Shown here: piece by piece, positions 1 through 64,000 of the stretch
How the letters are laid out: each line of letters starts with the position of its first letter
How positions within the stretch are numbered: position 1 is the first letter of the stretch
Source: Gammaproteobacteria bacterium
GTDB lineage: Bacteria > Pseudomonadota > Gammaproteobacteria > Magnimaribacterales > TMED112
Length of the DNA stretch: 64,000 nucleotides
Assembly (NCBI GenBank): GCA_038147295.1
Contig: JAYQTH010000002.1
Coordinates: 74,243 to 138,242, forward strand
Reading direction: 5' to 3'
Notes under the pieces: generated by a model
Told to the model about the DNA's origin: nothing
What the model saw: the letters and a program-made list of their open reading frames with translations, nothing else
Databases searched by the model: none
Made by a program: the position numbers and the translations under genes

Positions 1-108
1 ACCGATTTTATCTGCGATGCAATTAAAAATAGAGACAACAAAGAGGAATTGGAAAGAATTAAAAACGCTGTTGTCAAAATGTGTAATAACTTTCCTGTAT
101 ATAAATAA
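1..108 (+). CDS. glyA: serine hydroxymethyltransferase, C-terminal 35 codons (gene starts upstream of window)
   Basis: Frame 1 reads [35 protein letters not shown], closely resembling the E. coli GlyA C-terminus (..ERIKGKVLDICARYPVYA). Stop 106-108 overlaps the nrdR ATG (TAATG). Confidence 0.7.
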
Positions 109-560
109 TGTTCTGTCCTTTCTGCTCGAATGAAGAAACAAAAGTCATCGATTCAAGATTAGTTGCAAGTGGTTCTCAAATTAAAAGAAGAAGAGAATGC
201 ACTAGTTGCGAAGAGCGGTTCTCAACTTATGAAGAAGCCGAGTTGGTAATGCCAAGAATAATTAAATCCAATGATAGAAGAGAGCCTTTTGATGAAGAAA
301 AACTAAGAGCTGGCTTTCATAAAGCACTTGAAAAAAGACCTGTGGCATCCGATCAGATTGAAAATGCTGTTCAAGAGATTAAGGATGCAATTCGTAAGAT
401 TGGTGAACGAGAAGTACCCTCTCAGATACTTGGCAAACAAGTGATGAATAAATTAAAGGAACTGGATCAAGTTGCTTATGTCAGATTTGCCTCTGTATAT
501 CAAAATTTCCAAGATATTAAAGATTTTGCCGACGAAATCTCTGAACTATCCAAGAAATAA
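108..560 (+). CDS. nrdR: transcriptional repressor NrdR
   Basis: 150 aa. N-terminal zinc ribbon (CPFC...CTSC) followed by an ATP-cone. [14 protein letters not shown] signature. nrdR-ribD synteny. Confidence 0.95.
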
Positions 561-1558
561 TGACTGATACTGAGCTCATGCGGCATGCTCTTAGTTTGTC
601 CTTAAAATACAAATTTACAGCAAAACCCAACCCTACTGTGGGTGCTTTAATTTACGATGGCAATAAAATCATTGCTGAGGGAGCTCATGAACAATATGGG
701 TCAAAACATGCAGAAATTAATTGTTTAGATGCTTTGGCTCAGAATAAAAGTAGTCTTAATCTAAGCGAGCTGACCTTATATTGCACACTTGAGCCATGCA
801 ATCACACAGGCAAAACAGGACCTTGCACAGAAGCAATAATTAAATCTGGAATTAAAAATGTAGTTATAGGCTGCATTGATCCAAATCCAATTGTAGCTGG
901 CAAGGGAATTAAAAAGCTAACCCAAAATGGCATAAATGTATCGGTTGGTGTCATCGAAGATGAAATAAAAACCAGCAGTAAATTTTTCTTTAAGCATGAA
1001 CAAAAAAGACCTTTCATCTGTATAAAAATTGCTGCATCTAAAGATGGTAAATCTCATAAAAATTATCAATTTGAATGGATCACTTCAGAAGGCTCTAGAG
1101 CCGATGTGCAGGAATTAAGAGCAGAGTATGATTGCATACTTACAGGCGGAAATACTGTCAGAGCAGATAACCCCAGGATGAATGCTAGAGTCCCTTTCAA
1201 TGTAAATCAGCCCAAGAGAATTCTTTTTTCAAAAAAGAATAATTGGAACAGAGAATTAAATTTTTTTGCAAACGACAATTTTGAGATCATTGATGCTGCA
1301 GATGTTAGGGAATTAATTCAAAAAATTAATAAACAAGATATAAGCTCAATCTTAGTTGAGGCTGGCCCTGCTTTAGTCAACGCCCTAATTAAAGAAAATT
1401 TATGTGATGAGCTAATAGTCTATGAAGCACAAAAAGTTCTGGGTGATGAGTATACAAGCTGGTTTGAAGATAAGCTTTTCCTTGATAAAAATGGTTTTCA
1501 ACTTAAATCTGACTATACTATTGGGTCCGATATTAAACGAGTTTATAAAAAATGCTAA
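560..1558 (+). CDS. ribD: bifunctional diaminohydroxyphosphoribosylaminopyrimidine deaminase / 5-amino-6-(5-phosphoribosylamino)uracil reductase
   Basis: 332 aa. Deaminase zinc motifs (HAE, LEPCNH..GKTGPC) followed by a RibD_C reductase domain. 1-nt overlap with the nrdR stop. Confidence 0.9.
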   Translation: MTDTELMRHALSLSLKYKFTAKPNPTVGALIYDGNKIIAEGAHEQYGSKHAEINCLDALAQNKSSLNLSELTLYCTLEPCNHTGKTGPCTEAIIKSGIKNVVIGCIDPNPIVAGKGIKKLTQNGINVSVGVIEDEIKTSSKFFFKHEQKRPFICIKIAASKDGKSHKNYQFEWITSEGSRADVQELRAEYDCILTGGNTVRADNPRMNARVPFNVNQPKRILFSKKNNWNRELNFFANDNFEIIDAADVRELIQKINKQDISSILVEAGPALVNALIKENLCDELIVYEAQKVLGDEYTSWFEDKLFLDKNGFQLKSDYTIGSDIKRVYKKC

Positions 1559-2631
1559 AACACAACATCCAAGAAATTATCCAAGATATTTCTCAAGGAA
1601 AAATGGTAATTATTCTTGACGATGAGGATCGAGAGAATGAGGGCGATCTTGTATGCGCTGCAGAAGCAGTAAGCGCAGAAACAATTAATTTCATGGCTAA
1701 ACATGGTCGTGGCTTAATATGTCTTACGCTGGATTCTAAAAAATGTGAAAAACTCAACCTCAAACCCATGGCTGCCAATAATATGGCAAATAATAAAACT
1801 GCCTTTACTGTATCAATTGAAGCCAAGACAGGCATAACCACAGGAATATCTGCTCAAGATCGAGCACATACCATTGCAACCGCTGTTAAAGTAGATGCAA
1901 CAGATAATGATATTGTTCAGCCTGGGCATGTTTTTCCTCTTAAAGCCATGGATGGTGGTGTTTTAGCGCGAGCAGGTCATACTGAAGCTGCATGTGATCT
2001 AGCAAAATTAGGAGGCTATTCAGCGGCTGGAGTAATCTGTGAAATTATGAATGACGACGGCTCAATGGCTAGGCGTGATGATCTTATTAAATTTGGTGAG
2101 AAGTTTGATATTAAAGTTGGAACCATCGCAGACCTTATTGATTTTAGACTTTCACAAGAATCTACAGTTGAAAAAATATTAGAAAAAGATATACAAACTG
2201 AGTTTGGTGAATTTAAGCTTGGAGTTTGGCGCGATATTATTTTTGATGAGCATCACTTTTCCCTGGTAAAGGGCGATCTTGCAAAAGTAGAATCACCCCT
2301 TGTTCGAGTGCAAACACAAAGTGTTTTACAGGATGCATTGGGCCTTGAAGAGCTCGGAAAAAATTGGTCGATTAAAAGATCATTGGAACGTATATCCAAA
2401 GAAAAAGCAGGCTTGTTTGTATTGATTAACCATAGAGATGCAAAATCCTATTGGTTGAAGCAACTGCTCAATGAAAAAGTCGAGGTAAAAAGAAATAGAA
2501 AAGTGATAGGTATTGGCGCACAGATCATTAAAGCTTTTGGTTTAAGTACCATTAAATTTATTGGAACCAAAAGAAAATATCCAGGTCTCTCTGGATTTAA
2601 TATAGAAATTGAAGAATTTGTCGATGAATAA
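1552..2631 (+). CDS. ribB: 3,4-dihydroxy-2-butanone 4-phosphate synthase with degenerate C-terminal GTP cyclohydrolase II-like domain
   Basis: 359 aa. The DHBP synthase N-half (DDEDRENEGDL, GHTEA) is clear. The C-half resembles RibA, but the Zn-binding Cys region reads VRVQTQSVLQDALG with no Cys, as in gammaproteobacterial RibBX-type proteins. Confidence 0.9.
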   Translation: MLKHNIQEIIQDISQGKMVIILDDEDRENEGDLVCAAEAVSAETINFMAKHGRGLICLTLDSKKCEKLNLKPMAANNMANNKTAFTVSIEAKTGITTGISAQDRAHTIATAVKVDATDNDIVQPGHVFPLKAMDGGVLARAGHTEAACDLAKLGGYSAAGVICEIMNDDGSMARRDDLIKFGEKFDIKVGTIADLIDFRLSQESTVEKILEKDIQTEFGEFKLGVWRDIIFDEHHFSLVKGDLAKVESPLVRVQTQSVLQDALGLEELGKNWSIKRSLERISKEKAGLFVLINHRDAKSYWLKQLLNEKVEVKRNRKVIGIGAQIIKAFGLSTIKFIGTKRKYPGLSGFNIEIEEFVDE

Positions 2632-3079
2632 TAAGCCGTTGTTTAATGTTAGTGATAGCAATCTCGCGGGCAAAAAAGCCTTACTGCTTTCTACTGTGTG
2701 GAATGCTGAGATACTTGCCCCAATGCAGAATGAAATACTATCTGTGCTGGAAAGCAAAAACATTGAGTGCGTGAATATGCAGTGTCCAGGCTCACTAGAA
2801 CTGGCAGCAACTGCAAAAAGATATATGACAAATAATCACATAGACGGACTGATCGCCATCGGCCTTGTGGTGAAAGGAGGCACACCTCACTTTAAATTAG
2901 TTTGCAACGAAACGTATCGATCATTGGGTAATCTTGCGTATGACTTTGAAAATATTCCAGTAATAAATGGTGTATTGACAGTTGAAAACTTAGTTCAGGC
3001 AGAAGAAAGAATAAACCCTGCAAAAATCAATAAAGGAAGAGAGTTTGCAGATTCATTAATTCATCTGCTGAGTGCCTAA
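2609..3079 (+). CDS. ribH: 6,7-dimethyl-8-ribityllumazine synthase
   Basis: 156 aa with rib operon position and a lumazine synthase-like core (..GLVVKGGTPHF..). An alternative ATG at 2624 would overlap the ribB stop (ATGAATAA). Confidence 0.88.
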   Translation: MKNLSMNNKPLFNVSDSNLAGKKALLLSTVWNAEILAPMQNEILSVLESKNIECVNMQCPGSLELAATAKRYMTNNHIDGLIAIGLVVKGGTPHFKLVCNETYRSLGNLAYDFENIPVINGVLTVENLVQAEERINPAKINKGREFADSLIHLLSA

Positions 3080-3497
3080 AGTGAAAAATTTAGCCAGATT
3101 CAAAGAAAAGGTAAATGCACGAAATATTATGGTGCAGGCCATGTATCAACTTTCATTTGGTCATAATACAGCAAAAGAGATTGAAGATTCATTTGTCAAA
3201 GAATTTACAAAAACCAAAGTTGATTACATTTTTTTTAAGAATATTTTTAAATATACAGTAAAAAATAATGACGCACTAAAAGAGCAAATATATTCAAAAT
3301 CTGATCTTGAATTATTTGGCATAAAAAAAATTGATGTAATGGAAGAAAACATTCTCATGCTTATTTTGTCTGAATATGAATTGGATCAAACCCCAAAAAA
3401 TATATTAATAGATGAAGCAGTTAGGCTCTCAAAAAAATTTGGGGCTGACAATGCTTATAAATTTGTTAATGCCACTCTAGATACTTTATTAAAATAA
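3072..3497 (+). CDS. nusB: transcription antitermination factor NusB
   Basis: 141 aa with a GTG start. Has the ribH-nusB synteny and the NusB-like ..ARNIMVQAMYQ.. N-terminus. Confidence 0.88.
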   Translation: MPKVKNLARFKEKVNARNIMVQAMYQLSFGHNTAKEIEDSFVKEFTKTKVDYIFFKNIFKYTVKNNDALKEQIYSKSDLELFGIKKIDVMEENILMLILSEYELDQTPKNILIDEAVRLSKKFGADNAYKFVNATLDTLLK

Positions 3498-3547
3498 CAG
3501 TCTCACCAGATTTAATTTATAATCTTTAGTTCAAATAAGGAGGGAAA

Positions 3548-4087
3548 ATGAATGACAATATTAAATCAGCTTTAATAATTGGTGGCTTGGTAGGGGGAGC
3601 AATCTTGCTTAATGGTCAACTAACAAAAGAGGAATGTCCTCATCATGCCATGCATATGAAAAACCATGAAATGCATATGAACATGATGAAGCCTGGTATG
3701 AAGAATCATGCATTGGTAATTGATGATGTTGAGCTTGATCAAGATTTTGAGTGGAACTCAGAGGATGGGAAAAAAATAAGAATAGTTAAAAAATCATCGG
3801 GTGATGTCGATTTACTAAAGTCAGATGCTAAAGTTCTGATGTTCAAAACAGATAAAAAGCTAGATGTATCAGACATAGATAACCTTGATATCAATGAAAT
3901 TGAGCAAATAATAGTTCAATCAATCGAAGATGGTTCTGACATTGCTGAAAATCTTAAAGATATAGAAATCATTAAGTCTTTTGAAGATGTTGATGTAGAA
4001 GTAAATGAGTTAATTGACATCGATACTGAAGATGGAAAAAAAGTTCAAGTAAAAGTAATGGTGAAGAAAAAGGCTGAACAAGATTAA
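3548..4087 (+). CDS. hypothetical membrane-anchored protein with His/Met-rich tract and acidic C-terminal region
   Basis: 179 aa with a strong SD (AAGGAGGG) 5 nt upstream. One N-terminal hydrophobic helix, then ECPHHAMHMKNHEMHMNMMKPGMKNH. Internal repeat EDGKKIRIVKK / EDGKKVQVKVMVKK. I recognise no family. Confidence 0.65.
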   Translation: MNDNIKSALIIGGLVGGAILLNGQLTKEECPHHAMHMKNHEMHMNMMKPGMKNHALVIDDVELDQDFEWNSEDGKKIRIVKKSSGDVDLLKSDAKVLMFKTDKKLDVSDIDNLDINEIEQIIVQSIEDGSDIAENLKDIEIIKSFEDVDVEVNELIDIDTEDGKKVQVKVMVKKKAEQD

Positions 4088-4088
4088 A

Positions 4089-4856
4089 TTGAAAAAGATT
4101 GGATTTATTGGTTGCGGCCATCTGGCAAAGTCACTCATATCTGGCCTCGAGAAAAGTTCTGAATACCAGATATCTGGGTATGATATTTTAGAGGCAAATC
4201 TAAACTGGTTAAGTGAGAGAGGTCATGCAGCCATTGAGCTGGAAGAGTGTCTTGATAATTCTGATATCCTCTTTTTGTGTGTTAAACCGCAAGATATGTC
4301 AGAAGTATGCTCAAGCATTGCTGATCGTATCAAGGATGACATAAATATTGTTAGTGTCGCAGCTGGGGTTAAACTGCAGACCCTTTTTGACTTACTTCCT
4401 ACCAAAAAAATCTTTAGAGTCATGACAAATGTCGGTACGAAAGATAACTTGGGTGTGACCGCTGTATACTCGCAGACAGATAATTCTGAAATTTTAAATT
4501 TATTTAATTTTCTTGGGAAAGCTTTTGAGGTAAACGATGAGAACCAAATAGATATTCATACAGTGCTAGTTGGCAGCGGGCCAGCATTTTTCTTTGAGTT
4601 AATAAATGAATTTGAAGAGAGACTAACTGAGCTAGTAGAAGATCAAGATAATAAAAGAGAAATTACTATTCTCTTTTTGACAAGCTTGATAAGTGCAATT
4701 AAGAATGGCGAGAATTTAGATGATCTTATTGATTCTGTAGCATCAAAAGGGGGAACTACTGAGGCAGGATTAAACTTACTAAGAGAAAAGGGATTTACAA
4801 AGATCTTTTCTGATGGGGTCAATAAAGGCATCCAAAGAGCCAAAGAGCTATCTTAA
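4089..4856 (+). CDS. proC: pyrroline-5-carboxylate reductase
   Basis: 255 aa with a TTG start. N-terminal Rossmann GFIGCGHLA and the C-terminal ..SKGGTTEAGL.. motif typical of ProC. Confidence 0.85.
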   Translation: MKKIGFIGCGHLAKSLISGLEKSSEYQISGYDILEANLNWLSERGHAAIELEECLDNSDILFLCVKPQDMSEVCSSIADRIKDDINIVSVAAGVKLQTLFDLLPTKKIFRVMTNVGTKDNLGVTAVYSQTDNSEILNLFNFLGKAFEVNDENQIDIHTVLVGSGPAFFFELINEFEERLTELVEDQDNKREITILFLTSLISAIKNGENLDDLIDSVASKGGTTEAGLNLLREKGFTKIFSDGVNKGIQRAKELS

Positions 4857-6110
4857 GATTAAGTCGTTTCGATTTGGGCCATTTGAAATTAAGGACACCT
4901 TGGTTTTAGTGTGCTCTTCAATTAATTCAATAAAGTGTTTTGCCTGAGCTGGCAAATCTTCGTAAGCATTAAATGAATTAAGTGATTGGTTCCACCCCTC
5001 AATTTCTTTATAAATTGGTTTGACCTTATGAAGAAGTCTCGACTTAAAAGATACCTCTTGCCTATCAAGCTCATAGCCAATGCATACTTTAATCTTTTCG
5101 AAAGAATCTAAGACATCAAGTTTTGTGATGCACAAGCTTGTTAAGTTATTTAATTTTGCTGAATACTCTAAAGCTACTAGATCTAACCAACCACATCGCC
5201 TAGGTCTGCCAGTTGTTGCACCAAACTCATGACCAATTTCTGCTATTTTTTTTCCATCTTCACAAAAAAGTTCTGTGGGAAATGGTCCCGCCCCAACTCT
5301 GGTTGTGTAGGCTTTTGCTACTCCCAAAACATCGGCGTAAATACTTTTCGGAAAACCAGACCCTATACCAACTGAAGTGGCCAAAGTGTTTGAAGATGTT
5401 ACATATGGATAGGTCCCATAATCGACATCCAGCAGGGTACCTTGTGCACCTTCATAGAGAATGCTGCCTCCTTGATCATGTATAGCCTCCAAATTATCTG
5501 TAACGTCGCCAAAATACTTTGCTGCTTTCTGGTAGGTTTCCTTTAAATCCTGCAGAACCTCAAGATTATCTATTGGGTCTAGGCCATGAATAGTCTCAAA
5601 CTGATAATTGTAGTAATCAACTAGAGCATTTACCTTAGACTCTAACAAATCTGAATCTTCCAGATCAAAAGCTTTAATGCTTCTTCTGGCAGTTTTATCT
5701 TCATATGCAGGGCCTATGCCTCTACGTGTAGTGCCAATAGAGTTTTTTGCATCTTCCCTTAGTTGGTCAATTTTTGCATGGAGGGGTAATAATAAGCTGC
5801 AATATCTACTAATTTTTAATTTTCCGCTTAAGTCTATGCCTTTTTCTTCAAGCTGCCTTATTTCTTCAAGCAATGAGTCCAGTGAAAGGATGACTCCTTG
5901 CCCAATAAAGCATGATGTATGATCATAAAAAACTCCAGAAGGAATTAGGTGTAAAACAAACTTTTCATCACCTTTATATATAGTATGGCCAGCGTTGTGA
6001 CCGCCTTGAAACCTACATACTGCGTCAAATTGTTTTGAAAAATAATCGACAATTTTCCCTTTTCCTTCGTCCCCCCATTGAGTTCCAACTAGGATCAGGG
6101 AATTTCTCAT
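4848..6110 (-). CDS. purA: adenylosuccinate synthetase
   Basis: 420 aa. Carries the GTQWGDEGKGK P-loop and the GIGPAYEDK and TTGRPRRCGW motifs. Confidence 0.95.
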   Translation of the reverse strand: MRNSLILVGTQWGDEGKGKIVDYFSKQFDAVCRFQGGHNAGHTIYKGDEKFVLHLIPSGVFYDHTSCFIGQGVILSLDSLLEEIRQLEEKGIDLSGKLKISRYCSLLLPLHAKIDQLREDAKNSIGTTRRGIGPAYEDKTARRSIKAFDLEDSDLLESKVNALVDYYNYQFETIHGLDPIDNLEVLQDLKETYQKAAKYFGDVTDNLEAIHDQGGSILYEGAQGTLLDVDYGTYPYVTSSNTLATSVGIGSGFPKSIYADVLGVAKAYTTRVGAGPFPTELFCEDGKKIAEIGHEFGATTGRPRRCGWLDLVALEYSAKLNNLTSLCITKLDVLDSFEKIKVCIGYELDRQEVSFKSRLLHKVKPIYKEIEGWNQSLNSFNAYEDLPAQAKHFIELIEEHTKTKVSLISNGPNRNDLILR

Positions 6111-6113
6111 CGA

Positions 6114-6980
6114 TTATTGTTTTTCAGATTTATTTAAATACTTAAAATAGTCGCTATCAGGATCAAGAAGAAGAATATCTCCCTTATCTTTAAAAGTTTC
6201 TCTATAAGCCTTTAAACTACGTGTGAAATCATAAAACTCCGGGTCTTTATTAAATGCATCAGCATAAGTAGCAGTTGCGATTGCATCACCTTCACCACGT
6301 ATTCTTTCTGATTCTCTAGTAGCATTGGCTAAGATAATGGTTCTTTGCCTATCAGCATCAGCTCTTATATTTTCTGCTAACTCTCTACCTTCAGCTCTTA
6401 ACTCTTCGGCTATTCTATTTCTTTCAGTCTTCATTCTCTCGAATACTGAAGTTCGTATCTCCCTTTCAAAGTCTATTCTTTTTACACGAAAGTCAACAAT
6501 CTCCACTCCAAGTTCACTTGAATCTTCTCCAAGTGAATTTTTTAGAGATTCCATTAATCCATCTCTATCTCCAGACACAACTTCCTGGAGTGTTCTTTTA
6601 CCGAATTCGTTTCTTAATTTATCTCTTACCCTTCTTTGCAAAGTATCCTCAGCTACCCTATCTTGTCCACCATTTGTTGAGGTGTAAAATGTTTCCGCAT
6701 CTACTATCTTGTACTTCACAAATGAATCAACTAACAGAGGTTTGGATTCGCTTGATAAAACTCTATCTGGTTGCGTATCTAAAGTTCTAAGTCTTCCTTC
6801 AAACTTGATGGCAGTATCCATTAAGGGCACTTTAAAGTTAAGGCCTGGATTTAAAGTTCTTTCAAAGGCACCCAGTTTAAGAAGAATCGCTTTTTCTGTA
6901 TCTTTAACAACAACAATTGCCTGTGCTCCAACAATCAGCAGTAACAATGCCACAAAAAGCACAAAATTTCCCTTATTCAT
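6114..6980 (-). CDS. hflC: protease modulator HflC (SPFH/band 7)
   Basis: 288 aa with an N-terminal TM and an SPFH domain. hflK-hflC-purA synteny. Confidence 0.9.
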   Translation of the reverse strand: MNKGNFVLFVALLLLIVGAQAIVVVKDTEKAILLKLGAFERTLNPGLNFKVPLMDTAIKFEGRLRTLDTQPDRVLSSESKPLLVDSFVKYKIVDAETFYTSTNGGQDRVAEDTLQRRVRDKLRNEFGKRTLQEVVSGDRDGLMESLKNSLGEDSSELGVEIVDFRVKRIDFEREIRTSVFERMKTERNRIAEELRAEGRELAENIRADADRQRTIILANATRESERIRGEGDAIATATYADAFNKDPEFYDFTRSLKAYRETFKDKGDILLLDPDSDYFKYLNKSEKQ

Positions 6981-8004
6981 CGTCTTCCTCCTCTCTCTTC
7001 ATTAATTGATCTAGAGGTAAGTAAAGAAGATTATTTCCTCCCTCAACATCTATCATTATTTTGGTGCTTGAGGAAAAAACCTGTTCTAAAGAATCTAAAT
7101 AAAGTCTCTCTCTTGTAACTTCAGGGGCTTTCTTATACTCCGCTAAGAGAGCTGAAAATCTGTCAGCTTCACCTTCAGCTACTGCCATTACTTTTTGCTT
7201 ATAAGCTTCAGCATCTTGAAGTTGTCTTTGAGCATCTCCTCTTGCAACAGGCACAATGGATAATGCATATTTTTGTGCTTCATTTCGTAACCGCTCCTTA
7301 TCTTCACGAGCAGCTACGACATCTCTAAAAGAGTCAATAACTTCAGCAGGCGGTTGACGTTGCTCTATGTTTACCTGTTGAACTGAGATCCCTGATTCGT
7401 ATATTGCTAGATACTCATCAAGCCTCAAAAGAATACCTGAGCTAATTGCAGCAGCACCAGATGTTAGAAGGTCATCCATTAAATTTTCACCAACAACATG
7501 TCTAAGTGCGCTCTCTGCAGCTTGTCTTATGGTTATTTCTGGATCTTCAACATTTAAAGAATAAGCTTTTAAATCACTAATGGTGTACTGAACGTTTAAC
7601 TCTACGTCTACTATGTTTTCATCTTTGGTAAGCATATTGGTTGGCAACACAAAAGTACGTATCTTCGCTATATTTTCAGAGGCATATATCTCTTCAATTA
7701 CTGGAAAGTGAAATTGCAGTCCAGGCCCAAGAACTCTGTTGTATTTGCCTAGTGTGAAGACAACCTCTCTATTTGCCTCGTTGACGATTCTAAGACCAAG
7801 AAATGCATAAAGGGCAAATAAGATTAACAATAGATATGAAAAATATTTCCATGTAAATTTAAAGCTTGCGCCTCCACCATTGGAACCACTTCCTCCAGAT
7901 TTACCTGAGAAAAACATTTTTCTTAACTGCTCGATAGCATCATCAAGATCAGGAGGATTATTTTTTCTACCCCATGGATCTTTTTCATTTGGATTCCAAC
8001 TCAT
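6973..8004 (-). CDS. hflK: protease modulator HflK (SPFH/band 7)
   Basis: 343 aa. Has a Gly-rich N-terminus, a TM and an SPFH domain. Overlaps hflC by 8 nt. Confidence 0.9.
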   Translation of the reverse strand: MSWNPNEKDPWGRKNNPPDLDDAIEQLRKMFFSGKSGGSGSNGGGASFKFTWKYFSYLLLILFALYAFLGLRIVNEANREVVFTLGKYNRVLGPGLQFHFPVIEEIYASENIAKIRTFVLPTNMLTKDENIVDVELNVQYTISDLKAYSLNVEDPEITIRQAAESALRHVVGENLMDDLLTSGAAAISSGILLRLDEYLAIYESGISVQQVNIEQRQPPAEVIDSFRDVVAAREDKERLRNEAQKYALSIVPVARGDAQRQLQDAEAYKQKVMAVAEGEADRFSALLAEYKKAPEVTRERLYLDSLEQVFSSSTKIMIDVEGGNNLLYLPLDQLMKREEEDDE

Positions 8005-8948
8005 ATAATGTGTCTCCTTAAATAAGTATCTATTGTAGCAGATAATTTATCTTTAATTTTTGTATCGCTACACTCTAAATGTGTGTCTATGTCTATTTTT
8101 TTCAACCAAGTTTGTTGTGATTTTATAAGTAATTTAGTGGCTTTATTAGCATCATAAAAACAATCATCAAGCGATACATCTTCAAGGAGATGTGGTAAGA
8201 ACTGCTTGTAGTTAATTGCTTGCATACTTTGGTTTTGCTTGGTTAAGTCATACTTTTCTATTAGTTGTTCAATCTCCTGCAATAAACCATTTTGTAAAAT
8301 TTCATTAAGTCTTTTCTTAGACCTCTCTGCAAGAAGGGTTTTTTCATCATTTACCGCAGCTAAATGAACTGTTTTTTTATCAAACAATTGAATTTTTGGT
8401 TGCTGCTTAAGAGTAGAAAGCTTTTCCCCAGTAATATGAATGATTTCCAAAGCCCTAATAAGCCGGCGAGGATTATATATATCTATCTCCTTAAATAAAG
8501 CTTGGTCTAATGCGGCAAGCTCTGATTGAATCTTATTTAATCCTTCTTGCTCATATTTTTTTTCAACTTTCCTCCGTGTCTCTTTGCAAGAAGGGAAATC
8601 ATGAAAACCATTTATTAATACATTGTGAAACATCATTGAGCCACCAACGAAGAGGGGAATTTTCCCTTTAGATTTAATTGCAAGAATCGATCTATCTAAA
8701 AAATCTAAAAAAATACCCAAACTAAAATTTACATTTGGAGGAATAATATCTACCAGGTGATGCTTGTATTTACTAAGTTGTGCTTTTGTTGGCTTGCATG
8801 AACCAATATTTAGGCTTTGATAAACCATCGCTGAATCTATGCTAAAAATCTCTACTGGAAAGCTTTCAGCAATATGCATTGAGAGATCAGTTTTACCAGA
8901 TGCGGTCGGACCCAGCAAGAAAATTGCAGGCATGCTGTATTTACTCAT
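8001..8948 (-). CDS. miaA: tRNA dimethylallyltransferase
   Basis: 315 aa. P-loop GPTASGKT and an IPPT family layout. miaA-hflK order (hfq/hflX absent between them). Confidence 0.9.
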   Translation of the reverse strand: MSKYSMPAIFLLGPTASGKTDLSMHIAESFPVEIFSIDSAMVYQSLNIGSCKPTKAQLSKYKHHLVDIIPPNVNFSLGIFLDFLDRSILAIKSKGKIPLFVGGSMMFHNVLINGFHDFPSCKETRRKVEKKYEQEGLNKIQSELAALDQALFKEIDIYNPRRLIRALEIIHITGEKLSTLKQQPKIQLFDKKTVHLAAVNDEKTLLAERSKKRLNEILQNGLLQEIEQLIEKYDLTKQNQSMQAINYKQFLPHLLEDVSLDDCFYDANKATKLLIKSQQTWLKKIDIDTHLECSDTKIKDKLSATIDTYLRRHII

Positions 8949-10158
8949 CTGTTAAGGCAGAAAGGATCACCGAATAATTGCCTGAGTATTCTTCAAGTTT
9001 CTCTTTCTGTAAAAATAATCTTTCGTTTCTTTGAGATTCAATTTTAAGATCTGAAATAATGCCAGCCAATTCTTTTTTATCTTTGAAAGTCATCACTGGA
9101 CCTTCGGAGCAGAATATTTTCTTTAGCTCTTTAAAGTTACTTAGATTTTCGCCTGTAATGGATACGGTATTTGCATGTATAGGTTCAATAAAATTATGTC
9201 CTTTAGTAAATATTATACTGCCTCCAACAATTGCTATATCACAGGCAGAGTACAACTCATAAAGGTCTCCAACTTTATCAAATAAAACTATTTCTGAAGT
9301 TTCATGATTGTTTTGGTGGGAGTAAATTGAGAAATTAAGTCTTTGGTTTTGAAACGTACCACTTAAAGCATGAAATCGTTCGGGGTGTCTTGGTGCAATT
9401 ATCAGCTGCATGTCATGCAATGATTTTAAAGCCTCTATAATAAAATCTTCCTCACCTTCATGAGTGCTGCCAGCCACTACTTTTAACCTATTTTTTGCAA
9501 GCTTGCTGGCAATATCATTGGCTTTTTCTTCATTAAGCCGATAGTTCTCAGGGCTTAATTTTATGTTCCCCACTACTTTAATATTGCTTGCCTGAAACTC
9601 AAGAAGATATGATTTAATTTCGTTGGTTTGAGCGAGAAACAAATCAAACCTTCTAATAAGCTGGTCTGAAAAAGGCTTAAACAGTCGCATTTTTTTTAGA
9701 GTCTTTTCTGATATGGTGGTGTTTAGCGATATAAGTTGAACATTTTTAGGTTTTGAAAAAATTAAGTTTGGCCAAAATTCACTCTCAAATAATATGATTT
9801 TAGAAACATTAAAATTGCTAATTATTTTTTGATGCAAAAAATTCAAATCGTATGGAAATGGCATTACAACAACACTATCTGTGGAGTATTTATTTAATAT
9901 TTCGGTTAATCCCGTATTGGTGGATGAAGTGAATAATATTTTTTTTTCTTCGTTGAGCAAGGAACTTACAATTCCTGATAAAGCTCTAACCTCACCAAGA
10001 CTTACACCATGTATCCAAATGTGTTCATCTTGAGACTTATCAATAAAGCCAAATTTACTTTTGAAAAAGTTAACACCTTTAACTCTTTTTGTTAGAAAGT
10101 CTCTAATAATTATCAAAGGAAGAGCTAGAATGTATATTAAGTTGTAAACAAAGATCAT
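8941..10158 (-). CDS. waaA: 3-deoxy-D-manno-octulosonic acid (Kdo) transferase
   Basis: 405 aa. N-terminal anchor and the HGVSLGE motif typical of KdtA/WaaA. Divergent from lpxL. Confidence 0.85.
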   Translation of the reverse strand: MIFVYNLIYILALPLIIIRDFLTKRVKGVNFFKSKFGFIDKSQDEHIWIHGVSLGEVRALSGIVSSLLNEEKKILFTSSTNTGLTEILNKYSTDSVVVMPFPYDLNFLHQKIISNFNVSKIILFESEFWPNLIFSKPKNVQLISLNTTISEKTLKKMRLFKPFSDQLIRRFDLFLAQTNEIKSYLLEFQASNIKVVGNIKLSPENYRLNEEKANDIASKLAKNRLKVVAGSTHEGEEDFIIEALKSLHDMQLIIAPRHPERFHALSGTFQNQRLNFSIYSHQNNHETSEIVLFDKVGDLYELYSACDIAIVGGSIIFTKGHNFIEPIHANTVSITGENLSNFKELKKIFCSEGPVMTFKDKKELAGIISDLKIESQRNERLFLQKEKLEEYSGNYSVILSALTDE

Positions 10159-10160
10159 CG

Positions 10161-11027
10161 ATGACTCAATTAATTTTTTATCTAATTATTACAATTACTA
10201 AGTTTATCAGTCTTTTGCCCTCTTCTATCTTCAAAAATCCAAATTCTTTAATCTGGAAATTGCTTCAGACAAGACTAAAAAAAAGAAGGCAAATCATCCA
10301 AGCAAATATCAATTATTGTTTTCAAGAAAAATCAGAGGAATGGAAGACAAAGCTTGTTGAAAAAATATGGACACAAACTTTTTTTGCTCTTTATGCAAAT
10401 AACCTCGCATGGAATGCATCAGAAAAGCGGATTAGCGCTTTAGATTTGGAACTATCTAATGAGAATGTCTTAATCGAAGCAATCAGCAAAAAATCTGGTG
10501 TGTTACTTCTGTTCAGACATACGCTGTATTTAGAGCTATCTGCAAGATTATTAAGTTTGAAATATAAAGTTCATGGACTTGAGAGACCTAATAACAACAA
10601 ATTAATACAGATGATTCAGAGAGATGGACGCTTAAAGTCGGTAAAAAGCTTGATATCAAATTCAGATATAAAAGAATGTGTGGACTTATTGAAATCAGGA
10701 GAGGTTATTTTGTATGGGCCTGATCAAGATTATAGAAATAAGAGATCGGTAGTCTCCACTTTCTTTAATCAAGATTGTCTTACAACTACTGTGCCTTATA
10801 CACTTAAAAAACTAACGGGTTGTGAATTAATTTATTTTGATTTCTTTAAGGAAGGCGATAAGTATCAAATTAAATTTGAAAGTTTTGACGATCCTTTAAA
10901 CGACTCATTTAATTTTGCTAATCAGTTGAATAAAAAAATTGAGAAAAGCATATTACAGGCTCCCCACCAATACCTGTGGCATCACAGAAGGTTCAAATCA
11001 CAAGCACCAGAAATTTATGACAAGTAA
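10161..11027 (+). CDS. lpxL: lipid A biosynthesis (Kdo)2-lipid IVA acyltransferase (LpxL/HtrB family)
   Basis: 288 aa. LpxL/MsbB family features (..HTLYLE.., ..YGPDQDY.., ..QYLWHHRRFK). Next to waaA. Confidence 0.8.
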   Translation: MTQLIFYLIITITKFISLLPSSIFKNPNSLIWKLLQTRLKKRRQIIQANINYCFQEKSEEWKTKLVEKIWTQTFFALYANNLAWNASEKRISALDLELSNENVLIEAISKKSGVLLLFRHTLYLELSARLLSLKYKVHGLERPNNNKLIQMIQRDGRLKSVKSLISNSDIKECVDLLKSGEVILYGPDQDYRNKRSVVSTFFNQDCLTTTVPYTLKKLTGCELIYFDFFKEGDKYQIKFESFDDPLNDSFNFANQLNKKIEKSILQAPHQYLWHHRRFKSQAPEIYDK

Positions 11028-11631
11028 ATTCAAGAGATTTAATGAGATTAAAGGATTCTTAGATGTAGAAGAGGGCAAATTCCTCCACGAGCTTGTTATC
11101 CAACATTGTGCAAATGAGACAATCTTAGAAATTGGATCCTATTGTGGTAAATCGGCATGCTATTTGGCAGATGCAGCAGAACAAGTTAAAGCTACTTTTA
11201 TTTCTGTAGATCATCACAGAGGATCTGAAGAGCATCAACTTGGTCAAGAGTACCACGACCCAGAAGAATACGATGAAAGATTAAATAGAATAAATACGTA
11301 TCCATCTTTCAAAAGAAACTTGGATAGTGTGTCTTTACTCCATGCTGTTATTCCTTTGATAAGTGACTCGATATCTGCATCAAAAATAATTAAAAATGAT
11401 ATTGGTTTTGTCTTTATTGATGGCAGCCATACTTTTGAATCGGCAGAAAATGACTTTTATGCATGGCATGAAAAAATAAAAAAAGGTGGCATTCTGGCAA
11501 TTCACGATATCTATGATAGCGAGGAAGAAGGAGGACAAGCACCCAGAACAATAATGCTTAAGGCTCTTGAAACAAATTTTAAACTCCTTCGAAGAGTAAA
11601 AAGTCTTGTTGCGTTAGTTAAGACAAAATAG
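11017..11631 (+). CDS. class I SAM-dependent methyltransferase (Methyltransf_24 / O-methyltransferase-like)
   Basis: The track ORF begins at 10939 inside lpxL. The ATG at 11017 (MTSKFKRFNE..) is the plausible start. Motifs: EIGSYCGKSACYLA, FVFIDGSH, GGILAIHD. Confidence 0.7.
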   Translation: MTSKFKRFNEIKGFLDVEEGKFLHELVIQHCANETILEIGSYCGKSACYLADAAEQVKATFISVDHHRGSEEHQLGQEYHDPEEYDERLNRINTYPSFKRNLDSVSLLHAVIPLISDSISASKIIKNDIGFVFIDGSHTFESAENDFYAWHEKIKKGGILAIHDIYDSEEEGGQAPRTIMLKALETNFKLLRRVKSLVALVKTK

Positions 11632-12595
11632 CCTTATCCTTACCTGTAACATCGTATAGACAATCTGCTGCAATAACATAAGCAGCATTTGTCCAACTAG
11701 ATTTTTCTTCTGGCCAAAAAATTTTTTCAGCATATTGATAGCCTGTTGGCAGAATGCCTTCGCTGTCTTTAAAATTTGTTATTTCGTTAAATATCTGCTC
11801 TGCCATTTTAAAATCATTGGCTCGGCATAACGCAATTATCAATTCTGAGCTTTCAGCAAATGTGACCCATGGCTCTTCAATCACACATTTTATTCCAAGA
11901 CTTTCGACATGAAATTTTCTCATTTCATCATTTAAGTGCTGGTAGTTTTCATTTAGTCCTGCAAGAAAAGGGTAATAAAAATCCATTGAAAAACGAGACC
12001 TATCTATCCCATCTCTATTAAATCTGGATTTGTTATTTTTGAAACTTTCTTTTATAAGTTCCAGTTCTTTTTTCAGAGCATTTGTTTTTGAACCATAATA
12101 ATCAAAAGTATTGATTGCACATTTTAAGGATAAATAAATTGAAGCAGTAGCTGTAATTAGTGAGTTATCGCACATTCCTTTTTCATCTTGGGCCCAATAA
12201 AAGCATCCATGATCGTCTCTGACATCCAATACTGCTTCGACCAGATTGTTAAGAGTTTTCAAATGGTTTTTTACATAGCTATCGTTATTGCTCATTAAGA
12301 GGCATTGATAAAGAGGCACTGCTAAATAAATAGCATGATGATGTTCGTAATATTCCCTAGAGGACTGGCCTTTAATAAACTCTGATTTGATAAAAGAATT
12401 AGCATCTAAGTTACATAAAAACCAGTCAATCCCCTTTTTAAAAGTTTTATCATCTTCCCAAATAGCCAAAGCAATAAGACATTCTAGATGGTCCCATGGA
12501 TCACATTTGTCATTAAGATCCCAAGCAATACTGCCATCAGGCGCTTGGTTTTTTATTATCCAATCAATATGTGGTGCTAAATCTTGCTTTTTCAT
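11618..12595 (-). CDS. alpha/alpha-toroid protein (prenyltransferase/squalene-cyclase-repeat-like or GH15-like fold), function unknown
   Basis: 325 aa. QW-like motif WIIKNQAPDGSIAW and a C-terminal ..SSWTNAAYVIAA. Last gene of the ilvE-GT4-MT run, overlapping the preceding gene by 4 nt. Confidence 0.5.
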   Translation of the reverse strand: MKKQDLAPHIDWIIKNQAPDGSIAWDLNDKCDPWDHLECLIALAIWEDDKTFKKGIDWFLCNLDANSFIKSEFIKGQSSREYYEHHHAIYLAVPLYQCLLMSNNDSYVKNHLKTLNNLVEAVLDVRDDHGCFYWAQDEKGMCDNSLITATASIYLSLKCAINTFDYYGSKTNALKKELELIKESFKNNKSRFNRDGIDRSRFSMDFYYPFLAGLNENYQHLNDEMRKFHVESLGIKCVIEEPWVTFAESSELIIALCRANDFKMAEQIFNEITNFKDSEGILPTGYQYAEKIFWPEEKSSWTNAAYVIAADCLYDVTGKDKAILS

Positions 12596-13287
12596 TTAGT
12601 TAGATAAAAGCATTCACTTTTGCCAAATAACGGGTTAAGCATTTTTTCAATAAAAGCTGAGATTTGTGCTTGACCAAACATCTGTTTAACCAATAGCCCA
12701 TGAAATGATTTTAAAAAATCTGATTCCTCCATGTTATTTTTGGATCTCAGTATCCAGTAAATTGAATGAAATGAATGCTGCCTATGGTAGTTAAACAAGT
12801 TAAGCTTGTGCTTTTTAAAAGATTCCATTAGCTGAGCTTTTTTAAATATTCTGATGTGTCCTCCAGGCGTTTGCCTATATTTTTTTGAAAAAAACCAACA
12901 TAACTTTTCTGGTGTGTAAGTTGGCACGCTTATTAATAATACTCCTCCCGGCTTAAGAACACGATAACATTCAGAAAGCACTGCCTCATAGTTTGGTACA
13001 TGCTCTAGAACTTCTGAACATATAACTAGATCTTGTGAATTATCCTTAAGAGGCAAGTTTCTAATATCGTGATTTATAAACTCATATGTGTTGTTATTTT
13101 TACAGCCAATATCATCAAATTCTGAAATTAAGTTAACAATCTCTGTATGTGAATGATCAATACCAACTATTTGTGCATTTTTGATTTTGTGAGATAGTGA
13201 TTTAAGATGGCGTCCGTTACCACAACCAACGTCAACAGCGCAATTTATCTTCTTTAAATTTAATTTATTAAATTCAAATGTGTCCAT
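12592..13287 (-). CDS. class I SAM-dependent methyltransferase (Methyltransf_11-like)
   Basis: 231 aa. Motif I VDVGCGNGRH, D..ICSEVLEH and LKPGGVLLISVP. Confidence 0.8.
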   Translation of the reverse strand: MDTFEFNKLNLKKINCAVDVGCGNGRHLKSLSHKIKNAQIVGIDHSHTEIVNLISEFDDIGCKNNNTYEFINHDIRNLPLKDNSQDLVICSEVLEHVPNYEAVLSECYRVLKPGGVLLISVPTYTPEKLCWFFSKKYRQTPGGHIRIFKKAQLMESFKKHKLNLFNYHRQHSFHSIYWILRSKNNMEESDFLKSFHGLLVKQMFGQAQISAFIEKMLNPLFGKSECFYLTK

Positions 13288-14509
13288 TGGTAATTTTTTG
13301 ATAGAGTTTAGTAAGCTTCATAGCATACTCGTCCCAACCAAAAAAATCACCTCTTCTTTGAATGCTCTTTTGGATGAAATCTTCTCTCAATTGAACATCA
13401 TTGACCATATTAATGATCTTGTTACACAAGTCATTGGCATCATCTGGATTAAAAGATAAACCAGCTTCACCCATGAGTTCAGGCAGCGATCCTCTTTCAG
13501 AAACAATGACAGGAAGACCACATGAAATCATCTCAATAAGAGGAAAACCAAATCCCTCGTACAGCGAAGCTGAGATACCAATATCAGAAGATCTTAATTC
13601 TGAAAGCAATTCTTCATTAGATACCTTACTTCTGTAGCGTATTGAAGAATCCAGCCCTAAACTGCTTATTAAATTTTTATTCTTTTCTCTTATATCTCCA
13701 ACAACAGTCAAACTTAATTTCGGTTCTTTATTTTTCGCAAGAGCAAATCCTTTGATCAGGTTTGAAAGGTTTTTCATTGGAACATCAGAACTGACAATGC
13801 TTATAAGCTTATATTTAAAGTCAGATCCTGTGGAGCTCTTGTATTCAAGAGCATTTATTCCATTCCATATAACCTCAATGGCATCGGAATTAACATCAAA
13901 ATATTTTTGAATATCTTTTTTTGAATTATGAGATGGCGTGATTACCAGTCTTGATTGCTTCAAAGATTTTTTTTGAAAGTCTAGAAATGAATACCAATGT
14001 CTAATTGCAAGGCGCCTTAGAAAACTTTCTTCAAACCTTAGATCCAACTCGCGATCAACATGGATTGGGTGATGAAGTGTTGTCACCAATTTTTTATGCA
14101 TAAATCTTGGATACTGGCTTATTGACTGATTGTCATGAAATATATCGAAGGAATCTTTTAGCTCTTTGAATTTTTTATTTTCCGATAATCGTTGGCCAAA
14201 AAAAATTGGTTCAGTGAATACACCTAACAATGTTTTTAAAAAATCTTCAATTTCTAAAAAACTTTTATGCTTTAAAGCTTTAAAAATTTCTACTCTATCC
14301 TTAAAAAGAAACGTCTCAAAGTAGCCTGGTGTATCAACCTCTTCCACATGAATATTCTTGTCTAAGATAGGAAGCGGCTTACCAGAAAATACTGTTACTT
14401 CATGGCCTTGTGTTACCAGTGCCTCACAAACATGTTTTAGATATATGCCCTGTCCTCCTGATAATGGACTACTCCTATAGCTTAAAAAAGCTATTTTAAG
14501 TCTTCTCAT
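13274..14509 (-). CDS. glycosyltransferase family 4 (GT-B)
   Basis: 411 aa. N-terminal ..SGGQGIYLKH.. and the C-terminal E..EGFGFPLIEMISCGLPVIVS motif. Confidence 0.85.
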   Translation of the reverse strand: MRRLKIAFLSYRSSPLSGGQGIYLKHVCEALVTQGHEVTVFSGKPLPILDKNIHVEEVDTPGYFETFLFKDRVEIFKALKHKSFLEIEDFLKTLLGVFTEPIFFGQRLSENKKFKELKDSFDIFHDNQSISQYPRFMHKKLVTTLHHPIHVDRELDLRFEESFLRRLAIRHWYSFLDFQKKSLKQSRLVITPSHNSKKDIQKYFDVNSDAIEVIWNGINALEYKSSTGSDFKYKLISIVSSDVPMKNLSNLIKGFALAKNKEPKLSLTVVGDIREKNKNLISSLGLDSSIRYRSKVSNEELLSELRSSDIGISASLYEGFGFPLIEMISCGLPVIVSERGSLPELMGEAGLSFNPDDANDLCNKIINMVNDVQLREDFIQKSIQRRGDFFGWDEYAMKLTKLYQKITNGHI

Positions 14510-15417
14510 TAAACTTCAGTTAGCCAGTCTTGGTAGTTGGATTCTTCGCCTCTTACTGTCTTCAAGTAAGTAGATTGGATTAAGTTGGTAACTTCTCCCC
14601 TTTTGCCTGAACCAATATTGATTCTATCGACTGATCTGATAGGAGTTATTTCTACAGCAGTTCCACAAAAGAAAAGTTCATCAGCAGTATATAATTCATC
14701 CCTAGTTAAACTTCTCTCTAAAACCTCAATTCCATTATCTTTTGCAATCTCAATAACTGATCTCCTAGTTATTCCATTCAAACAGCATGTCAATTCAGGG
14801 GTCATGAGCTTTTTATCCTTAACGATAAAGATATTTTGACCGCTACCTTCAGCAACAAATCCATTTGTATCAAGCAATATGGCTTCTTGAAAGCCATTTT
14901 TTTTGGCATGATCGTGTGCCATTATGCCATTAACGTAACCACCACAAATTTTAGATTTAGTCATCAAGCTATTTGGATATTGGCGTGTGAACGAGGACAC
15001 CATGACATCTATGCCAGCTTCTAATGCCTCTTCACCAAAATAACTTGGCCACTCCCAACATGTCACCATTGCATGTCTATCAATGCCCTCAATATCAAGA
15101 CCTAAACGCTCACTGCCAATATAGATTAGAGGCCTAATATACGCATCACCTAAGTTTGATCTTTTAATGACTTCTTTTTGCGCTTCAAATAATTCGTCAT
15201 AGGAATAGTCAATATCAATACCAACTATCTTAGCTGACTCAAATAGTCGGTCTGTGTGCTCTTTAAGTCTAAATATATTAACGTTGCCAGAAACTGATTT
15301 ATATGATCTAACGCCTTCAAAAACACCTAGACCATAATGAAAAGTGTGAGTTAACGGGCTTAATGAAACATTCTCTTTTTCTTGAAAATTTCCATCAATC
15401 CAATAGGTATATGACAT
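14509..15417 (-). CDS. ilvE: branched-chain amino acid aminotransferase
   Basis: 302 aa, fold-type IV aminotransferase (..YGLGVFEGVR.., ..EGSGQNIF.., ..GITR..). Its stop shares 1 nt with the GT4 start. Confidence 0.9.
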   Translation of the reverse strand: MSYTYWIDGNFQEKENVSLSPLTHTFHYGLGVFEGVRSYKSVSGNVNIFRLKEHTDRLFESAKIVGIDIDYSYDELFEAQKEVIKRSNLGDAYIRPLIYIGSERLGLDIEGIDRHAMVTCWEWPSYFGEEALEAGIDVMVSSFTRQYPNSLMTKSKICGGYVNGIMAHDHAKKNGFQEAILLDTNGFVAEGSGQNIFIVKDKKLMTPELTCCLNGITRRSVIEIAKDNGIEVLERSLTRDELYTADELFFCGTAVEITPIRSVDRINIGSGKRGEVTNLIQSTYLKTVRGEESNYQDWLTEV

Positions 15418-15457
15418 TCAAGTATTATAATGAATTGGCATAATTAAGGGAAATAAG

Positions 15458-16819
15458 ATGAATCCAAACATTTTTCGTGCTTACGACATTAGAGGCAATG
15501 CTAATAAAGATTTTGATCCATCCACAGTAAAAAAAATAGGCTATGTGCTTGGAAAAAGAATATCTTTTTTAGGTGATAGTAAAGTTTATGTTGGCAATGA
15601 TAGCCGAACCTCAAAGGATGAAATTCTTAAAAACCTAACAATTGGTTTAAATGCTGCTGGGATAGCAGTTATTAACTTGGGTTTGGTTCCTACTCCAATG
15701 GTTTACTATGCAACCAAGATTGGAGATTGCTCACATGGGATCATGATTACTGGCAGCCATAATCCCAAAGATGATAATGGTCTAAAAATTGTCATAAATG
15801 ATGCCCCCACTTCAGGTTTGGCAATAAAAGACGAGGTATTTGCACTAGACAGCATTGAGCTAAAAACATGCAACAATTCCTCGGGAAGTTTTGAAAAAAA
15901 TTATCTAAATGAAGTGAAAAAAAAGGCTAGTCTTAAAAGAGCCTTAAAAATAGTTCTGGATGCGGGGAATGGAGCAGCAGGACCTCTAGCAAGAAAGGTG
16001 TTTGAAAATATAGGAGCAGAGGTAATCTCGATCAACGAAACTCCTGATGGTAACTTTCCAAACCATCATCCTGATCCCAGTAAAGAAAAAAACTTAGCTC
16101 AGGTAAAAGAAAAAATTCTTGTAGAGAATGCAGATCTTGGTTTTGCATTTGATGGAGATGGAGATCGCGTAGGCCTTATTACTAGCACTGGAAAACAAAT
16201 ATCATCCGACCACATAATTATGATTTTGTGTGAATATTACTTAAAAAAATTAAAAGGTCCGATTGTCTATGACGTTAAATGCTCAAATGAACTGCCTAAG
16301 CTCATCAAGAATTTAGGAGGGGAACCCCTTATGGAAAAAACTGGTCATTTCAACATTAAAAATGCAATTAAAAAAAGTGGCGCTGTGCTCGGTGGAGAGA
16401 TGTCAGGACATATATTTATAAATTATGAATGGTATGGTTTTGATGATGCTATCTTCACTGCAGCTATCTTAAGCAAAATTTTTTCAGAGAGCCTCTTAAA
16501 TGTAGATGAGCTATTTGATAAATTTCCCAAAACATTTTCAACTCCTGAATTAAACCTTGATGTGGATGATTCCAAAAAATTCTTAATGGTTGAACAGTTT
16601 ATTAAAAAGATGAATTTTAAAAATGCTGAAATTGATCTAACAGATGGCGTAAGAGTAAATAAAGCCAACTCTTGGGGGCTGCTAAGAGCTTCAAATACTT
16701 CTCCAAAATTTGTATTGAGGTATGAAGGAAATTCTGAAGAAGAATTAATGAATATAAAAGATGAATTTGAGAGTAATCTTAAACAGGTGTTTCCTAACCT
16801 TCCTATAGAATATAGCTAG
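15458..16819 (+). CDS. algC: phosphomannomutase/phosphoglucomutase
   Basis: 453 aa. Active-site TGSHNPKDDNG, Mg site FDGDGDR and sugar loop GEMSGH. Confidence 0.88.
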   Translation: MNPNIFRAYDIRGNANKDFDPSTVKKIGYVLGKRISFLGDSKVYVGNDSRTSKDEILKNLTIGLNAAGIAVINLGLVPTPMVYYATKIGDCSHGIMITGSHNPKDDNGLKIVINDAPTSGLAIKDEVFALDSIELKTCNNSSGSFEKNYLNEVKKKASLKRALKIVLDAGNGAAGPLARKVFENIGAEVISINETPDGNFPNHHPDPSKEKNLAQVKEKILVENADLGFAFDGDGDRVGLITSTGKQISSDHIIMILCEYYLKKLKGPIVYDVKCSNELPKLIKNLGGEPLMEKTGHFNIKNAIKKSGAVLGGEMSGHIFINYEWYGFDDAIFTAAILSKIFSESLLNVDELFDKFPKTFSTPELNLDVDDSKKFLMVEQFIKKMNFKNAEIDLTDGVRVNKANSWGLLRASNTSPKFVLRYEGNSEEELMNIKDEFESNLKQVFPNLPIEYS

Positions 16820-19239
16820 TTGAAAATATTCTGATAGTCAGCGTTATCTTCGTCCAATAATGACAGAAGATTTTCTTCTAGAAAATACTCAAAAACACTA
16901 TTATTAAAAGTATTTGATATCTCACCTGATTGCTCATCAATTCTAACTACAGATAAACCTTCTGGAACTAATAAATCTTTTTCTTTTAAATTATCTTTTG
17001 ATAGTTTTATAAAATCGAGCCAAATAGGTAAAGCATTTGTGCTACCAAACTCATTTTCACCAAGTGAGGTAAAGTCGTCTTTTCCAACCCATACTGAGGT
17101 TACAATATTCGAAGCATATCCAGAAAACCATGTACTGGTTGCATCATTGGTTGTTCCAGTTTTGCCTCCAATATTTTCAATAGGCAGCTCTAAATTTCTT
17201 CTGCTTGCATTTCTTTTTAATGCTTCCTTAAGAATATCTGCAACTATGTATGCTACTCTTGGATCCATGGCTTGGATATTAACTGAATTTACTAATTTAA
17301 GCCTTGGCATGTTTAGTTCATCAAATGGGGTGTCTGACATCCATGGAAAACTTATTTGAGAAAAATCCTCTAACTCATTGGCATAGTTATTATTTGGATC
17401 GTAGATTATCTCACCATCTAAGTTTTCTACACGATCAATTAAGATTGAATTTTTAAACTCACCACTATTGATAAGCAATGCATAGTTCTCAACATAACTC
17501 AATGGATTTGATGAGCCTGTACCCAAACCAACCGAAAGATTATTCGTCATCGAGGAACTTGTAAACATATACTTTTTCAAGCAGTCTAGTGTTGTTTTAA
17601 GACCAATGTATCTTACAAGCTTTATTGTTACCAAATTTAATGACTGTATGAGGGACTCTCTAAGCCTTATTTGGCCATAAAATGTTCCAGAATTATTTCG
17701 TGGTCTCCACACCTCCTCAAGTAACTCATCTTGGAATGCTATAGGGCCGTCAATAAATACAGATGAAGGATTTATGCCATTCTCAAAGGCACAGGCATAA
17801 ATGAATGGTTTAATGCTTGAGCCAAGCAAAAGGTTTGAGCTGCTTGCTCTATCAAATTTTGACTTCTCAAAATCATATCCGCCGACATAAGCTTTTATAT
17901 ATCCGTTATTTGAATCCATAGCTACAAGTGAAGCTTCTGCTTGAGGTATTTGAACTAAAAATTTAGATCCACCCTCCTCTTTGAAATAAGCAATACTTCC
18001 CAAAGAAAGAAAATCAGTTAGTGACTCGGACCTGCTATATTTTGTGTATTCGTCTCTCCAGTCAAGCTTGAAACTATTTAACTCTTTATCTACTACTATG
18101 GCTTCCTTTTCATCAACTAAAACCACCAGTCCTGGCTCCGCTGAATCATATGACTTTGAATCGGTAAGGATTGTTTGAATTTTTTGTAAATTATCTTCTA
18201 AAACCTGGGAAAAATTTAAGTTAGCAGAGACAAGAAATAGGGTATTTTTATCGAAATGTGACTTAAGAACTTGGAAATTTAAATCTGTAACAACACCATT
18301 GTCGGTCCAGCCATATCTATCTTGATAAATGTATAAGTTTTTTCTTACCGACTCGACAGCATTTTTCTGCATTTGTGAATCTAAAGTTGTATAGATGTTA
18401 AAACCATCCTCGTAAGCTCTGTTCCCAAAAATATTCAATATATCTGTCCTAACTTTTCCGCCAAATGACTGGCCTCTACCTCTATCTTAGGTCCAAAACT
18501 ATTTGGGGATACCTCTACATTTTGTGCTTGAAATAATTCATCTTCATTAATGAAGCCTTCAAGATACATACGATTTAATATGGTGTTTCGTTTTAATTTT
18601 GATGCAGATGGATTTCTAACTGGATTCACTCTTGAAGGTTGCTGAAGTATTCCAGCAAGAAGAGCTGCTTCGGCATTTGAAGCTTCTCTAAAATCTTTTC
18701 CAAAATAAGTATTGGTAGGCAGCAGCAAATCCATAGTTTCTGTTCCCTAGGAAAGCTTTATTGAAATATAGCTCAAATATCTCCTCTTTTGAAAGAATAT
18801 CTTCTAGCTGAAAGGCTAATATTATCTCTTTAATTTTTCGCTCATAAGTCCTTTCAAAATTCAACACATAGTTTCTAACTACTTGCATAGTTATTGTGCC
18901 GCCACCGCCAAGGGATTGTCCTGTAATCTCTCCGTAAGTTGCTCTCAACAAGCTAGTTAATTTAACTCCTGAATGCCGATAAAAATCACCATCTTCAGCT
19001 GCTATAATGGCATTTTTAAGGGTTTTAGGTATTTCCTCAAACTTGATTATTTCTCTCTTTTCAGTTCCAAACTGTCCAATTAATTTCTCATCTTTAGTGT
19101 AGACTCTCATTGGATTTGTAAGTTTTATTTCAGTGATGATTTCAATATCAGGCAAGTTCCTTGAAAAAAAAGTAAATATCAATCCCAAAACTAATAGGCC
19201 TGTTTGCATGAACACAAGAAAAATTCTTAGAAAGCGCAT
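16816..19239 (-). pseudogene. mrcA: penicillin-binding protein 1A, reading frame broken twice (true pseudogene or sequence errors)
   Basis: Three consecutive minus-strand ORFs (18688-19239, 18435-18734, 16816-18438) concatenate into one class A PBP. It has a TM anchor plus GT51 motifs (EDGDFYRHSGV, RKIKE), then a transpeptidase with SSIKP and KTGTTND. The breaks are at about 18714-18726 (+1) and at T4 18454-18457 (-1). Confidence 0.85.
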
Positions 19240-19281
19240 AGATATATATTATTATTCAGATTCATTATTTTTTTTACTTAT

Positions 19282-19782
19282 ATGAGCATTTTTTTAGTAG
19301 GAATGATGGGTTCAGGAAAATCTTCTGTAGGAATTAAGCTATCAGAGATTTTGCAAAAAGAATTTGTTGATTTAGATAACAAGGTTGAGCGTGATTTTGG
19401 TAGGAAGATTACCGACATATTCCGTGAATTTGGAGAAGAAAAATTCAGATATCTTGAATCTGTTGCCTTAGAAGAATTATGCAATTGCCCGAATATCATT
19501 GTTGCAACAGGTGGTGGAATACTTCAAAGAAAGCAAAATGTTTCTTTGCTGATAAATAAAAAGGTTTATTTTCTAGATGCCGATCCAGAGAAACTATACC
19601 AGCGCGCTAGTAAAAGAAAATTTAACAGGCCAAAAATGAAAAACTTATCATTAAAAGGATTTATCGAACTTTACAATGAAAGGAGGAACCTATACTCTTC
19701 TGTAGCTAACGTCACTATAAATACAGATGAACTTAGGCCTATTCAAATAGCAAAAAAAATAAAACAACATGAATCAGATTGA
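19282..19782 (+). CDS. aroK: shikimate kinase
   Basis: 166 aa. P-loop GMMGSGKS and aroK-aroB synteny, divergent from mrcA. Confidence 0.9.
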   Translation: MSIFLVGMMGSGKSSVGIKLSEILQKEFVDLDNKVERDFGRKITDIFREFGEEKFRYLESVALEELCNCPNIIVATGGGILQRKQNVSLLINKKVYFLDADPEKLYQRASKRKFNRPKMKNLSLKGFIELYNERRNLYSSVANVTINTDELRPIQIAKKIKQHESD

Positions 19783-20842
19783 GATAAAAGGCTCAAATAA
19801 AACCACCAATCTAGACTTTGTTGGCAGCATGGACGATGTTCTTTCATTCATCTCAAAAAGCAATCAAATAATTTTTGTAGATAAAACATTAAAAACCTCC
19901 ACAAAAGCTTTATCAGATTTCTTGGATGAAAGGATTGAAGACGTTTTTCTAGTTGATCATGCCGAAGAAAATAAAGATCTCTTCAAAGCAGAAGAGGCCT
20001 ATAAGTTTCTTACAGAAAAAAATATCAATAGAGATCATGAGATTGTTGCAATCGGAGGAGGAGCGTTAACCGATTTTGCTGGTTTTATTGCAGCAACTTT
20101 TAAAAGAGGGATAAGGCTTACTTTAGTTCCTACATCCCTATTAGCTCAAGTTGATGCATCTATTGGAGGGAAAACAGCCATTAATTTTGGTAATGTAAAA
20201 AATCTAGTTGGCAGCTTCTATGTTCCAGATAATGTTGTAATTTGCCCAGGCTTTCTAAAAACTCTTGATCAACAAGAATATTTAAACGGATTAGCTGAGG
20301 TTATTAAGCATGCATTTATAACATCAGATGATGAGGTTAACTTTATCTTCAGCAACATCGATAAAATTAACCAACGAGATGAAAAACTGCTCAATGAAAT
20401 CATTAAAAGATCGATAAAGATAAAGGCAGATATTGTTATAGAAGACTTTGAAGAGAAAGGTAGAAGAAAATTTCTCAATTTTGGTCATACCTTTGGGCAT
20501 GGCATTGAATCATCAAATCTTGACTGCCCTATCTTTCATGGCCATGCAGTGACTATAGGAATGATAATGGCCATAAAATACTCCATGCACAAAAATCTTT
20601 TGTCAGAAAAAAATGGTTTTCAAGCGATGGATCTCATATCCTCTTTTAACTTTGATTTTTCAAAAATTAAGTTAGATCCAAATAAAATATTTCAATTCAT
20701 GAAATCAGACAAAAAAAATCTAAATTCCCAGATTAATTTAGTCTTACTCAAAGATTTTGGTGAGCCAGTACTTTATGAAGAAGGCAACCCACCCGAATTA
20801 CAGAATTTTATTGGAGACTTTGTTGAAGACTTTAGATCATAG
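19769..20842 (+). CDS. aroB: 3-dehydroquinate synthase
   Basis: 357 aa. Motifs GGGALTDFAGF, ..DASIGGKTAIN.., ..NFGHTFGHGIE... Confidence 0.9.
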   Translation: MNQIEIKGSNKTTNLDFVGSMDDVLSFISKSNQIIFVDKTLKTSTKALSDFLDERIEDVFLVDHAEENKDLFKAEEAYKFLTEKNINRDHEIVAIGGGALTDFAGFIAATFKRGIRLTLVPTSLLAQVDASIGGKTAINFGNVKNLVGSFYVPDNVVICPGFLKTLDQQEYLNGLAEVIKHAFITSDDEVNFIFSNIDKINQRDEKLLNEIIKRSIKIKADIVIEDFEEKGRRKFLNFGHTFGHGIESSNLDCPIFHGHAVTIGMIMAIKYSMHKNLLSEKNGFQAMDLISSFNFDFSKIKLDPNKIFQFMKSDKKNLNSQINLVLLKDFGEPVLYEEGNPPELQNFIGDFVEDFRS

Positions 20843-21842
20843 AGTTTATCTCGATGCTTTAAATCAGACTAATAATAAACCTTACGTTCCTGTTTGGTTT
20901 CTAAGGCAGGCTGGTAGATACATGCCGGAATATCGTGCAGTTAGAAGTAAATTCTCTGATTTTTTTGAGATGATAAAGCAGCCAGAGGTGTGCTGTGAAC
21001 TCACCATGCAGCCTCTAAATAAATTTCCACTTGATGCAGCGATCACCTTTAGTGACATACTTACAGTGCCTGAAGCAATGGGGCTCGAAATAAAATTTAT
21101 TGAAAAAAGAGGGCCAGTTTTTTCAAAATCAATAATCAAAGATGGATCGGTAAATTTGAGTATCGATGGTGTCAATGAGAAATTAAATTACGTCTATCAA
21201 GCAACAGAGCTAATAAAATCTAATATAAATATTCCATTGATTGGTTTTGCTGGGAGCCCTTGGACAATTTTTACCTACATGTTTTATGGAGAGTCTCCAA
21301 AGGATTTTAGTCACATTAGTAAATATGTAAAAAACAATTCAGATTATGTTCACCAGATTCTCGAGGATGTCACAAACGCTTCAGTCCAATATCTAAAATA
21401 TCAAATTGAACACGGAGCTGACTGCGTGCAGATTTTTGATTCATGGGGAGGCATCTTGCAGGATAACTATCAAGAATTTTCACTGCAATATATCAATAAA
21501 ATCAAAGAATCTTTGCCAAAAAATATTCCTTGCATCCTGTACAGTCGTGGCATGACATTAAAGCCATATCTAAATGAGACAAGCTTGAAATGTTTTAATC
21601 TTGATAGTGGAGAAAGGCTTGATGACTATCTTGATCATGAGATTGCGATTCAGGGCAATATTGATCCTAAGGTATTTCATAAAAGCGAAAATGAAATTAG
21701 AACTTTGGCAGATGATATTTATTCAAAATACAAGAGTAACAATAATTATGTTTGCAATTTAGGTTCGGGAATTACTCCTGATATTGATCCAAATAAGGTC
21801 GGATTATTCCTAAATAGATTAAGGATTCTTAATTCGGAATAA
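20823..21842 (+). CDS. hemE: uroporphyrinogen decarboxylase
   Basis: PVWFLRQAGRYMPEYR signature. The track ORF starts at 20757 inside aroB. By spacing to E. coli HemE, a TTG at 20820/20823 is the most plausible start, so the start is uncertain. Confidence 0.85.
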   Translation: MKTLDHRVYLDALNQTNNKPYVPVWFLRQAGRYMPEYRAVRSKFSDFFEMIKQPEVCCELTMQPLNKFPLDAAITFSDILTVPEAMGLEIKFIEKRGPVFSKSIIKDGSVNLSIDGVNEKLNYVYQATELIKSNINIPLIGFAGSPWTIFTYMFYGESPKDFSHISKYVKNNSDYVHQILEDVTNASVQYLKYQIEHGADCVQIFDSWGGILQDNYQEFSLQYINKIKESLPKNIPCILYSRGMTLKPYLNETSLKCFNLDSGERLDDYLDHEIAIQGNIDPKVFHKSENEIRTLADDIYSKYKSNNNYVCNLGSGITPDIDPNKVGLFLNRLRILNSE

Positions 21843-22715
21843 GCCTTCTTGTGTCACTGAGGCCAACACCTCTCCATTTCTTGAGAAGAAAGTTCCTCTT
21901 CCCAAACCCCTTGATCCACCAGTGTATGGGCTGTCAGTAGAATATAAAATCCAGTCATCCCATTGAAAATCTCTTTTATGGAACCACATGGCATGGTCTA
22001 AGCTTGCCATCATTGCAATATCAGGTGACATATAACTTTTTCCATGGGGATAGAGGCATGGTGCTAGCAAGCCTGCATCAGACACATAAGATAAAAATGC
22101 ATGATTTATAACTCTATCTTTTGGCATTGCACCATTTGGTTTCAACCAAATATTTCTAATAGGAGGCATTGGTTTTGGGTCAAAAATATCATTCCACTCA
22201 ACCCACTTAATTGAATACTCTCTTTTCTTAAGAAAGAAGGGTCTAAGATCTTCTGGGATCTTATCTATGCCCTCTTCTCTCATTTGAATTTCATCTTTAA
22301 GCTCATCTGGATCAGGCACTTTAGGCATTTCTATGCTATGAGTTAAGCCTTGATCCTCCTCTTTATGGAACGAAACAGTCATTGTAAAAATAATTTCATT
22401 GTTCTGAATGGCTTTCACTGTTCTAGTAAAAAAACTTCTCCCATCTCTTACAGGATCTACACTAAATAATACTGGTTGTTTGATAACTCCAGGTCTTAAG
22501 AAATACGCATGCAGAGAGTGCAAATGAGTGTCATCAGCAACTGTATGGTTTGCAGCAATAAACGATTGTGCTATTACTTGGCCACCAAATATTCTTAACA
22601 GGCCTGCATTCTTACCTTTGTATCTAAAAAGATAGGTGTCTATTTGTTCAAGTTTTAATCGATCAAGAACTCTATCGAATGTATTGTCTTGGTCTTCAAG
22701 CAGTTTCTTATCCAT
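21819..22715 (-). CDS. tesB: acyl-CoA thioesterase II
   Basis: 298 aa double hotdog. ..IFGGQVIAQS.., ..LHSLHAYFLRPG.. and the C-terminal ..GGSRGLGRGTFF.. are typical of TesB. Confidence 0.85.
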   Translation of the reverse strand: MDKKLLEDQDNTFDRVLDRLKLEQIDTYLFRYKGKNAGLLRIFGGQVIAQSFIAANHTVADDTHLHSLHAYFLRPGVIKQPVLFSVDPVRDGRSFFTRTVKAIQNNEIIFTMTVSFHKEEDQGLTHSIEMPKVPDPDELKDEIQMREEGIDKIPEDLRPFFLKKREYSIKWVEWNDIFDPKPMPPIRNIWLKPNGAMPKDRVINHAFLSYVSDAGLLAPCLYPHGKSYMSPDIAMMASLDHAMWFHKRDFQWDDWILYSTDSPYTGGSRGLGRGTFFSRNGEVLASVTQEGLFRIKNP

Positions 22716-22720
22716 AATTT

Positions 22721-23479
22721 TTATTGAGCAGACAGCCCGCCATCGATGACAAGCTCGGTTCCAGTTATCATTTTAGATTCATCGGATGCTAAGAATAGTA
22801 CAGCATTTGCTATATCTTCTACCTCAGCTAATTTTCTCACAGGAATCTGTTTTTCAAGCTTACTCAACATATCATTTGAGGTGTCTTTTAGCAGGGCCTC
22901 TAAAATCTCAGTCTTAGCAAAAACAGGATGCACACTGTTGCACCTGACAAGATTTGTGGTTCTAGCGCAGTGCAAAGCCACAGATTTTGAAAGATGTCTC
23001 ACTGCTGCTTTGGCACTGTTGTATGCCGTAAAGTTGTGGCTAGCTACAATTCCTGAAATCGAAGAAATATTAATGATTGAGCCGTTTCCAGAATCTCTCA
23101 TTAAACCCAATGCATATTTACATCCGTAGAATACTGAATCTAGGTCCACTTTATGTATCAAATCCCAGGCTTCATTAGTGGTTGACTCAACATCCCCCAT
23201 CCAGCCAATACCAGCATTGTTTACTAATATATTTAATGCCCCGCATTCATTTTTAATTTGGTTTATTACTTCTTCCCAGCGTTCTGCTTTTGTAACATCA
23301 TGCTCAAGGAAGCTGACTCCAAGTTCTTTGGCGACTTCTTGGCCACCTTCTACATTAATATCAGAGATATATACTTTTGCTCCATGTTCTGTAAAAAGTT
23401 GTGCTATCCCTTTTCCAAAACCAGAAGCACCCCCTGTTACCAATGCAACTTTGCCTTTAATTCGTTCTGTCATCGCCAT
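22721..23479 (-). CDS. short-chain dehydrogenase/reductase (SDR)
   Basis: TGGASGFG cofactor motif, NNAG, and catalytic S...YNSAK. The ATG at 23479 is preferred over the TTG at 23491. Confidence 0.85.
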   Translation of the reverse strand: MAMTERIKGKVALVTGGASGFGKGIAQLFTEHGAKVYISDINVEGGQEVAKELGVSFLEHDVTKAERWEEVINQIKNECGALNILVNNAGIGWMGDVESTTNEAWDLIHKVDLDSVFYGCKYALGLMRDSGNGSIINISSISGIVASHNFTAYNSAKAAVRHLSKSVALHCARTTNLVRCNSVHPVFAKTEILEALLKDTSNDMLSKLEKQIPVRKLAEVEDIANAVLFLASDESKMITGTELVIDGGLSAQ

Positions 23480-23506
23480 ATAATAAACCAATACAAGAAA
23501 TTAAAC

Positions 23507-24622
23507 ATGAAAAGCAAAATCGTCAGCAATCAACCTCAAGAAATTTTGAACTATTCAGACATAAATCCTAAAGATCAAAATACTATTGAGTGCATAAATG
23601 AAATCTTTCACAGCCCATTAAATGCTGCATATTGTTGGGACTATACAGTTGTTGATGACAGGATTAAAAAACTTTATGAGCTTGGAAAAGAGTTAAATTG
23701 GAATGTTTCTTCAGACTTGGATTGGAGTGAAAATTTTCCAAAAAATGAGTTCATGATTAATTCAGAGGTTTTTAAGGCGCCAGAAGTTGAGCTTGCTGGG
23801 TATGAGGATTTATCTCATGAAAAGAAGATTGAAATGGACCGTCACAGAGTTTCGTGGAACTTAAGTCAGTTTCTCCATGGAGAGCAAGGAGCATTACTAG
23901 TAGCATCTCAGTTGGTGTCTTGTGCGCCAACCTTTAATGCAAAGATGTATGCTGCTTCGCAAACATTTGATGAAGCACGTCATGTCGAGGGTTTTAATAG
24001 ATATTTAAAAGAGAAAATTGGGTTTCAATATCCAGCTACCAAAGGACTTAAATCATTAATGGACAAAATTTTAACCGACGAAAGGTGGGACCTTAAGTTT
24101 ATTGGCATGCAAATAATCATTGAAGGCTTGGCACTTGCAGCTTTCAACAATATGAAATTTATCTTAAATGATGGGCTATTAAAACAACTACTACACTATG
24201 TCATCAGAGACGAAGCTCGACATGTAACCTTTGGGGTTAATTATCTTGAGGATTATTTAAAATCTCTTTCAAAATCTGAAATCGAAGAGAGAGCAGAGTT
24301 TGCTTTTGAGGCATGCTTAGTAATGAGGGGTCGCCTTATATCAGGAGAAGTTGTAGCTAGATTTCTAGACTACACTCCAGAGGAAGCTGATAAAATTGCC
24401 TATGAATCAGAACAAGGTCAAAACTTTAGAACTTTACTATTTACAAAGATCATCCCTAATCTAAAACGCATAGGTCTATTGACAGATTCCGTAAAAGAAA
24501 AATACGAACAAATTGGTGTCTTAAGCTATGCAGAGCTTGAAGATAACTTCAATGTTGACTGGGCAGAAATGTCCAAGCCATACGAAACGCAAGAAGAAAT
24601 AGAAAAAGCAATTAGCTTATAA
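23507..24622 (+). CDS. ferritin-like diiron-carboxylate protein (AurF / R2-like oxygenase superfamily), function unknown
   Basis: The real start is the ATG at 23507 (MKSKIVSNQ..). The 23258 extension overlaps the SDR gene antisense. Putative ligand set: E (HGEQGAL), DEARH, E (IIEGLA), RDEARH. Confidence 0.6.
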   Translation: MKSKIVSNQPQEILNYSDINPKDQNTIECINEIFHSPLNAAYCWDYTVVDDRIKKLYELGKELNWNVSSDLDWSENFPKNEFMINSEVFKAPEVELAGYEDLSHEKKIEMDRHRVSWNLSQFLHGEQGALLVASQLVSCAPTFNAKMYAASQTFDEARHVEGFNRYLKEKIGFQYPATKGLKSLMDKILTDERWDLKFIGMQIIIEGLALAAFNNMKFILNDGLLKQLLHYVIRDEARHVTFGVNYLEDYLKSLSKSEIEERAEFAFEACLVMRGRLISGEVVARFLDYTPEEADKIAYESEQGQNFRTLLFTKIIPNLKRIGLLTDSVKEKYEQIGVLSYAELEDNFNVDWAEMSKPYETQEEIEKAISL

Positions 24623-24623
24623 C

Positions 24624-25202
24624 CTAATCAACTCTTTCTGCTTTTAATATTTTTATAGGTTCAACAGGAACGTCTTGGTATGGCGGAACCGAAGTTGTTT
24701 GTGTTGCTGCAATTTGATCAACCACATCTAGTCCTTCAACAACTTTTCCAAAAACAGCATAGCCCCAGCCTTCATCTACTTGATTTGTTCTAAAATTTAA
24801 AAAATCGTTGTCGACATGGTTAATAAAAAACTGTGATGATGCCGAGTGAGGATTTGCAGTTCTTGCCATCGCAATGGTTCCTCTATCATTTTTTAAGCCG
24901 TTATTTGCTTCGTTTTGTATTGGGTCTAACTTATTATCTTTTGCTGACATATCTTCGTTATGGCCACCGCCTTGAATCATAAAGTTTGAAATTACTCTGT
25001 GAAAAATAGTTTCATCATAAAAACCGCTATCGACATAGGACAGAAAATTCTCTGTGGTAATAGGTGCATTTTCTGAATCCAGCTCAATAACTATTTCGCC
25101 ATATGAGGTATTCAATTTTACTTTTGTCATTTTTTCTCCTTGATTCATAAAAAAAATTAGCGCGCCCGATAGTATTAAAGCTATAAAGATAATTTTTTTC
25201 AT
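24624..25202 (-). CDS. ppiA: periplasmic peptidyl-prolyl cis-trans isomerase (cyclophilin type)
   Basis: 192 aa with a signal peptide. Cyclophilin motifs [13 protein letters not shown] and ..[17 protein letters not shown]. Confidence 0.9.
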
Positions 25203-25381
25203 TTCTTTTTATTTCGTATTGCAATTAAATATATCAGTTCTGGGATTCCAAACAACTGTATAAGTAAAAAAACAATAAACCACCCCTTATCGCCTCTTCG
25301 GGCAGCAAACCATAATGCAAAACCCGTGAAAATCACATCAAAAATTACCGCTGGAAATAAAAAGTATGGTGAGGTCAACAT
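25199..25381 (-). CDS. small two-TM membrane protein (DUF5652-like)
   Basis: 60 aa. ..[32 protein letters not shown].. resembles DUF5652 as I recall it. 4-nt overlap with the ppiA start. Confidence 0.5.
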
Positions 25382-25389
25382 AATTTAAA

Positions 25390-26168
25390 TTAGTCTAAAT
25401 TAATTTTACCCTTAAGATAAAGTTTTGCCTCTCCAGTTATATATACAAAATCGCTATCTAACTCACAGTCAAGCTTTCCGCCTCTTGGTGAGAGCTGGGC
25501 TGCTTGCATGTGGGTTTTTCCAAGATTTTCAGCCCAATAAGGGGTAAGCAATGCATGAGCTGAACCTGTTACTGGGTCCTCATTAACACCTGTTTGTGGC
25601 CCAAACCAACGAGAAACAAAATCTATTTCATTGCCTTTTGCACTAACAACAATGCCTCTTGCATCAATCTCTTTAAGCAATTCAAAGTTTGGCTCTAAAT
25701 TCTTCACTGTGTCTTCTGAATCTAATATGACAAGATAATCATCTATACCTTTATAAAGCTCATTGACACGTACATTTAAAGCATCTTCAAACAATTGATG
25801 GTTATCTACTTTTCTTAAGGTATCTCTGGGTAGACTTATTTGGATTCCAGTTGCTGCTTTTAGAGCGACTAGACTTCCTCTTTTAGAGTGAAATGTAACT
25901 TCATTTTTTTAGTATTTATGAAGTTGAAATATATGAAGGCAGATGCAAGAGTTGCATGTCCACAAAGGTCCACCTCTATCTCTGGAGTAAAAAATCGTAT
26001 CTCATTGCTATTGATATCAATAAAAGCTGTTTCAGAAAGATTATTTTCAGCTGCTATTTTTTGCATCAGGTCATTGGGCATGGTTTCTGTACAAAAAATA
26101 ACACCAGCAGGATTGCCTCTAAATAACTCGGATGTAAATGAATCTACAAAATAGACTTCTTGATTCAT
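25390..26168 (-). pseudogene. PhzF-family isomerase, frame broken once in a homopolymer
   Basis: The N-terminal ORF 25869-26168 (..FRGNPAGV..NLSETAF..CGHATLA) and the C-terminal ORF 25390-25794 (..DPVTGSAH..) are the two halves of one PhzF-like protein. Adding one A to the A7 run (T7 on plus, 25904-25910) restores ..NTKKNEVTFHSKRGSLVALKAATG... Confidence 0.8.
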
Positions 26169-27412
26169 TGAGATTTAAAAACAGTTCCTTCTTTCATTAC
26201 AAAAGAAACATCTTCAAGAACTCTTATATTTTTAAGAGGATTGGATTTTACTCCTACTATGTCTGCGGCATAGCCAACTTTAATTTTACCTAAATTGTTA
26301 TTGCCAATTAATTCTGAGCCAGTAATTGTTGCAGCCTGAATTGCCTGTAAGGGTGACATGCCCCATTCAACCATATAAGCAAACTGCCTAGCATTGTCGC
26401 CATGCTTATATATTCCTGCATCGGTTCCAAAAGTAATTTTTGCCCCCAGTTCAACAGCTTTTTTAAAATTTTTTCTTTGTTCCAGGCCAACTTTTCTTTC
26501 TTTTTCAAGAGACTCCTCTAAGATTCCTTTTTTTGCTCCTTCACCGAGGATGTAGTCGGAAACATAGATATCCATAGAAAGAAATGCTCCATTCTGGATT
26601 GCCAATAATGTTACTTCTTCATTGATAAAGCTGGAATGCTCAATGGAGTCAACGCCAGCCAATAGGGCTGTCTTTATGCCCTCAAGCCCATGCGCATGAG
26701 CTGCAACCTTCATTCCATGATTGTGAGCTTCATCCACTATTGCTTTCATTTCCTCGTATGTAAATTGTTTTGCATTAACATCGGTATTTTTAGACATCAC
26801 ACCACCAGTGGCACAAAACTTTATTAAATCAGCTCCAAACTTCCTGTTTTCTCTAACCTTCTGTCTTGCTTGCCATGGTGAGTCAACAACACCTTGATTT
26901 GGCCTTGACCTTTCATAAGGCATAAGGTTGTTATCGCAATGTCCACCTGTAATTCCTAGAGGAGGTCCTGAAACATACATTCTTGGCCCTACAATGACTC
27001 CTCTGTTGATAGCTCTTTTCAGAGCAACATCCGTATAGTTGCCTGCTCCAACATTTCTAACTGTTGTGAAGCCAGCTAACAAAGTTGCTTCAGCATTTTT
27101 AACTCCATACAAAGTTGCAAGATATGAAGACTCTCCCACTGATTCGTAACCATTTAATTCATTATTACCAATCAAATGCACATGGGTATCAATGAAACCT
27201 GGCATTAGGATGGTATTTGGAAGCGATAAAACTTCCACTCCGTTTGAAGAAAGATTTGTTCCAATTTCAGAAATAATACCCTCTTCAACTTTTATCTCTA
27301 ATCTATTTAACTCGCCCGTTTCTACATCCAGGACATATTTTGGTTTAATTAAATAACTTTCAGAGAATAATGTTAAAGATAGAGTTAAAAATAATATGAG
27401 TCTCATAATCAT
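26165..27412 (-). CDS. secreted metal-dependent amidohydrolase (imidazolonepropionase / Xaa-Pro dipeptidase-like family)
   Basis: 415 aa with a signal peptide. Contains PGFIDTHVHL, and later HAHG and ..SIEH.. metal ligands. Confidence 0.75.
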   Translation of the reverse strand: MIMRLILFLTLSLTLFSESYLIKPKYVLDVETGELNRLEIKVEEGIISEIGTNLSSNGVEVLSLPNTILMPGFIDTHVHLIGNNELNGYESVGESSYLATLYGVKNAEATLLAGFTTVRNVGAGNYTDVALKRAINRGVIVGPRMYVSGPPLGITGGHCDNNLMPYERSRPNQGVVDSPWQARQKVRENRKFGADLIKFCATGGVMSKNTDVNAKQFTYEEMKAIVDEAHNHGMKVAAHAHGLEGIKTALLAGVDSIEHSSFINEEVTLLAIQNGAFLSMDIYVSDYILGEGAKKGILEESLEKERKVGLEQRKNFKKAVELGAKITFGTDAGIYKHGDNARQFAYMVEWGMSPLQAIQAATITGSELIGNNNLGKIKVGYAADIVGVKSNPLKNIRVLEDVSFVMKEGTVFKSQ

Positions 27413-27447
27413 AGTTTAGCAATTAAATGTCAGAGTAGATATGGAAG

Positions 27448-27523
27448 TGGTGGAGCTATGCGGGATCGAACCGCAGACCTCCTGCGTGCAAAGCAGGCGC
27501 TCTCCCAGCTGAGCTATAGCCCC
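27448..27523 (-). tRNA. tRNA-Ala (anticodon UGC)
   Basis: The reverse complement reads GGGGCTATAGCTCAGCTGGGAGAGCGCCTGCTTTGCACGCAGGAGGTCTGCGGTTCGATCCCGCATAGCTCCACCA. It is 76 nt with a cloverleaf and encoded CCA, and appears identical to E. coli tRNA-Ala(UGC) as I remember it. Confidence 0.97.
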
Positions 27524-27567
27524 ACGAAAAATGAAATGATATATGTCTCTACTTTAAAATACAACCA

Positions 27568-27807
27568 CTATGTGTCTCTTGGGTCATCGGAAAGCTTATT
27601 GGCAATAAACTTAGAGACTGGAGCAGCTAAAAAAACTATTGGTGTGGAAATAGCCCATGCTAACATCCAAGCACTGATCCATGATGAAATATCTGGTGGG
27701 AATTTTCCTTGATTTAGTGAGGTGATAAAAAAACTAACTAGCGCCGACATTATGGTTGAAAGCAGCAAGGTTGAAATAACCGTTGCTACCGTTAACCTAA
27801 ACATCAC
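27568..27807 (-). CDS. small membrane protein (DUF2798-like)
   Basis: 79 aa with two TM helices. ..WISAWMLAWAISTPIVFLAAPV.. resembles DUF2798. Confidence 0.5.
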   Translation of the reverse strand: MMFRLTVATVISTLLLSTIMSALVSFFITSLNQGKFPPDISSWISAWMLAWAISTPIVFLAAPVSKFIANKLSDDPRDT

Positions 27808-28229
27808 TTAAATAAGAAATATACAGATATCGCTAATAAAGAAAGCTGATATTTAAATTCTGTCCAGGTTTCTTCAAGAACTCCAACATGAAAATTAAGA
27901 ATAATATTTAGCATCAAAGCAGTTGCAAGCAGACCGCCAAGTGTTGAAAGAGTTTTTGCTTTCTCTCCTAAAAATGTAGCTCCTCCTGCCAGTATTAATA
28001 CAGGAATAATTATTGCCTCTAGAATAGCAGCAAGCCAAGATGAGAATAGTGGCATATCACCGAAGAATGCTAAGTTTTCAATTACCCTTAAGGGCGTTTC
28101 TGGCTCAGCCATTAAAGCTGAAAGCTTGCCTTCACCATGAGAAAAAATGAGCAAAGCAAAAATAATTCTTAATGTTAGCTCGGATAAAACGCCAAGACGA
28201 GATGAAGAAAGACTACTTAGGAAGTTCAT
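27804..28229 (-). CDS. DoxX-like membrane protein
   Basis: 141 aa with 4 predicted TM helices. ..LRIIFALLIFSHGEGKL.. resembles the DoxX N-terminal motif. Confidence 0.5.
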   Translation of the reverse strand: MNFLSSLSSSRLGVLSELTLRIIFALLIFSHGEGKLSALMAEPETPLRVIENLAFFGDMPLFSSWLAAILEAIIIPVLILAGGATFLGEKAKTLSTLGGLLATALMLNIILNFHVGVLEETWTEFKYQLSLLAISVYFLFK

Positions 28230-28271
28230 AATATTATTCTGATAGAAAAAGGGTGGCTTAGCAATTAAGAA

Positions 28272-28676
28272 TTAGTCAGCAAAATGCTTTTCTTTCTCTT
28301 CATTGATTGTTTTGATTTCTGCACAAAATTCAGCAGTAGGCCTAGATATTAGTCTTGGTAGGCCAATAGGCTCACCCGACTCAAGACAAAACCCATAGTC
28401 ACCGGATTTAATCCTCAGCAAAGCTTTATCAATTTTTGGCAATAACTTAGATTCTCTCTCAACAATTCTTAAAAATAGCATTGAATCTATTTCATGCTGT
28501 GCTCGATCTACTTCATCGCTGCAAGCTGGTGGGTTGCTTAGCCTATCTTTAGCTTCTTTTATGTGTTCCAAAGTTTCTTTTTTTAACTCTATTAAAAGAT
28601 CTTTGAAGAACTCTAATTGCTCCTTATTCATATAATTTTTCTTAGGAGCTTTTAATATTTTTTCTTTTGTAAGCAT
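28272..28676 (-). CDS. dksA: RNA polymerase-binding factor DksA, 2-Cys (non-C4) variant
   Basis: 134 aa. Coiled-coil with the acidic tip ..SDEVDRAQHE... The C-terminal region GFCLESGEPIGLPRLISRPTAEFCAEIK aligns to E. coli [28 protein letters not shown] with 2 of the 4 Cys replaced. Confidence 0.85.
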   Translation of the reverse strand: MLTKEKILKAPKKNYMNKEQLEFFKDLLIELKKETLEHIKEAKDRLSNPPACSDEVDRAQHEIDSMLFLRIVERESKLLPKIDKALLRIKSGDYGFCLESGEPIGLPRLISRPTAEFCAEIKTINEEKEKHFAD

Positions 28677-28736
28677 AAGCGAAAGGGATATTTTATGGTC
28701 CGAATTGAAAATATCAATCTATTTTTACTTTATTTA

Positions 28737-29975
28737 TTAAGAATTTGATCGACTGATATTCTTTGAAATATTGGCTCCGAGGCCAACTAAGAATAATGCT
28801 AATGGAATAATAGCCAATGGAGCTGTATATAAAACCAACCCAAGTGTTAATAGTGAATTAAATAAAAGGCCACCTGTGGCATCACCCAACCTGTTTGTAA
28901 AAGTATCAATGAATACCGTTGATTTATATTTTTCCTTTTGTGAAAGCGTTGTGTAAACTGCCTCTCTTGCTGGTTTATTAAGGCCATATTCAAATGGTCT
29001 CATGACACCTTGCAGGATCAGAAAGATCACCACTCCTGAATTGCTCAACAAATATCCAGAGAAATGGCCTGAAATTGCTAGAAATGCACCTACAAAAAGT
29101 ATGCCGTAAATAGTTAATACAAACCTTATGCCTAGGAACTTGGACCTCAAAATCAGAGATGTAAGGAAAATTTGAGTAAAAAGCGTAAGCAAAGGCACAA
29201 ATTGATCTGCCTGACCAAAGACTTTTGTTTTTTCAGCTGAAGTAGCTGCGTAAGCATTTACAATTTCAAGCTGGAAAAACCACATAGCTGTAGATAAGCA
29301 GGTCCATATGAAAGCATATAAGATAAAACTTCGTATCAATGGATTGTTTTTTATTTGAATAAACTGCTCAAATACTTCTTCCATTGAGCTATCCTTTCTA
29401 GAGCTTAAGTCGTTCTCATCCCTTTTTATTAATGATGAAAAATATACTGCCAATATTAAGGAGGTAACGGTAATGATTAATGAAAGAATTTGTTTGTCGT
29501 AAAGATAATTGCTAACTAGAAAGCCAGCACAGGAAGCGCCGAAAGAACCACAAGCACTAATTAAACCAAAATATTTTTTTCCCCCTTCGATATCAAAAGA
29601 GCTAACTGTTAGTGCCCAAAAAATTGCAACTATAAAAAAATTGAAGATGTTATACCAAACATAAAAAATAGCTTTAATTAAAAATAGATCCGGAAAAAAA
29701 ACATAGAACCATAAAAAAATTAGTAAATTAGAAATAAAAAATCCGTAAATGTAGATCGCAATTCTATTTTGCTTAATTTTTGAAACTATGAACGAATAGA
29801 GTGGATTAACTAAAAGCATCAATAGCACAACAATGAAAAGATAAAAAGTTAATTCCGAAGTTCCAATATCAGCTGCAATAGTATTTCTAAATGGCCTTAA
29901 AACGAATAATGAAAAAAGAACAAAAAAGAAAAACAAGCCAGAGAAGATTGTATTTTTAGAAAAGAATGATCCCAT
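28737..29975 (-). CDS. multi-pass transporter, MFS-like (N-terminus reminiscent of Npt1/TLC-type carriers)
   Basis: 412 aa with about 12 hydrophobic segments. Family assignment from ..VLRPFRNTIAADIG.. is weak. Confidence 0.45.
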   Translation of the reverse strand: MGSFFSKNTIFSGLFFFFVLFSLFVLRPFRNTIAADIGTSELTFYLFIVVLLMLLVNPLYSFIVSKIKQNRIAIYIYGFFISNLLIFLWFYVFFPDLFLIKAIFYVWYNIFNFFIVAIFWALTVSSFDIEGGKKYFGLISACGSFGASCAGFLVSNYLYDKQILSLIITVTSLILAVYFSSLIKRDENDLSSRKDSSMEEVFEQFIQIKNNPLIRSFILYAFIWTCLSTAMWFFQLEIVNAYAATSAEKTKVFGQADQFVPLLTLFTQIFLTSLILRSKFLGIRFVLTIYGILFVGAFLAISGHFSGYLLSNSGVVIFLILQGVMRPFEYGLNKPAREAVYTTLSQKEKYKSTVFIDTFTNRLGDATGGLLFNSLLTLGLVLYTAPLAIIPLALFLVGLGANISKNISRSNS

Positions 29976-30046
29976 AAATGCTCTATACCCAAACTATCAT
30001 ATAGCAAAAATGTATATATAATGAACTGCTTGAAATATTAGGTTCA

Positions 30047-30409
30047 ATGGTAGAAGAGTTAATCAACAATTATCCATCTTTAAGAGGTTTCATTTTTGGC
30101 TTTGTCCATGTTTTTATCACCGTCATTGGTTACTACACAGGCTGGAGCATTAACAGGCTATTGAAGGTTGCAAGCAGAGGCTATATTGCTGGCATTATCG
30201 GAGCAGCAATGGCACACATAGTAGCTGATTTGGTAGCTTCAATTATTGACCCATCAATAAGACCAATGACGCTTGGGATAATTTTAGGTGGCACACTACC
30301 ACTCTTAATGATTCCAATATTTGAGAAATATCTAGTAAAAAGCAAGGATCACATCATGGTCGGTGACCATGAAGATATAGAAAAAGATCTAAATAAAGAT
30401 CACAAATAG
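30047..30409 (+). CDS. hypothetical membrane protein
   Basis: 120 aa. Three hydrophobic segments and a His/Asp-containing tail (HIMVGDHEDIEKDLNKDHK). No family recognised. Confidence 0.45.
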   Translation: MVEELINNYPSLRGFIFGFVHVFITVIGYYTGWSINRLLKVASRGYIAGIIGAAMAHIVADLVASIIDPSIRPMTLGIILGGTLPLLMIPIFEKYLVKSKDHIMVGDHEDIEKDLNKDHK

Positions 30410-30411
30410 CC

Positions 30412-31668
30412 CTACTTGCAAACAGAGAGTTCAAGCTCAGATACGCCAATAGCTTCTGACATGGCAAAAAATACATCGGTGTTATCTAGGATACCTGAAA
30501 AATTTTCTGCTCCAGGACCATAGGCAAAAATTGGAACCATCGCGCCGGTATGACCGCCTCTGCCTACTGCAGTATTCCATGTGGCTTTAATATTTTTTGA
30601 TGCTTGATACCTTTTGTTGTCTTGCTCAATAAGTAGGCCTCCAGTCTCATGATCGGCTGTTACCAATACCAAAGTATCTTCTCTTGATTCTGCAAAATCT
30701 AAAGCAGCATTTACTACTTCATTGAATTCATCCATTTGCGCAATCATTCCAATGAAATCGTTATCGTGCGAACGCCAATCAATTTGGGAGCCCTCTGCCA
30801 TAATAAAAAAACCTCTGCAATTTTGATTTTGTATTGTTTGATTTGATAGCTGGTAAGCGTAATTAAACATCTGCAACAATGATGGATCGCTATCAACCAA
30901 ACCAAGTTCCTCTTGAGCAAATAGGCCAAAAACTTTGGAGTCCAAAGAGTTTGGTATATTTTCTAAATCGTCTGTCGACTTTAAAAAAACATAGTCCTTG
31001 ACCATTCTCTGTACAAAGTTATTTTCATCTTTTCTTAAACCGCCTAAAGTTTCTGGAATAAAGAAGCCTCTTCCACCTCCTAATACAATGTGATTTTTTG
31101 AATAGAAGATATCAGAGGCAATTGCATCGGTGTTGTATCGCGATGTATTGTGCGCTGCAAACGATGCTGGTGTGGCATGCGTTATCTCAGATGTAGCAAT
31201 GATCGAATTAATATAGCCTCTTTCAAATAATATCTCTGTAATATTGGGAACCGATGAGCCATCTGGTGCTGTGCCAATGTATCGGTTCTTAGTTTTAACT
31301 CCTGTGCTATATGCTGTAGCTGAAGCAGCTGAGTCAGTTACCAAACTATCAACCGCATGTGTTTTAACAAGGCCTGAAGCAGAGAATCTATCAAATGCAG
31401 TAATAAAATTAGGGCCGCCCTTGGTTACTCGATAAGCTGCTATATGGTTTGAGCCCATACCATCGCCTATGAGTAAAATTATATTTTTTGCTTTAGAAGA
31501 AACTGGAGCTATTTTTTTTTGATTTACTGTTTGATCAAAATCAAAGTCAATTAACTCCATATCCTTCTCAGGCACACTAATGAGTAATGGAGCATATTGA
31601 TTGATTAAAAAAAATGTCGCAAAGGCACTTAAAGCAATAGTTAATAGGTACTTAAAGAAGGTCTTCAT
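30412..31668 (-). CDS. phoA: alkaline phosphatase (PhoA family)
   Basis: 418 aa with a signal peptide. LIGDGMG, the active-site DSAASATAYSTG, ..ADHETGG.. and ..HTG.. metal ligands. Confidence 0.88.
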   Translation of the reverse strand: MKTFFKYLLTIALSAFATFFLINQYAPLLISVPEKDMELIDFDFDQTVNQKKIAPVSSKAKNIILLIGDGMGSNHIAAYRVTKGGPNFITAFDRFSASGLVKTHAVDSLVTDSAASATAYSTGVKTKNRYIGTAPDGSSVPNITEILFERGYINSIIATSEITHATPASFAAHNTSRYNTDAIASDIFYSKNHIVLGGGRGFFIPETLGGLRKDENNFVQRMVKDYVFLKSTDDLENIPNSLDSKVFGLFAQEELGLVDSDPSLLQMFNYAYQLSNQTIQNQNCRGFFIMAEGSQIDWRSHDNDFIGMIAQMDEFNEVVNAALDFAESREDTLVLVTADHETGGLLIEQDNKRYQASKNIKATWNTAVGRGGHTGAMVPIFAYGPGAENFSGILDNTDVFFAMSEAIGVSELELSVCK

Positions 31669-32477
31669 TTAGTGTCTAAGGCACTATCTTTGAGTTTTAA
31701 TTGTTGATTTTTTGGCAATGAGTAATCAAAATTTATCAATGCACCTTCCCATGCTCCATAAGTTGGATTGGCAAACATATACCAAGATGTGCCCCAATAA
31801 TCTTTGTATTTTTTTGCAATATTGACTCTATCTTTTGGAGGTAAAAGATTTTCCTCTATGTCGACAAAATCTCCAAAATTATCACCAAACATCATCAATA
31901 TTCGGTAATCTTTTGCTATAAGTTCTCTTCTGGAAGTTTTATTAGAGCCCCAACCGTTCTCTCCTTTTGATAATATTAGATCCAACTTTGATGAGAGCCT
32001 AAAACCTAATTTATCAAAATTATTTATTGTAGCTTGCTCAATTTCTAGCACTCTATTTGTAACAAAGAATACTTCAACCCCTTTTGATAAAGCATACTCC
32101 ATGAATTCTTTTGCTCCAGGCATGAATTCTGCTTGCTCTTCTTTAGCCCATTCAATCCAACCATCTGGGTATGAGCTGCCATTGCGTATTAGGCGAGCTT
32201 GATAAGCGATGTTATCCAAAACAGTCTGATCAACATCTAAAATAATTGCAGGTGGTTTATTCTGATATTTGCCTGTTTGCTCAAGAGCTGCAGTATGATT
32301 CTTATCCGCTATCAATGCATCAAGATTATCCTGTGCTGACTTATATATGGTCTGTGAATTTGCATATGCTTCTGCTGAACTTTGGGCAAATAAAGTTGCC
32401 ATCAAGGATTGATGTTCTTTGCTATCAGAGTAGCTGATAAGAGATAAAGTTAAGAATAAAAACAGTGCCCTTTTCAT
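31665..32477 (-). CDS. class C acid phosphatase / 5'-nucleotidase, lipoprotein e(P4) family (HAD IIIB)
   Basis: 270 aa with a signal peptide. DVDQTVLDN (DDDD motif part 1), ..FGDNFGDF.. and ..YWGTSWYMFANPTYGAWE... ATGA overlap with phoA. Confidence 0.8.
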   Translation of the reverse strand: MKRALFLFLTLSLISYSDSKEHQSLMATLFAQSSAEAYANSQTIYKSAQDNLDALIADKNHTAALEQTGKYQNKPPAIILDVDQTVLDNIAYQARLIRNGSSYPDGWIEWAKEEQAEFMPGAKEFMEYALSKGVEVFFVTNRVLEIEQATINNFDKLGFRLSSKLDLILSKGENGWGSNKTSRRELIAKDYRILMMFGDNFGDFVDIEENLLPPKDRVNIAKKYKDYWGTSWYMFANPTYGAWEGALINFDYSLPKNQQLKLKDSALDTK

Positions 32478-32525
32478 ACCGTTCTCTATTCTAATAGATG
32501 GGAAATAAAAGTGGTTAATATTGAT

Positions 32526-35114
32526 TTACTTTTTTGGAGATAATTCAAACTGGATATTTATCATACGTCCTCTCGGATCATGCACCCTAGTATCAAAACT
32601 AAAGTCAGGCGCATCGTAAAGCAAAGGCGGCTTCTCATCCAACAGATTAATGAATGCTAAGGAACCTATGAGGTCAAGATTTTCAAAATAATTACCAAAA
32701 CTCCTCTTTATAGAAAGATCAAACATTAAGGAAGAGTCTATCTTCGATCTGTAACCGATATTTAAGGCAGATTCTGGTATTGCCCTATTATTTTTGTAGC
32801 TGTCTATAAACCTTGCGATAAGCCCAAATTGATAGTCTTGATATTTCCAATCTAAAAAGCTGTTTATCCTCTTTTTGGGTAATGAGTGGATGTTTGAATC
32901 AAAATTATATCTTCCAACTCTATTTATAAGTTTTCCACTCTCACCCCCTTCTTGCAAAGATGGAGTTAAAAATTCAGAAATTTGGGTGGCTTTTACAGCA
33001 AAGTCCAATTGCCCATAATCACCGAGCTGAAAAACTTTTTCATACGAAAAATCAAGCCCAGAGACATCCGTTACTTCCTCATTGATGTAGGTTGTTGTAA
33101 CTCCAATTAAATCTCCAAGCTCATTTCTAGTGATGCTTGGGCCATATGGGTCATTAATGAGTTTAGCTTGAGCACTTTCAGCAATAATTCTGCCTTTGTA
33201 ATTTATATTCCAGAAATCAAGAGAAATAGCTTGGTTTTCGATCTTCCAGATAAAACCATAATTTTGATTTGTTGCCGTAGAAGGTTGTAAATTTGGATTA
33301 CCAATTTGCGCTTGTCTAACGAAGATACTGGCATCAAAATCTCGCACACTGCCAAGATTGATTTCATTGGAAAACATTTGCGCCATTGATGGCATAGAGA
33401 AAGAAGTGCCACGTGAAAACCTGATTACAAATGAGTCACTAAACAAGGTTGTAAGCGCAATTTTTGGGTTAAAGGATGAATCATTTTTAAAATTTTCGTA
33501 CCTACCTGAAACTTGTAAATCCACAAGATTTTGTAATTCTGTTTTAGTTTCAATAAACAGGGCGCTTTTATTTCTATTGGCATCGACATTTTGACCACCA
33601 CCAAGAAAAAATAAATCTGCTACTCTCAATAGCTTACCGCTAGCATCAAATTCCGTTCTCGCCAGGTCGTTGTAGGTAATTTTTAATGCTTCATTAGCCA
33701 CCTGCGCTCCAAATACAAAAGAAAAATTTGAGTTAAATTGGGAAGATCCAATTAAATCGAGCGAGGTTAAGTTGCCAATTTTCTCTGATTTTTCCGATCC
33801 TCTTACATAATTCACTAAACTTTCACTGTTGAGATTGGGTTCAAAAATATTCCACCTCTCATTGCCATTAACGCCTCCCCTTCCTTGCATCGCATCTTGG
33901 AAGCGTGAATCAATAACATCTGGTCGATTATGAAAGTTTTTATGTTCGCTGGTAGTCAGAGATAATTCAAAATCATAATCATCTACAGTAGTAAAAAAAG
34001 TATAGTTAAAGTGATATTGGCTAATATCTTTGGGAGAAAATGGTGAGGGATATTGCGATCCCAGCGGCCGCCCATACCATCTCACAGGAACATTAAAAGG
34101 AGATGAGCCTTCTCCAGGCTCAATAAGTCGTGATAAGTAAGGCAAAGCTGGGTACGATGGCGACTGTGGATTATCAATGACTCTAATATTTGATGTAATT
34201 AAAGAAATATTATGAATCTCATTTGAAGCACTTATATAAAATTTTGAATGATCTTCCTCATTGACGATATTAAATCTGTTGCCATAAAGGAATCTACAAA
34301 ACCCACTTAAAATTCCACCATTCTCTACACAATTTGGATCTGGCACAATCTGACCCTCTTCATATGATCCACTATAAAGACCATCTTCAATTTCATCTGC
34401 ACTCGTTACAATAAATGTATTGCCTAAACCACTTATAGCTAATTCGGCTATACCATCTATTTCAGAAGCAGATAAGGGCGACCTATTCAGCAAATTTGCG
34501 CCTAAAACCAAATCCCAATTTCCTAAAGTTTCACCAAACAAGAAACCAATATTTTGATCTTTTTGGTTGTAGTTTGTCGTTGTTTGATCCCCAAACCTTA
34601 GCTTATAACCATCGAATTTTTTGTAAGTAATAAAATTTACAACTCCGGCAACGGCATCTGAACCATACAGTGATGTTGCTCCTTCTTTAAGGATCTCAAT
34701 TCTTTCAAAAGCAATTTCAGGGATAATGTGAGCGTCTATGTATCCCTCACCATCGTTTGAAGGTGTGCCAGCAAAGGTATGTCTTTTTGAATTAAGCAAC
34801 AGGAGCGTTGAAGCTTGATCCAGCCCACGCAATGTAATTGAAGACATGCCTTGATCGATGCCCCCTAGGGTGTTTGCCTGAAAATTGGATCCAGATGCTG
34901 AACTTAAGTATTTGCTTATCTCTGCAATGTTTGTGATGTTTAGGTTTAAATAATCTTCTTTTTGAATTATTTCTGTAGGTGTTAAATTTGCTCCCTCATC
35001 GCCTATATAAGAACCAGTAATAACGACTTCTTCAATATCATCATCAGGGAAAATAAATCCTGAAAAGGAAAATAAGAGTTGTAACAATGTTGCCTGTATT
35101 AGTTTTTTAAGCAT
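32526..35114 (-). CDS. TonB-dependent receptor
   Basis: 862 aa. Signal peptide, DDDIEEVVITGSY TonB-box region, plug (..ITLRGL.., ..IEILKEGATSLYGSDAVAGVVNFIT..) and a long beta-barrel. Confidence 0.9.
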   Translation of the reverse strand: MLKKLIQATLLQLLFSFSGFIFPDDDIEEVVITGSYIGDEGANLTPTEIIQKEDYLNLNITNIAEISKYLSSASGSNFQANTLGGIDQGMSSITLRGLDQASTLLLLNSKRHTFAGTPSNDGEGYIDAHIIPEIAFERIEILKEGATSLYGSDAVAGVVNFITYKKFDGYKLRFGDQTTTNYNQKDQNIGFLFGETLGNWDLVLGANLLNRSPLSASEIDGIAELAISGLGNTFIVTSADEIEDGLYSGSYEEGQIVPDPNCVENGGILSGFCRFLYGNRFNIVNEEDHSKFYISASNEIHNISLITSNIRVIDNPQSPSYPALPYLSRLIEPGEGSSPFNVPVRWYGRPLGSQYPSPFSPKDISQYHFNYTFFTTVDDYDFELSLTTSEHKNFHNRPDVIDSRFQDAMQGRGGVNGNERWNIFEPNLNSESLVNYVRGSEKSEKIGNLTSLDLIGSSQFNSNFSFVFGAQVANEALKITYNDLARTEFDASGKLLRVADLFFLGGGQNVDANRNKSALFIETKTELQNLVDLQVSGRYENFKNDSSFNPKIALTTLFSDSFVIRFSRGTSFSMPSMAQMFSNEINLGSVRDFDASIFVRQAQIGNPNLQPSTATNQNYGFIWKIENQAISLDFWNINYKGRIIAESAQAKLINDPYGPSITRNELGDLIGVTTTYINEEVTDVSGLDFSYEKVFQLGDYGQLDFAVKATQISEFLTPSLQEGGESGKLINRVGRYNFDSNIHSLPKKRINSFLDWKYQDYQFGLIARFIDSYKNNRAIPESALNIGYRSKIDSSLMFDLSIKRSFGNYFENLDLIGSLAFINLLDEKPPLLYDAPDFSFDTRVHDPRGRMINIQFELSPKK

Positions 35115-35129
35115 CGAGAGAAATAATAC

Positions 35130-35147
35130 AAGCTTTTGGAAAAGCTT
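35130..35147. repeat. 8-bp inverted repeat with 2-nt centre (AAGCTTTT GG AAAAGCTT), function unknown
   Basis: Read directly from the sequence. Lies 16 nt upstream of the TBDR start codon at 35114. Confidence 0.5.
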
Positions 35148-35171
35148 CCTAATTTAAGAAGGAATAAACGA

Positions 35172-35191
35172 GAGAGGGCGATTGCCCTCTC
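35172..35191 (-). terminator. putative intrinsic terminator after the HE-rich TBDR
   Basis: The minus-strand RNA gives GAGAGGGC-AAUC-GCCCUCUC (8-bp GC-rich stem) followed by UCGUUUAUUCCUUCUU. It sits 16 nt after the stop at 35207. Confidence 0.6.
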
Positions 35192-35206
35192 ACATTATTA
35201 GAAGAA

Positions 35207-37465
35207 TTAAAACTTCAGGCTAAATTTAATACCTATGTTTTTGCCTGGAAGTGGAACTTCATCTTTGACAAAAGATGAATGGTTCCTTGCCACTTCATCA
35301 AGCAAGTTATTCCCAAACAAAGATACATTTAGCTTGCTGTTACTACCTGCAAACAGCTTTCCTAGGTCGTAACTCTTTGTAAGTCTTGCATCAAGCATCT
35401 GATACCCTTTAGTTGGAGTTTCATATTCATTAATATCTTTTTGAGTCTTAACATCTTTAAAAGATATGGCTCCAGAGAATCCATTATTGCTTTCATAAAT
35501 TGCAGTAACAATATTTCTTTTTGGAACTATACGAGGCACAAATCCTCCACCATTAGCAAACTCAGCTGTAACACTGTCCATAGCATAAGTAAAAATAAAG
35601 TTGCCATTTGGTAAAACAACATTTCTTCCTACTTCAAACTCATAGCCATAGAAGTCAGCATCTTTCTGCATATAGTTGGATAAGATCAATCCTCCATGAT
35701 CATGATGCTCTTCGCCTTCATGTTCTTCATCTTCATGCTCTTCGTGCTCTTCCTCAGATTCATCTTGAAGATAAATATAATTATCAACTGCATTACTAAA
35801 GTAGGAAAGATCAGCAAAAAATTCGCCTCTTGCCCAACTCAATGACAGGTCTGTATTATTTGATCTTTCTTCTTCAAGATTTACATCACCAACTTCATAT
35901 CTTGAAGTGGCTAGATGAGGTCCATTTATAAATAGTTCAACAGCTGAGGGTGCTCTAGCTACACTGGCAAAATTTAAGCTTAAGGATAAATTTTCATTTA
36001 AATCAAAATCTATGCCCCCTGCAAAACTTAAAGCACTAAAGTCAGGGTTAAAAAATTCTACCTCGCCTTCATGCTCCTCATGCTCATCTTCGTGCTCTTC
36101 TCCCTCATGCTCATCTTCGTGATGCTCTTCCTCCATTATTGAACCCTCTCTATCTATAAGGTCATAGCGAACACCTAAATCGACATGCCCAAACCCCATC
36201 TCTTTTCCAAGATAAAGTCCAAAAGTAGCCTCAGAACTTGTAACTGGCAACATATAGGCTTCTTCACCAAAAATTGATACTTCTTCTTCAGCTAAATTTA
36301 TAGAAATTTTTCGTGATAAATCGTTAGATGAAAAATCAAATATTGCGCCATATTCGAGTGCATCGTTTTTAAATAAGGTAGGACCTTCGGCATGATCATG
36401 TACATCCAGCATCTCGTCCTCATGTTCCTCGCCTTCATGATCTTCTTCAGCATGTTGTTCTGTTAAAGAGTAATCTGTATCTCTTAAAAAATAATCAATC
36501 TTGCTGATCAAAGATGAATTTAAATTTAAAGAACCTTCTAAATTAACTACATTTGATTCAGTGGTTGAAAATATTCTTTCATCCTCATGTTCATCATGTC
36601 CTTCTTCATGTTCCTCGCCTTCATGATCCTCTTCATGCTCGTCATGACCTTCATGACCCTCTCCATGAAATGGAATGCCATAGGATGACTCAAGATTATT
36701 AAATGACAATCCAACATAGCCCCAGTCGCCTGTTTTTGATAAACCAAATCTTGCTGAGGTAGAACCATAGTCTGAGTTTGCAAGAAAGCTTAGATCTTCT
36801 TCATGCTCCTCTTCGTGTTCCTCTTCTTCATGTTCTTCTTCCATATGCATAATTGCACCGTCAGGAACGTCATAGTTTGCAAAATCTGAATCTTTAAAAG
36901 CTGCAGAGACATTGAATCCTGCAAAATTGCCTGAGAAGTTCAAACCAATGCTAGAGCCATCATTAACAGATTGTGATTCAGAACTTAATGCGAGGCTTAA
37001 CTTATCAAAATCTTCTTGAGCAATTGTATTGTCGACAATATTTATAAGCCCACCTATAGCACCATTAGCATATAGTAGAGATGAGGGCCCTCTTACAATT
37101 TCTATTTGCTGAATGTTGTTTAAGTCAACCTCGTTAATATGGTCTCCTCCAAGTGCAGAAACATCCCTAACAACCATGCCATTATTGAGGATCTTTACTC
37201 TACTTCCAGATAAACCACGAATAATTGGCTGACCAACACCAAAACCATAATCAGATGAAGCAACGCCCAGTAAGTTGTCCAGTGCTTCACCTAAACTTCT
37301 TGTGCCATCATTTTCAATATCTTCACCTGAGACAATGTGCAAAGGGTCTTCAAGTTCATTTGACGTTTGATCTAAAATTGATGACTGAACTACTACCTCC
37401 TCGATATCTTCCTGTGAGAAAAATACAAAGGGTATTAAAACTAAACTTATAAAAAATCTTTTCAT
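35207..37465 (-). CDS. TonB-dependent receptor with five His/Glu-rich low-complexity insertions (putative metal receptor)
   Basis: 752 aa. Signal peptide, EDIEEVVV, plug (IIRGLSGSRV, IEIVRGPSSLLYANGAIGGLINI) and a terminal ..IKFSLKF. HE tracts at aa 207-224, 267-296, 338-359, 444-468 and 569-590. SD AAGGAGG upstream. Confidence 0.9.
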   Translation of the reverse strand: MKRFFISLVLIPFVFFSQEDIEEVVVQSSILDQTSNELEDPLHIVSGEDIENDGTRSLGEALDNLLGVASSDYGFGVGQPIIRGLSGSRVKILNNGMVVRDVSALGGDHINEVDLNNIQQIEIVRGPSSLLYANGAIGGLINIVDNTIAQEDFDKLSLALSSESQSVNDGSSIGLNFSGNFAGFNVSAAFKDSDFANYDVPDGAIMHMEEEHEEEEHEEEHEEDLSFLANSDYGSTSARFGLSKTGDWGYVGLSFNNLESSYGIPFHGEGHEGHDEHEEDHEGEEHEEGHDEHEDERIFSTTESNVVNLEGSLNLNSSLISKIDYFLRDTDYSLTEQHAEEDHEGEEHEDEMLDVHDHAEGPTLFKNDALEYGAIFDFSSNDLSRKISINLAEEEVSIFGEEAYMLPVTSSEATFGLYLGKEMGFGHVDLGVRYDLIDREGSIMEEEHHEDEHEGEEHEDEHEEHEGEVEFFNPDFSALSFAGGIDFDLNENLSLSLNFASVARAPSAVELFINGPHLATSRYEVGDVNLEEERSNNTDLSLSWARGEFFADLSYFSNAVDNYIYLQDESEEEHEEHEDEEHEGEEHHDHGGLILSNYMQKDADFYGYEFEVGRNVVLPNGNFIFTYAMDSVTAEFANGGGFVPRIVPKRNIVTAIYESNNGFSGAISFKDVKTQKDINEYETPTKGYQMLDARLTKSYDLGKLFAGSNSKLNVSLFGNNLLDEVARNHSSFVKDEVPLPGKNIGIKFSLKF

Positions 37466-37515
37466 ATTCTTAAACCTCCTTATTTGTAAAATATTTGAAA
37501 ACTAATTTGAGAAAA

Positions 37516-37776
37516 TTAGACCAATGGAGGGGCTCTGGGATTAAAGCCTTTGAGGGTTTCAAATTTTTCCGGAAAAATTGAAACATCTAGAAAGAAGAAA
37601 TCTATTTTTTCAGCTAGCTCAAGCTTATATGGGGTACTTGCTGCAAACTCATTTTCACATACATGACATTCATAAGTTAGGACTTCTTGTTCGGAATAGT
37701 CATGGCTAATTTCATGCAAAGGAGTGCTGACAGCAAAAAGCATGCCTAAAAGAATTATTAAATTCTTCAACTTCAT
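37516..37776 (-). CDS. small secreted Cys/His-containing protein, unknown function
   Basis: 86 aa. Signal peptide (LIILLGMLFAVS), then PLHEISHDYSEQEVLTYECHVCENEF. Lies 50 nt upstream of, and co-oriented with, the HE-rich TBDR. Confidence 0.5.
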   Translation of the reverse strand: MKLKNLIILLGMLFAVSTPLHEISHDYSEQEVLTYECHVCENEFAASTPYKLELAEKIDFFFLDVSIFPEKFETLKGFNPRAPPLV

Positions 37777-37800
37777 AGATGTTTAAAATATAGCAGAAAT

Positions 37801-37947
37801 TTAGTGAATATCTCTTTTTTTCTTTTTGATTCTTTCTCTTTTTAGCTTCTCGTAAAGATTTTGCGTTCTTTCTTCAACAATTTTTTTTGTTGCGTGCCTT
37901 CTTTCTCTAGCTCTTTCCGATTTTTGTATTCTTTCGCTTTTATTCAT
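37801..37947 (-). CDS. candidate 48-aa highly basic small protein (below the ORF-track length cut-off)
   Basis: Minus strand: AAAGGGGGAAAAA-ATG, then MNKSERIQKSERARERRHATKKIVEERTQNLYEKLKRERIKKKKRDIH*. Strong SD, and it fits exactly between the symporter and the 86-aa ORF. Confidence 0.4.
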   Translation of the reverse strand: MNKSERIQKSERARERRHATKKIVEERTQNLYEKLKRERIKKKKRDIH

Positions 37948-37999
37948 TTTTTCCCCCTTTTATATTTAGGATTTAAAAAATTAGGAAAAGTTCAGAAAA

Positions 38000-39748
38000 T
38001 TATGGCTGTCTTATCTCATCAATCATTTTATAAACCTCGGATGGAGGTTTTGGAAAATATTTTGTCGCTGTAATAATTATCAATAAGTTGGCAAGCATAC
38101 CAATGACTCCAAAACCTTCAGGCGATATTCCTAAAAACCAATGGGACGCATTATTTAATTCTGGTGCGTAGAACTTAAAGTAAACAATATAACTTAATGT
38201 TATCGTTAGTCCTGCAAGCATACCCGCTATGACGCCTTCTTTATTTGCAGCTTTATAAAATATCCCCATAAGCAAGGCAGGGAAAATAGTAGAAGCGGCG
38301 AGACCAAATGCTAACGCAACCACTTGGGCAACAAACCCTGGTGGATTGATGCCAAAATATCCAGCAATAATAACTGCAGCTGTTGCAGCTATGCGAGCAT
38401 ATAGCAATTCTTGTTTTTCACTAATATTGGGTCGGAAAGTCTTTTTCATTAAGTCATGAGATATTGAAGAAGATATAACTAGCAGTAACCCAGCGGCGGT
38501 TGATAGGGCAGCAGCTAAAGCGCCAGCTGCAACTAGTGCAAATACCCATCCAGGGAGACTGGCAATCTCAGGATTTGCCAAAACCATTATGTCTCTATCG
38601 ATGTATAGCTCATTTTTATTTGATAAATTTTGCTCATTGGATACCACTCTTTCACCATGTGCTCCTAACTCATCTGAAAAATTTATTTTCACTCCCTCAA
38701 ATGCATTACCAACGGAATATTGTATTGCTCCATCATTGTTTTTATCTTGCCAAGCTACTAAACCGATTTGCTCCCAATTCTTAAACCATTCCGGTGCTTC
38801 AACATACTTAGTATCCTGCAGTGAGTCAGTCAAATTAACTCGAGCAAACGCTCCAACCGCTGGAGCTGTTGTAAAAAGCAAAGCTATAAAAACTAAAGCA
38901 TACCCTACCGACTTACGAGCATCTCTTACTTTAGGCACTGTAAAAAAACGGACAATAACATGTGGTAAACCAGCTGTACCAAACATAAGAGCTGCTGTGA
39001 TACAAAAAACATCTAGGGTGCTTTTTGTGTTTTCGGTGTAAGGCACAAACCCAAGCTCTGTAGTAATTCGATCTAGTTTATCGAGCAAATATTCAGAACC
39101 GCCAACAACAGTGTCTCCAAAACCTAATTGGGGTACTGGATTACCAGTAACTAATATCGAAATAAATATGGCTGGAACCAGGTAGGCAAAAATCAAAACA
39201 CAATACTGTGCAACTTGGGTATAGGTTATACCTTTCATCCCACCCATAACAGCGTAAAAGAAAACGATGACCATCCCAATGATTACGCCTAAGTTAATAT
39301 CAACCTCTAGAAATCTAGAAAAGACTATACCGACGCCTCTCATTTGGCCTGCAATGTAAGTAAATGAAATAAAGATGAGGCAAAGAACAGCTACAATCCG
39401 AGCGACATCAGAATAGTACCTAGTCCCAATGAATTCAGGAACGGTATACTTACCAAATTTTCTTAGGTAAGGCGCAAGCAATAAAGCAAGCAGCACGTAC
39501 CCACCTGTCCACCCCATAAGATAAACTGAACCATCTCGTCCCGAAAAAGCAATGATGCCAGCAATGGAAATAAAAGAAGCTGCCGACATCCAATCTGCAG
39601 CAGTAGCCATACCATTTGCAACGGGATGCACTCCTTTGCCTGCGACATAGAAATCACCGGTATCTTTAGCCTTGCTCCAGAAAGCGATACCGATATACAA
39701 AGCAAAGGTAATACCAACAAATAGATAAGTTAATAGTTGAGTGCTCAT
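38000..39748 (-). CDS. sodium:solute symporter (ActP-like, DUF4212-associated subfamily)
   Basis: 582 aa, SSF-family multi-TM protein. Its start overlaps the stop of the small DUF4212 subunit gene by 4 nt. Confidence 0.8.
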   Translation of the reverse strand: MSTQLLTYLFVGITFALYIGIAFWSKAKDTGDFYVAGKGVHPVANGMATAADWMSAASFISIAGIIAFSGRDGSVYLMGWTGGYVLLALLLAPYLRKFGKYTVPEFIGTRYYSDVARIVAVLCLIFISFTYIAGQMRGVGIVFSRFLEVDINLGVIIGMVIVFFYAVMGGMKGITYTQVAQYCVLIFAYLVPAIFISILVTGNPVPQLGFGDTVVGGSEYLLDKLDRITTELGFVPYTENTKSTLDVFCITAALMFGTAGLPHVIVRFFTVPKVRDARKSVGYALVFIALLFTTAPAVGAFARVNLTDSLQDTKYVEAPEWFKNWEQIGLVAWQDKNNDGAIQYSVGNAFEGVKINFSDELGAHGERVVSNEQNLSNKNELYIDRDIMVLANPEIASLPGWVFALVAAGALAAALSTAAGLLLVISSSISHDLMKKTFRPNISEKQELLYARIAATAAVIIAGYFGINPPGFVAQVVALAFGLAASTIFPALLMGIFYKAANKEGVIAGMLAGLTITLSYIVYFKFYAPELNNASHWFLGISPEGFGVIGMLANLLIIITATKYFPKPPSEVYKMIDEIRQP

Positions 39749-39987
39749 TGTTTATTTTTCTTGTATTTATCGTCGAGCTTATTAAGCAAATGCACGTATA
39801 TAAAAATTAAAATCACAAAAAAGAAAATGCTGCCCTGTTGAGCAAACCAGAAGCCTAACTTAAAACCGCCAAACTTAAACTGATCTAGAAAATCAGATAA
39901 TAAAATTCCAAAACCAAATGAAACAATGAACCATATAGTAAGCAGAATAGAAATGATCTTTAAATTTTCCTGCCAGTATTTGTTCAC
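39745..39987 (-). CDS. sodium:solute symporter small subunit (DUF4212)
   Basis: 80 aa with a GTG start and two TM helices. ..GFKLGFWFAQQGSIFFFVILIFIY.. is typical of DUF4212 partners of ActP-like permeases. Confidence 0.7.
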   Translation of the reverse strand: MNKYWQENLKIISILLTIWFIVSFGFGILLSDFLDQFKFGGFKLGFWFAQQGSIFFFVILIFIYVHLLNKLDDKYKKNKQ

Positions 39988-40040
39988 AACTTAATTATAG
40001 TGAAGTTGAAGGATAAATGAATGATCCTGCCCTTGCTATA

Positions 40041-40832
40041 TTACTGCAGCCGCTTTTTAAGCTCTAAATATCTATCTCGATATTTATCATCCTCATTGGA
40101 TGCAGTGGCAACAATCCATAAGTATTCAACATATAAAGCCAACTTTTTAAATGAATCTAGTACATCTAAATCCATTGCGTTATGAGTGCCAGTGTAGGAA
40201 TTTAAAAAATACTTCTCTTCATCTTGTGACAGATCCAATGCATTAAGGAGAGTTGCAATATCATAATAAGGATGATTTAACCCAGCATAGTCCCAGTCTA
40301 TGAAATAAATGTTATCTGTATAAATTATGTTTGACAGGTTTAAGTCGTTATGACAAAAAACTAGCTTGCTCTTGTCAGCAGTAACTTTTTTTATAAAGCT
40401 TTTTGCATTCTTGCTTACTGAGTCTAGAGCTTGCTCACCAATGGTAAGGAAATATTTCTCTATTTTTTCCTCAAAAAGCTCATACTCATAATTATCAATT
40501 TTTGTGCTATGCAGATCTTGTAACTTTAATGCAATGTCATAAAGAATTTTTTTATTTGGGTGAGGTGCCATTGATGTGCCGTCAATTTTTTCATAAATAA
40601 CTAAATTAGCCTCTTTATCATGATCCAAAAATTTCGGTGTTAGATTATATGGTGCCAACTTGCGATGGATGCTCTGTTCCAGATCTATATTGTTCTCAAA
40701 AAGATTGTGTTTTTTAAATTTTAAGATCGCATCCATGTTGTGGAACCTGCAGGTATAGACTTCTGAAAACTTTGTTTTTTGAAGAATGCCAATGATAGTA
40801 AGATCTCTCTTAAATTTTCCTAAGTTGATCAT
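40041..40832 (-). CDS. APH/choline-kinase-fold phosphotransferase, thiamine kinase (ThiK)-like
   Basis: 263 aa. Brenner motif CHNDLNLSNII and IDWDYAG. Last gene of the TPP-riboswitch operon. Confidence 0.6.
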   Translation of the reverse strand: MINLGKFKRDLTIIGILQKTKFSEVYTCRFHNMDAILKFKKHNLFENNIDLEQSIHRKLAPYNLTPKFLDHDKEANLVIYEKIDGTSMAPHPNKKILYDIALKLQDLHSTKIDNYEYELFEEKIEKYFLTIGEQALDSVSKNAKSFIKKVTADKSKLVFCHNDLNLSNIIYTDNIYFIDWDYAGLNHPYYDIATLLNALDLSQDEEKYFLNSYTGTHNAMDLDVLDSFKKLALYVEYLWIVATASNEDDKYRDRYLELKKRLQ

Positions 40833-40836
40833 ATGA

Positions 40837-41418
40837 TTAGGCGTTTGACCTCATAGCTTGTACCCAGGCCCTGTATCCAAAAACAATAATTACTAGATAT
40901 ATGACAAATAAGACTGCTGTTGGATAAAGTTCACGACTTAAAAAAAGAAAAACAGATACAAAATCAATGACAAACCAATATATCCAATTCTCTAGAACTT
41001 TTTTTGCTACCATAAATGTTGCAAGAATGGCGCCCCAAGTTGTAAATGAATCTATGTATGGGGCAACAGCATTTGAATTGTGTGAAAGCAAATATCCAGA
41101 AATTACAACTATGCATAGAAGAGATCCAATTGCATAAAAATGTTGTTTCTTATTCCATCTTCTTATGCTGAGTTTATCTTGAGCTGATCTTTTGTCCCAC
41201 TGCATCCAACCGTAGATACCCATTCCAACATAAAAGATTTGTAGCGCCGATTCCATTAACAGCCCCGCATACAGCATGACAAATAAATACATTAATGAGC
41301 TTATTATCCACGCGATCCAACACCTAATATCTTGCTTCAATGCCAACAATAGATAAATAATTGCAAGAATAGCAGCCAAGATTTCAAACCAAACGGAATT
41401 TAAGAAGTTAGAAATCAT
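40837..41418 (-). CDS. PnuC-family transporter (PnuT-like, predicted thiamine/thiamine-precursor uptake)
   Basis: 193 aa with 6-7 TM helices and PnuC-like W-rich motifs (..GIYGWMQW.., ..NWIYWFVID..). Overlaps the upstream TBDR by 11 nt. Confidence 0.75.
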   Translation of the reverse strand: MISNFLNSVWFEILAAILAIIYLLLALKQDIRCWIAWIISSLMYLFVMLYAGLLMESALQIFYVGMGIYGWMQWDKRSAQDKLSIRRWNKKQHFYAIGSLLCIVVISGYLLSHNSNAVAPYIDSFTTWGAILATFMVAKKVLENWIYWFVIDFVSVFLFLSRELYPTAVLFVIYLVIIVFGYRAWVQAMRSNA

Positions 41419-43495
41419 ACTTTAATGAAATTCCAAAATGTCTTGGATCTCCATGCCTACGATACAATGTATCAATAAAATCAGGAGCTTCATTACCAAA
41501 GTAAAAGCCTCGTGTTGAATAATATTCATCAAAAAGGTTTTGCACCCAAATATCCAAGGTCCAATCATTAATTATGTGCGTTAATCTAGCATTGGTTAAG
41601 ATATAAGAATCTGATTGATTGTCATGAGAATCTGAGTAATAAAAACTACTTTTGCCAACAAAGTTAACGGACAAAGAGGTATTTAAATTAAGGTTGTAGT
41701 TAATGCCTGATGACAAAGAAAATTTTGGAGCATGTGCTTGTGCCCTACCTGCAACATCAGGACGTGATACCCAATTTTTAATTTCAGTTTCTAAATAACC
41801 TAAATTAACAAAGGCGGAGATATTATCACTCAAATTTATGTCAGCAGTTATCTCTGCTCCATAATTTAAACCTTCAGCAGCATTTTTAGTTAAATAGACA
41901 AAGGTATTGGGGTCATTAGGATCCACCTGCGTTGAGATTAATACTTGCTGATCTTCTCTTAAAGAACGAAATAAGCTCAAACTTAGTCCAATATAGTTGT
42001 TGATTTCTGCATTAAGGCCAAGCTCAACATTTTTTAAGTGTTCTGGCTCGTACTCTAAGTCAGAAGGATCAACTTGCCCGAGCAAACCAAGACCAACGTT
42101 AAAACCACCCTGCTTGTAACCTTTTGCATAACTCAAGTAAATATTATCCCTGTCATTCAGAACATAATTTATTGAAGCTTTGCCCCCAAACATATAGTCA
42201 GACAAATCAAACCGTTCGTTATTTGTATCGGCATATTTTGCAGACCATTCCTCAGCTCTTAAGCCTAGCGAAAAAATTAAGTTGTCAAACCACTCATAAT
42301 CAAAGTTAGAGAAAAATGAAACATTATCAGACTGATAATCACTTTTAGCCAAGCTTAAACTTTCGTAAGGTCCATATGGATCTGTGGGGTCGCCATAAAT
42401 CCCATCATCTTTTCTATCATTGGTTTCTTCAAGAGTTAGATATGATGCGCCTAAAACCCATCTAAAAGGCTGCCCTATATCTTTTGAAACAAGCCTAACT
42501 TCTTGGTTGAATGATTGTCTTTCTCGCAATGTTTCAGAAAAGTAATCATACGTATATGGGGCATGCGAGTCTTGGTTGCCCCAATCTGCATCGTAGCTAA
42601 AAATAACAAACGTATCAGTTGCACTAGTAAAGCTCTGCAACTCAAATTGATCAAATTCTTTAAAGTATTTAAATCCTGCAGTATCTGTTTTTTGAGAGTC
42701 CATCCCTGGCCTATCGGATAGAGTATTTAGAGAATTATCAATCGTCCATATGTCTGCTGGGTCATCCATATCAACTCGACTTAAAAGAAGTTTGCTATTG
42801 CTGTATTCTGATAAATCAAAATCTATTTTTAATCTCAAAGTCTTTTCGTCCTTTCTTGAGGTATTAGATTTATTTAAGTAAATATTTTTTCTAAACCCAT
42901 CGGATTTATCCTGACGAATGGCTAAACGAAACTTAATTTTTTTGTCTGCTGTTAAAGGTCCTCCAAAAGCTGTTCCTAAACTTGATGTATTGTAATTACC
43001 AATGCTCAGTTCAGATTTCCCTTTAAACTCATCGGTAGGCTCATTGGTTGTGATATAAATCAGTCCTGCCAGTGCATTTGCGCCGATTCTAGATGCTTGT
43101 GGTCCTCTAATTACTTCAATTTGATTAACATCAAACAATGTAGCAATACCACCTTGGCCAGAGTAATCAACGTCATCGATTAAGAAACCTATCGATGAAT
43201 TTGGAGTTCCTAAATACCCAGATCGTTCGCCAATTCCCCTGATTTGAAAATACCGAGCTCTTGAATCGCTCGCTGCAAAGTTTAGGTTTGGGACCAGATA
43301 AGAGATATTTTCAAAATGCTTTATGGGTTGTGAATCTATTTCAGATTGACCCAGAATAAAAGTGCTAGCGTCCTCTTCTATCAGTTTGGTTTCACGCCAA
43401 TCTGCCTTAACTACTACTTCTTCAACATCATCATCTGCTAAGCAAATTGATGAAAGTAGAACGATGATAAAAAGATATTTCTTAGTATGTCTCAT
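41408..43495 (-). CDS. TonB-dependent receptor (TPP-riboswitch regulated)
   Basis: 695 aa. Signal peptide, DDDVEEVVV, plug (..IEVIRGPQASRIGANALAGLIYITT..) and a terminal ..FGISLKYDF. Confidence 0.9.
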   Translation of the reverse strand: MRHTKKYLFIIVLLSSICLADDDVEEVVVKADWRETKLIEEDASTFILGQSEIDSQPIKHFENISYLVPNLNFAASDSRARYFQIRGIGERSGYLGTPNSSIGFLIDDVDYSGQGGIATLFDVNQIEVIRGPQASRIGANALAGLIYITTNEPTDEFKGKSELSIGNYNTSSLGTAFGGPLTADKKIKFRLAIRQDKSDGFRKNIYLNKSNTSRKDEKTLRLKIDFDLSEYSNSKLLLSRVDMDDPADIWTIDNSLNTLSDRPGMDSQKTDTAGFKYFKEFDQFELQSFTSATDTFVIFSYDADWGNQDSHAPYTYDYFSETLRERQSFNQEVRLVSKDIGQPFRWVLGASYLTLEETNDRKDDGIYGDPTDPYGPYESLSLAKSDYQSDNVSFFSNFDYEWFDNLIFSLGLRAEEWSAKYADTNNERFDLSDYMFGGKASINYVLNDRDNIYLSYAKGYKQGGFNVGLGLLGQVDPSDLEYEPEHLKNVELGLNAEINNYIGLSLSLFRSLREDQQVLISTQVDPNDPNTFVYLTKNAAEGLNYGAEITADINLSDNISAFVNLGYLETEIKNWVSRPDVAGRAQAHAPKFSLSSGINYNLNLNTSLSVNFVGKSSFYYSDSHDNQSDSYILTNARLTHIINDWTLDIWVQNLFDEYYSTRGFYFGNEAPDFIDTLYRRHGDPRHFGISLKYDF

Positions 43496-43575
43496 GCAAT
43501 TCCTCCGCCATTATTGTATGGATCAGGTTCAAAGGGTTCCTTAAAAGATCTCAGGTAAAACCTCCCCTTTGCACT
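43496..43575 (-). promoter_or_regulatory. TPP (THI-box) riboswitch
   Basis: The minus strand reads UGCAAAGGGGAGGUUUUACCUGAGAUCUUUUAAGGAACCCUUUGAACCUGAUCCAUACAAUAAUGGCGGAGGAAUUGC-AUG. It has the conserved GGGG, CUGAGA, ACCC, ACCUGAUC..AUAAUGG.CG.AGGA elements. P1 (UGCAA/UUGCA) reaches the start codon, and GGAGGA doubles as the SD. Confidence 0.85.
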
Positions 43576-43617
43576 TAAGTTAAGAATAATTTTTTTTGGA
43601 CTATAAATCTAGGTTGA

Positions 43618-43694
<77 letters not shown>

Positions 43695-43782
43695 GAAGAG
43701 AAGACATTATATGTCTAACATCTCTGACTAGAAAGAAAAAAAGAAACTTTTTCGTGCATTAATACGTAATTAATCTGCTGTT

Positions 43783-44628
43783 TCAGCTTTGCGAGGCTAT
43801 TTTTTTTCTCAGATCATCTTCTGGCAGATCATCCACAGCAAACAGGGGTTTATGCGGCCCCAGAGCTCTTGCTTCTGCAATTGATTCAAAAACTGCCTTA
43901 GGAACATCTACCAAATTGAACAATTGATCAAAAGAAGAAATCACAAAGTAGATTGGCTGCATAATATCTATGCGGTAAAGCGTCCTAAAAACTTCAACAA
44001 GATCTAATTCATATCTTTGAGGTTTATTGCTTAAAGCATACTTAGATTCGTTTACAGAAGAAACAATGCCCGCACCATAAATTTGTAAATCTTTGTTGGA
44101 TTGAATCAGACCAAATTCCACTGTAAACCAATACAGTCGTGCAAGCATTATTTGGTCTTCAGCACTAGCACTTGCAGCTAACTCACCAAACTTTTGCATA
44201 AAATCGGTATAGACCTCGTTCATCAACAATGGACAGTGGCCAAATATCTCATGAAAAATATCTGGTTCTTGTAAATATTCAAAGTCATCTTTGGTACGAA
44301 TAAATGTTGCTGCTGGAAACTTCTTCTCTGCCAGTAAGCCAAAAAAACGTTCAAATGATATCAAGGCAGGAACGCCTTCAATTCCCCAGCCTGTTTTTTT
44401 CTTAAGTGTTTCATTTATATTTTTTAATTGCGGCACACTATTTCTTGGCAATCCAATTTCTTCAAGGGCTGACATGTATTCAGGACAGGCTATGCCAGGC
44501 AACGATTTTTCTTGTGCTGCGTAGAGTTTTGCCCAAATTTTGTGTTCGGTATCTGAATAAGTTCTATAGCCATCTTTGTCTGGAACTTTTGAGACATATT
44601 GAGTTTGATTGTGCATTACAGATTCCAT
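43783..44628 (-). CDS. phhA: phenylalanine 4-hydroxylase
   Basis: 281 aa. Aromatic amino acid hydroxylase iron site ..EPDIFHEIFGHCPLL.. and ..YWFTVEFGL... Confidence 0.88.
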   Translation of the reverse strand: MESVMHNQTQYVSKVPDKDGYRTYSDTEHKIWAKLYAAQEKSLPGIACPEYMSALEEIGLPRNSVPQLKNINETLKKKTGWGIEGVPALISFERFFGLLAEKKFPAATFIRTKDDFEYLQEPDIFHEIFGHCPLLMNEVYTDFMQKFGELAASASAEDQIMLARLYWFTVEFGLIQSNKDLQIYGAGIVSSVNESKYALSNKPQRYELDLVEVFRTLYRIDIMQPIYFVISSFDQLFNLVDVPKAVFESIAEARALGPHKPLFAVDDLPEDDLRKKIASQS

Positions 44629-44646
44629 AACTTGATAAGTGAAGTT

Positions 44647-45480
44647 TTAGTTTTTAACTTTTCCTCGACGAAATAGCCAAAAGCCAAGACCAAATGAACA
44701 AATGGTAAATATAGCTTCAGCAATTAAAGCTTCATTTTGACTAGTGCCATAAAAGTTAATTGCCATTAGATTGAATACAAAAGCAGATGCATAAATAGTG
44801 CCTGAAGCAAAAAACCATGTGGGATTTAAAGTAATAATGCCTAGCAAATAAAAAATTGCGTTTGCCATAAAAAATGCCGTCATATCTCTGATTAGAGTAT
44901 TCCTGCCTAAATCTGATATTTCACTAAAATTAAAACCAAAACTTTCTGCAGCTGTTGCAGGATCAAAAATCCAACTTGTCGTAATTGAGAGTATAAGAAT
45001 CAGAGGCAGGCATGCTAGGAATCTAATTACACTCTTAACAGTAAAGTCTTTTTGTATCAAATTAAAGTAACTTAGCCCACCGATATAGCCAGCAGCAATA
45101 TGCAAAATCTGGCCAAATAATGTTCTATTACCAGCAATAGGATGAGTCTTAAAAAGCAGCTCAACCATAAGAATAAGTGCTACACCAACAGCAACGCCTC
45201 CAGCCAAGCCATAGAGATGTGCATTTTTAACTTTAAATACTTTTGCAATGAGAGCTGCAACTGAAAAAGCAATAGCAAAACCAATTGCAAAAACAATTAT
45301 TAAAGGCAGTCCTAATGAAAAAAGGTCAAATAGTATGACTTTAAGCCATATAAATAAATTGGGCTGCATTTCAGACATGCCTAGCCAGATTAAGTTGGAG
45401 ATGGAAGTAATTGGTGTAACTAATGCAGCAGTAATAGCAGCTGCAGCAATCAAAAAGATTGGATATTTCAATATCTGCAT
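44647..45480 (-). CDS. hypothetical multi-pass membrane protein
   Basis: 277 aa with about 8 hydrophobic segments. No family recognised. Confidence 0.5.
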   Translation of the reverse strand: MQILKYPIFLIAAAAITAALVTPITSISNLIWLGMSEMQPNLFIWLKVILFDLFSLGLPLIIVFAIGFAIAFSVAALIAKVFKVKNAHLYGLAGGVAVGVALILMVELLFKTHPIAGNRTLFGQILHIAAGYIGGLSYFNLIQKDFTVKSVIRFLACLPLILILSITTSWIFDPATAAESFGFNFSEISDLGRNTLIRDMTAFFMANAIFYLLGIITLNPTWFFASGTIYASAFVFNLMAINFYGTSQNEALIAEAIFTICSFGLGFWLFRRGKVKN

Positions 45481-46571
45481 TATTTTGTTACTTCGATAAT
45501 TCTTCCATCAGGACCATCAACTAGCAGAATCAGTGAACCTTTAGGTGTCTGATAAATATTTCTGATTCTCGCATCGAGGTCAGAAAATAAAATTTCCTCC
45601 TCTACTTGTCCATTGCTTATGCTTAACTTTCTTACATCTTTAGAGGCCAATGCTGAGACAAAATAGTGTCCATCCCACTCTGCGAAATAATCGCTTTCAT
45701 AGAATAAGAAGCCTGAAGGCGCAATTGAAGGACGCCAGTACTTTAACGGCTGTTCCATGCCCTCTTTTTCTGTAAATGGTGTTATTTGAGCACCTGAATA
45801 ATCAATACAATAGCAAATGGCAGGCCATCCATAATTCTTTCCAGGTTCAACAATATTTAATTCATCTCCACCTCTAGGACCATGCTCGTGTTCAATAATT
45901 GCTCCATCGGATAAAACGAGTAAACCTTGCATATTTCTATGCCCGTAGCTATAGATTTCTGGTAAAGCTCCATCTATGCCAACAAATGGATTGTCCTCAG
46001 GAACGCTGCCGTCAAGATTTAACCGCACTATTTTCCCATAATGGTTATCTAAGGTTTGAGCTTTTTCTCTTTTGTCATAGGCATCGCCACTAGCAATTAG
46101 TATTGTTGAATCTGGTAAAAAAGCCATTTTTGCACCCAGGTGAATTGGCACTCTTCTTGGAGCTTTGGCTTTAAATATGACTGAGAAATCTTTTAGCTCA
46201 TCGGCAACCAACTTTCCTTTCCCTACAAATAGAGTTACAGCATTGTCTTGTTCAGGGTCCTTAGCCGAATAACTTAGATAGATAAGTCCGTTGTCAGAAA
46301 AGTTTGGATCTATCTTCACATCAGATAGTCCACCTTGACTTCCATATGCTACTTCAGGCACTCCTTCTACTGTGTAGAGCTTTTCACCTGTGGTCAGTGA
46401 TATTACCGATAATTCTCCAGATAAATCTGAAAGTAAAAATTGATCTTGGTTGATAAAAGCCAAACTCCATGGATCTTTTTGTGCTTCACCAATTTGCTGA
46501 AATTTAAACTCTGCTGAAGCCAGCAAATTACTTATTACCAATAGAAAAAATGTTTTTAATAAATCTCTCAT
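45480..46571 (-). CDS. PQQ-dependent sugar dehydrogenase (soluble aldose dehydrogenase / GSDH family)
   Basis: 363 aa with a signal peptide and beta-propeller motifs (..IYSYGHRNMQGL.., ..GGDELNIVEPGKNYGWP..). Confidence 0.8.
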   Translation of the reverse strand: MRDLLKTFFLLVISNLLASAEFKFQQIGEAQKDPWSLAFINQDQFLLSDLSGELSVISLTTGEKLYTVEGVPEVAYGSQGGLSDVKIDPNFSDNGLIYLSYSAKDPEQDNAVTLFVGKGKLVADELKDFSVIFKAKAPRRVPIHLGAKMAFLPDSTILIASGDAYDKREKAQTLDNHYGKIVRLNLDGSVPEDNPFVGIDGALPEIYSYGHRNMQGLLVLSDGAIIEHEHGPRGGDELNIVEPGKNYGWPAICYCIDYSGAQITPFTEKEGMEQPLKYWRPSIAPSGFLFYESDYFAEWDGHYFVSALASKDVRKLSISNGQVEEEILFSDLDARIRNIYQTPKGSLILLVDGPDGRIIEVTK

Positions 46572-46622
46572 AGAAACTACCCCTATAAATCTATCTTACA
46601 TTAAACTGTTTAATTAGGGCTT

Positions 46623-48203
46623 ATGAAAAATAAATTTCTGTTACTTATACTCATCGTCATTTCTTCCTGCTCTGATCGGCCTGACTATGATTTAATCATT
46701 AAGAACGGAAGCATCATTGATGGCAGTGGACAGCCAAGATTTTCAACAAATATTGGGATAAAGGACGATACCATCCATGTGCTTGGTGCACTTGATTCTA
46801 AAACCGCAAAAAAATACATTGATGCAACTAATTTAATCGTAGTCCCAGGTTTTATTGATGTTCATACTCATGCTGTGCGTGGTATTTTTGATGTACCCAC
46901 AGCCGATGCCTTTTTATATCAAGGAGTAACCACACTCACGGATGGCAACGATGGAAGCTCTCCTTTTCCCATAGGTGAGCATTACCAAAAAATTGAAGAA
47001 ATAGGGATTTCACCAAACTGGGCTGTATTTGTGGGGCAAGGCACCATCAGAGAGGAGGTAATGGGACTAGAAAATAGAGCCCCTACCTCAAGTGAACTTG
47101 AAGAAATGAAAGAGCTGACAAAAGAGGCTATGAAGGAAGGTGCATTAGGTCTGTCTTCAGGTTTGTTCTATGTGCCAGGGAATTTTAGTTCCAAGGAAGA
47201 AATTATAGCTCTAGCTCAAATTGTTGGAGAAAGAGGTGGAATCTATATCTCACATATGAGAGATGAAGCTGACAAAATTCTTGATTCAGTGGCCGAGACA
47301 ATTGAAATTGGTATAGCAGGAGGTTTGCCTGCACACATTACCCATCATAAAGTAATTGGTAAAGAGAACTGGGGCTTATCTTTGCAAACACTTGCTATGG
47401 TTGATGAGGCAAATCAAAAAGGTCACGATGTTTATCTTGATCAATATCCCTATACAGCATCGCAAACAAGCATCACAGCATTAATACCACAATGGGCTCA
47501 AGCTGGAGGGCGAAAAGCACTTTTAGATCGACTTAACAATAAAGAGGTTCGTCAACAAATTAAAGAAGAGGTTGTTAGAAAGATTCTATATGATCGAGGT
47601 GGTGGCCATCCTAAAAATGTTGTCATTTCTGAAGCCAAATGGGACACCTCCCTTGAAGGCAAAAACCTTGCGGAAATAACGGTGGCTAAAGGTATTGAGC
47701 CTACACCAGAGAATGCTGCAGAAACCGTCTTTGAAATCATTGAAGGTGGTTATGCCCGAGCAGTATTTCATGCGATTAGTGATGATGATGTTAAATTTAT
47801 TATGCAACATCCAAATGCTGCTATTGCTTCAGATGGACCACTAATGCCTTTTGGCGAAAGCAGACCACATCCAAGATCCTATGGCACCTTTCCGAGAGTT
47901 CTTGGCAAATATGTAAGAGAAAGCAATGTCATAAGTCTAGAAGAGGCTATTAGAAAAATGACTTCCCTGCCTGCCAAAATCATATCACTCAATAAAAGAG
48001 GATTAATTAAAGAAGGTTACTATGCTGACATTACTATTTTTGACCCTGAGAAGATTTCTGATAATGCAACCTTTCAAGACCCCCATCAATATTCAACAGG
48101 AGTTGAATATGTAATAGTGAATGGACAAATTGTTGTAAGTAATGGAGTTCACAATCTTTCAAAACCAGGAAGGGTACTTTTTGGTCCTGGGAAGGTAAAT
48201 TAG
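46623..48203 (+). CDS. N-acyl-D-amino-acid deacylase family amidohydrolase (lipoprotein)
   Basis: 526 aa with a lipobox (LIVISSCS). Contains PGFIDVHTH, and the D-aminoacylase-like length and C-terminal beta domain. Confidence 0.75.
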   Translation: MKNKFLLLILIVISSCSDRPDYDLIIKNGSIIDGSGQPRFSTNIGIKDDTIHVLGALDSKTAKKYIDATNLIVVPGFIDVHTHAVRGIFDVPTADAFLYQGVTTLTDGNDGSSPFPIGEHYQKIEEIGISPNWAVFVGQGTIREEVMGLENRAPTSSELEEMKELTKEAMKEGALGLSSGLFYVPGNFSSKEEIIALAQIVGERGGIYISHMRDEADKILDSVAETIEIGIAGGLPAHITHHKVIGKENWGLSLQTLAMVDEANQKGHDVYLDQYPYTASQTSITALIPQWAQAGGRKALLDRLNNKEVRQQIKEEVVRKILYDRGGGHPKNVVISEAKWDTSLEGKNLAEITVAKGIEPTPENAAETVFEIIEGGYARAVFHAISDDDVKFIMQHPNAAIASDGPLMPFGESRPHPRSYGTFPRVLGKYVRESNVISLEEAIRKMTSLPAKIISLNKRGLIKEGYYADITIFDPEKISDNATFQDPHQYSTGVEYVIVNGQIVVSNGVHNLSKPGRVLFGPGKVN

Positions 48204-49360
48204 ATTTCTTCTTCTGTGAAATGCATAACATCATGCGCCTCTAAGCGAGCAATTAGTTTATTACCCATTGCTGGTGCTGTGGTGTAAATGCCTCCAGGAA
48301 GATCTGCACAATCCTCAAGCAAACATATGCCACTTTCAGCAATCATTTTTGATGTTGAGCCATAACCAGGGTCTAGATTTCCTTTTACTGCAACTTGCAT
48401 TTTATTTGTCTCATCCACTCCAAGAAAAACTAAATCGTAGCTTCCAGCTTCTCGCGATTCTTTTGAAGGGCCCTCACCTGGCTTGGGAACATTTTCCCCC
48501 ATCAAAGGATTCACTGAAGCAATGAAATCCGCCGTTTCTTTACCCTTGTCACCATCACCGGCCATCATCATTTCACTGTAAATTAAGTCTTTGCCATATA
48601 GATGTGAGAGCAATTTATTTGATCTATGAACGTTTTTAGTATTAATTGGCGCCATAATAAAAGGAGCCATCCATTGATTAAAATCTTCATCGTAAACAAC
48701 TGCATTGCCATCCGGTTGAGCAGGACCCTCGAATCCCTCTGCTAAAGAAAATGGATTCATGAGTATGTTAATCATATTTGGATCTTTTCTAATTGATTGA
48801 AGCGTGGCATTTAAAGAGGCTGCCGTGCCTCCAGAGAACTCGCCAACCATAGACCTTACACCACATTTTACTGTTGAGAATGGACTCCCATACTTTTCCA
48901 TTGCATTTTGCTGAAGGAAAAATACTCCTAAATCCGATGGTATTGAGTCAAATCCACAACTATGAACAATTCTTGCTCCAGACTCTTTTGCAACCGATTG
49001 ATGTTCTTGCATGTAATGCATCCAACCAGGTTCACCGCTTAAATCTACGTAATGAACCCCAAGCTCCGCACATTTTTTAACAATATCACTGCCATATAAT
49101 TGATAAGGACCTACTGTAGTGATTAATACATTTGTCTTTGATATAGCATCATGAATAGACTCTAAATCCGAAGAGTCCAACACCTCAATGGGTGCTTCTA
49201 TTTTCATTTCAGCTAAAACTTGTTCTAGCTTTGACTTATTTCGACCGGCAACTGCCCAATTGAGCTCCTTGCCATATTCGTTCTGAAAATACTCAGCAAC
49301 CAATCGTCCTGTGAACCCACTGGCACCAAAAATTAAATAATCATATGTTTTATTACTCAT
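48200..49360 (-). CDS. saccharopine dehydrogenase-like NAD(P)-binding oxidoreductase
   Basis: 386 aa. N-terminal YDYLIFGASGFTGRLVAEY Rossmann motif and Sacchrp_dh_NADP family architecture. Confidence 0.7.
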   Translation of the reverse strand: MSNKTYDYLIFGASGFTGRLVAEYFQNEYGKELNWAVAGRNKSKLEQVLAEMKIEAPIEVLDSSDLESIHDAISKTNVLITTVGPYQLYGSDIVKKCAELGVHYVDLSGEPGWMHYMQEHQSVAKESGARIVHSCGFDSIPSDLGVFFLQQNAMEKYGSPFSTVKCGVRSMVGEFSGGTAASLNATLQSIRKDPNMINILMNPFSLAEGFEGPAQPDGNAVVYDEDFNQWMAPFIMAPINTKNVHRSNKLLSHLYGKDLIYSEMMMAGDGDKGKETADFIASVNPLMGENVPKPGEGPSKESREAGSYDLVFLGVDETNKMQVAVKGNLDPGYGSTSKMIAESGICLLEDCADLPGGIYTTAPAMGNKLIARLEAHDVMHFTEEEI

Positions 49361-49372
49361 AGCTCTCCCCTA

Positions 49373-50567
49373 TTAAATTAGACTTAAATAAATAAACTTC
49401 TTTTTCCCAACTTGGATGAGCGTCTTTTTATTTTGCTCAATCTTAAAATCTTTAGACTTCTACTTTATTTTGATCGATTTTAACTGCTCCTTGTTTGATC
49501 AGACGCAGTGCCTCAGATGTGCTTGTTACCATACCTAAATCCTTAAGGATATTTGGTAATGCAAGTTCACCTGAAAACGGAATTTCTTTTTCTTCGATAT
49601 TAGTGGGCAACTCATTTTTAGCAAACTTTTTAAAGAAATTTTCTTTAGCCTCTTCTGCATCTTTTGTAGAAGTAAATCTTTCTGCAAGCTCATAAGCTAA
49701 TTCTATTTTTGCATCTCTTGGATTGGCACCATTGTCAATGCTCTTTTTTAAATCATCAATGTCTGAGGGTGGGCGAAGACTAAGAAGATCAAACCACTTA
49801 AACATAATCTCATCTGAAATAGACATAGTCTTGCCAAAAATCTCATCGGCACTCTCAGTTATGCCAATGTAATTTTGCTCACTTTTTGACATCTTTTTTA
49901 CACCATCAAGACCTTCTAACAAAGGCAAAGTAATAATAGTTTGAGGTGACATATCGCTATTTCTCTGTAGGTCACGCCCTACCAATAAATTAAATTTTTG
50001 GTCGGTACCTCCTAGCTCGATATCTGCTTCAAGCTCAACGGAATCGTAACCTTGCATTAGAGGGTATAAGAATTCATGTATTGAGATTGGTTGGTTGTTT
50101 TTATATCTTTTTGAGAAATCATCACGTTCAATCATTCTTGCCACTGTGGATTGCGCTGCAAGTTTGATCATATCAGCAGCTGACATACTGTCTCCCCACC
50201 TAGAATTGAAATCAACAATCGTTTTTTGTGGGTCAAGCACTTTGTAGACTTGGTCTTTGTAGGTTTGAGCATTTTCTTTTATTTCATTATCGGTTAATGG
50301 AGGTCTGGTTTTATTTTTTCCACTTGGGTCACCAATTCTTCCAGTAAAATCACCAATAAGAAAAATAACTTTATGGCCTAAATCCTGAAATTGGCGCATT
50401 TTTCTTAGGATTACTGTATGACCTAAGTGTAGATCTGGTGCAGTAGGGTCAAATCCGACTTTAATTGTAAGAATTTTGTTGTCTTTGAGCTTTTGAACAA
50501 GATCATCTTCACCTATGATTTCATCTATGCCTTGTTTTATAATTTGCAGTTGTTTTTTGTAATCCAT
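49373..50567 (-). CDS. tyrS: tyrosine--tRNA ligase (type 2), with an apparent +1 frame disruption 27 codons before the true end
   Basis: HLGH and KMSKS are present. The intact ORF stops at 49452 (..QNKVEV*), but the +1 frame continues [25 protein letters not shown] to 49373. That matches the missing end of the S4-like domain and ends 12 nt from the next gene. Confidence 0.85.
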
Positions 50568-50595
50568 AACGAAGCTTTATATATAATATCAGAAC

Positions 50596-51831
50596 ATGTA
50601 CATTGGCTCCCATTTTAAATTATTTCTGAGCATACTGTTATTGCCAGTTTTTTTTATATTTCTACTTGCGGCCGATGTTGATTTTAGAAAAACAGATTCA
50701 ACTGAGGAAATTACACCATTAGTTTTTAACGCCAACAATGATATGGGTGATTTTCAATTGCCAAGCGAATCTAAAGTTAAAATTAAAGAGGGTGATACCT
50801 TTTACTCCATCCTCATTAACTTAGGGGTAGATTCAGTGCTAATTAATGAAATTGCAGCAGATAAACTAGTTAGGGATTTTACTAAATTAAAAATTAACGA
50901 CGAAATTTTTATTGAGAAACTGAATGGTGAAATTCAAATTAAAAAATTTGATGAGGATTTCTATGTAGATGTTCTAAAAGTAAAGGGCCAAGAATACGTA
51001 TTTGAAAAAGAAAAAGAAAATTTAGAGCGGGTTGCATATTTTAAAGAGTTTATTATTACCGATTCACTATATGCATCTGGTAAAAAAGCAGGTGTGCCTG
51101 AGAGTGTTCTTGGTGATCTAGTCTATATTTTTGGCTGGGACATTGATTATGCTTTTGATATAAGAAATGGGGATAAGGTAAAAATTCTTTATGAAAATAT
51201 CTATTCAGCTGGGAAGCTGATTGCCTATGGTGATATTTTGGCTGCAGATTTTATCAATAAAGGTGAGAAGCTGTCCGTTATAAGATTTACCCAAAGGGGA
51301 AGAAAAGATTACTACTCATTAGACAGCACTAACGTTAGAAAAGCTTTTCTCAGAACTCCAATTGAATTTGCTCGCATTAGCTCGCATTACAATCCAAAAA
51401 GAAAGCATCCTATTCTTAACACCATAAGAGCACATAAAGGGACAGACTATGCCGCAAAAACTGGGACAGCTGTGAAGGTCACTGGAGATGGTGTAATTAA
51501 AAATGCGTCTTACTCAGATTCCTATGGTTATCATATTGATGTCATGCATTTCAATAAATACATGACCAGATATGCTCATCTGAATAATTTTGCAAAGGGC
51601 ATTAAAAAAGGGGCAAAGGTTGAACAAGGACAAACTATTGGCTATGTAGGCTCAACAGGTCTTGCAACAGGACCGCATCTGCACTACGAATTCCATATTA
51701 ATGGAAAACATACAGATCCAGTTAAGGTCGAACCACCAAACGCTCAATCCATAAATTCTTACAACAAAGATTATTTTGATCAGCTTGCTGAGCGAAGAAC
51801 GCAACTTATAGCAAACCTCTCAGGCATATAA
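50596..51831 (+). CDS. M23 family murein endopeptidase (MepM/YebA-like)
   Basis: 411 aa with an N-terminal anchor. M23 motifs HKGTDYAA and GSTGLATGPHLHYEF. Divergent from tyrS, as in Pseudomonas. Confidence 0.85.
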   Translation: MYIGSHFKLFLSILLLPVFFIFLLAADVDFRKTDSTEEITPLVFNANNDMGDFQLPSESKVKIKEGDTFYSILINLGVDSVLINEIAADKLVRDFTKLKINDEIFIEKLNGEIQIKKFDEDFYVDVLKVKGQEYVFEKEKENLERVAYFKEFIITDSLYASGKKAGVPESVLGDLVYIFGWDIDYAFDIRNGDKVKILYENIYSAGKLIAYGDILAADFINKGEKLSVIRFTQRGRKDYYSLDSTNVRKAFLRTPIEFARISSHYNPKRKHPILNTIRAHKGTDYAAKTGTAVKVTGDGVIKNASYSDSYGYHIDVMHFNKYMTRYAHLNNFAKGIKKGAKVEQGQTIGYVGSTGLATGPHLHYEFHINGKHTDPVKVEPPNAQSINSYNKDYFDQLAERRTQLIANLSGI

Positions 51832-52802
51832 TGACGCAAAAATTTATTGGTCTAATGTCTGGAACCAGTAGAGATTCTCTTGACGGCTGTTTAGTAAGCT
51901 TTGAAGGTGGTTTTAATTTTCTTCAAGGTGAAACTATTAGCTTTGATAAAGAATATAAAACCTCAAATGATCAAAATTACGTTGAAAAACACATCAGTGA
52001 AAAAAGTGTAGAACTTATCAAAGTTTTGATGGATAAGTCTGGGGTTAACACAGAGGATATAGCTGGCATTGCTTTTTCAGGACAAACTATCTCACACAAT
52101 GATAAGAAAAGTGTTCAGGCAGGAGACCCTAATTACATAACAAAAAAAATCGGTTTACCTGTGCATTCTGACTTTAGAAATGCAGACATAAAAAGAGGTG
52201 GCAGAGGCGCCCCTTTAATACCAATTTTTCATCAATATCTTTATGGTTCATTATTTGATGAAGTATTAATTGTTAACATTGGTGGCATCTCTAATGGCAC
52301 CTATCTAAAGAATAATTCAATTGATATTGGTAGCGATATTGGGCCTGGAAATTGCTTAATGGATAAGGTAATGACAGACAATCACTTAGGAAGTTTTGAT
52401 ATAGATGGTAAGTTAGCAGGTGCAGGAAAATTCGATATTAACCTACTTAACAAATTTGAAAATGCATTGTTAAATTTGGATTATCCAAGAGCCGATGACA
52501 TTAGCCTTTACACTTCTCTTATGCATCATCTTGATGAAAATCCTGTTCTTGAGATTTCCGACCAACTTGCCACACTAGTAGAACTTACCGCAACAAAAAT
52601 TTATGAATTTTATTTATACTGCAATCGACCAAGCACTGTAATTTTTCATGGTGGAGGAGTATTTAATAAGACCCTCATGAAATCAATAGCCAATAAATTG
52701 GGTAAATTTGAAACAACGGAAAACATTTTACCTGCAAAGTATATGGAAGCTGCGGCTTTTGCCTATCTTGCCTATAAAGATTTAGGCGTAATATTTAAAT
52801 AG
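51831..52802 (+). CDS. anmK: anhydro-N-acetylmuramic acid kinase
   Basis: 323 aa. N-terminal GLMSGTSRDSLDG motif. Synteny with the M23 peptidase gene and erpA. Confidence 0.8.
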   Translation: MTQKFIGLMSGTSRDSLDGCLVSFEGGFNFLQGETISFDKEYKTSNDQNYVEKHISEKSVELIKVLMDKSGVNTEDIAGIAFSGQTISHNDKKSVQAGDPNYITKKIGLPVHSDFRNADIKRGGRGAPLIPIFHQYLYGSLFDEVLIVNIGGISNGTYLKNNSIDIGSDIGPGNCLMDKVMTDNHLGSFDIDGKLAGAGKFDINLLNKFENALLNLDYPRADDISLYTSLMHHLDENPVLEISDQLATLVELTATKIYEFYLYCNRPSTVIFHGGGVFNKTLMKSIANKLGKFETTENILPAKYMEAAAFAYLAYKDLGVIFK

Positions 52803-53142
52803 AAAAGGATGCACCACATCCGCATGTGGATTTAGCATTAGGGTTGCTGACCGTAAATTTAGCACCCATTAGGTCTTCAATGTAATCTATTTTAGAGCCG
52901 AGAATGTAGGGATAAGATAGTTCATCCAAAAGAACTTTAATTCCGTGATCAAAATCAAGCATTGAATCTTCCTCTTGATCGTAATCATCAAACTTGAAAC
53001 CATACTGAAAACCTGAGCAACCTCCCCCTGTGACATACACACGAAAATATTTACCGTTTTCCTGTTCAGACAGATTAACGATTTTCTCCACAGCGGTGGA
53101 TGAAAGTTCGAATGGATTTGCTTTTTTTGATTGAAAGCTCAT
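52795..53142 (-). CDS. erpA: iron-sulfur cluster insertion protein (HesB/IscA family)
   Basis: 115 aa. GGGCSGFQY and the C-terminal CGCGASF cluster ligands. Confidence 0.88.
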   Translation of the reverse strand: MSFQSKKANPFELSSTAVEKIVNLSEQENGKYFRVYVTGGGCSGFQYGFKFDDYDQEEDSMLDFDHGIKVLLDELSYPYILGSKIDYIEDLMGAKFTVSNPNAKSTCGCGASFSI

Positions 53143-53187
53143 AAGGTTATAATTTTAGCAGATTACTTTATCTCTTATAATTTATTT

Positions 53188-53607
53188 ATGGATTACCTCG
53201 TTTTTAAATCCCTACACATTATCCTGATAATTTCTTGGATGGCTGGATTGTTTTATATTCCAAGATTATTTGTATATGTTGCTGAGGATAGTGCAAGAAA
53301 GAATACATCTGCTTATATTGAGCAGCAAAAAAGATTACTCTATTTTACTTCTCCCTTAGGTTTGCTTGGCATTGTTTTTGGTGCACTAATGTTGGCTCAA
53401 TCCGTGACTCTTTTGGAGACATTTTGGTTTAAAACTAAGCTGGCATTGGTAGGTTTGTTAGTGTTATACAATATTTTCTTATTTCTTGAGCACGCCAAAC
53501 AAAAACAGCTGAAAATCAGAACCGTTCTTCAGTATAAAGTTATTAATGAAGTTGTTGTGCTCATTCTAATTCCGATTGTTTTTTTATCGGTCTTTAAGTG
53601 GCAATAA
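53188..53607 (+). CDS. hemJ: protoporphyrinogen IX oxidase HemJ
   Basis: The start is taken at ATG 53188 (MDYLVFKSLHIILIISWMAGLFYIPRLFVY), which is a HemJ/UPF0093 signature. The 53131 extension overlaps erpA. Confidence 0.8.
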   Translation: MDYLVFKSLHIILIISWMAGLFYIPRLFVYVAEDSARKNTSAYIEQQKRLLYFTSPLGLLGIVFGALMLAQSVTLLETFWFKTKLALVGLLVLYNIFLFLEHAKQKQLKIRTVLQYKVINEVVVLILIPIVFLSVFKWQ

Positions 53608-53739
53608 ATGAGATGTCTAGGCAATTAAGTATTGCTATTAAGTAATTAAATCATATAAATAAACAAGCCATTATGGTGGCAAGTTGTGATGTTATCTTTC
53701 TGTCAAAAAGATAAAATCTGTAGAAATAGAAACATTTGC

Positions 53740-55035
53740 ATGAAAACAAAAAACTCAGAATCATTATTTAAAAAATCCAAAGAGTACATAGCCGGAGGGG
53801 TGAATTCACCAGTAAGAGCATTTAAAAGTGTTGGAGGCAGTCCAATCTTTTTTAAAAAAGCTAGAGGATGTTATCTGTATGATGAAGACGGTAACAAGTA
53901 TCTTGATTTTGTTGGTTCTTGGGGGCCAATGGTTTTAGGGCACTCCAATAAAAACATCATCAACGCAATAAAGAAGCAAGCTAGTAAGGGTATAAGTTTT
54001 GGCGCACCTACTAAAAACGAACTCGAAATTGCAAAAATTATTAAATCTTATTTTCCAAGTATGGAAAAAATAAGGATGGTTAATTCGGGGACTGAAGCAA
54101 CCATGAGTTGTATTAGGCTTGCTAGAGGTTTTACGAATCGCAAATTAATCATTAAGTTTACAGGCTGCTATCATGGGCACGTAGATTCCTTACTAGTTAA
54201 AGCAGGGTCTGGAGTTGCCACACTTGGGATCCCAGATTCGCCTGGAATTCCAGAAGAGCTGTCTAAACTTACAATTTCTCTGCCATACAATTCAGTCAGT
54301 GACATTCAAGAGGCATTCAAAACTTACAAAGATCAAATTGCTGCAGTCATAATTGAACCTATTGCAGGCAATATGGGATTCATCGAGCCAGATGAAAGTT
54401 TTTTGCAAGAAGTAGATAGCCTTTGTAAAAGGAATCAATCCTTGCTTATATTTGATGAGGTTATGACAGGGTTTAGAGTTTCTAGGGGCGGTGCTCAAGA
54501 ATTATTTAATATTACACCTGACCTCACAGCGTTAGGTAAGATAGTTGGTGGAGGCTTGCCCGTTGGGGTTTATGGCGGTAGAGCAGAAATTATGAGTTAT
54601 ATTGCTCCCGATGGTCCAGTCTATCAAGCTGGAACATTATCAGGCAATCCAATAGCTGTAAGCGCAGGTACAGCTTTGCTTAAACAGCTTAAAGACAAAA
54701 ATATCTATAAAAGATTAGAGCGCAAAGGAAGTCAATTCTTAAAAGAGTTATCAGACTTTGCTGCAGAAGCTGGCATACCTTTTTCTACAAATATTCGAGG
54801 AGGCATGTTTGGTTACTTTTTTGCAGAGAAATTACCAAAAAACTTTGAAGATGTGCAGAGATCAGAAATTGAAATGTTTACTCAATTTTTTAAAGGCATG
54901 CTACAAGAAAATATCTATCTGCCGCCATCAGCTTTTGAAAGCTGTTTTCTTTCAACCGAACATTCAGAGGAACAACTTTCAAAAACAGCTAAAATAGCTC
55001 ACAAGGTATTTAAAAAAATAAGAAATGAAATTTGA
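53740..55035 (+). CDS. hemL: glutamate-1-semialdehyde 2,1-aminomutase
   Basis: The start is taken at ATG 53740 (MKTKNSESLFKKSKEYIAGGVNSPVRAF). Also has ..DEVMTGFR.. and ..LGKIVGGGLPVG.. (PLP Lys). Confidence 0.92.
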   Translation: MKTKNSESLFKKSKEYIAGGVNSPVRAFKSVGGSPIFFKKARGCYLYDEDGNKYLDFVGSWGPMVLGHSNKNIINAIKKQASKGISFGAPTKNELEIAKIIKSYFPSMEKIRMVNSGTEATMSCIRLARGFTNRKLIIKFTGCYHGHVDSLLVKAGSGVATLGIPDSPGIPEELSKLTISLPYNSVSDIQEAFKTYKDQIAAVIIEPIAGNMGFIEPDESFLQEVDSLCKRNQSLLIFDEVMTGFRVSRGGAQELFNITPDLTALGKIVGGGLPVGVYGGRAEIMSYIAPDGPVYQAGTLSGNPIAVSAGTALLKQLKDKNIYKRLERKGSQFLKELSDFAAEAGIPFSTNIRGGMFGYFFAEKLPKNFEDVQRSEIEMFTQFFKGMLQENIYLPPSAFESCFLSTEHSEEQLSKTAKIAHKVFKKIRNEI

Positions 55036-56008
55036 TATCGTCGGAGTTGGTAATGCATTGGTTGATGAAACCTATTATGTTAGTAGAGATTTTGTAGACT
55101 CAACTGGTTTACCATTCAACCACTTTCATCCAATTACCCACGAACAGCAAGAAACAATAATTTCATCTGCCCAAGAGAATAATGCAGCTGAAATAGTGTG
55201 TGGTGGGTCGACAACCAATAGCCTTGCAGCGGCTGCAAATTATGGTTCAGTGTGTGGGCATATTTGCCAACTAGGTGATGATGCAATGGGACAAGTGTAT
55301 GAAAAAGATCTAAAAGATAATGGCATAATTTCTCTAAATCAATTTCGACATAACAATTTTAAAACTGGCAGATGTTTGGTATTGATAACGCCGAATAGTG
55401 AAAGAACAATGGGGACTTACCTAGGAGCTTCAGAACAGTTAAAGTTTGACCCTACTTTCATTGATCATGTAAATAACGCAAAGATAATCTTCTCAGAGGG
55501 ATACCAGTTAACTTCTTCTGAAAATTTCGAGGCTTTTGTTTCTATACTTGAATCTACTAACAAAGAAGTAAAATTTGCTTTTAGTTTATCTGACCCATTT
55601 GTCATTGAAAATTTTAGGGATCGGGTTGAGAAAATTCTAGAACTTAAACGCATTGATTATTTGTTTTGTAATTTAGAAGAAGCAAAATCTTTGGTTGGTG
55701 ATAATTTTGAGGATAGCTTAAAACAAATAGCTAATAATTATGTTGTGACCAATGGATCAGAGCCATCAACTGTATTTTCCAACGGACAATTTAAACAATT
55801 GAGTCCATTTAAGGTTAAGGCAATTGACTCAAACGGGGCAGGCGATATATTTGCTGGTTCCACACTTCATAAAATCATTGAGGGTGAAAGTTTTTTTCAT
55901 GCTTGTGAATTTGGAAACTATGCCTCCTCCATTATTGTTCAAGAGAAGAGTCCTAGATTATCGAAAGTAAAATATACTGAGATAATTTCAAACTTTAAGA
56001 GAGATTAG
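55025..56008 (+). CDS. PfkB-family carbohydrate/nucleoside kinase (adenosine kinase-like)
   Basis: 327 aa. N-terminal GVGNALVD and the C-terminal DSNGAGDIFAGS motif. Confidence 0.75.
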   Translation: MKFDIVGVGNALVDETYYVSRDFVDSTGLPFNHFHPITHEQQETIISSAQENNAAEIVCGGSTTNSLAAAANYGSVCGHICQLGDDAMGQVYEKDLKDNGIISLNQFRHNNFKTGRCLVLITPNSERTMGTYLGASEQLKFDPTFIDHVNNAKIIFSEGYQLTSSENFEAFVSILESTNKEVKFAFSLSDPFVIENFRDRVEKILELKRIDYLFCNLEEAKSLVGDNFEDSLKQIANNYVVTNGSEPSTVFSNGQFKQLSPFKVKAIDSNGAGDIFAGSTLHKIIEGESFFHACEFGNYASSIIVQEKSPRLSKVKYTEIISNFKRD

Positions 56009-57219
56009 TGGCTCCTCAAATTTACAGTGAAAAAAGATTTGGTGTAAATTCTAATCAACTTTCAAAAAATGCCCTCGGGATAATAGATAAGCTTCAAAAA
56101 AAAGGGTTTGATGCCTACATTGTAGGGGGCGGAATTAGAGATCTAATAAAAGGCCTTCAGCCAAAAGATTTTGATATAGCTACCAATTGCCAGCCAGAAG
56201 AAATTAGAAAATTATTCAAGAATTCAAGAATAATTGGCAGGAGGTTTCAACTTGTCCATATCACTTTTCCAAATGAAATAGTTGAGACCACAACCTTTAG
56301 ATCTGGAAAGAATAGCAACGATGATTCAATGCAGATTAATGATGGTGGCAGGATCTTACGAGATAATGTGTGGGGTACACAAGAGGAGGATGTTTTTCGA
56401 AGAGACTTTACTATTAACTCTATCTATTACGACCCCTTCTCAAAAGAAATTATCGATTACACAGCTGGAATTAAAGACCTTAAGTCCAAAGTCATTAAAT
56501 TTATTGGCGATCCAGAGCAGCGGATTAAGGAGGATCCCGTCAGGATTCTTAGAGCGATAAGGTTTGCCGCAAAATTAAATTTTAAAATTGAAAAAAGAGC
56601 TCTCCCAGCAATTAAAAAATATAGAGCTCAAATTACAGATATGCCTCCGGCAAGAGTATATGAAGAAATAGCGAAACTATTTCTTTTGGGTCACAGCGAG
56701 AATTCATACTGCTTGCTGAAAGAGCTTGGAGTTTTGCAAATCCTCTTTCCACACACCAACTTAAATAAAGAGAGGTACGATACTTTCTTTACAAATGCTT
56801 TTAGAGATACCGATGAGCGGTTTAAGCAAAATAAAAAACTTAATCCTGGTTTCTTATTTGCTACATTACTTTGGCCTAAAGTGTTTGAAGAATCAGAAAT
56901 TGAGACAAAGATAAACTTCAGAAAGTTTTACCAAACTACTGCCAATGTTATTAGAAGACAACAATTAATTACTGCAATACCAAGAAGATTCACAAGCTTT
57001 ATTAAAGACGTCTGGATGTATCAAATAAGGTTCAATAAAATAGGTAAAAAATCTATAAGCTTCTCACAAAGTCTACGCTTTAGAGCAGCCTATGATTTCC
57101 TACTTATTCGGAAACAACTAGAACCTGACTTAGAAGAAAGAATCAATTGGTGGACTGAATTTAAAACTGCTAATTACGACAAAAAAATAAGACTCCTAAA
57201 ATTGAAGCGTAAAAGATGA
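56008..57219 (+). CDS. pcnB: poly(A) polymerase I
   Basis: 403 aa with a GTG start. Motifs GGGIRDLIKGLQPKDFDIAT and RRDFTINS..YD. Basic C-terminus. Confidence 0.88.
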   Translation: MAPQIYSEKRFGVNSNQLSKNALGIIDKLQKKGFDAYIVGGGIRDLIKGLQPKDFDIATNCQPEEIRKLFKNSRIIGRRFQLVHITFPNEIVETTTFRSGKNSNDDSMQINDGGRILRDNVWGTQEEDVFRRDFTINSIYYDPFSKEIIDYTAGIKDLKSKVIKFIGDPEQRIKEDPVRILRAIRFAAKLNFKIEKRALPAIKKYRAQITDMPPARVYEEIAKLFLLGHSENSYCLLKELGVLQILFPHTNLNKERYDTFFTNAFRDTDERFKQNKKLNPGFLFATLLWPKVFEESEIETKINFRKFYQTTANVIRRQQLITAIPRRFTSFIKDVWMYQIRFNKIGKKSISFSQSLRFRAAYDFLLIRKQLEPDLEERINWWTEFKTANYDKKIRLLKLKRKR

Positions 57220-57869
57220 TCCCATCACAACTACCAAAATATCTTGCAATTGAAGGGCCTATTGGAGTTGGCAAGACTTCACTTGCAGAAAAGATTGCTA
57301 GAGAATTTCAATACGAGCTATGCTTAGAAAAGCCCGATGAAAACCCCTTTTTAAAAGACTTTTATTTAGATAGTGAAAAGCATGCTTTTACTACTCAAAT
57401 ACACTTTGTAATGCAAAGATCTCAGCAGATTAATAAATATTTTTCTGATGAACTTATTGATAAAAAAATCATTTCAGATTTTATTTTTCAAAAGGAAGAT
57501 TTGTTTGCAAAACTCAATCTTTCTACAGCTGAATATGAAACATTTCTTTCTATAAAATCTAAATTTTATAACTCGTACCCTAAACCTGATTTGGTAATTT
57601 ATCTGCAAGCATCGCCAAAGAGTATTTTTGAAAAAATTAAAGCCAGAGGTAAGGACTATGAGGAGAAATTATCATTCAACTACCTTCAGAGGGTATGTGA
57701 AATGTATACCGACTTTTTCTTTGATTATTCCAATTCACCTTTATTAGTTTTGAATGTAGACGATATTGATTTTGTCTCAAATCAAAAAGACTATGAAACA
57801 TTGATAAACCACCTTAAAAGAGAGATAGTTGGTAAAGAATATATTAATCTATCTCCGCAAATTTTTTGA
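57216..57869 (+). CDS. deoxynucleoside kinase family protein
   Basis: 217 aa. P-loop IEGPIGVGKTS, ..E(K)PDENPFL.. and ..FVMQR.., a dNK (PF01712-like) pattern. 4-nt overlaps on both sides. Confidence 0.7.
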   Translation: MIPSQLPKYLAIEGPIGVGKTSLAEKIAREFQYELCLEKPDENPFLKDFYLDSEKHAFTTQIHFVMQRSQQINKYFSDELIDKKIISDFIFQKEDLFAKLNLSTAEYETFLSIKSKFYNSYPKPDLVIYLQASPKSIFEKIKARGKDYEEKLSFNYLQRVCEMYTDFFFDYSNSPLLVLNVDDIDFVSNQKDYETLINHLKREIVGKEYINLSPQIF

Positions 57870-58330
57870 TGAAATTTAAACTAATAACACTTGAGCATAC
57901 TCAAATTATTGCAAAGGAAATCGCAAGCTTTATCAAAGATAGCAATGGGTTTTACACTTTCTTGCTGTATGGCAACTTAGGCACAGGTAAAACAACATTA
58001 GTTAGAGAGATTTTGAAAAACCTTGGGTGGGAAAAACCAGTTAAAAGTCCAACTTTTAGTATCGTTGAAGAATATTTACTTCCAAATAAAGATATTTATC
58101 ACGCTGACCTATATAGATTAAAAAGTTTAAATGACTTTGAAATGCTGGGCCTAGATATTAATTACTCTAATCCTGGAATATTGTTTGTTGAGTGGCCAGA
58201 AATAATTGCCGAAGATATTGAAGGCAAAATTATTAAAATATCTATTGAAATGGATAAGGAACAAAGAAATTTAGAGGTCAGAACTGACTGTGATGATTTT
58301 TTAGCTTGCATTAATAGGGTCAATATCTAA
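57866..58330 (+). CDS. tsaE: tRNA t6A37 biosynthesis ATPase TsaE
   Basis: 154 aa. GNLGTGKTTLVR, ..SPTFSIVEEY.. and ..HADLYRL... Confidence 0.85.
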   Translation: MMKFKLITLEHTQIIAKEIASFIKDSNGFYTFLLYGNLGTGKTTLVREILKNLGWEKPVKSPTFSIVEEYLLPNKDIYHADLYRLKSLNDFEMLGLDINYSNPGILFVEWPEIIAEDIEGKIIKISIEMDKEQRNLEVRTDCDDFLACINRVNI

Positions 58331-60268
58331 CACCCAATTGGCGACATTCTTTTTTTCTTCTTTTAGTTGCTCTGTGAACAGTTTTACTTCTTGCAATAGC
58401 CTTTCTTTGTTTTCAGACTGTATAATGCAAAATTTTCTAAATTTATAAGCTTGTTTGCCAATAGGGCTGTCAAATGGTCCATAGACCTCTATCTGGTCTT
58501 TTGATAGGTGTGCTTTAGCACCTATTAAAAATTCATTAAGTCGGTCTTGATTTGAATCCTCAGCCTTTAAATAAATTAAATTTATGTAAGGCAGCAATCC
58601 CAGCTGCTTTCTTTCCTTAAGCATGAGCTCAGCAACTTGAGCATAATTTCCTGTTTTTAACTTCTGTAACAATGGGTGATCAGAGAGTCTGGTTTGCAAG
58701 AAGACATCAGACTGATTATTGCGCCTCCCTGCTCTACCTGCAACTTGAACTAATAGTTGTGCTGTTTGCTCTTGAATATGAAGATCTGCACCAAAAAATC
58801 CAAAATCCAAGTTTAAGACAATAATCGTTGATAAGTTAGTGAAGTCATGTCCTTTAGCGAGCAACTGGGTCCCAACAAAGATTTTTGGCTTATCGTCAAT
58901 TATAGTATCTCTGCTTATCTCTCTTTTGGATTTAGACGATACTGAATCTCTATCAATTCTTATTGTTTGATATTCTGGAAACCTTTCTTGCAACATCTCT
59001 TCTATTTGTTGTGTGCCAACTCCTTTATATTCAAAATGGTCATGGCCACATTCAGGACAAACTGGTGGCAATCTCCATGAAGAGTCACATCTGTGGCACT
59101 TTAGCCTTCGATCAGAGGAGTGGTAAACAAGCTCAACATCACAGCAATTACTTTTAGCCACCCAGCCACACCCATCACAGAAAAACACAGTGGCATACCC
59201 TCTTCGATTTAAGAGTATTAATGCTTGTTTACTCTTATCTAATGTTTTCTCAATTTCATCAATTAATAAATTACTAACTCCGCTTGAGAGTTGTTGCTTA
59301 TTTATTGCATGAATATTTATCTTAGGTTGTTTAAAATTTCCGTAACGTTTTTCTAAATGAAAGTTATCTATTTCCTTTGCAGCAGACTTTCTTAGCAGAT
59401 TCAGAGATGGTGTAGCGGATGAATAGATTATCTTAGCCCCGTCTGGTGCTAATTCATTTGCAAGAAATTTGGCATCGTATCTAAACCCTTCATTTTGTTT
59501 GAAAGACTGATCATGCTCCTCATCAAAGATTATTGCGCCAAAATTTTTAAGTGGCAAAAAAATTGAGGACCTTGTTCCAATAACCACTAAAGCTTCCCCA
59601 TTTTGACATCTTAACCAAACCTTATATCTCTGAAGGTCAGTTAATCCTGAATGAAATACATGCACTTTCTCACCGAAATCTTTTTGAAAACTTCCAAATA
59701 CTTGAGGAGTTAAAAAAATTTCTGGCACCAGCACTAGGCTACTTTTGTTCTTCTGTAACATTTGCTTGATGTAATGCTTATACACTTCGGTTTTACCGGA
59801 AGAAGTTACGCCAAACAAAAGAAATTCCTTATTTTTTGATTTTTTTATCGAATCAAGGCATTGCGTTTGCTCGTCTGTAAGCTTCACTAACTTTGGTTCA
59901 GCAAGGATATGAGTCGCATGCAAGTCATCGTATTTTTTTAAGAATTGAGTATTGTGTCTTTTTCTTAATAGGTTTGGTATGAACGCATGCACCACCTCTC
60001 CAATAGGGTGGAAATAATAATCTGCAAGATTTTTTATTGAGTCTAGAAGTTGTTTCGAGAACAAAGGCTGCTCATCAAGAATCTCTGTTATTTCTTTTAA
60101 TTGAAATGCTGAAGAAGTCTCATCAGATTCAGTCAATACGAGACCCATCAGTGTCCTCCTCCCGAATGGCACAACCACACGTTTGCCGACCAAACTATAA
60201 GAAAATGGATTCTTGTAAGTGAAAGTAGATCTAATTGGAGTTGGTAGAGCTACTTCAACAAATTTCAT
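58301..60268 (-). CDS. priA: primosomal replication protein N' (PriA helicase)
   Basis: 655 aa. Walker [17 protein letters not shown], and a Cys-rich zinc region (CDGCG..C..CHRCD..CPECG). Divergent from rpmE. Confidence 0.92.
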
Positions 60269-60325
60269 CTAGTTATTGTAATAGATAATTTATTTGATAT
60301 TATTTCCCATTCAAATAACGGTGAT

Positions 60326-60535
60326 ATGAAAAAAGATTTGCATCCAAAATATCAAACAATCAAAGCAACATGCAGTTGTGGAAATGTTATAGAGGTTAAT
60401 TCAACTTTAGCTTCAGATATTAATGTTGATATTTGTTCCAACTGCCATCCTTTTTATACAGGACAACAGAAGATTGTTGATACCGGTGGTAGAGTGCAAA
60501 GATTTGAGAAAAAATTTGGAAAGTCAGCCAGTTAA
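60326..60535 (+). CDS. rpmE: 50S ribosomal protein L31 (Cys-containing, Zn-ribbon type)
   Basis: 69 aa. [23 protein letters not shown]. Confidence 0.95.
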
Positions 60536-60984
60536 TTCTTTCCAGTACTACCAAAACCCATCTCCCCTCTTTCAGACTCAGTAAATTCATCAACTTGCTC
60601 TAATTCAACTTGATTTACTTTAAGAACAACTAGTTGCGCAACTCTGTCGCCTGGATTTATTGAAATTGGTTCATCAGACCTATTCCACAGAGAAATGCTA
60701 AGTGGACCTTGATAGTCTGAATCAATTAGCCCTGTTAGATTTCCGCAAACCAAACCTTTTTTTGCTCCCAGACCTGACCTAGGTATCACTATCCCGGCAT
60801 AACCACTGTCTTCGATAAAAATTGCAATACCAGATGAAATAATTGTTGATTCGTTGGGATCGAGAATCATTTCATCATCAATGCAGGCAATGAGATCTAT
60901 GCCTGCAGAGCCGCTAGTTTGGTGTTTTGGAATTGGGAAATTAGATCCAATCCTGGAATCAAGGATCTTAAATTTAAGTTTCAT
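60532..60984 (-). CDS. dut: dUTP diphosphatase
   Basis: 150 aa. ..SAGIDL.., ..IPRSGLG.. and ..GLIDSDYQG.. motifs. Confidence 0.93.
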
Positions 60985-61041
60985 TTGCTAAGTGTTAATT
61001 ATTGCATAAATTTGATTACTATTTTATTATCATGCGTTCTT

Positions 61042-61279
61042 ATGAGTAAGGTATGTCAAGTAACAGGTAAAAAAGCCATGGTAGGCAATCATGTCTCCCA
61101 TGCAAAAAACCGTGTTAAAAGGCTTTTTAAGCCAAACCTACATAGCCACAAGTTTTGGGTTGAATCAGAAAAAAAATTCATCACATTAACAGTTTCGGCA
61201 AAAGGGATGAGAATTATTGATAAAAAAGGTATCGATGTTGTCCTTATCTGACATTCGCTCTAAAGGAATCAAAGTCTAG
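61042..61279 (+). CDS. rpmB: 50S ribosomal protein L28, with an apparent +1 frame disruption near the 3' end
   Basis: The start is ATG 61042 ([21 protein letters not shown]..). The intact frame stops at 61251 (..GIDVVLI*). The +1 frame gives [10 protein letters not shown], ending at TAG 61277-61279. That parallels E. coli ..GIDTVLAELRARGEKY and abuts the maf GTG (TAGTG). Confidence 0.85.
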
Positions 61280-61851
61280 TGCTGCTTCTGGCATCTGCAT
61301 CACAAAGAAGAACAGAATTACTTGATCTCATAAAAATCGAACATAAAGTTGTTGCTCAGAATTTTGACGAAGATAGTGTTACCAATTCTGATCCTTTTAT
61401 GCACTCTCAAGAAATAGTGAAAGGCAAGAATGAAAGTGCGTACAACTTATTAAATGAAGAGGATAAAAAATTGCCGATATTAACGTCAGATACTTTGGTA
61501 TTTACTCCATCTGGCGAAATATTAGGCAAACCTATGAACGATGATGACAATATTGCGATGTTAGAAAAGTTTTCCAATACAACCCACAGCGTTTTTTCCT
61601 CAGTAATGGTAAGACTGCAAGATCAAACCAAGATTAAAACTTGCGAAACCTTAGTAACATTCAAGAAACTCTCAGATGATGAAATAAAATCTTATGTTTA
61701 CTCTAATGAAGGCAAAGGTAAGGCTGGTGGATATGGAATTCATGGGCCAGCTGGCAAATTTATATCAAGAATCGAAGGCAGCTATACGAACGTCGTAGGC
61801 CTTCCTGTTCACGAGACATATGAGATTTTGAGCGATTTAAAAATTATTTAG
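61279..61851 (+). CDS. maf: Maf-like nucleoside triphosphate pyrophosphatase
   Basis: 190 aa with a GTG start. LLLASASQRR.. and ..GKAGGYGI.. motifs. Confidence 0.85.
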   Translation: MLLLASASQRRTELLDLIKIEHKVVAQNFDEDSVTNSDPFMHSQEIVKGKNESAYNLLNEEDKKLPILTSDTLVFTPSGEILGKPMNDDDNIAMLEKFSNTTHSVFSSVMVRLQDQTKIKTCETLVTFKKLSDDEIKSYVYSNEGKGKAGGYGIHGPAGKFISRIEGSYTNVVGLPVHETYEILSDLKII

Positions 61852-62939
61852 TTTTTATTGGCAAACTCTATTATTTTCTCTTTAGCTTTTGGAAACTTAT
61901 CTAAAAATTTCATTCCCTCATTGAGGACAGATTTCGAAAGTCCTACTGAATTTCCAAATGCTCCAAATAAGGATTGGATTATCCAGGTCATCTGGGCGTT
62001 CTTGGTATTTCTCTTTGCACTGTAATCATTCATAGCAGGCAGATTTCCTGAAATAATTTTATCTAGGTTGTCTGCGATATGCATCGCGTCGCCAATTCCT
62101 AGATTTAAACCTTGTCCTGCCATTGGATGAAACGAATTACCAGCATCTCCACAAAGTACCACTCGACCTGAATGCAAGCTCTTTGCACTATGATGCTTAA
62201 GATCATGTCCCCCAGAGATTGATTTAACTTCGCCTATATTTAAATGTTTTGCATTATTTTTAATTAAAGTATTAAGTTCATTTAACGGATCTGTAGTGAC
62301 GTTGGTGCAGAAGATAATTGAGTAATACTGTTTATCCAATGAAAGAGGTAAAAATGCGAGCGTTCCAGATTGTGAAAAAAATTGATGGGCCTCATTTTTA
62401 TGTTCAGCTTCAACAAGAGCAACATACGCTTTTTGACCGTAATACCATTCATCAACAACAAATTCACTGAGACCTCTAAGAGTTGAGTTAATCCCATCAC
62501 ATCCAAATGCCATAGCCCCCTTGTAGGACTTACTCTCAGTATGCAATGTAATAGATCTCTCGCTCTCTTTCATTGCATTTATTTCCTGGCCCATAATTAT
62601 TGTTTTTTCAAGTCCTTTGAGCATCTGAGAATGAAGTGTATCAAGCTGACAAATAGTAGAGATTTTTTGTTCATCCTTATTTAATGAGAGGTTTAACTCG
62701 GTATCCTGATATAAAAGCATATTATTCACAGGGGTAGCCCAAGCGTTGATGTCCAAATTTTTATCTAAAGTATTAAGGAATCGGATGGAGTCGTTTGTGA
62801 GGGCTACGGTTCTTTCTGGGTTCTCAAAAAATTGGCTATTCTTCTCTAGTATTAAAAAGGGAATATCTCTTTGCTGCAGCAGCTTAGCCAGTACTAGGCC
62901 ATTCACTCCTGATCCTACAATTAAGATTTGATTTGTCAT
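61848..62939 (-). CDS. ubiH: FAD-dependent ubiquinone biosynthesis hydroxylase (UbiH/UbiF/VisC/COQ6 family)
   Basis: 363 aa. N-terminal ILIVGSGVNGL and ..GDAGNSFHPMAGQGLNLG... pepP-ubiH synteny as in E. coli. Confidence 0.75.
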   Translation of the reverse strand: MTNQILIVGSGVNGLVLAKLLQQRDIPFLILEKNSQFFENPERTVALTNDSIRFLNTLDKNLDINAWATPVNNMLLYQDTELNLSLNKDEQKISTICQLDTLHSQMLKGLEKTIIMGQEINAMKESERSITLHTESKSYKGAMAFGCDGINSTLRGLSEFVVDEWYYGQKAYVALVEAEHKNEAHQFFSQSGTLAFLPLSLDKQYYSIIFCTNVTTDPLNELNTLIKNNAKHLNIGEVKSISGGHDLKHHSAKSLHSGRVVLCGDAGNSFHPMAGQGLNLGIGDAMHIADNLDKIISGNLPAMNDYSAKRNTKNAQMTWIIQSLFGAFGNSVGLSKSVLNEGMKFLDKFPKAKEKIIEFANKN

Positions 62940-64000
62940 TAAGATTGCATCAATTCTTCAATTTGATCAGCTGAAGAAGGTACCGAAGCAGTTAAATTCT
63001 CATAGCCATTCTCGGTAACTAATATATCGTCCTCTATCCTAATACCTATCCCTTTCCACTTATCATCAATAGGTGCTGAATCATTCACATATATACCTGG
63101 CTCAATTGTCATTGCCATATTTTTTTCAAACTTTATTTCGTTACCTTCAAGAAAATATGGACAATCGTCATGAACATCCAAACCAATCCAGTGGCCAATC
63201 TTGTGATAGTAATATTCTCTGAAGAGTTGTTTATCAAGAATTTCATCAAGACTTTCTTTTAAAAAGCCAAGGTCTTTTAATCCTTGAGATATTATCCTTT
63301 CTGAAACTCTTTGAGGTTCAAGACATGAATTGCCAACTTTAGCAGCTTCGCAGGCTTGATCATGAGCCTCTAGTACGACATCATAGATGGCCTTTTGCTC
63401 TGAAGAGAATTTTCCATTAATCGGGTAGGTCCTGGTAATATCTGATGCATAAAGCCCATACTCACATCCAGCATCAACAAGAACCAGCTCCCCATCATTG
63501 ATTGCTTGATTGTTATCAACGTAGTGCAAAACGCATGCATTTTTCCCTCCAGCTACTATAGGGTTGTAAGAAGGAAACCTTGATCCTCTTTTTCGAAACT
63601 CATTTAAATACATTGATTCAAGATCAAATTCACTCATTCCTACCTGAACATTTTTCATGACCTCTTTGTGAGCTTGTGCTGCTATCTCACAAGAATTTCT
63701 CATCAATTCAACCTCTTCGTCACCCTTTATCAGCCGCTGATACCCAAGAGCGTTTGAATAATTTTTTAAATCTATATTTCCTTGGTGTCTTTCAAGGCTA
63801 TTGGCTTTGGTAATCCAACCAATAATGTTGTTATCAAAAACATTGTCTTTGCCAACAAGTGAGTAAATCGATTTCGAACCCCTAATTAATTCTGGAACTA
63901 TATTTGCTATATCGGCAATGTCATAAGCATTATCAAACTTCAAGATATCTTTGGCTCCTTCAATGCCATACATATAACCATCCCACTTTTCTAAATCTGG
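62939..64000 (-). CDS. pepP: Xaa-Pro aminopeptidase, partial (N-terminus beyond window)
   Basis: The frame is open to position 64000 (..PDLEKWDGYMYGIEG..). M24B motifs ..VLVDAGCEY..YASDITRT.., ..HKIGHWIGLDVHD.. and ..GIRIEDDILV... Confidence 0.88.
   Translation of the reverse strand, partial: PDLEKWDGYMYGIEGAKDILKFDNAYDIADIANIVPELIRGSKSIYSLVGKDNVFDNNIIGWITKANSLERHQGNIDLKNYSNALGYQRLIKGDEEVELMRNSCEIAAQAHKEVMKNVQVGMSEFDLESMYLNEFRKRGSRFPSYNPIVAGGKNACVLHYVDNNQAINDGELVLVDAGCEYGLYASDITRTYPINGKFSSEQKAIYDVVLEAHDQACEAAKVGNSCLEPQRVSERIISQGLKDLGFLKESLDEILDKQLFREYYYHKIGHWIGLDVHDDCPYFLEGNEIKFEKNMAMTIEPGIYVNDSAPIDDKWKGIGIRIEDDILVTENGYENLTASVPSSADQIEELMQS

Follow-up and report, generated by a model that had tools for sequence, protein, structure and literature searches.

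A SAR86 locus in which a ribosome-stalling mini-protein probably switches a ZnuD-like receptor beside a probable nucleotide or organic phosphate scavenging operon

Introduction

In Bordetella pertussis, the TonB-dependent transporter BfrG is associated with CruR (Bp2923, Pfam DUF2946), a small first open reading frame (ORF) directly upstream of the receptor gene. CruR carries an export signal and a CXXC motif, from which a spacer of fixed length leads to a RAPP motif 2-3 residues before the stop codon; it is predicted to be unstructured, and the proposed logic is that the stalled state turns the receptor on when metal is scarce (PMC9426467). Its arrest has been demonstrated in vitro, and upstream ORFs with RAPP are enriched upstream of TonB receptors (PMC12992588). 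For CutF-CutO of Rhodobacter capsulatus and other 'CutF-like' proteins, a stem-loop shields the downstream Shine-Dalgarno sequence (SD) and is opened by a paused ribosome; the study makes no mention of zinc (PMC9973294). In the SecM-SecA system (motif RAGP), a leader with a signal peptide likewise exposes a downstream SD through C-terminal arrest (PMC9426467, PMC12992588).

Two further systems concern the receptors and enzymes at this locus. ZnuD of Neisseria meningitidis (4RDR, PMC4557270) binds zinc at a high-affinity site that includes an Asp-His pair of the plug and a His of the barrel, and no leader-peptide control of it is reported in the ZnuD literature considered. In Flavobacterium, the PUSI and PUSII loci group PusCD with PhoA1 or phosphodiesterases (PMC8115612).

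The window analyzed here, the whole stretch of 64,000 nucleotides, comes from the SAR86 lineage, as indicated by MAG matches that carry 94-95% identical receptors. SAR86 is an uncultured, abundant ocean bacterium. A preliminary description had read five consecutive genes in this window as possibly one coupled locus for metal and organophosphate scavenging. We propose instead, with a probability of roughly 0.6, that they form two adjacent, separately controlled units.

Results

The five ORFs of the block are all on the minus strand at the coordinates first reported, as are the features described below unless noted. Other details of the preliminary description were equally accurate: the ATGA overlap of the acid phosphatase stop and the phoA start (31665-31668), the 48-nt spacer between the second TonB-dependent receptor gene and the acid phosphatase gene, the hairpin between the two receptor genes, and the gene identities, which agree with profile and PDB matches. 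The same-strand layout by itself is unremarkable, with nearly all genes between ~25.9 and 43.5 kb on the minus strand; a 120-aa ORF (30047-30409, plus strand) is the exception. Overlooked had been a conserved ORF at 37801-37947 for a Lys/Arg-rich product of 48 aa, which lies between a symporter gene and that of the mini-protein. Unit 1 would extend from 37776 to ~35162 and consist of a leader ORF, a ZnuD-family TonB-dependent receptor gene and a terminator. Unit 2 would extend from 35114 to 30412, where a TonB-dependent receptor gene is followed by those of an exported class C acid phosphatase and PhoA, and in relatives it would reach through an MFS gene. The gene identities, the conservation of motifs and their spacing, the gene orders and the conservation of the hairpin are directly supported.

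The first gene of unit 1 (37516-37776) encodes an 86-aa leader of the CruR/CutF type. A signal peptide is followed by H21-x3-H25 (37702-37716), C37-x2-C40 (37657-37668) and, after 40 intervening residues, R81-A-P-P84 (37525-37536), which lies two residues before the stop. In the leader family H25, C37, C40, R81, P83 and P84 are invariant, against an overall identity of 22-33% for most distant members. The spacing between the Cys motif and RAPP is 40-41 residues in 118/118 members, and RAPP ends two residues before the C-terminus in 114 of the 118. Among 68 distinct leaders from lineages with a GC content of 31-55%, the spacing is 40-43 in 66, and the motif is 1-5 residues from the end. As background, long ORFs totalling 279,246 residues contain RAPP only 3 times. 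QAPP replaces RAPP in one SAR86 clade, and in some leaders there is just one Cys; conserved His besides Cys is common to all leaders. Comparable leaders upstream of ZnuD-like receptors fall into 24 sequence clusters, and almost all related ZnuD-like receptors (~80 marine loci, GC 31-55%) have such a leader ahead of them. It is present in 78 loci and in L004; 8 loci are too truncated upstream to judge, and L085 is the only judgeable locus that lacks it. These and the other locus counts overstate independence because the surveyed loci are phylogenetically related.

With CruR the leader shares its place directly upstream of a TonB-dependent receptor gene, the export signal, the CXXC motif, the fixed spacer, RAPP close to the stop and the predicted lack of structure, and the logic proposed for its action is the same; there are also differences. 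The 86-aa protein has no match in Pfam or NCBIfam, DUF2946 included, although two GC-richer leaders gave sub-threshold DUF2946 matches whose alignments run from CxxC through RAPP. The spacer is 40-43 residues here and 45 in CruR, and the H-x3-H motif adds a conserved His. The window leader also fits the rule for CutF-like proteins, namely fewer than 150 aa, a signal peptide, PP in the last 15 residues and a downstream gene that shares its strand. CutF itself, in contrast, has CxxxC, activates a multicopper oxidase at high copper and needs SRP/Sec export. SecM senses export activity, whereas the Cys/His site of the window leader suggests metal sensing. By sequence and analogy, the mini-protein is probably best read as a metal-sensing regulatory leader of the CruR/CutF type. 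The Cys/His motifs for which it was originally singled out are real; what had been missed is the feature that decides the matter, RAPP as an arrest motif at the C-terminus.

We considered whether the mini-protein might instead function in the periplasm or after secretion, binding metal as a partner of the receptor in the manner of a metallochaperone or 'zincophore'. Such a role would accord with its signal peptide, its conserved His and Cys ligands, its constant position next to the receptor gene and its purifying selection, with dN/dS of 0.12-0.38 in seven pairs and ~0.77 in the near-identical pair of the window and L003. However, the AF2 model has a mean pLDDT of 52 with the signal helix as its sole confident part, so that disorder is predicted elsewhere. 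Conservation is focused on the ligands and on the invariant RAPP, whose distances to the Cys motif and to the stop are both fixed, a pattern without rationale for a chaperone and an exact match to CruR. In addition, neither CruR nor CutF could be detected in vivo, and their degradation has been suggested (PMC9426467, PMC9973294). We regard this alternative to a leader as very improbable, while noting that the two roles can coexist.

The SD of the ZnuD-like receptor gene, AAGGAGG, is at 37475-37481. In the MFE fold of the window sequence, GGAGG (37475-37479) pairs with CCUCC (37526-37530), which belongs to the codons for Pro83-Pro84 of the leader, with a predicted SD pairing of 0.99. Across 60 non-identical loci, 51 have 75% or more of the SD in predicted pairs with the segment around the stall site, as have 18 of 22 clusters; in three clusters little pairing is predicted. 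SD pairing is 0.88 for the leader loci, and control genes give 0.64 (Mann-Whitney p=1.6e-6). By their nature, codons for Ala-Pro-Pro resemble an anti-SD. Much of the pairing survives when these sequences are recoded synonymously, the native value exceeding the recoded mean in 52 of 60 loci at a median rank of just 0.175.

Stalling and its dependence on metal are inferred from sequence and from analogy with known leaders; the SD switch, the direction in which regulation runs and all substrates discussed in this work are likewise proposals. In the stalled ribosome the P site would hold RAP-tRNA and the A site the last Pro codon. C-x2-C, 40 residues back, and H-x3-H further out would at this point be emerging from the exit tunnel. 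When metal is scarce, the receptor would be translated because the stalled ribosome covers the Pro-Pro codons that would otherwise pair with the SD. Binding of metal to the nascent Cys/His site would relieve the stall, and the leader would be completed and exported; the hairpin would then re-form and receptor synthesis would fall. Shielding of a downstream SD by a stem-loop that a paused ribosome opens, as predicted here, resembles CutF, except that here the arrest codons would double as the anti-SD and control would fall on an uptake receptor. It differs from CruR, where Rho-dependent termination operates with a long intergenic region of 162 nt; the intergenic distance here is 26-52 nt in most lineages and 75-82 nt in one GC-rich clade. 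Taken together, the receptor is probably switched by a ribosome-stalling mini-protein.

The receptor downstream of the leader (35207-37465, 752 aa) has Pfam Plug and barrel domains and contains 34 His, 100 Glu and 59 Asp. A regex scan detected four HE-rich clusters, alignment revealed another at about residues 337-358, and the positions of the clusters are conserved among relatives in the alignment. Its best named family is ZnuD (NF038289; 228 bits, 2.2e-67), below the cut-off of 950, and ZnuD 4RDR, its best-scoring characterized relative, is by far the best PDB match (E=7.5e-36). D108, H109 and H517, which are invariant, align with the zinc ligands Asp99, His100 and His499 of ZnuD; three of the four ligands are therefore conserved, and Glu340 could not be aligned. 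Both proteins have acidic and His-rich insertions, but where ZnuD has one stretch in loop 3, several long HE clusters are present in the 752-aa receptor. Unlike at ZnuD, no Zur box was found at the window locus. The homology to ZnuD leads us to favor zinc, only tentatively, as the metal of the leader-receptor unit.

Copper acquisition, which would make the unit a true functional equivalent of CruR, is possible if on the doubtful side. The unit is directly 3' of cox15-ctaB-sco1, and on its strand, in six loci that represent three leader clusters. SCO1 serves cytochrome oxidase as a copper chaperone, CxxC is a classic copper motif, and His/Glu-rich loops could bind Cu(II) as well. Moreover, all experimentally studied members of the leader class, CruR and CutF, sense copper (PMC9426467, PMC9973294). 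On the other hand, the cox neighborhood is limited to one clade, the nearest characterized receptor is by far ZnuD with most of its zinc ligands kept, and the TonB-copper model TIGR01778 scores just 28.9 bits. Read by eye, the 752-aa receptor has no Cys, unlike the OprC-type copper site, which uses Cys and Met. The conserved His beside Cys in the leader is also nearer to a zinc-type ligand set.

Between the two receptor genes lies an intrinsic-terminator-like hairpin (35162-35191) with an 8-bp GC-rich stem, a 4-nt loop and a T-rich tail. Its stem-loop, GAGAGGGC-aatc-GCCCTCTC at 35172-35191, is the best terminator-like site within 27.4-40.2 kb. A hairpin with a T-run, built from unrelated stem sequences, is found at the same place in 38 of 41 non-identical low-GC loci, and it probably closes the leader-receptor unit. 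The two halves are also separable. L006 lacks exactly the leader and the ZnuD-like receptor and keeps the phosphatase operon. Conversely, the leader and ZnuD-like unit is present in many non-SAR86 lineages among unrelated neighbors, and in all non-SAR86 loci as well as in the Type II and III SAR86 loci it is without phosphatases.

The coupled locus first proposed, in which the HE-rich receptor imports zinc for PhoA and both halves are co-regulated under phosphorus and/or zinc limitation, is improbable given these observations and received no direct support. PhoA-family enzymes do require zinc, the terminator could leak, and the ZnuD-like unit adjoins the 862-aa receptor gene in almost all SAR86-type loci; this adjacency is nonetheless weak evidence because general synteny across SAR86 is high. 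The full order of leader, ZnuD-like receptor, second receptor, acid phosphatase, PhoA and MFS genes is conserved in L093, where the block proteins are 48-57% identical and the MFS protein 68%. PhoA is missing from L002, L005, L006 and L009, which otherwise keep the receptor and phosphatase set, and phosphatase-free arrangements occur. The ZnuD-like unit has its own leader and ends at a structurally conserved terminator. Scans for Zur and Pho boxes with gammaproteobacterial consensus sequences returned none within 3 mismatches, and a riboswitch search found none.

Unit 2 begins with the gene for a generic TonB-dependent receptor of 862 aa (32526-35114), identified as such by profile matches; in lineages of this type it opens the phosphatase operon. 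The receptor has 3305 homologues, with at least 56% identity among the 120 matches listed, and no characterized close relative among family profiles or PDB entries. The acid phosphatase gene is directly 3' of it in L001-L003, L005, L006, L009, L013 and L093; other SAR86 arrangements have RNase R or unrelated genes there. The suggestion that this receptor feeds the phosphatases gains support from a tight operon in several lineages, L093 included, but in two further SAR86 arrangements the leader, the ZnuD-like receptor and the 862-aa receptor occur with no phosphatase nearby. Because the trio persists there, the 862-aa receptor may belong with unit 1 or with neither unit. We consider it rather unlikely that it is a further receptor for a metal or metallophore, tied in function to the metal unit, and that its link to the phosphatases is secondary. 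The trio is retained in three SAR86 contexts, two of them phosphatase-free, yet the 862-aa receptor gene sits behind the terminator without a leader of its own, is present in L006 without the ZnuD-like unit, abuts or overlaps that of the acid phosphatase in lineages of Type I and does not adjoin ZnuD-like genes outside SAR86. The protein has no His/Cys-rich features by eye and no similarity to known metal receptors in the PDB and profile comparison.

The exported class C (HAD IIIB) acid phosphatase (31665-32477) matches Acid_phosphat_B (PF03767; 127 bits, 7.5e-37), whereas its score against TIGR01533, 188 bits, is under the cut-off of 216. Its best PDB matches are the class C enzymes 2I33 and 3PCT and e(P4) (3OCY/3ET4), and its DVDQT and GDNFGDF motifs align with class C structures. 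The sequence has zero Cys and no lipobox. Judged from these data, the enzyme is related to e(P4) of Haemophilus influenzae, with which it shares the fold family and the Asp motifs, but is not a lipoprotein; the class C enzyme of Bacillus anthracis, 2I33, is nearer to it. As an HAD enzyme it depends on Mg and not on zinc, which counts against the coupled reading. The adjoining PhoA-family alkaline phosphatase (30412-31668, 418 aa) matches Alk_phosphatase (PF00245, 251 bits) and, in the PDB, the cold-active TAB5-type enzyme 2IUC best (1.2e-58); it contains the motifs DSAASATA, GDGMG, DHETGG and GGHTG. The overlapping e(P4)-PhoA pair is also present in L093, L011 and L095, in the last two beside porin-PHO4-PhoU and a two-component system. 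We infer the same pair in L010 from a truncated 49-aa upstream ORF that overlaps the PhoA start.

Further downstream is a 412-aa NTT/TLC-like MFS inner-membrane transporter (28737-29975), with weak MFS_1 and TLC matches and 3209 homologues. The window protein alone is sub-threshold, and at ~410 aa it is shorter than NTT/Tlc proteins (PF03219, TIGR00769; ~500-600 aa). Of 41 distant family members, however, 22 match TLC and 20 match TIGR00769, and the family profile specifically matches the NTT structures 9J3N (1.2e-23) and 9J3J (9.7e-20), the next MFS match being 1.6e-4. The MFS gene overlaps or closely follows the phosphatase gene(s) in L002, L005, L006, L009, L010 and L093, and we assign it to the operon because of this position directly 3' of them in relatives. 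The 120-aa plus-strand ORF in between, convergent with phoA, encodes a membrane protein with weak MscL/MntP matches only. It occurs only in the window, L001, L003 and L013; L093 and L010 lack it and have the MFS gene 10 nt after PhoA. By this comparison, it is a lineage-specific insertion that parts the MFS gene from the operon.

Discussion

The genes for the second receptor, the acid phosphatase, PhoA and the MFS transporter are tight or overlapping in at least 8 lineages; in several SAR86 lineages those for the receptor, acid phosphatase and NTT-like transporter are packed with gaps of 0-48 nt or overlaps. By analogy, unit 2 would be a PUS-like counterpart of the Flavobacterium phosphate-utilization loci: each groups an outer-membrane TonB-dependent transporter with phosphatases of the periplasm and with organophosphate transporters of the inner membrane. 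It differs in that the receptor is gammaproteobacterial and without a SusD-like lipoprotein, the hydrolytic part consists of a class C acid phosphatase and PhoA, and the transporter is NTT-like. The known role of e(P4) and class C enzymes is the periplasmic dephosphorylation of NMN and nucleotides ahead of inner-membrane uptake, and the transporter downstream here is NTT-like and not PnuC. In SAR86, the route would comprise outer-membrane import, periplasmic dephosphorylation and inner-membrane uptake of nucleotides or similar phosphoesters. The receptor-phosphatase operon probably scavenges nucleotides or organic phosphate.

Organization of the gene block

The block comprises five ORFs on the minus strand. 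Their coordinates in the preliminary description proved exact, as did the ATGA overlap between the acid phosphatase and phoA genes, the 48-nt spacer and the hairpin at 35172-35191. The gene identities given there were borne out by family matches. The 752-aa protein (35207-37465) is a TonB-dependent receptor (TBDR) with plug and barrel domains, and its 34 His, 100 Glu and 59 Asp residues are concentrated in HE-rich clusters. Family searches identified the 862-aa protein (32526-35114) as a generic TBDR. By Pfam and NCBIfam, the 270-aa protein (31665-32477) is a HAD IIIB acid phosphatase and the 418-aa protein (30412-31668) a PhoA-family alkaline phosphatase. The source genome belongs to SAR86, and SAR86 MAGs contain copies of the 862-aa receptor with 94-95% identity. 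Since nearly all genes across 25.9-43.5 kb lie on the minus strand, the co-orientation of the block has little meaning.

A conserved, probable leader ORF precedes the receptor gene

The remaining ORF (37516-37776) encodes a probable leader peptide of 86 aa. It begins with a K-rich n-region and a hydrophobic stretch, an export signal that is found in all aligned family members. In an AF2 model, helix 2-17 is the sole confident segment; the rest is predicted to be disordered, with low model confidence. C37 and C40 form a CXXC motif that is invariant across the SAR86 leader family, and the window leader ends with R81-A-P-P84, two further residues and the stop codon. RAPP is a known ribosome-arrest motif, and it is rare elsewhere, with 3 occurrences in 279,246 residues of long ORFs. 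Among the 120 leader-family members examined, 118 contain both the Cys motif and R[A/D/G]PP, and the two are separated by 40-41 residues in every one of these; R[A/D/G]PP lies two residues from the C-terminus in 114 of 118 members. Conservation is limited to the signal peptide, a His pair, C-x2-C and the C-terminal R-A-P-P in copies that share only 22-33% identity. Judged by sequence comparison, the leader ORF is under purifying selection, with dN/dS values of 0.12-0.38 in seven pairs and about 0.77 in the near-identical pair of the window and the related locus L003.

The distribution of the leader was surveyed by scanning metagenome contigs with an alignment of ZnuD-like receptors, which yielded 80 further loci with a GC content of 31-55%. 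When [RQ]xPP was accepted as the motif, 78 loci proved to have a leader of the same layout; L004 also has one, though it was missed by the script. The upstream sequence was too short to judge in eight loci, and the same search found no leader upstream of the receptor gene in L085. The leader is the first gene of its predicted operon and a TBDR gene the next in the window and at least 78 related loci. The 68 distinct leaders form 24 clusters at 50% identity, and 66 of them have a spacer of 40-43 residues. The intergenic region between leader and receptor is 50 nt in the window and 26-52 nt in most lineages.

The motifs vary to some extent. The arrest motif occurs as RDPP, RGPP or QAPP, and some lineages have C-x2-S/F or a single Cys, while all leaders keep the His residues. 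QAPP replaces RAPP in one SAR86 clade. One GC-rich clade has a single Cys (SCSVSV) with a second Cys six residues before RAPP, together with an intergenic region of 75-82 nt and an extra GC hairpin. Loci with these two variants are L037, L047, L051, L052, L055, L056, L062-L064, L068, L083 and L091, and L014, L026, L028, L029, L031, L034 and others. Two loci, L002 (about 7230-7265) and L009 (about 7220-7283), carry a Fur-family-like palindrome, TGATTATAATCA in L002 and CAATTAATCAATTG in L009, together with an extended -10 element (TGGTATAGT), 9 nt before the leader ATG. Some lineages may therefore make a transcript that is nearly leaderless and perhaps have a further site for a metalloregulator; the window has no such arrangement.

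The leader had no family match in Pfam or NCBIfam, and a homologue search returned only short unnamed proteins, none of them in any Pfam family. The window leader and four relatives did not match DUF2946 (PF11162, gathering score 23.7 bits) at E<=10. Two GC-richer leaders matched it below threshold at 17.7 and 13 bits, aligned from CxxC to RAPP. By the Pfam test the leader family is not a member of DUF2946, and since these matches are only sub-threshold it is either a distant CruR relative or a convergent copy.

CruR (Bp2923, DUF2946) of Bordetella pertussis is the exported, poorly structured product of a uORF. Its CXXC is followed at a constant distance of 45 residues by RAPP, which stands three residues before the end; CruR precedes the TBDR gene BfrG, and copper binding to nascent CruR relieves the arrest (PMC9426467). 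CutF of Rhodobacter is a similar leader with a stem-loop that shields the Shine-Dalgarno (SD) sequence of the next gene (PMC9973294). In a survey from 2025, uORFs with RAPP/RGPP were enriched upstream of TBDRs, and arrest by CruR was shown in vitro (PMC12992588). Zinc and ZnuD are unmentioned in these three papers, and our literature search found no paper connecting BfrG with ZnuD.

Like CruR, the window leader has an export signal, CXXC, RAPP near the stop codon and a TBDR gene next to it. It differs in its spacing, which is fixed but shorter than the 45 +/- 1-2 residues in DUF2946, and in that the window has no long structured intergenic region. The leader also shows all sequence features in the definition of CutF-like proteins, namely fewer than 150 aa, a signal peptide, PP in the last 15 residues and a downstream gene that shares its strand (PMC9973294), and the SD of the receptor gene is predicted to be shielded by its Pro-Pro codons. 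The module of leader, receptor gene and terminator is widespread in marine bacteria including SAR86, as far as contig sequences reveal. It appears to be a new variant of CruR/CutF that lies outside DUF2946, differs in its fixed spacer, which is shorter, and in its additional His ligands, and combines an anti-SD predicted inside the arrest codons with a ZnuD-type receptor as its probable target.

A predicted translational switch

In the window, the CCUCC at the Pro83-Pro84 codons (37526-37530) is predicted to pair with the GGAGG of the strong receptor SD (37475-37479), with an A/U hairpin lying between them. In 51 of 60 non-identical loci and in 18 of 22 scorable clusters, no less than three-quarters of the SD is predicted to pair with the stall-site segment, which runs from the Arg codon until six bases beyond the stop; these counts are to be read with the relatedness of the loci in mind. 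The predicted pairing was 0.88, compared with 0.64 in 52 control genes (p=1.6e-6). The anti-SD lies at the Ala/Pro junction, the Pro/Pro junction or the last codons depending on the locus, and it is always inside the stretch that a RAPP-stalled ribosome would cover; a ribosome footprint is established to reach downstream of the P site. Synonymous recoding removed only part of the pairing because Ala-Pro-Pro codons are intrinsically anti-SD-like, and this control lends modest support to selection on the pairing at the RNA level.

The exit tunnel of the ribosome holds about 40 residues. Since this matches the spacing of about 40 residues, the Cys/His site would just be emerging when the ribosome stalls. 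In engineered zinc-finger/SecM constructs, zinc-driven folding at the tunnel exit can reportedly release arrest. We propose that when the metal is scarce the ribosome stalls on the leader, which would leave the SD free and allow the receptor to be made. Binding of the metal to the nascent Cys/His site would release the stall, the hairpin would re-form and receptor synthesis would fall. Such a switch would resemble CruR in its regulatory direction and CutF and SecM in its read-out. Beyond the conservation of the motifs, we infer all of its steps.

The receptor is ZnuD-like and zinc is the slightly favored metal

The best named family for the 752-aa receptor was ZnuD (NF038289), with 228 bits over the full length (2.2e-67), which is below the cut-off of 950. 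It matched the ZnuD structure 4RDR at 7.5e-36 with a single sequence and at 1.1e-49 with a profile. The high-affinity zinc site of ZnuD consists of Asp99, His100, Glu340 and His499 (PMC4557270). D108, H109 and H517 of the window receptor align with the Asp-His pair in the plug and the His in the barrel of 4RDR, the Glu340 region being outside the alignment; this matching presupposes that chain index and published numbering differ throughout by 14. These three residues are invariant in seven SAR86-type proteins, and the HE-rich clusters are positionally conserved.

We slightly favor zinc as the metal, with a probability of about 0.45, because ZnuD is by far the nearest characterized receptor and three of its zinc-site residues align, and because the His-plus-Cys ligand set of the leader is zinc-like. 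Copper is a somewhat less probable alternative. Every leader of the CruR/CutF class tested so far senses copper, and six loci, which belong to three leader clusters, have the module immediately after cox15-ctaB-sco1 and in the same orientation. Among the hints that copper may be what the receptor family serves, this neighborhood is the main one. The cox15-ctaB-sco1 genes (cytochrome oxidase assembly, Cu chaperone) are found in L038, L060, L072, L079, L084 and L090, with a gap to the module within about 20 nt in L060. That the metal is another one, or that the specificity is mixed, seems unlikely to us.

If zinc is the metal, the leader could be the first zinc-responsive arrest peptide, of a His2-Cys2 type, and replace Zur-type control of a ZnuD-type receptor in streamlined genomes, a combined proposal that we regard as rather doubtful. 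Under the zinc reading, the His2-Cys2 site would leave the exit tunnel exactly at the RAPP stall and its zinc-driven folding would free the ribosome. The arrest codons would themselves provide the anti-SD, and the switch would set the level of a ZnuD-type receptor in the outer membrane, both of SAR86 and of many further marine lineages (24 leader clusters, GC 31-55%). According to Roy et al., no riboswitch has been described for zinc. A zinc-sensing leader, if true, would thus extend a principle seen only for copper to a metal without a described riboswitch.

A conserved, probable terminator separates the two receptor genes

Sequence features indicate that the hairpin at 35172-35191 between the two TBDR genes is a terminator. 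All lineages in the initial set had a GC-rich stem followed by a T-run between the ZnuD-like gene and the next gene, although the stems were wholly unlike in sequence, and a hairpin with a T-run lies within about 70 nt of the stop codon in 38 of 41 non-identical low-GC loci. One SAR86 lineage, L006, keeps the downstream receptor-phosphatase operon and the upstream Lys/Arg-rich small ORF and lacks exactly the leader and the ZnuD-like gene, which argues that leader, receptor gene and terminator form a self-contained module.

Rfam searches found no riboswitch in the block, either at the gathering threshold over the window or at E<=1 over 27.4-38.2 kb. These searches gave no more than weak chance matches, for instance L20_leader at 31 bits on the hairpin. 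A sigma-70 promoter scan gave fewer matches than shuffled sequences and was uninformative, and comparison by eye detected no motif common to the lineages upstream of the 862-aa receptor gene. A perfect 18-bp palindrome, AAGCTTTTCCAAAAGCTT, is present on the minus strand at 35130-35147, between the terminator and the start of that gene, and a -10-like hexamer, TATTAT, comes shortly after it. The L003 copy differs by one mismatch, and conservation does not extend to more distant lineages; the palindrome may be an operator or have arisen by chance.

The preliminary description had proposed a possible coupled locus in which the HE-rich receptor may supply the metal cofactor of the phosphatases. 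The gene order expected for such coupling is kept in one deep lineage (L093) and broken in several others, and since SAR86 genomes are highly syntenic in general, this can account for the adjacency inside SAR86. Shared control of the two halves also failed to find backing, since they are parted by the conserved terminator and their predicted controls differ. Scans of the window with up to three mismatches gave 0 matches to the consensus of either the Zur box (ATGTTATAWTATAACAT) or the Pho box (CTGTCATAWAWCTGTCAY); the Zur consensus is gammaproteobacterial and a divergent box could exist. We consider the model in which zinc is fed to PhoA improbable. A hard-wired genomic link between zinc and phosphorus is not supported, which is worth knowing before such a link is used in biogeochemical arguments.

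The phosphatase unit resembles a phosphate utilization locus

The genes of the second unit overlap or sit 10-48 nt apart, as is typical of an operon. Homologues of the 862-aa receptor occur in several gene arrangements. Type I with PhoA (the window, L001, L003, L013 and L093) has the order receptor, acid phosphatase, PhoA, 412-aa MFS protein, DksA and DoxX-like protein; Type I without PhoA (L002, L005 and L009) is otherwise the same, and L006 has neither PhoA nor the leader/ZnuD-like module. Type II consists of ADH, leader, ZnuD-like receptor, 862-aa-type receptor and RNase R, and Type III of RNase R on the opposite strand, a QAPP leader, ZnuD-like receptor and 862-aa-type receptor, with no phosphatase nearby in either. 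The tight co-oriented cluster is hence kept in Type I but not in Type II or III lineages. Proteins of the block in L093 are 48-57% identical to those of the window, and its MFS gene starts 10 nt after PhoA. As L093 is divergent yet has the same order, PhoA is old and was lost or never gained in some lineages. Its presence in a deeply divergent lineage (L093, L010) rules out a very recent insertion.

The acid phosphatase matched PF03767 at 7.5e-37, and its DVDQTVLDN and FGDNFGDF align with the Asp motifs of the class C/HAD IIIB enzyme 2I33. It had been named an e(P4)-type enzyme; its score of 188 bits against TIGR01533 (e(P4)) is below the cut-off of 216, and it contains no Cys, hence no lipobox, so it is not a lipoprotein. 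From its sequence, the protein is an exported class C acid phosphatase and not e(P4). PhoA also lacks a lipobox. It scored 251 bits against PF00245 (cut-off 24.4) and fell below the E. coli PhoA equivalog cut-off (179 vs 540 bits); DSAASATA, GDGMG, DHETGG and GGHTG represent the catalytic Ser and metal-ligand motifs, and the nearest structure is the cold-active TAB5-type enzyme 2IUC. The MFS protein of the window scored 16.3 bits against TLC (PF03219, cut-off 21). Among distant family members, 22 of 41 matched TLC and 20 of 41 TIGR00769, and the family profile matched the NTT structures 9J3N (1.2e-23) and 9J3J (1e-19), the next MFS match being at 1e-4. By these profile matches, the family appears to branch remotely from the NTT/Tlc nucleotide transporters.

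An overlapping acid phosphatase-PhoA pair without any TonB receptor occurs in L011 (7189-13278) and L095 (8712-16875). It follows leuCD-like aconitase-family genes and adjoins a divergent cluster of Porin_5, PHO4, PhoU_div, histidine kinase and response regulator genes, a setting that fits a role in phosphorus scavenging.

PUS loci of Flavobacterium are a precedent for a receptor/phosphatase/transporter logic (PMC8115612), and the second unit likewise combines a receptor, periplasmic phosphatases and an inner-membrane transporter. By this analogy, it may be a gammaproteobacterial counterpart of PUS loci whose NTT-like transporter is unusual. The simplest guess at the substrate is one of nucleotide type, at best an even bet. 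This guess is weakened because the receptor orthologue stays beside the ZnuD-like module without a phosphatase in Types II and III, and because no Pho box was found in the window. The arrangement suggests uptake of nucleotide-type phosphoesters by a receptor/phosphatase/NTT-like route, which bears on the turnover of dissolved organic phosphorus.

Neighboring genes

The plus strand at 30047-30409 encodes a membrane protein of 120 aa whose C-terminus is rich in His and Asp; the gene is convergent with phoA, with stop codons 2 nt apart. The gene is found only in the lineage of the window (L001, L003 and L013), where it comes between the operon and the NTT-like transporter gene, and by this comparison is an insertion specific to that lineage. 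The protein is 97-100% conserved, and PhoA is 85-87% identical in L001 and L003. The DksA homologue (28272-28676, minus strand) keeps two of the four zinc-finger Cys residues (C-x2-S ... C-x2-I) and presumably resembles the zinc-independent DksA2 of Pseudomonas. Since it is 81-98% conserved across SAR86 lineages, it may be a housekeeping copy and a low-zinc adaptation.

Upstream of the leader ORF by 24 nt is an unannotated 48-aa Lys/Arg-rich ORF (MNKSERIQKSERARERRHATKK...; 37801-37947, minus strand) with a GGGGGA ribosome-binding site and no significant Pfam match. It is conserved in L003, L013 and L006; the L006 copy has 59 aa and directly precedes the homologue of the 862-aa receptor. A TPP riboswitch (RF00059, 58.8 bits in Rfam; 43483-43578, minus strand) heads what is probably a thiamine uptake operon (40041-43578, minus strand) that encodes a 695-aa TBDR, a PnuC-family protein of 193 aa and an APH/choline-kinase-like protein of 263 aa. 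In L003 this operon immediately precedes the block, and in L006 it is close by. Between it and the block in the window are a Na+/solute symporter of VC_2705 type (582 aa, with 850 bits against TIGR03648) and the DUF4212 small subunit (38000-39987, minus strand), a pair that is present in L002, L009 and L013 and absent from the closely related L003.

Other predicted phosphoesterases occur near the block in relatives. A UshA-like 5'-nucleotidase (Metallophos and 5_nucleotid_C) lies about 5 kb upstream of the leader on the opposite strand in the Type II loci L004, L007 and L008, and a purple-acid-phosphatase-like protein of 518 aa is encoded 2-5 genes upstream in the Type I loci L002, L005, L006 and L009. 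A search of the window for the purple acid phosphatase, UshA, CIA30, ADH and RNase R neighbors of its relatives found none.

Implications for SAR86

The leader-receptor module and the phosphatase operon both belong to known categories, whereas an arrest peptide shown to respond to zinc would be categorically new. Among the uncultured heterotrophs of the surface ocean, SAR86 bacteria rank with the most abundant, and to our knowledge little is known of how they regulate anything. If the leader works as proposed, uptake of trace metals by SAR86 and many other marine bacteria would be set by a protein-based translational switch rather than by a transcription factor. Its sequence would then be a marker in metatranscriptomes and ribosome profiles that could serve as a direct reporter of cellular metal status.

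Follow-up and report, generated by a model that had tools for sequence, protein, structure and literature searches.

The 64,000-nucleotide stretch of DNA analyzed here (the window) derives from a SAR86 genome and carries a two-gene module in which a short leader ORF precedes a receptor gene. All features described below lie on the minus strand, and coordinates are window positions. The receptor CDS (35207..37465) encodes a 752-aa TonB-dependent receptor of the ZnuD family, as assigned using ORF reading, Pfam, NCBIfam, PDB, Foldseek, and an AlphaFold model. The ORF begins with ATG and ends in ...IKFSLKF, and its Pfam matches (Plug, 1.5e-20; TonB barrel, 6.2e-29) bear out an earlier sequence-only reading, which had described a TonB-dependent receptor of this length and terminus. 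Superfamily hallmarks include the plug, a 22-strand barrel in the model, the TonB box EDIEEVVV, and a terminal aromatic residue (...SLKF). A probable signal peptide (aa 1-18; 37412..37465) and the TonB box region (EDIEEVVV, aa 19-26; 37388..37411), both identified by sequence reading, are followed by the plug domain (aa 41-139; 37049..37345), which was matched by Pfam and has a pLDDT >90 in a second model. TonB box residues E23 and V26 are invariant across the receptor family. The protein contains 34 His (4.5%), 100 Glu (13.3%), and no Cys. The leader ORF (uORF; 86 aa, MKLKNLIILLGMLFAVSTPLHEISHDYSEQEVLTYECHVCENEF...GFNPRAPPLV; 37516..37776), which does not appear in the sequence-only reading, ends 50 nt before the receptor start codon. 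A GC hairpin followed by a T-rich tail (35172..35191), located 16 nt past the receptor stop and terminator-like by consensus match only, probably closes the two-gene unit.

Five tracts of His, Glu, and Asp, with a Glu:His ratio of about 2:1, carry 29 of the 34 His residues of the receptor (4+8+5+6+6); a recount reproduced both the tract coordinates and the His tally reported earlier. The repeat unit HEGEEHE[DE], said to recur in four tracts, was found in only three (aa 281, 343, and 453), whereas the shorter HEGEEH does recur in four (also at aa 582). Among the 56 ORFs in the window that reach 150 aa or more, a 15-residue stretch composed entirely of H, E, and D occurs only in this receptor, the maximum elsewhere being 8/15. 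The background composition of window ORFs is 1.9% His and 6.7% Glu, and the two other receptors in the window contain 1.0% and 1.3% His. The earlier view that the tracts are not a genome-wide compositional quirk is therefore upheld. While the underlying low-complexity DNA, rich in GAA/GAG/CAT/CAC, might suggest that the tracts arose as errors of assembly or sequencing or reflect the composition of the whole genome, such an explanation is effectively refuted: no other window ORF bears the tracts, and the same five tracts occupy the same positions in all but a few of the best 120 homologues (independent assemblies, 50-98% identity), the exceptions being three homologues with four tracts and one C-terminal fragment. 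Tract-bearing homologues come from complete genomes and single-cell genomes as well as from many independent assemblies, and their agreement rules out the assembly artefact that had been raised as a possibility.

In the AlphaFold model of the receptor (pLDDT 86.9, pTM 0.89), each of the five tracts lies in a connection from an odd to an even strand of the 22-strand barrel, and the periplasmic turns are all 2-10 residues long. The predicted structure thus agrees with the extracellular placement proposed earlier. Tract 1 (HMEEEHEEEEHEEEHEED) would lie in extracellular loop L2 (aa 196-232; 36770..36880), between model strands 3 and 4, where ZnuD is gapped; tract 2, with eight His, in L3 (aa 264-296; 36578..36676), which aligns to the ZnuD L3 cluster 1, HSHEYDDCH; tract 3 in L4 (aa 340-362; 36380..36448); tract 4 in L6 (aa 446-467; 36065..36130), the counterpart of ZnuD loop 6 (residues 430-459); and tract 5 in L8 (aa 569-593; 35687..35761). 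Tracts 2 and 4 accordingly align with ZnuD loops 3 and 6, both of which are surface-exposed in the crystal structure, and cluster 1 of loop 3 is a peripheral Cd/Zn site seen crystallographically (PMC4557270).

ZnuD (TdfJ) of Neisseria meningitidis is a TonB-dependent zinc transporter (PDB 4RDR, 4RDT, 4RVW; NCBIfam NF038289). The likeness to ZnuD-type receptors suggested by the sequence-only reading is confirmed in that ZnuD is the nearest relative in both sequence and fold. It gave the best NCBIfam match (NF038289, 228.2 bits, E 2.2e-67, full length), the best PDB match (4rdr, 7.5e-36 with the single sequence and 1.3e-163 over the full length with a 145-sequence profile), and the top Foldseek match with the receptor model (E 3e-44, TM 0.81-0.91, rmsd 3.0 A), the runner-up, OprC, being 14 orders of magnitude weaker. 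It is important to note that the receptor falls below the NF038289 cut-off (228.2 vs 950 bits), this being a model of the 'exception' type fitted to close Neisseria-like sequences, and that identity to ZnuD is only about 21%; both figures were counted against the reading favored below.

The buried, high-affinity zinc site of ZnuD consists of Asp99, His100, Glu340, and His499 (PMC4557270). In alignments to ZnuD, D108 and H109 of the plug apical loop (37139..37144) correspond to Asp99/His100 (chain D113/H114) and H517 of loop L7 (35915..35917) to His499, with E336 (36458..36460) placed opposite Glu340 (chain E354) by profile alignment. Across 145 sequences of 26-96% identity, H109, E336, and H517 show no variation and D108 is kept in at least 90%. 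The structure-defined features of ZnuD, namely the four buried-site ligands and the His/acidic loop 3 cluster at the aligned position, therefore appear by alignment to be retained along with the plug and 22-strand barrel, and at the level of sequence the receptor is a ZnuD-family member in which the ZnuD buried metal site is kept. The two proteins differ in that the His/Asp clusters of ZnuD are confined to loop 3, where a disulfide holds them, whereas the receptor has five tracts and lacks Cys altogether, including the two L3 cysteines of ZnuD; furthermore, ZnuD belongs to a host-associated pathogen and the present receptor to open-ocean oligotrophs.

The five-tract form was found in thousands of public sequences (SAR86, SAR92/Porticoccaceae, Halieaceae, Woeseiaceae, PS1, and OCS116) and is the norm within a very large marine clade, with tract number among relatives of the receptor varying continuously from 0 to 5. 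The earlier description of a receptor of 'unusual type' does not survive these observations and the intact ZnuD site, and the accompanying remark that five tracts exceed those of any characterised receptor is probably true only because the clade itself is uncharacterised.

Tract positions are conserved among homologues and tract lengths are variable. Every indel between relatives of 83-98% identity falls within the tract loops or one periplasmic turn, and the tract DNA consists of imperfect, slippage-prone in-frame repeats of 9/12/15/27 nt. TonB-dependent receptors are common phage receptors, and it could be argued that the tracts serve mainly as a variable surface coat (phage/predator evasion, charge shield) in which length variation is selected and metal binding is incidental. 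We consider this very improbable. Five tract-border His residues (H221, H267, H338, H343, H590) are invariant in the family and six more (H207, H271, H274, H290, H293, H358) are at least 90% conserved, the tracts keep their H/E/D chemistry in two proteobacterial classes over an identity range of 26-98%, metal is bound by the homologous loop in ZnuD crystals, and a leader bearing metal-ligand residues is coupled to the receptor gene.

Of 72 evaluable related loci from Gamma- and Alphaproteobacteria, 71 have a homologue of this leader upstream of their receptor gene, and the uORFs were also called by independent gene callers. Mean identity in the alignment is only 29%; C37, R81, P83, and P84 never vary, H25 and A82 reach at least 90% conservation, and across 36 aligned uORFs the conserved positions are confined to the sensor and RAPP residues. 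A Lys-rich start and hydrophobic core, judged by eye, suggest an export signal or membrane anchor at aa 1-20 (37717..37776). The N-terminus is hydrophobic in all aligned homologues, and nearly all RAPP uORFs preceding TonB-dependent receptors, ahead of which such uORFs are enriched, carry signal sequences (PMC12992588). The conserved residues that follow form a putative metal-sensor motif, H21-x3-H25-x11-C37-x2-C40 (37657..37716). In the 36 aligned uORFs, position 25 is His in 35 and position 37 Cys in all; position 21 is H/D/E in 25, and position 40 is Cys in 30 and Ser/Thr in six. In one sub-lineage the C-x-x-C is replaced by H-x-H-x-D-H...C-x-x-S with unchanged spacing.

Two codons before its stop the uORF carries a predicted RAPP ribosome-arrest motif (R81 A82 P83 P84; 37525..37536), identified by conservation; arrest on RAPP has been demonstrated experimentally for ApdA/ApdP (PMC10951233) and CruR (PMC12992588). 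The motif is invariant in the uORF alignment except for RGPP in two sequences, and its codons differ synonymously between loci, which indicates selection on the peptide. QAPP replaces it at seven loci, and an analogous R-to-A change abolishes CruR arrest (PMC12992588). In 60 non-redundant uORFs, RAPP is followed by two residues in 36, three in 16, and four in seven (LV then stop in the window uORF). The spacer between C-x-x-C and RAPP is likewise narrowly distributed, being 40 residues in six, 41 in 22, 42 in 14, and 43 in four of 46 C-x-x-C-type uORFs, with the window uORF at 40. A Pfam search of the window uORF returned no match, DUF2946 included, even at E <= 10, while weak DUF2946 (PF11162) matches were obtained for 8 of 36 homologues (best E 0.0043), and one relative (P0322), named DUF2946 by NCBI, exceeded the gathering score (24.8 vs 23.7 bits). 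Taken by its sequences, the uORF family is a divergent edge of DUF2946 and a CruR/CutF-like candidate arrest peptide, and this uORF is the strongest sequence evidence that the receptor may be under metal-responsive control.

CruR (Bp2923, DUF2946) of Bordetella pertussis is an arrest-peptide uORF controlling the TonB-dependent transporter BfrG, and this pair, the only uORF-plus-receptor module of its type studied experimentally, responds to copper through Rho-dependent termination, not Shine-Dalgarno masking (PMC9426467), which counts against the reading favored below. As in CruR, the window leader is a small first gene with a likely export signal, a C-x-x-C (C37-H-V-C40), and RAPP 2-3 residues before the stop, it lies on the same strand directly ahead of a receptor gene, and its family shows a conserved sensor-to-RAPP spacing and weak to threshold DUF2946 matches. 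In contrast to CruR, it is 86 rather than 145 aa long, has a spacer of 40-43 residues, shifted by 2-5 from the 45 (+/- 2) of DUF2946, carries additional conserved His/Asp/Glu ligands, and precedes a short intergenic region (35-80 nt) with a predicted Shine-Dalgarno-masking hairpin instead of a long one containing a Rho site; a downstream PepSY_TM gene is also missing.

An alternative that has to be weighed here is a copper module, in which the leader is a functional CruR, copper on the C-x-x-C relieves arrest and turns the receptor off, and the His-rich loops capture Cu(II). In its favor, CruR/DUF2946, the closest characterised leader, is Cu-specific (PMC9426467), and one relative clears the DUF2946 threshold. 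The second-best structural match, OprC/NosA, is a copper receptor, and a CruR homologue precedes oprC as well. Acidic peptides rich in His are strong Cu(II) ligands, as expected from the Irving-Williams series. We nevertheless consider copper unlikely. An OprC/NosA-type copper receptor was rejected, since the receptor scores 28.9 bits against the TIGR01778 cut-off of 472.45, is Cys-free, and lacks the Cys/Met/His/Met copper site of OprC, whereas all four ZnuD zinc ligands are conserved. The sensor has conserved His and Asp/Glu ligands, the loss of its second Cys in the sub-lineage makes for poor Cu(I) chemistry, and the spacer differs from that of DUF2946 as noted above. The metal at this locus is probably not copper.

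The leader can also be compared with the CutF-like class of exported, metal-sensing leader peptides, typified by CutF of Rhodobacter capsulatus, in which a leader of <150 aa has a Sec signal, a Cys/His metal motif, and Pro-Pro in its last 15 residues, and a short intergenic region contains a stem-loop that shields the downstream ribosome-binding site until opened by a paused ribosome (PMC9973294). The window uORF has 86 aa, a hydrophobic N-terminus (by eye), an H...C-x-x-C, PP at positions 83-84 of 86, and a 50-nt gap, and on thermodynamic and comparative grounds only, a corresponding CCUCC/GGAGG stem-loop. It differs in that the downstream gene is a TonB-dependent receptor rather than a multicopper oxidase; metal prolongs the CutF pause and turns on a detoxifying oxidase, whereas an uptake receptor would be expected to show the opposite polarity, as with CruR. 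A stalled ribosome that unmasks a downstream Shine-Dalgarno sequence, following arrest of RAPP/RAGP type, is also known from SecM-secA, MifM-yidC2, VemP-secDF2, and ApdA/ApdP (PMC10951233, PMC7897499), but those systems monitor export capacity, whereas the present leader has metal-ligand residues and precedes a likely metal importer.

In the predicted RNA hairpin (37475..37530), present in both MFE and centroid folds, the Pro-Pro codons CCUCC (37526-37530) pair with the receptor Shine-Dalgarno sequence GGAGG (37475-37479). Equivalent pairing between uORF tail and Shine-Dalgarno sequence was found in 41 of 53 non-redundant loci, the MFE structure lacking it in the other 12. Cognate duplexes exceed in stability both shuffled ones (mean z -2.9) and non-cognate ones (-10.0 vs -7.4 kcal/mol, p = 3e-10). 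The hairpin region of the window as a whole folds no better than its shuffles (z = -0.33), and RNAalifold returned no consensus structure across loci; these two results, the 12 unpaired loci, the QAPP loci, and the missing Pfam match of the window uORF were all counted against the favored reading. ZnuD is repressed by Zur via a Zur box, whereas the present locus has the leader peptide: a scan of the window for the Zur box TGTTATANTATAACA with <=3 mismatches gave two matches, below chance expectation, neither of them near the locus. Neither znuABC nor zur adjoins the receptor in any locus examined, which was likewise counted against.

The receptor would transport a free divalent transition-metal cation, most probably Zn2+. 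Zinc is favored over Cu(I) because the receptor has neither Cys nor a Met/Cys site, because the putative sensor combines His/Asp/Glu with Cys, and because the sub-lineage swaps its C-x-x-C for H-x-H-x-D-H...C-x-x-S at the same spacing. A different cation (Ni, Co, Fe(II), or Mn), a promiscuous divalent-metal importer, or uptake of a metallophore complex, with the tracts serving as a general cation-exchange surface, seems similarly improbable to copper. TonB-dependent receptor substrates are notoriously hard to predict, ZnuD itself having first been annotated as a haem receptor (PMC4557270), and relatives of the present receptor carry no annotation beyond 'iron complex outermembrane receptor'; Ni/Co genes adjoin CutF-like leaders that have His-rich motifs, and tracts with about two Glu per His could bind harder cations. 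On the other hand, the conserved ZnuD site is sized for one free ion, and the neighborhoods examined contain no metallophore biosynthesis or Ni/Co genes. SAR86 is not known to make cobalamin, so a low cobalt demand would be expected.

The anatomy, homology, conservation, and RNA pairing of the locus are demonstrated by the comparisons above. As to which metal is carried, which way the switch works, and what the tracts do, we infer, with a probability of roughly 55%, a cation importer of zinc type that captures metal with a surface antenna and is switched by a metal-sensing ribosome-arrest leader. The five flexible H/E/D surface loops (L2, L3, L4, L6, and L8) would form a low-affinity antenna that concentrates scarce metal ions, an expansion of the 'fishing net' role proposed for the flexible loops of ZnuD and in particular loop 3. 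Ions would be handed to the buried D108/H109/E336/H517 site between plug tip and barrel, and TonB-driven movement of the plug would free them into the periplasm. Expression of the receptor would be governed by the 86-aa leader rather than a Zur operator. A ribosome translating the leader would arrest at RAPP, its P and A sites occupied by the Pro-Pro codons, and, since these codons are the 5' arm of the hairpin that hides the Shine-Dalgarno sequence, arrest would expose the ribosome-binding site and allow the receptor to be made. Under metal-sufficient conditions, the nascent leader may bind metal via [H/D/E]-x3-H...C-x-x-C, a motif 40-43 residues behind the arrest point that would have newly emerged from the exit tunnel; metal-driven folding would then pull the chain and relieve arrest, followed by termination two codons on, re-formation of the hairpin, and an end to receptor synthesis.

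A more specific form of this zinc-importer reading, which we put forward only tentatively, is that the leader is the first zinc-responsive arrest peptide. A 'mirror-image Cys2His2' mini-finger of ~20 residues, [H/D/E]-x3-H-x8-17-C-x2-C, might fold on Zn2+ outside the exit tunnel, end RAPP arrest, and re-mask the ribosome-binding site of a ZnuD-type importer with a five-loop antenna, giving a Zur-independent switch common to SAR86, SAR92, OM60, PS1, and OCS116. If true, such a switch would be common to several of the most abundant surface-ocean heterotroph lineages, and the uORF-receptor pair would be a direct marker of zinc stress in seawater.

Little is known about the acquisition of zinc and other trace metals by the dominant open-ocean heterotrophs at picomolar free levels, and none of their receptors for this task has been characterised. 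Conservation of the module in SAR86, SAR92/Porticoccaceae, Halieaceae, Woeseiaceae, and several marine alphaproteobacterial clades makes it a concrete, testable candidate. It represents a new combination of ZnuD 'fishing-net' loops with a putative metal-sensing arrest peptide of CruR/CutF type, novel in its different likely metal, its different spacer length, and its predicted Shine-Dalgarno-masking hairpin. Were the proposed zinc-importer mechanism correct, nascent-chain metal sensing would reach beyond copper, and oceanographers would gain a transcript or protein marker of metal limitation. Experiments are feasible, since the module is carried by cultured SAR92 strains such as HTCC2207, H921, and H246.

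The TonB-dependent receptor ORF at 35207-37465 (-) encodes 752 residues, including 34 His, 100 Glu and 59 Asp, and matches both the Pfam Plug domain and the TonB-dependent barrel, in agreement with the identity assigned to it by the sequence-only reading. Recounting of its five His/Glu/Asp tracts reproduced exactly the 4+8+5+6+6 = 29 His reported there; the longer unit HEGEEHE[DE], said to recur in four tracts, was found in three, and it is the shorter HEGEEH that occurs in four. The tracts were also correctly judged not to be a compositional quirk: among the 56 ORFs of at least 150 aa in the window (G+C ~36%; ORF background His 1.9%, Glu 6.7%), only the receptor contains a 15-residue stretch made up entirely of H, E and D, the maximum in the others being 8/15, and the other two receptors contain 1.0% and 1.3% His. 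The tract observation is real and lies far above chance or genome composition.

The best NCBIfam match (2.2e-67; 228 bits, far under the 950-bit cut-off), the best solved structure by sequence (7.5e-36 with the single sequence, 1.3e-163 across the whole chain with the family profile) and the best fold match (E 3e-44, TM 0.81-0.91, rmsd 3.0 A) are all ZnuD, the zinc receptor of Neisseria, with the copper receptor OprC the next fold match (2e-30). The ligands of the buried high-affinity zinc site of ZnuD, Asp99, His100, Glu340 and His499 (PMC4557270), align, once a 14-residue PDB-chain offset is allowed for, with D108, H109, E336 and H517; across 145 sequences at 26-96% identity, the last three show no variation and D108 is conserved in at least 90%. 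Tract 2 aligns with cluster 1 of ZnuD (HSHEYDDCH), where Cd/Zn ions are present in crystals (PMC4557270). An OprC-like identity was rejected because the receptor is without cysteine and reaches only 28.9 bits on the copper-receptor model. Alignment and model together indicate a distant ZnuD-family member in which the ZnuD ion site appears to be kept.

A first AlphaFold model, based on 17 sequences (pLDDT 54.9), left the plug unresolved and was replaced by a second based on a 145-sequence alignment (pLDDT 86.9, pTM 0.89); the same 22 strands with the same boundaries were obtained in both. Tracts 1 to 5 are predicted to lie in loops L2 (β3-β4, residues 196-232), L3 (β5-β6, residues 264-296), L4 (β7-β8, residues 340-362), L6 (β11-β12, residues 446-467) and L8 (β15-β16, residues 569-593), respectively, with their own pLDDT of 43-60 consistent with flexible loops. 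All even-to-odd strand connections in the model are turns of 2-10 residues, as expected periplasmically, and none of the tracts falls in such a turn or in the lumen. An independent check on this topology comes from ZnuD: in its crystal structure, residues 233-309 and 430-459 form surface loops 3 and 6 (PMC4557270), and these are the counterparts of tracts 2 and 4 in the alignments. The earlier proposal that the tracts are extracellular arms survives the available tests, and the extracellular placement, like the ZnuD-family fold and site, is supported by the sequence, the predicted structure and the comparisons made.

More than 4,351 database clusters match the receptor at E <= 1e-10, and 800 representatives do so at E <= 1e-30 in a library clustered at 50% identity. 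Relatives are present in 247 species in a scan with one genome per species, the best 80 of which all belong to marine pelagic lineages (SAR86; Porticoccaceae / SAR92 / HTCC2207; Halieaceae; Woeseiaceae; and the alphaproteobacterial PS1, OCS116, Rhodobiaceae and MED-G09 groups), and the closest proteins (91-98% identity) are encoded in SAR86 genomes, both metagenome-assembled and single-cell. Five tracts occupy the same five positions in all but a few of the best 120 homologues (50-98% identity), the exceptions being three with four tracts and one C-terminal fragment; tracts kept family-wide in this way are no artefact. Indels among relatives of 83-98% identity are confined to the five tract loops or one periplasmic turn, and the tract DNA consists of imperfect in-frame repeats of 9, 12, 15 or 27 nt, so that tract length is labile in evolution, whereas the presence of the tracts and their invariant bordering histidines (H221, H267, H338, H343 and H590) are fixed. 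The turn in question, T10 (35336-35365, aa 701-710), is the sole indel site outside the tract loops among close relatives, and carries a 5-residue insertion, in the LGKLFAGSNS region, in the SAR86 lineage.

When tract counts were scored on 130 full-length representatives at 30-58% identity, 28 had no tract, 27 had one, 40 two, 19 three, 13 four and 3 five, the loop 3 tract being the most widespread. Five tracts thus mark the top of a graded series rather than a protein of a different kind, and the suggestion of a receptor of unusual type is not borne out. The receptor belongs to an uncharacterised, highly elaborated marine lineage within the ZnuD family, and itself greatly extends the His/acidic loop idea, from one loop, as in ZnuD, to five. 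The most extreme expansion seen, in a relative from the representative search (P0201; 868 aa, 66 His), is a single loop 3 tract of ~160 residues composed of DEHH/DEDE repeats.

Of more interest than the receptor itself is the conserved putative arrest-peptide leader that precedes it, in a setting that includes a predicted Shine-Dalgarno-masking hairpin. This 86-aa ORF (37516-37776, -) lies on the same strand, 50 nt upstream of the receptor, and comprises a Lys-rich start leading into a hydrophobic segment, then H21-x3-H25, E-C37-x-x-C40 and, with only two more residues before the stop, R81-A-P-P84. Direct family scans of the leader gave no Pfam or NCBIfam match, and a word-index search with it recovered close relatives only; its family was recovered by scanning the DNA upstream of receptor loci and by profile search. 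A small ORF ending in RAPP or RGPP lies upstream of the receptor in 63 of 72 related loci, and eight of the other nine contain a clearly homologous ORF with QAPP (L006, L032, L035, L039, L040, L062 and L083) or RASP (L008), the last being truncated. Independent gene callers also predict an ORF of 81-91 aa at this position. Since the flanking genes vary by lineage, the conserved unit is the leader and receptor alone.

Aligned leader peptides (n=36) share a mean identity of 29%, with C37, R81, P83 and P84 invariant, His at position 25 in 35/36, Ala at position 82 in 34/36, and H, D or E at position 21 in 25/36. The RAPP codons differ synonymously between loci, which argues for selection on the peptide, and the spacer from C-x-x-C to RAPP is 40, 41, 42 or 43 residues in all 46 leaders of the C-x-x-C type; RAPP and the putative ligand residues thus appear to be held at fixed spacing. 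A Porticoccaceae sub-type (L013 935-954; L025 5915-5938; L010, L015, L017, L021-L026, L030, L041, L043, L054 and L057) has the arrangement H-x-H-x-D-H...C-x-x-S with a spacer of 43. Between a sodium:solute symporter gene and the leader ORF sits an extremely basic 48-aa ORF (37801-37947, -; MNKSERIQKSERAREKRHATKKIVEERTQNLYEKLKRERIKKKKRDIH) with a strong GGGGG Shine-Dalgarno.

RAPP is a ribosome-arrest motif established by experiment (PMC10951233). In Bordetella pertussis, an operon that includes a TonB-dependent transporter gene begins with CruR, a member of DUF2946 that carries an export signal, a C-x-x-C motif and, three residues short of its end, RAPP. Translation of CruR arrests at this RAPP, copper sensed via C-x-x-C relieves the arrest, and relief leads to Rho-dependent termination ahead of the transporter gene (PMC9426467). 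Arrest of CruR has been confirmed in vitro, and a 2025 study found RAPP/RGPP small ORFs with signal sequences to be enriched upstream of TonB-dependent receptors (PMC12992588). CutF of Rhodobacter defines a wider 'CutF-like' class, some members of which are not copper-specific, marked by a signal peptide, a motif of Cys and His, and Pro-Pro at the C-terminal end; in CutF itself, the pause opens a stem-loop that otherwise hides the ribosome-binding site downstream (PMC9973294). Weak DUF2946 matches in 8 of the 36 leaders, one relative above the Pfam DUF2946 threshold (and so named by NCBI), and the shared features point to a divergent CruR/CutF-like arrest peptide, which is set apart by its shorter and shifted spacer, its extra His/Asp/Glu ligands and its short intergenic region. 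The QAPP and RASP leaders, whose lineages include SAR86E-type genomes, may have an altered or weakened arrest, or none, since replacement of the Arg in RAPP abolishes arrest in CruR (PMC12992588). Literature searches returned no published account of the clade with five tracts, nor of a RAPP uORF linked to zinc.

At the RNA level, CCUCC in the Pro-Pro codons (37526-37530) is predicted to pair with GGAGG of the receptor Shine-Dalgarno (37475-37479) in both the MFE and centroid structures. When the stretch running from the Pro-Pro codons to the start of the receptor was folded for 53 non-redundant loci, the MFE structure in 41 of them paired the leader's last codons with three or all four of the Shine-Dalgarno core bases. 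Cognate duplexes were stronger than shuffled ones (mean z -2.9, 81% below -2) and than non-cognate ones (-10.0 vs -7.4 kcal/mol; Mann-Whitney p = 3e-10). These per-locus energies, with their shuffled and non-cognate controls, were used in place of RNAalifold, which found no consensus structure in 27 leader-tail-to-start regions because the region is AU-rich, length-variable and poorly aligned; the whole-region fold z-score in the window was not significant. The register varies by lineage, some pairing CCUCCU plus AAAAUUUAA against UUAAAUUUU...AGGAGG and the Porticoccaceae sub-type CCUCUAA against UUAGAGG, a pattern expected of a maintained structure in which the last codons would form an anti-Shine-Dalgarno segment. 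The longer intergenic region of that sub-type holds a GC-rich hairpin and U-tract resembling an intrinsic terminator, nested inside the pairing hairpin, which suggests transcription attenuation besides translational masking.

Three elements are established in other systems: arrest on RAPP, control by CruR and CutF in response to metal, and loop-assisted zinc capture by ZnuD. In the marine receptors, we propose that the ribosome, once arrested with its P and A sites on the two Pro codons, would occlude the 5' arm and so release the Shine-Dalgarno. Under metal scarcity, arrest would expose the ribosome-binding site, and under metal sufficiency, metal-induced folding of the nascent leader would relieve the arrest; the loops of the receptor may act as an antenna that captures metal and passes it to the buried site.

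As to the metal, we give zinc a probability of roughly one half. Zinc is favoured because the nearest characterised relative is a zinc receptor whose ion site is conserved, and because the tracts share the His-plus-carboxylate chemistry of ZnuD loop 3 and of the ZnuA loop (PMC2895646). The leader ligands (His, His/Asp/Glu and two Cys) are, moreover, typical of tetrahedral Zn(II) sites, and one sub-lineage loses the second Cys and gains His and Asp at the same spacing, a change hard to square with Cu(I) sensing. The sole studied module of this leader-receptor architecture is copper-specific, which counts against zinc. Copper is unlikely, and the leader's sensor is likely non-copper. Substrate calls for TonB-dependent receptors are frequently wrong, which likewise tells against zinc, and other or mixed cations are a quite unlikely alternative to it. 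Genomic context is uninformative as to the metal: neither znuABC nor zur was found next to the receptor in the neighbourhoods examined, where flanking genes differ in every lineage, and a Zur-box search found nothing Zur-box-like near the locus.

Directly downstream of the receptor (30412-35114, -) lie a second, 862-aa TonB-dependent receptor and two phosphatases, a class-B (HAD IIIB) acid phosphatase and a PhoA-type alkaline phosphatase, an arrangement suggestive of a cluster for scavenging phosphate esters. PhoA-type enzymes require zinc. This one, two genes downstream, was rejected as zinc evidence because other lineages do not share the arrangement, and further because a terminator-like hairpin after the receptor stop codon (35172-35191) separates the receptor from the phosphatase cluster. 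Elsewhere in the window, a 179-aa ORF (3548-4087, +) with no Pfam match begins with a hydrophobic segment, continues into a stretch rich in His and Met (CPHHAMHMKNHEMHMNMMKPGMKNH) and is strongly acidic in its C-terminal half; its His/Met chemistry suggests copper binding. The third receptor (695 aa) is clustered at 40041-43495 (-) with a PnuC-type nicotinamide-mononucleotide transporter and an APH/choline-kinase-like kinase, which suggests a vitamin or nucleoside salvage unit.

Follow-up and report, generated by a model that had tools for sequence, protein, structure and literature searches.

The window analysed here, a stretch of 64,000 nucleotides, comes from a SAR86 bacterium and contains a compact three-gene operon encoding a TonB-dependent receptor (695 aa), a channel of the PnuC/PnuT family (193 aa), and a kinase with the APH/choline-kinase fold (263 aa). 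In the order of transcription, the features of the operon and its leader are as follows.

43583..43611, minus strand: probable operon promoter (TAGATT at 43611-43606, a 17-nt spacer, TATTCT at 43588-43583)
43483..43578, minus strand: TPP riboswitch aptamer (RF00059, by Rfam match), with a P1-to-P1 core at 43573-43495
43502..43506, minus strand: Shine-Dalgarno (SD) sequence GGAGG, 6 nt before the AUG, located by the Rfam alignment
43493..43495, minus strand: receptor AUG, whose A (43495) ends the 3' strand of P1
41408..43495, minus strand: TonB-dependent outer-membrane receptor (omr1/OMthi type), with Plug and beta-barrel domains
40837..41418, minus strand: PnuT-type inner-membrane facilitator (PF04973), with a seven-helix core
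40041..40832, minus strand: presumed thiamine-trapping kinase

The three genes are tightly coupled, as an earlier note on this DNA had stated: measured on the open reading frame (ORF) coordinates, the receptor and channel genes overlap by 11 nt, and a gap of 4 nt separates the channel gene from the kinase gene. Neither of the downstream genes has an evident SD of its own and, given this spacing, both are probably translated by coupling.

Very likely, this is a TPP-repressed operon for the uptake and trapping of thiamine in SAR86. The uptake-and-trapping reading was already that of the earlier note, and it is supported by the Rfam match and by a strongly conserved gene neighbourhood. What has been observed directly is the aptamer, how SD and AUG are placed in it, which genes the operon contains, and that the module is conserved; thiamine as the substrate of all three proteins is what we infer. 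The operon is a real and neatly minimised case of a type of system already known from comparative genomic work, from the genetics of Bacteroides, and from the biochemistry of PnuT.

A riboswitch that contains the ribosome-binding site

The covariance model bears out the TPP riboswitch that had been noticed by motif. RF00059 matched the leader over its full length (model positions 1-105; 43578..43483, minus strand) with 58.8 bits (E 5.8e-9), which exceeds the gathering score of 54.3 bits by only 4.5 bits. The core motifs quoted previously (GGGG, CUGAGA, ACCCUUUGAACCUGAUC, and AUAAUGGCGGAGGA) are present in the sequence, and the alignment to RF00059 places CUGAGA in the pyrimidine-sensor arm and ACCUGAUC...GGCG.AGG in the pyrophosphate-sensor arm. 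Helix P1 is formed by UGCAA (43573-43569) and UUGCA (43499-43495). Both the conserved core motifs and this closing helix are invariant among SAR86-type orthologues. Among the aligned SAR86-type leaders, the P3 stem shows a compensatory change from GGU...ACC to GGC...GCC, and no covariation is visible in P1, the leader being too conserved for it. Judged by folding thermodynamics alone, the aptamer fold does not stand out (z = 0.32).

The same call was made repeatedly in other genomes. Six orthologous leaders (L002, L003, L008, L012, L013, and L014) also pass the RF00059 gathering score, orthologous operons of other lineages score 60-87 bits, and of the 34 receptor-led operons tested, 32 have a match upstream of the receptor gene that reaches at least the gathering score. 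RF00059 was not called in L009 and L011, the remaining two; by eye, the L009 leader holds a full aptamer. The recurrence of the same leader and gene order in distant genomes is more than chance.

The ribosome-binding site is part of this structure. P1 does extend into the start codon, as the earlier note had claimed, since the final A of UUGCA is the A of the receptor AUG, and the conserved GGAGG (43506-43502) lies 6 nt before it; the Rfam alignment assigns its GAGG to the 3' strand of helix P4. All nine SAR86-type leaders aligned share this embedding of SD and AUG in the aptamer, and GGCGGAGGAAUUGCAUG is identical in them (9/9). The distance from P1 to AUG is likewise 0 in the six orthologous leaders named above. 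In five further leaders from Gammaproteobacteria, an in-frame ATG follows 2-6 nt past the approximate end of P1. SAR86 is not alone in having its SD and AUG within the aptamer or abutting it. In Campylobacterota versions of the operon, the first in-frame ATG comes 29-89 nt after P1. The riboswitch of E. coli thiM relies on an expression platform of its own, which includes an anti-SD segment. TPP-dependent occlusion of the ribosome-binding site is common to the thiM type and to our proposal for SAR86, whereas in the SAR86 leader the SD and AUG are themselves parts of aptamer helices P4 and P1.

TPP-repressed translation is the most likely mechanism. The transcript would start a few bases before P1, from the conserved promoter-like element, and its 5' leader is a complete TPP aptamer without a separate expression platform. 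In this leader the ribosome-binding site GGAGG is the 3' strand of P4, which belongs to the pyrophosphate-sensing arm, and the A of the AUG closes P1. At high cellular TPP, bound ligand may lock P1 and the P4/P5 arm, keeping the 30S subunit off the SD and AUG and stopping translation of the receptor; synthesis of the two coupled downstream proteins would probably fall with it. When TPP is low, all three proteins would be made. The receptor would then pump thiamine across the outer membrane, and the vitamin would diffuse through PnuT across the inner membrane and be phosphorylated on its hydroxyethyl group by the kinase. As PnuT accepts no thiamine phosphates, phosphorylation would keep the vitamin inside and maintain the inward gradient. 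Counted against this explanation is the predicted ligand-free ensemble: the AUG and the final two bases of the SD are for the most part paired in it already.

The promoter-like element ends about 10 nt upstream of P1. TAGATTT is invariant in 8/8 SAR86-type leaders aligned, with or without an upstream tRNA, and in all eight a -10-like hexamer (TATTCT, TATCCT, TATTAT, TAAAAT, TATGAT, or TAAGAT) follows at fixed spacing. A generic sigma-70 scan did not report the element; its conservation makes it the probable promoter of the operon. A tRNA-Ile(GAU) gene on the same strand ends at 43618, 39 nt upstream, and nothing resembling an intrinsic terminator was reported in the stretch from there to the aptamer. 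This arrangement would suit control of the same components mainly at the level of transcription or mRNA decay, through Rho-dependent termination or read-through from the tRNA, with occlusion of the ribosome-binding site secondary. It also counts for this alternative that riboswitches acting on translation often bring about Rho termination or mRNA decay secondarily. However, no terminator was found between the aptamer, which runs directly into the coding sequence, and that sequence; every SAR86-type leader has its SD and AUG within aptamer helices; and the promoter-like element is kept even where the tRNA is absent. We therefore consider predominantly transcriptional or decay-based control unlikely.

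Receptor, channel, and kinase

The receptor has Plug (1.3e-10) and TonB_dep_Rec_b-barrel (5.1e-29) domains and, by eye, a signal-peptide-like N terminus and a TonB-box-like EEVVVKA. It scored below every NCBIfam equivalog cut-off for siderophore, haem, and B12 receptors, and its gene is preceded by a THI element, as in the THI-regulated Omr1/OMthi subgroup. It is 61-73% identical to its counterparts in other SAR86 subclades and 31-50% identical to homologues in other Proteobacteria and in Campylobacterota, which head the same operon where the contig extends far enough. Rodionov et al. (2002; cited in PMC3020362, PMC5749112, and PMC5613172) used THI-element regulons to predict Omr1 and PnuT as candidate thiamine transporters; the same classes of receptor and channel are found here under a THI element. 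In the same organism group, omr1 with a TPP riboswitch nearby has already been reported from SAR86 genomes, in an account covering omr1 and the riboswitch only, with pnuT, the kinase, and the embedded ribosome-binding site unmentioned (PMC10881298).

The channel matches NMN_transporter (PF04973) with 160.7 bits (4.6e-47) and shows a distant relationship to 4QTN, a solved structure of PnuC. It carries the TM6 motif WxxW(x)3D/N as W145-I-Y-W148-F-V-I-D152, in agreement with the WxxWxxxD motif defined for the Pnu family (PMC5749112), and W71/W74 and W185 are candidate gate tryptophans. Because its score of 75.5 bits on the NCBIfam equivalog for PnuC (nicotinamide riboside) likewise exceeds the cut-off of 42.45, sequence alone does not settle its specificity. 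Its context is that of the PnuT subtype, namely THI-element control and an adjoining putative thiamine-phosphorylating enzyme. PnuT of Shewanella woodyi, which resembles our protein in family and motif, acts as a facilitator for thiamine and does not bind TMP or TPP (PMC5749112), which fits trapping by a kinase. The model of facilitated diffusion plus a kinase trap would apply directly to the SAR86 operon.

The kinase matches the Pfam families APH (PF01636; 58.4 bits, 1.2e-15) and Choline_kinase (PF01633; 54.3 bits, 1.7e-14). Its catalytic HxDxxxxN loop reads C160-H-N-D-L-N...N168, and throughout the family neither this motif nor D179 varies (H161, D163, N168, and D179). The AlphaFold model has a mean pLDDT of 91.4, and the best solved match is choline kinase LicA (4r7b; TM 0.77, 25% identity). 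With an invariant Brenner motif and metal-binding Asp, a confident model, and a choline-kinase fold, the enzyme looks active. Choline and the thiazolium hydroxyethyl of thiamine both present a hydroxyethyl group on a cationic centre. The best NCBIfam match is GntI.

Likeness to E. coli thiamine kinase ThiK (ycfN), raised in the earlier note, holds for fold and presumed role and fails for orthology. The two enzymes share a superfamily and the presumed reaction from thiamine to TMP, and their catalytic loops and IDWEY/IDWDY segments align. Orthology to E. coli ThiK was considered and rejected: the kinase reaches 55.4 bits against a cut-off of 299.45 for the ThiK equivalog TIGR02721, BLASTP gives 30% identity over only 61 residues, and a profile of operon-linked kinases ranks E. 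coli ThiK (66 bits) below all the rest of the 13 kinases searched that lie outside thiamine-importer operons. Two relatives of the kinase, L021 (61.6 bits) and L026 (77.2 bits), also fall below the TIGR02721 cut-off. Unlike the SAR86 gene, E. coli thiK is neither under riboswitch control nor next to a transporter. The substrate is thus assigned from gene context only, and the product would be thiamine monophosphate. No match to the TPK, ThiN, or Tnr3 families was found for the three operon proteins (Pfam, NCBIfam) or the other window ORFs scanned.

Conservation of the module and its likely substrate

We sorted 83 loci with relatives of the kinase by gene content. In 58 of them the kinase gene lies directly behind a thiamine importer: 36 have receptor-PnuT-kinase, six PnuT-kinase, and 16 (receptor-)ThiB-ThiP-ThiQ-kinase. 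The ThiB of a kinase-linked ThiBPQ operon passes the TIGR01276 equivalog (377 versus 317 bits). In 26 non-SAR86 loci, a gene of about 85 aa with YkoF/Thiamine_BP matches stands between receptor and importer. Four loci (L026, L058, L059, and L061) have a second RF00059 match and a thiC homologue after the kinase, and the thiC homologue of L026 passes the ThiC equivalog cut-off. Relatives of the kinase also occur in unrelated contexts, including a Tn3-like element.

No thi genes were found among the 64 window ORFs scanned, and thiL is absent from its usual nusB-adjacent place in the window. SAR86 has been described as lacking thiamine biosynthesis (PMC3358033); its B1 auxotrophy rests on that literature and is not readable from 64 kb. 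If SAR86 were to lack both thiL and a thiamine pyrophosphokinase, a plain thiamine-to-TMP kinase would yield no cofactor. Given the reported lack of pathway genes and the missing thiL beside nusB, the kinase might be the sole thiamine-activating enzyme, in which case the second phosphate of TPP would have to come from the kinase itself or from an unknown enzyme. It is conceivable, if rather doubtful, that in Gammaproteobacteria and Campylobacterota, riboswitch-controlled thiamine importers are usually partnered by an uncharacterised family of thiamine kinases, neither orthologous to ThiK nor pyrophosphokinases, which perhaps provides the only thiamine-activating enzyme in SAR86.

The module might instead import and phosphorylate a thiamine-related compound (hydroxyethylthiazole or cHET, HMP, or a degradation product), with the kinase standing in for ThiM. 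TPP riboswitches also control the precursor transporters thiV, cytX, and thiXYZ (PMC10881298, PMC3020362), YkoF-type proteins are described as binding thiamine and HMP alike (PMC3020362), and thiC adjoins the module in some genomes. Precursors would, however, be useless without thiE, thiD, and thiM, none of which is in the window, and SAR86 is reported to lack the pathway (PMC3358033). Furthermore, the same kinase family is paired with a ThiB that passes a thiamine-binding equivalog, and the characterised PnuT transports thiamine (PMC5749112), all of which makes a precursor substrate improbable.

It is also important to consider a kinase whose substrate is unrelated to the vitamin, such as a choline/ethanolamine or antibiotic kinase merely sitting in the operon. 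The structural match to LicA, the about equal Choline_kinase and APH scores, and the relatives in unrelated contexts would agree with this. Against it, the 58 importer-linked loci involve two non-homologous thiamine importers in Gammaproteobacteria and Campylobacterota, most of these kinase-importer operons are under a TPP riboswitch, and in the window the kinase gene starts 4 nt after the pnuT stop, so that we regard an unrelated substrate as very unlikely. Salvage of nicotinamide riboside through a PnuC, the riboswitch call being a borderline false positive, is hardly credible: the Pnu protein passes the PnuC equivalog and is named an NMN transporter by IMG, the RF00059 score is near threshold, and an e(P4)-like phosphatase, the PnuC partner in Haemophilus, is nearby, but the universally conserved TPP-aptamer motifs are all present, orthologous operons of other lineages have RF00059 scores of 60-87 bits, no NadR- or Nrk-type kinase is present, and ThiBPQ replaces PnuT in 16 loci.

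For the preferred reading, thiamine uptake and trapping, the closest parallel is in Bacteroides, where growth at low thiamine depends on an OMthi-pnuT-tnr3 system under TPP-riboswitch control; most gut Bacteroidetes have it as a single operon (PMC5613172). OMthi (BT2390) and pnuT-tnr3 (BT2396-97) of Bacteroides thetaiotaomicron follow the same logic and order of riboswitch, receptor, PnuT, and cytoplasmic thiamine-phosphorylating enzyme. The third gene differs: in Bacteroides it encodes a thiamine pyrophosphokinase that makes TPP in one step, whereas in SAR86 it encodes the unrelated APH/choline-kinase-fold enzyme.

The NAD salvage route of Haemophilus influenzae, e(P4)/PnuC/NadR as cited in PMC5749112, has a matching architecture of periplasmic dephosphorylation, Pnu facilitator, and cytoplasmic kinase trap, and serves a different vitamin. 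The earlier note had suggested that nearby e(P4)-like and PhoA phosphatases could supply the dephosphorylation step here. Both are present, but they have no riboswitch and nothing ties them functionally to thiamine; the e(P4)-like gene lies in a separate operon. The neighbourhood of phosphatases and thiamine operon is nevertheless conserved across deep SAR86 subclades.

Comparative gene context

The main support for the predicted function of the operon comes from comparative gene context. We sorted by tblastn the genes surrounding relatives of the kinase at 83 loci, 80 of them from a scan of one genome per species and 3 from look-ups of the exact protein.

Gene content of the 83 loci encoding kinase relatives
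Receptor-PnuT-kinase: 36 loci; SAR86, Halieaceae, Woeseiaceae, Steroidobacteraceae, Pseudomaricurvus, Sulfurovum, and other Campylobacterota
PnuT-kinase: 6 loci; mainly Arcobacter/Campylobacterales-type, one being a truncated gammaproteobacterial contig
(Receptor-)ThiB-ThiP-ThiQ-kinase: 16 loci; Sulfurovum and relatives
Kinase then thiC only: 2 loci; Campylobacteraceae
None of these gene contents: 23 loci; mixed, with several contigs ending at or just upstream of the kinase

In the first three classes, which make up 58 of the 83 loci, the kinase follows one or the other of two unrelated thiamine importers. ThiB of the ABC-type operons scored above the thiamine-binding equivalog cut-off (377 versus 317 bits). 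A match to the TPP riboswitch family RF00059 at or above its gathering score immediately precedes the receptor in 32 of the 34 operons tested. The exceptions were L009 and L011, which gave no match at the gathering score; the L009 aptamer is complete by eye. Downstream of the kinase, four loci (L026, L058, L059, and L061) have another RF00059 match and a thiC homologue; L026 also carries thiO.

A conserved gene of ~85 aa with YkoF/Thiamine_BP matches lies between the receptor and PnuT or ThiB in 26 non-SAR86 loci (L017, L020-L022, L026, L027, L038-L040, L044, L046, L047, L049, L053, L057-L061, L066-L068, L072, L073, L075, and L080), adding a fourth member to the operon there. Its PF07615 scores were 26.9 bits in L026 and 22.5 bits in L068, with a cut-off of 21. 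This gene is absent from every SAR86-type operon. The SAR86 operon is a stripped-down version, with overlapping genes and neither the YkoF-like gene nor an expression platform. The neighborhood as a whole is syntenic with a 1.1-Mb SAR86 contig (L084). Other riboswitches were also seen in Campylobacterota loci, namely, a c-di-GMP-I riboswitch ~1.7 kb upstream of the thiamine operon (L057, 1118-1192, 52.3 bits) and an FMN riboswitch (L034, 11769-11910, 119 bits).

The three proteins and known thiamine systems

The kinase (263 aa) is a member of the APH/choline-kinase superfamily. Its catalytic loop (H161/D163/N168) and D179 are invariant among 22 relatives, its AlphaFold model is confident (mean pLDDT of 91.4), and, among solved structures, pneumococcal choline kinase LicA is nearest (TM score of 0.77, 25% identity). 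The protein is 99% identical to a gene in the SAR86 cluster MAG JADHNL010000010 (L001), and databases name the family either thiamine kinase-like enzyme (COG0510) or hypothetical protein. An earlier note had described the kinase as ThiK-like, which holds for the superfamily but not for orthology. Judged from its sequence, the kinase is not an orthologue of ThiK: it scored 55.4 bits against TIGR02721 (ThiK), for which the cut-off is 299.45; BLASTP aligned only 61 residues with E. coli ThiK; and a profile of operon-linked kinases gave E. coli ThiK 66 bits, below kinases from unrelated contexts, one of which, on a Tn3-like element, scored 116 bits. A neighbor-joining tree placed E. coli ThiK among the operon-linked gammaproteobacterial kinases; because this tree lacks resolution in its deep branches and the profile test points the other way, we did not use it to judge orthology. 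With a consistent genomic context and no characterized member, the family is a well-defined target for enzymology. We also considered a 277-aa hypothetical protein (45480..44647) as a hidden kinase and ruled it out, since its several hydrophobic segments show it to be a membrane protein.

Encoded upstream of the kinase is the channel:

40837-41418, minus strand: PnuT-type channel, 193 aa (PF04973, 4.6e-47)

It carries the TM6 motif W145-x-x-W148-x-x-x-D152, the Asp of which is needed for thiamine binding in Shewanella woodyi PnuT (PMC5749112). The channel also scores above the NCBIfam equivalog cut-off for the nicotinamide riboside transporter PnuC, and in IMG it is called an NMN transporter, so its sequence alone does not fix its substrate. 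The NMN/nicotinamide riboside label probably reflects systematic misannotation of a gene that is abundant in marine environments. At an E value of ≤1e-10, the channel matches at least 2769 metagenomic clusters, the closest being 89-99% identical. The receptor (695 aa) has Plug and TonB-dependent barrel domains and falls far under all NCBIfam equivalog cut-offs for receptors of siderophores, haem, or B12; receptors of this lineage tend to carry siderophore-receptor labels (PMC11582366).

Receptors (omr1) and pnuT genes under THI-element control are a prediction of comparative genomics, as cited in PMC3020362, PMC5749112, and PMC5613172. OMthi-pnuT-tnr3 of Bacteroides is backed by genetics (PMC5613172), PnuT is a facilitator that excludes TMP and TPP (PMC5749112), and omr1 with a nearby TPP riboswitch has already been noted in SAR86 genomes (PMC10881298). 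The kinase fold described here differs from that of the Bacteroides pyrophosphokinase. The locus contributes the complete three-gene route in SAR86, the distinct kinase, which is not orthologous to ThiK either, and the riboswitch without an expression platform. The locus leaves unchanged the existing understanding of how such systems work, and it is likely the entry point of a limiting micronutrient for a large share of ocean bacteria. The full route is useful for annotation, in which the channel is now labeled an NMN/nicotinamide riboside transporter and the kinase hypothetical or thiamine-kinase-like; correct labels would sharpen the budgeting of B1 producers and consumers in metagenomes.

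The riboswitch leader and its probable control of translation

All of the TPP aptamer motifs quoted in the earlier note are found in the sequence, and the leader matches RF00059 above the gathering score (43578..43483, minus strand; 58.8 versus 54.3 bits; E value of 5.8e-9; model positions 1-105). Only three matches reached the gathering score in an Rfam scan of the whole window, the other two being tRNAs.

Features of the leader and the tRNA genes
43618-43694, minus strand: tRNA-Ile(GAU), ending 39 nt upstream of the Rfam riboswitch match
43583-43611, minus strand: promoter-like element (TAGATTT, 17-nt spacer, -10-like hexamer), from the leader comparison A3
43573-43569, minus strand: 5' strand of helix P1, UGCAA (Rfam alignment)
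43506-43502, minus strand: Shine-Dalgarno (SD) sequence GGAGG, 6 nt ahead of the AUG; its GAGG forms the P4 3' strand
43499-43495, minus strand: 3' strand of P1, UUGCA (Rfam alignment)
27448-27523, minus strand: tRNA-Ala(UGC)

The Rfam alignment bears out that P1 reaches into the start codon and that the SD lies in the conserved GGAGG: the A of the AUG of the 695-aa ORF (43495..41408) is the final A of the P1 3' strand. The distance between AUG and P1 is zero in all six SAR86-type leaders tested, GGCGGAGGAAUUGCAUG is identical across nine aligned SAR86-type leaders, and the receptors encoded in these lineages share only 61-73% identity with that of the window. Five other gammaproteobacterial leaders (L017, L027, L049, L068, and L075) have an in-frame ATG 2-6 nt past the approximate end of P1. 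In Campylobacterota leaders, 29-89 nt separate P1 from the first in-frame ATG, and this stretch contains pyrimidine-rich CUUCCC-like segments.

A generic promoter/terminator scan found no terminator-like hairpin between aptamer and coding sequence and called no terminator after the kinase. The minimum free energy of the leader was no better than that of shuffled sequence (z = 0.32), and part of the SD and AUG is already paired in the predicted ligand-free ensemble; secondary-structure energetics of this kind do not by themselves decide the mechanism and have little bearing on a tertiary fold that depends on ligand. We consider direct, ligand-dependent occlusion the most likely mechanism; the TPP-bound aptamer would itself cover the SD and AUG. 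Translational coupling would then carry the effect on to pnuT and the kinase gene, neither of which has an evident SD; the tight spacing described earlier, an 11-nt overlap between genes 1 and 2 and a 4-nt gap between genes 2 and 3, agrees with the ORF table. We hold the overall reading, a TPP-repressed operon for thiamine uptake and trapping, with considerable confidence. At ~87 nt and with no expression platform, the leader RNA offers a convenient minimal model for translational TPP control. In two SAR86-related gammaproteobacterial MAGs (L009, 800-970, and L011), the leader holds a complete SAR86-like aptamer and, ~80 nt further on, repeats the P4/P5 arm (CCUGUUCCAGUAAAUGGCGGAGGUGAACCAUG); it is this second copy that bears the real SD and start codon. 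The arrangement may reflect either a degenerate tandem aptamer or an intermediate toward the platform-free SAR86 design.

As for transcription, the generic scan called no promoter in the leader, and the promoter-like element is visible only by leader comparison. Across the eight leaders compared, TAGATTT does not vary, and the element keeps a constant distance from P1, upstream of it. Read-through from the tRNA-Ile gene 39 nt upstream is a possible source of the transcript. Since the element is retained even where that gene is missing, the operon is probably transcribed from a promoter of its own, the start site being just ahead of P1. The -35-like part agrees with the sigma-70 consensus at only 3 of 6 positions, yet is invariant; the element could be a lineage-specific promoter or a site for another factor. 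The adjacency of tRNA-Ile and riboswitch is present in L001, L002, and L003 and absent in L008, L012, and L084. In L084, a 301-aa ORF with no Pfam match (6158-7063) lies between phhA and the riboswitch, an interval that in the window holds the tRNA-Ile gene only. The usual home of tRNA-Ile(GAU) and tRNA-Ala(UGC) is the 16S-23S spacer; in the window, each stands alone, with 16 kb between them.

Thiamine activation and flanking genes

A ThiK-type reaction yields TMP, and conversion of TMP to TPP requires ThiL. In E. coli, nusB is followed by thiL and pgpA, whereas in the window the order is as follows:

108-4856, plus strand: nrdR-ribD-ribBA-ribH-nusB, then a 179-aa acidic hypothetical protein without a family match, then proC

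Neither E. coli ThiL nor PgpA had a tblastn match in the window or any fetched locus, and a scan of 64 window ORFs against Pfam and/or NCBIfam revealed no thi gene. Three SAR86 genomes were without any thiamine pathway genes in the work of Dupont et al. (PMC3358033). Given these absences, the kinase may be the sole thiamine-activating enzyme of SAR86, a reading we consider improbable.

Downstream of the operon are two further gene groups:

38000-39987, minus strand: DUF4212 small subunit and VC_2705-family sodium/solute symporter, 53 nt downstream of the kinase
28737-37465, minus strand: co-directional cluster of two receptors, acid phosphatase, alkaline phosphatase, and a weak MFS-like protein
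Within this cluster, minus strand: two TonB-dependent receptors, 752 and 862 aa
32477..31665, minus strand: e(P4)-like class B acid phosphatase
31668..30412, minus strand: alkaline phosphatase (PhoA)

The suggestion in the earlier note that the phosphatases could supply a dephosphorylation step is a hypothesis. A homologous receptor and acid phosphatase, with PhoA or the MFS-like protein, lie 0.8-3 kb downstream of the kinase in L002, L003, L005, L007, and L008. As these loci represent deeply diverged SAR86 subclades, the neighborhood is conserved. L084 has the cluster too. The proximity could also reflect general synteny, and Rfam found no riboswitch before the cluster in the window or the fetched loci.

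We rejected the DUF4212 and symporter genes as operon genes 4 and 5; they adjoin the kinase only in its closest relatives (L001 and L084), and in other SAR86 subclades the pair is not behind the kinase. The 53-nt gap between the kinase and DUF4212 contains a TATAAT sequence.
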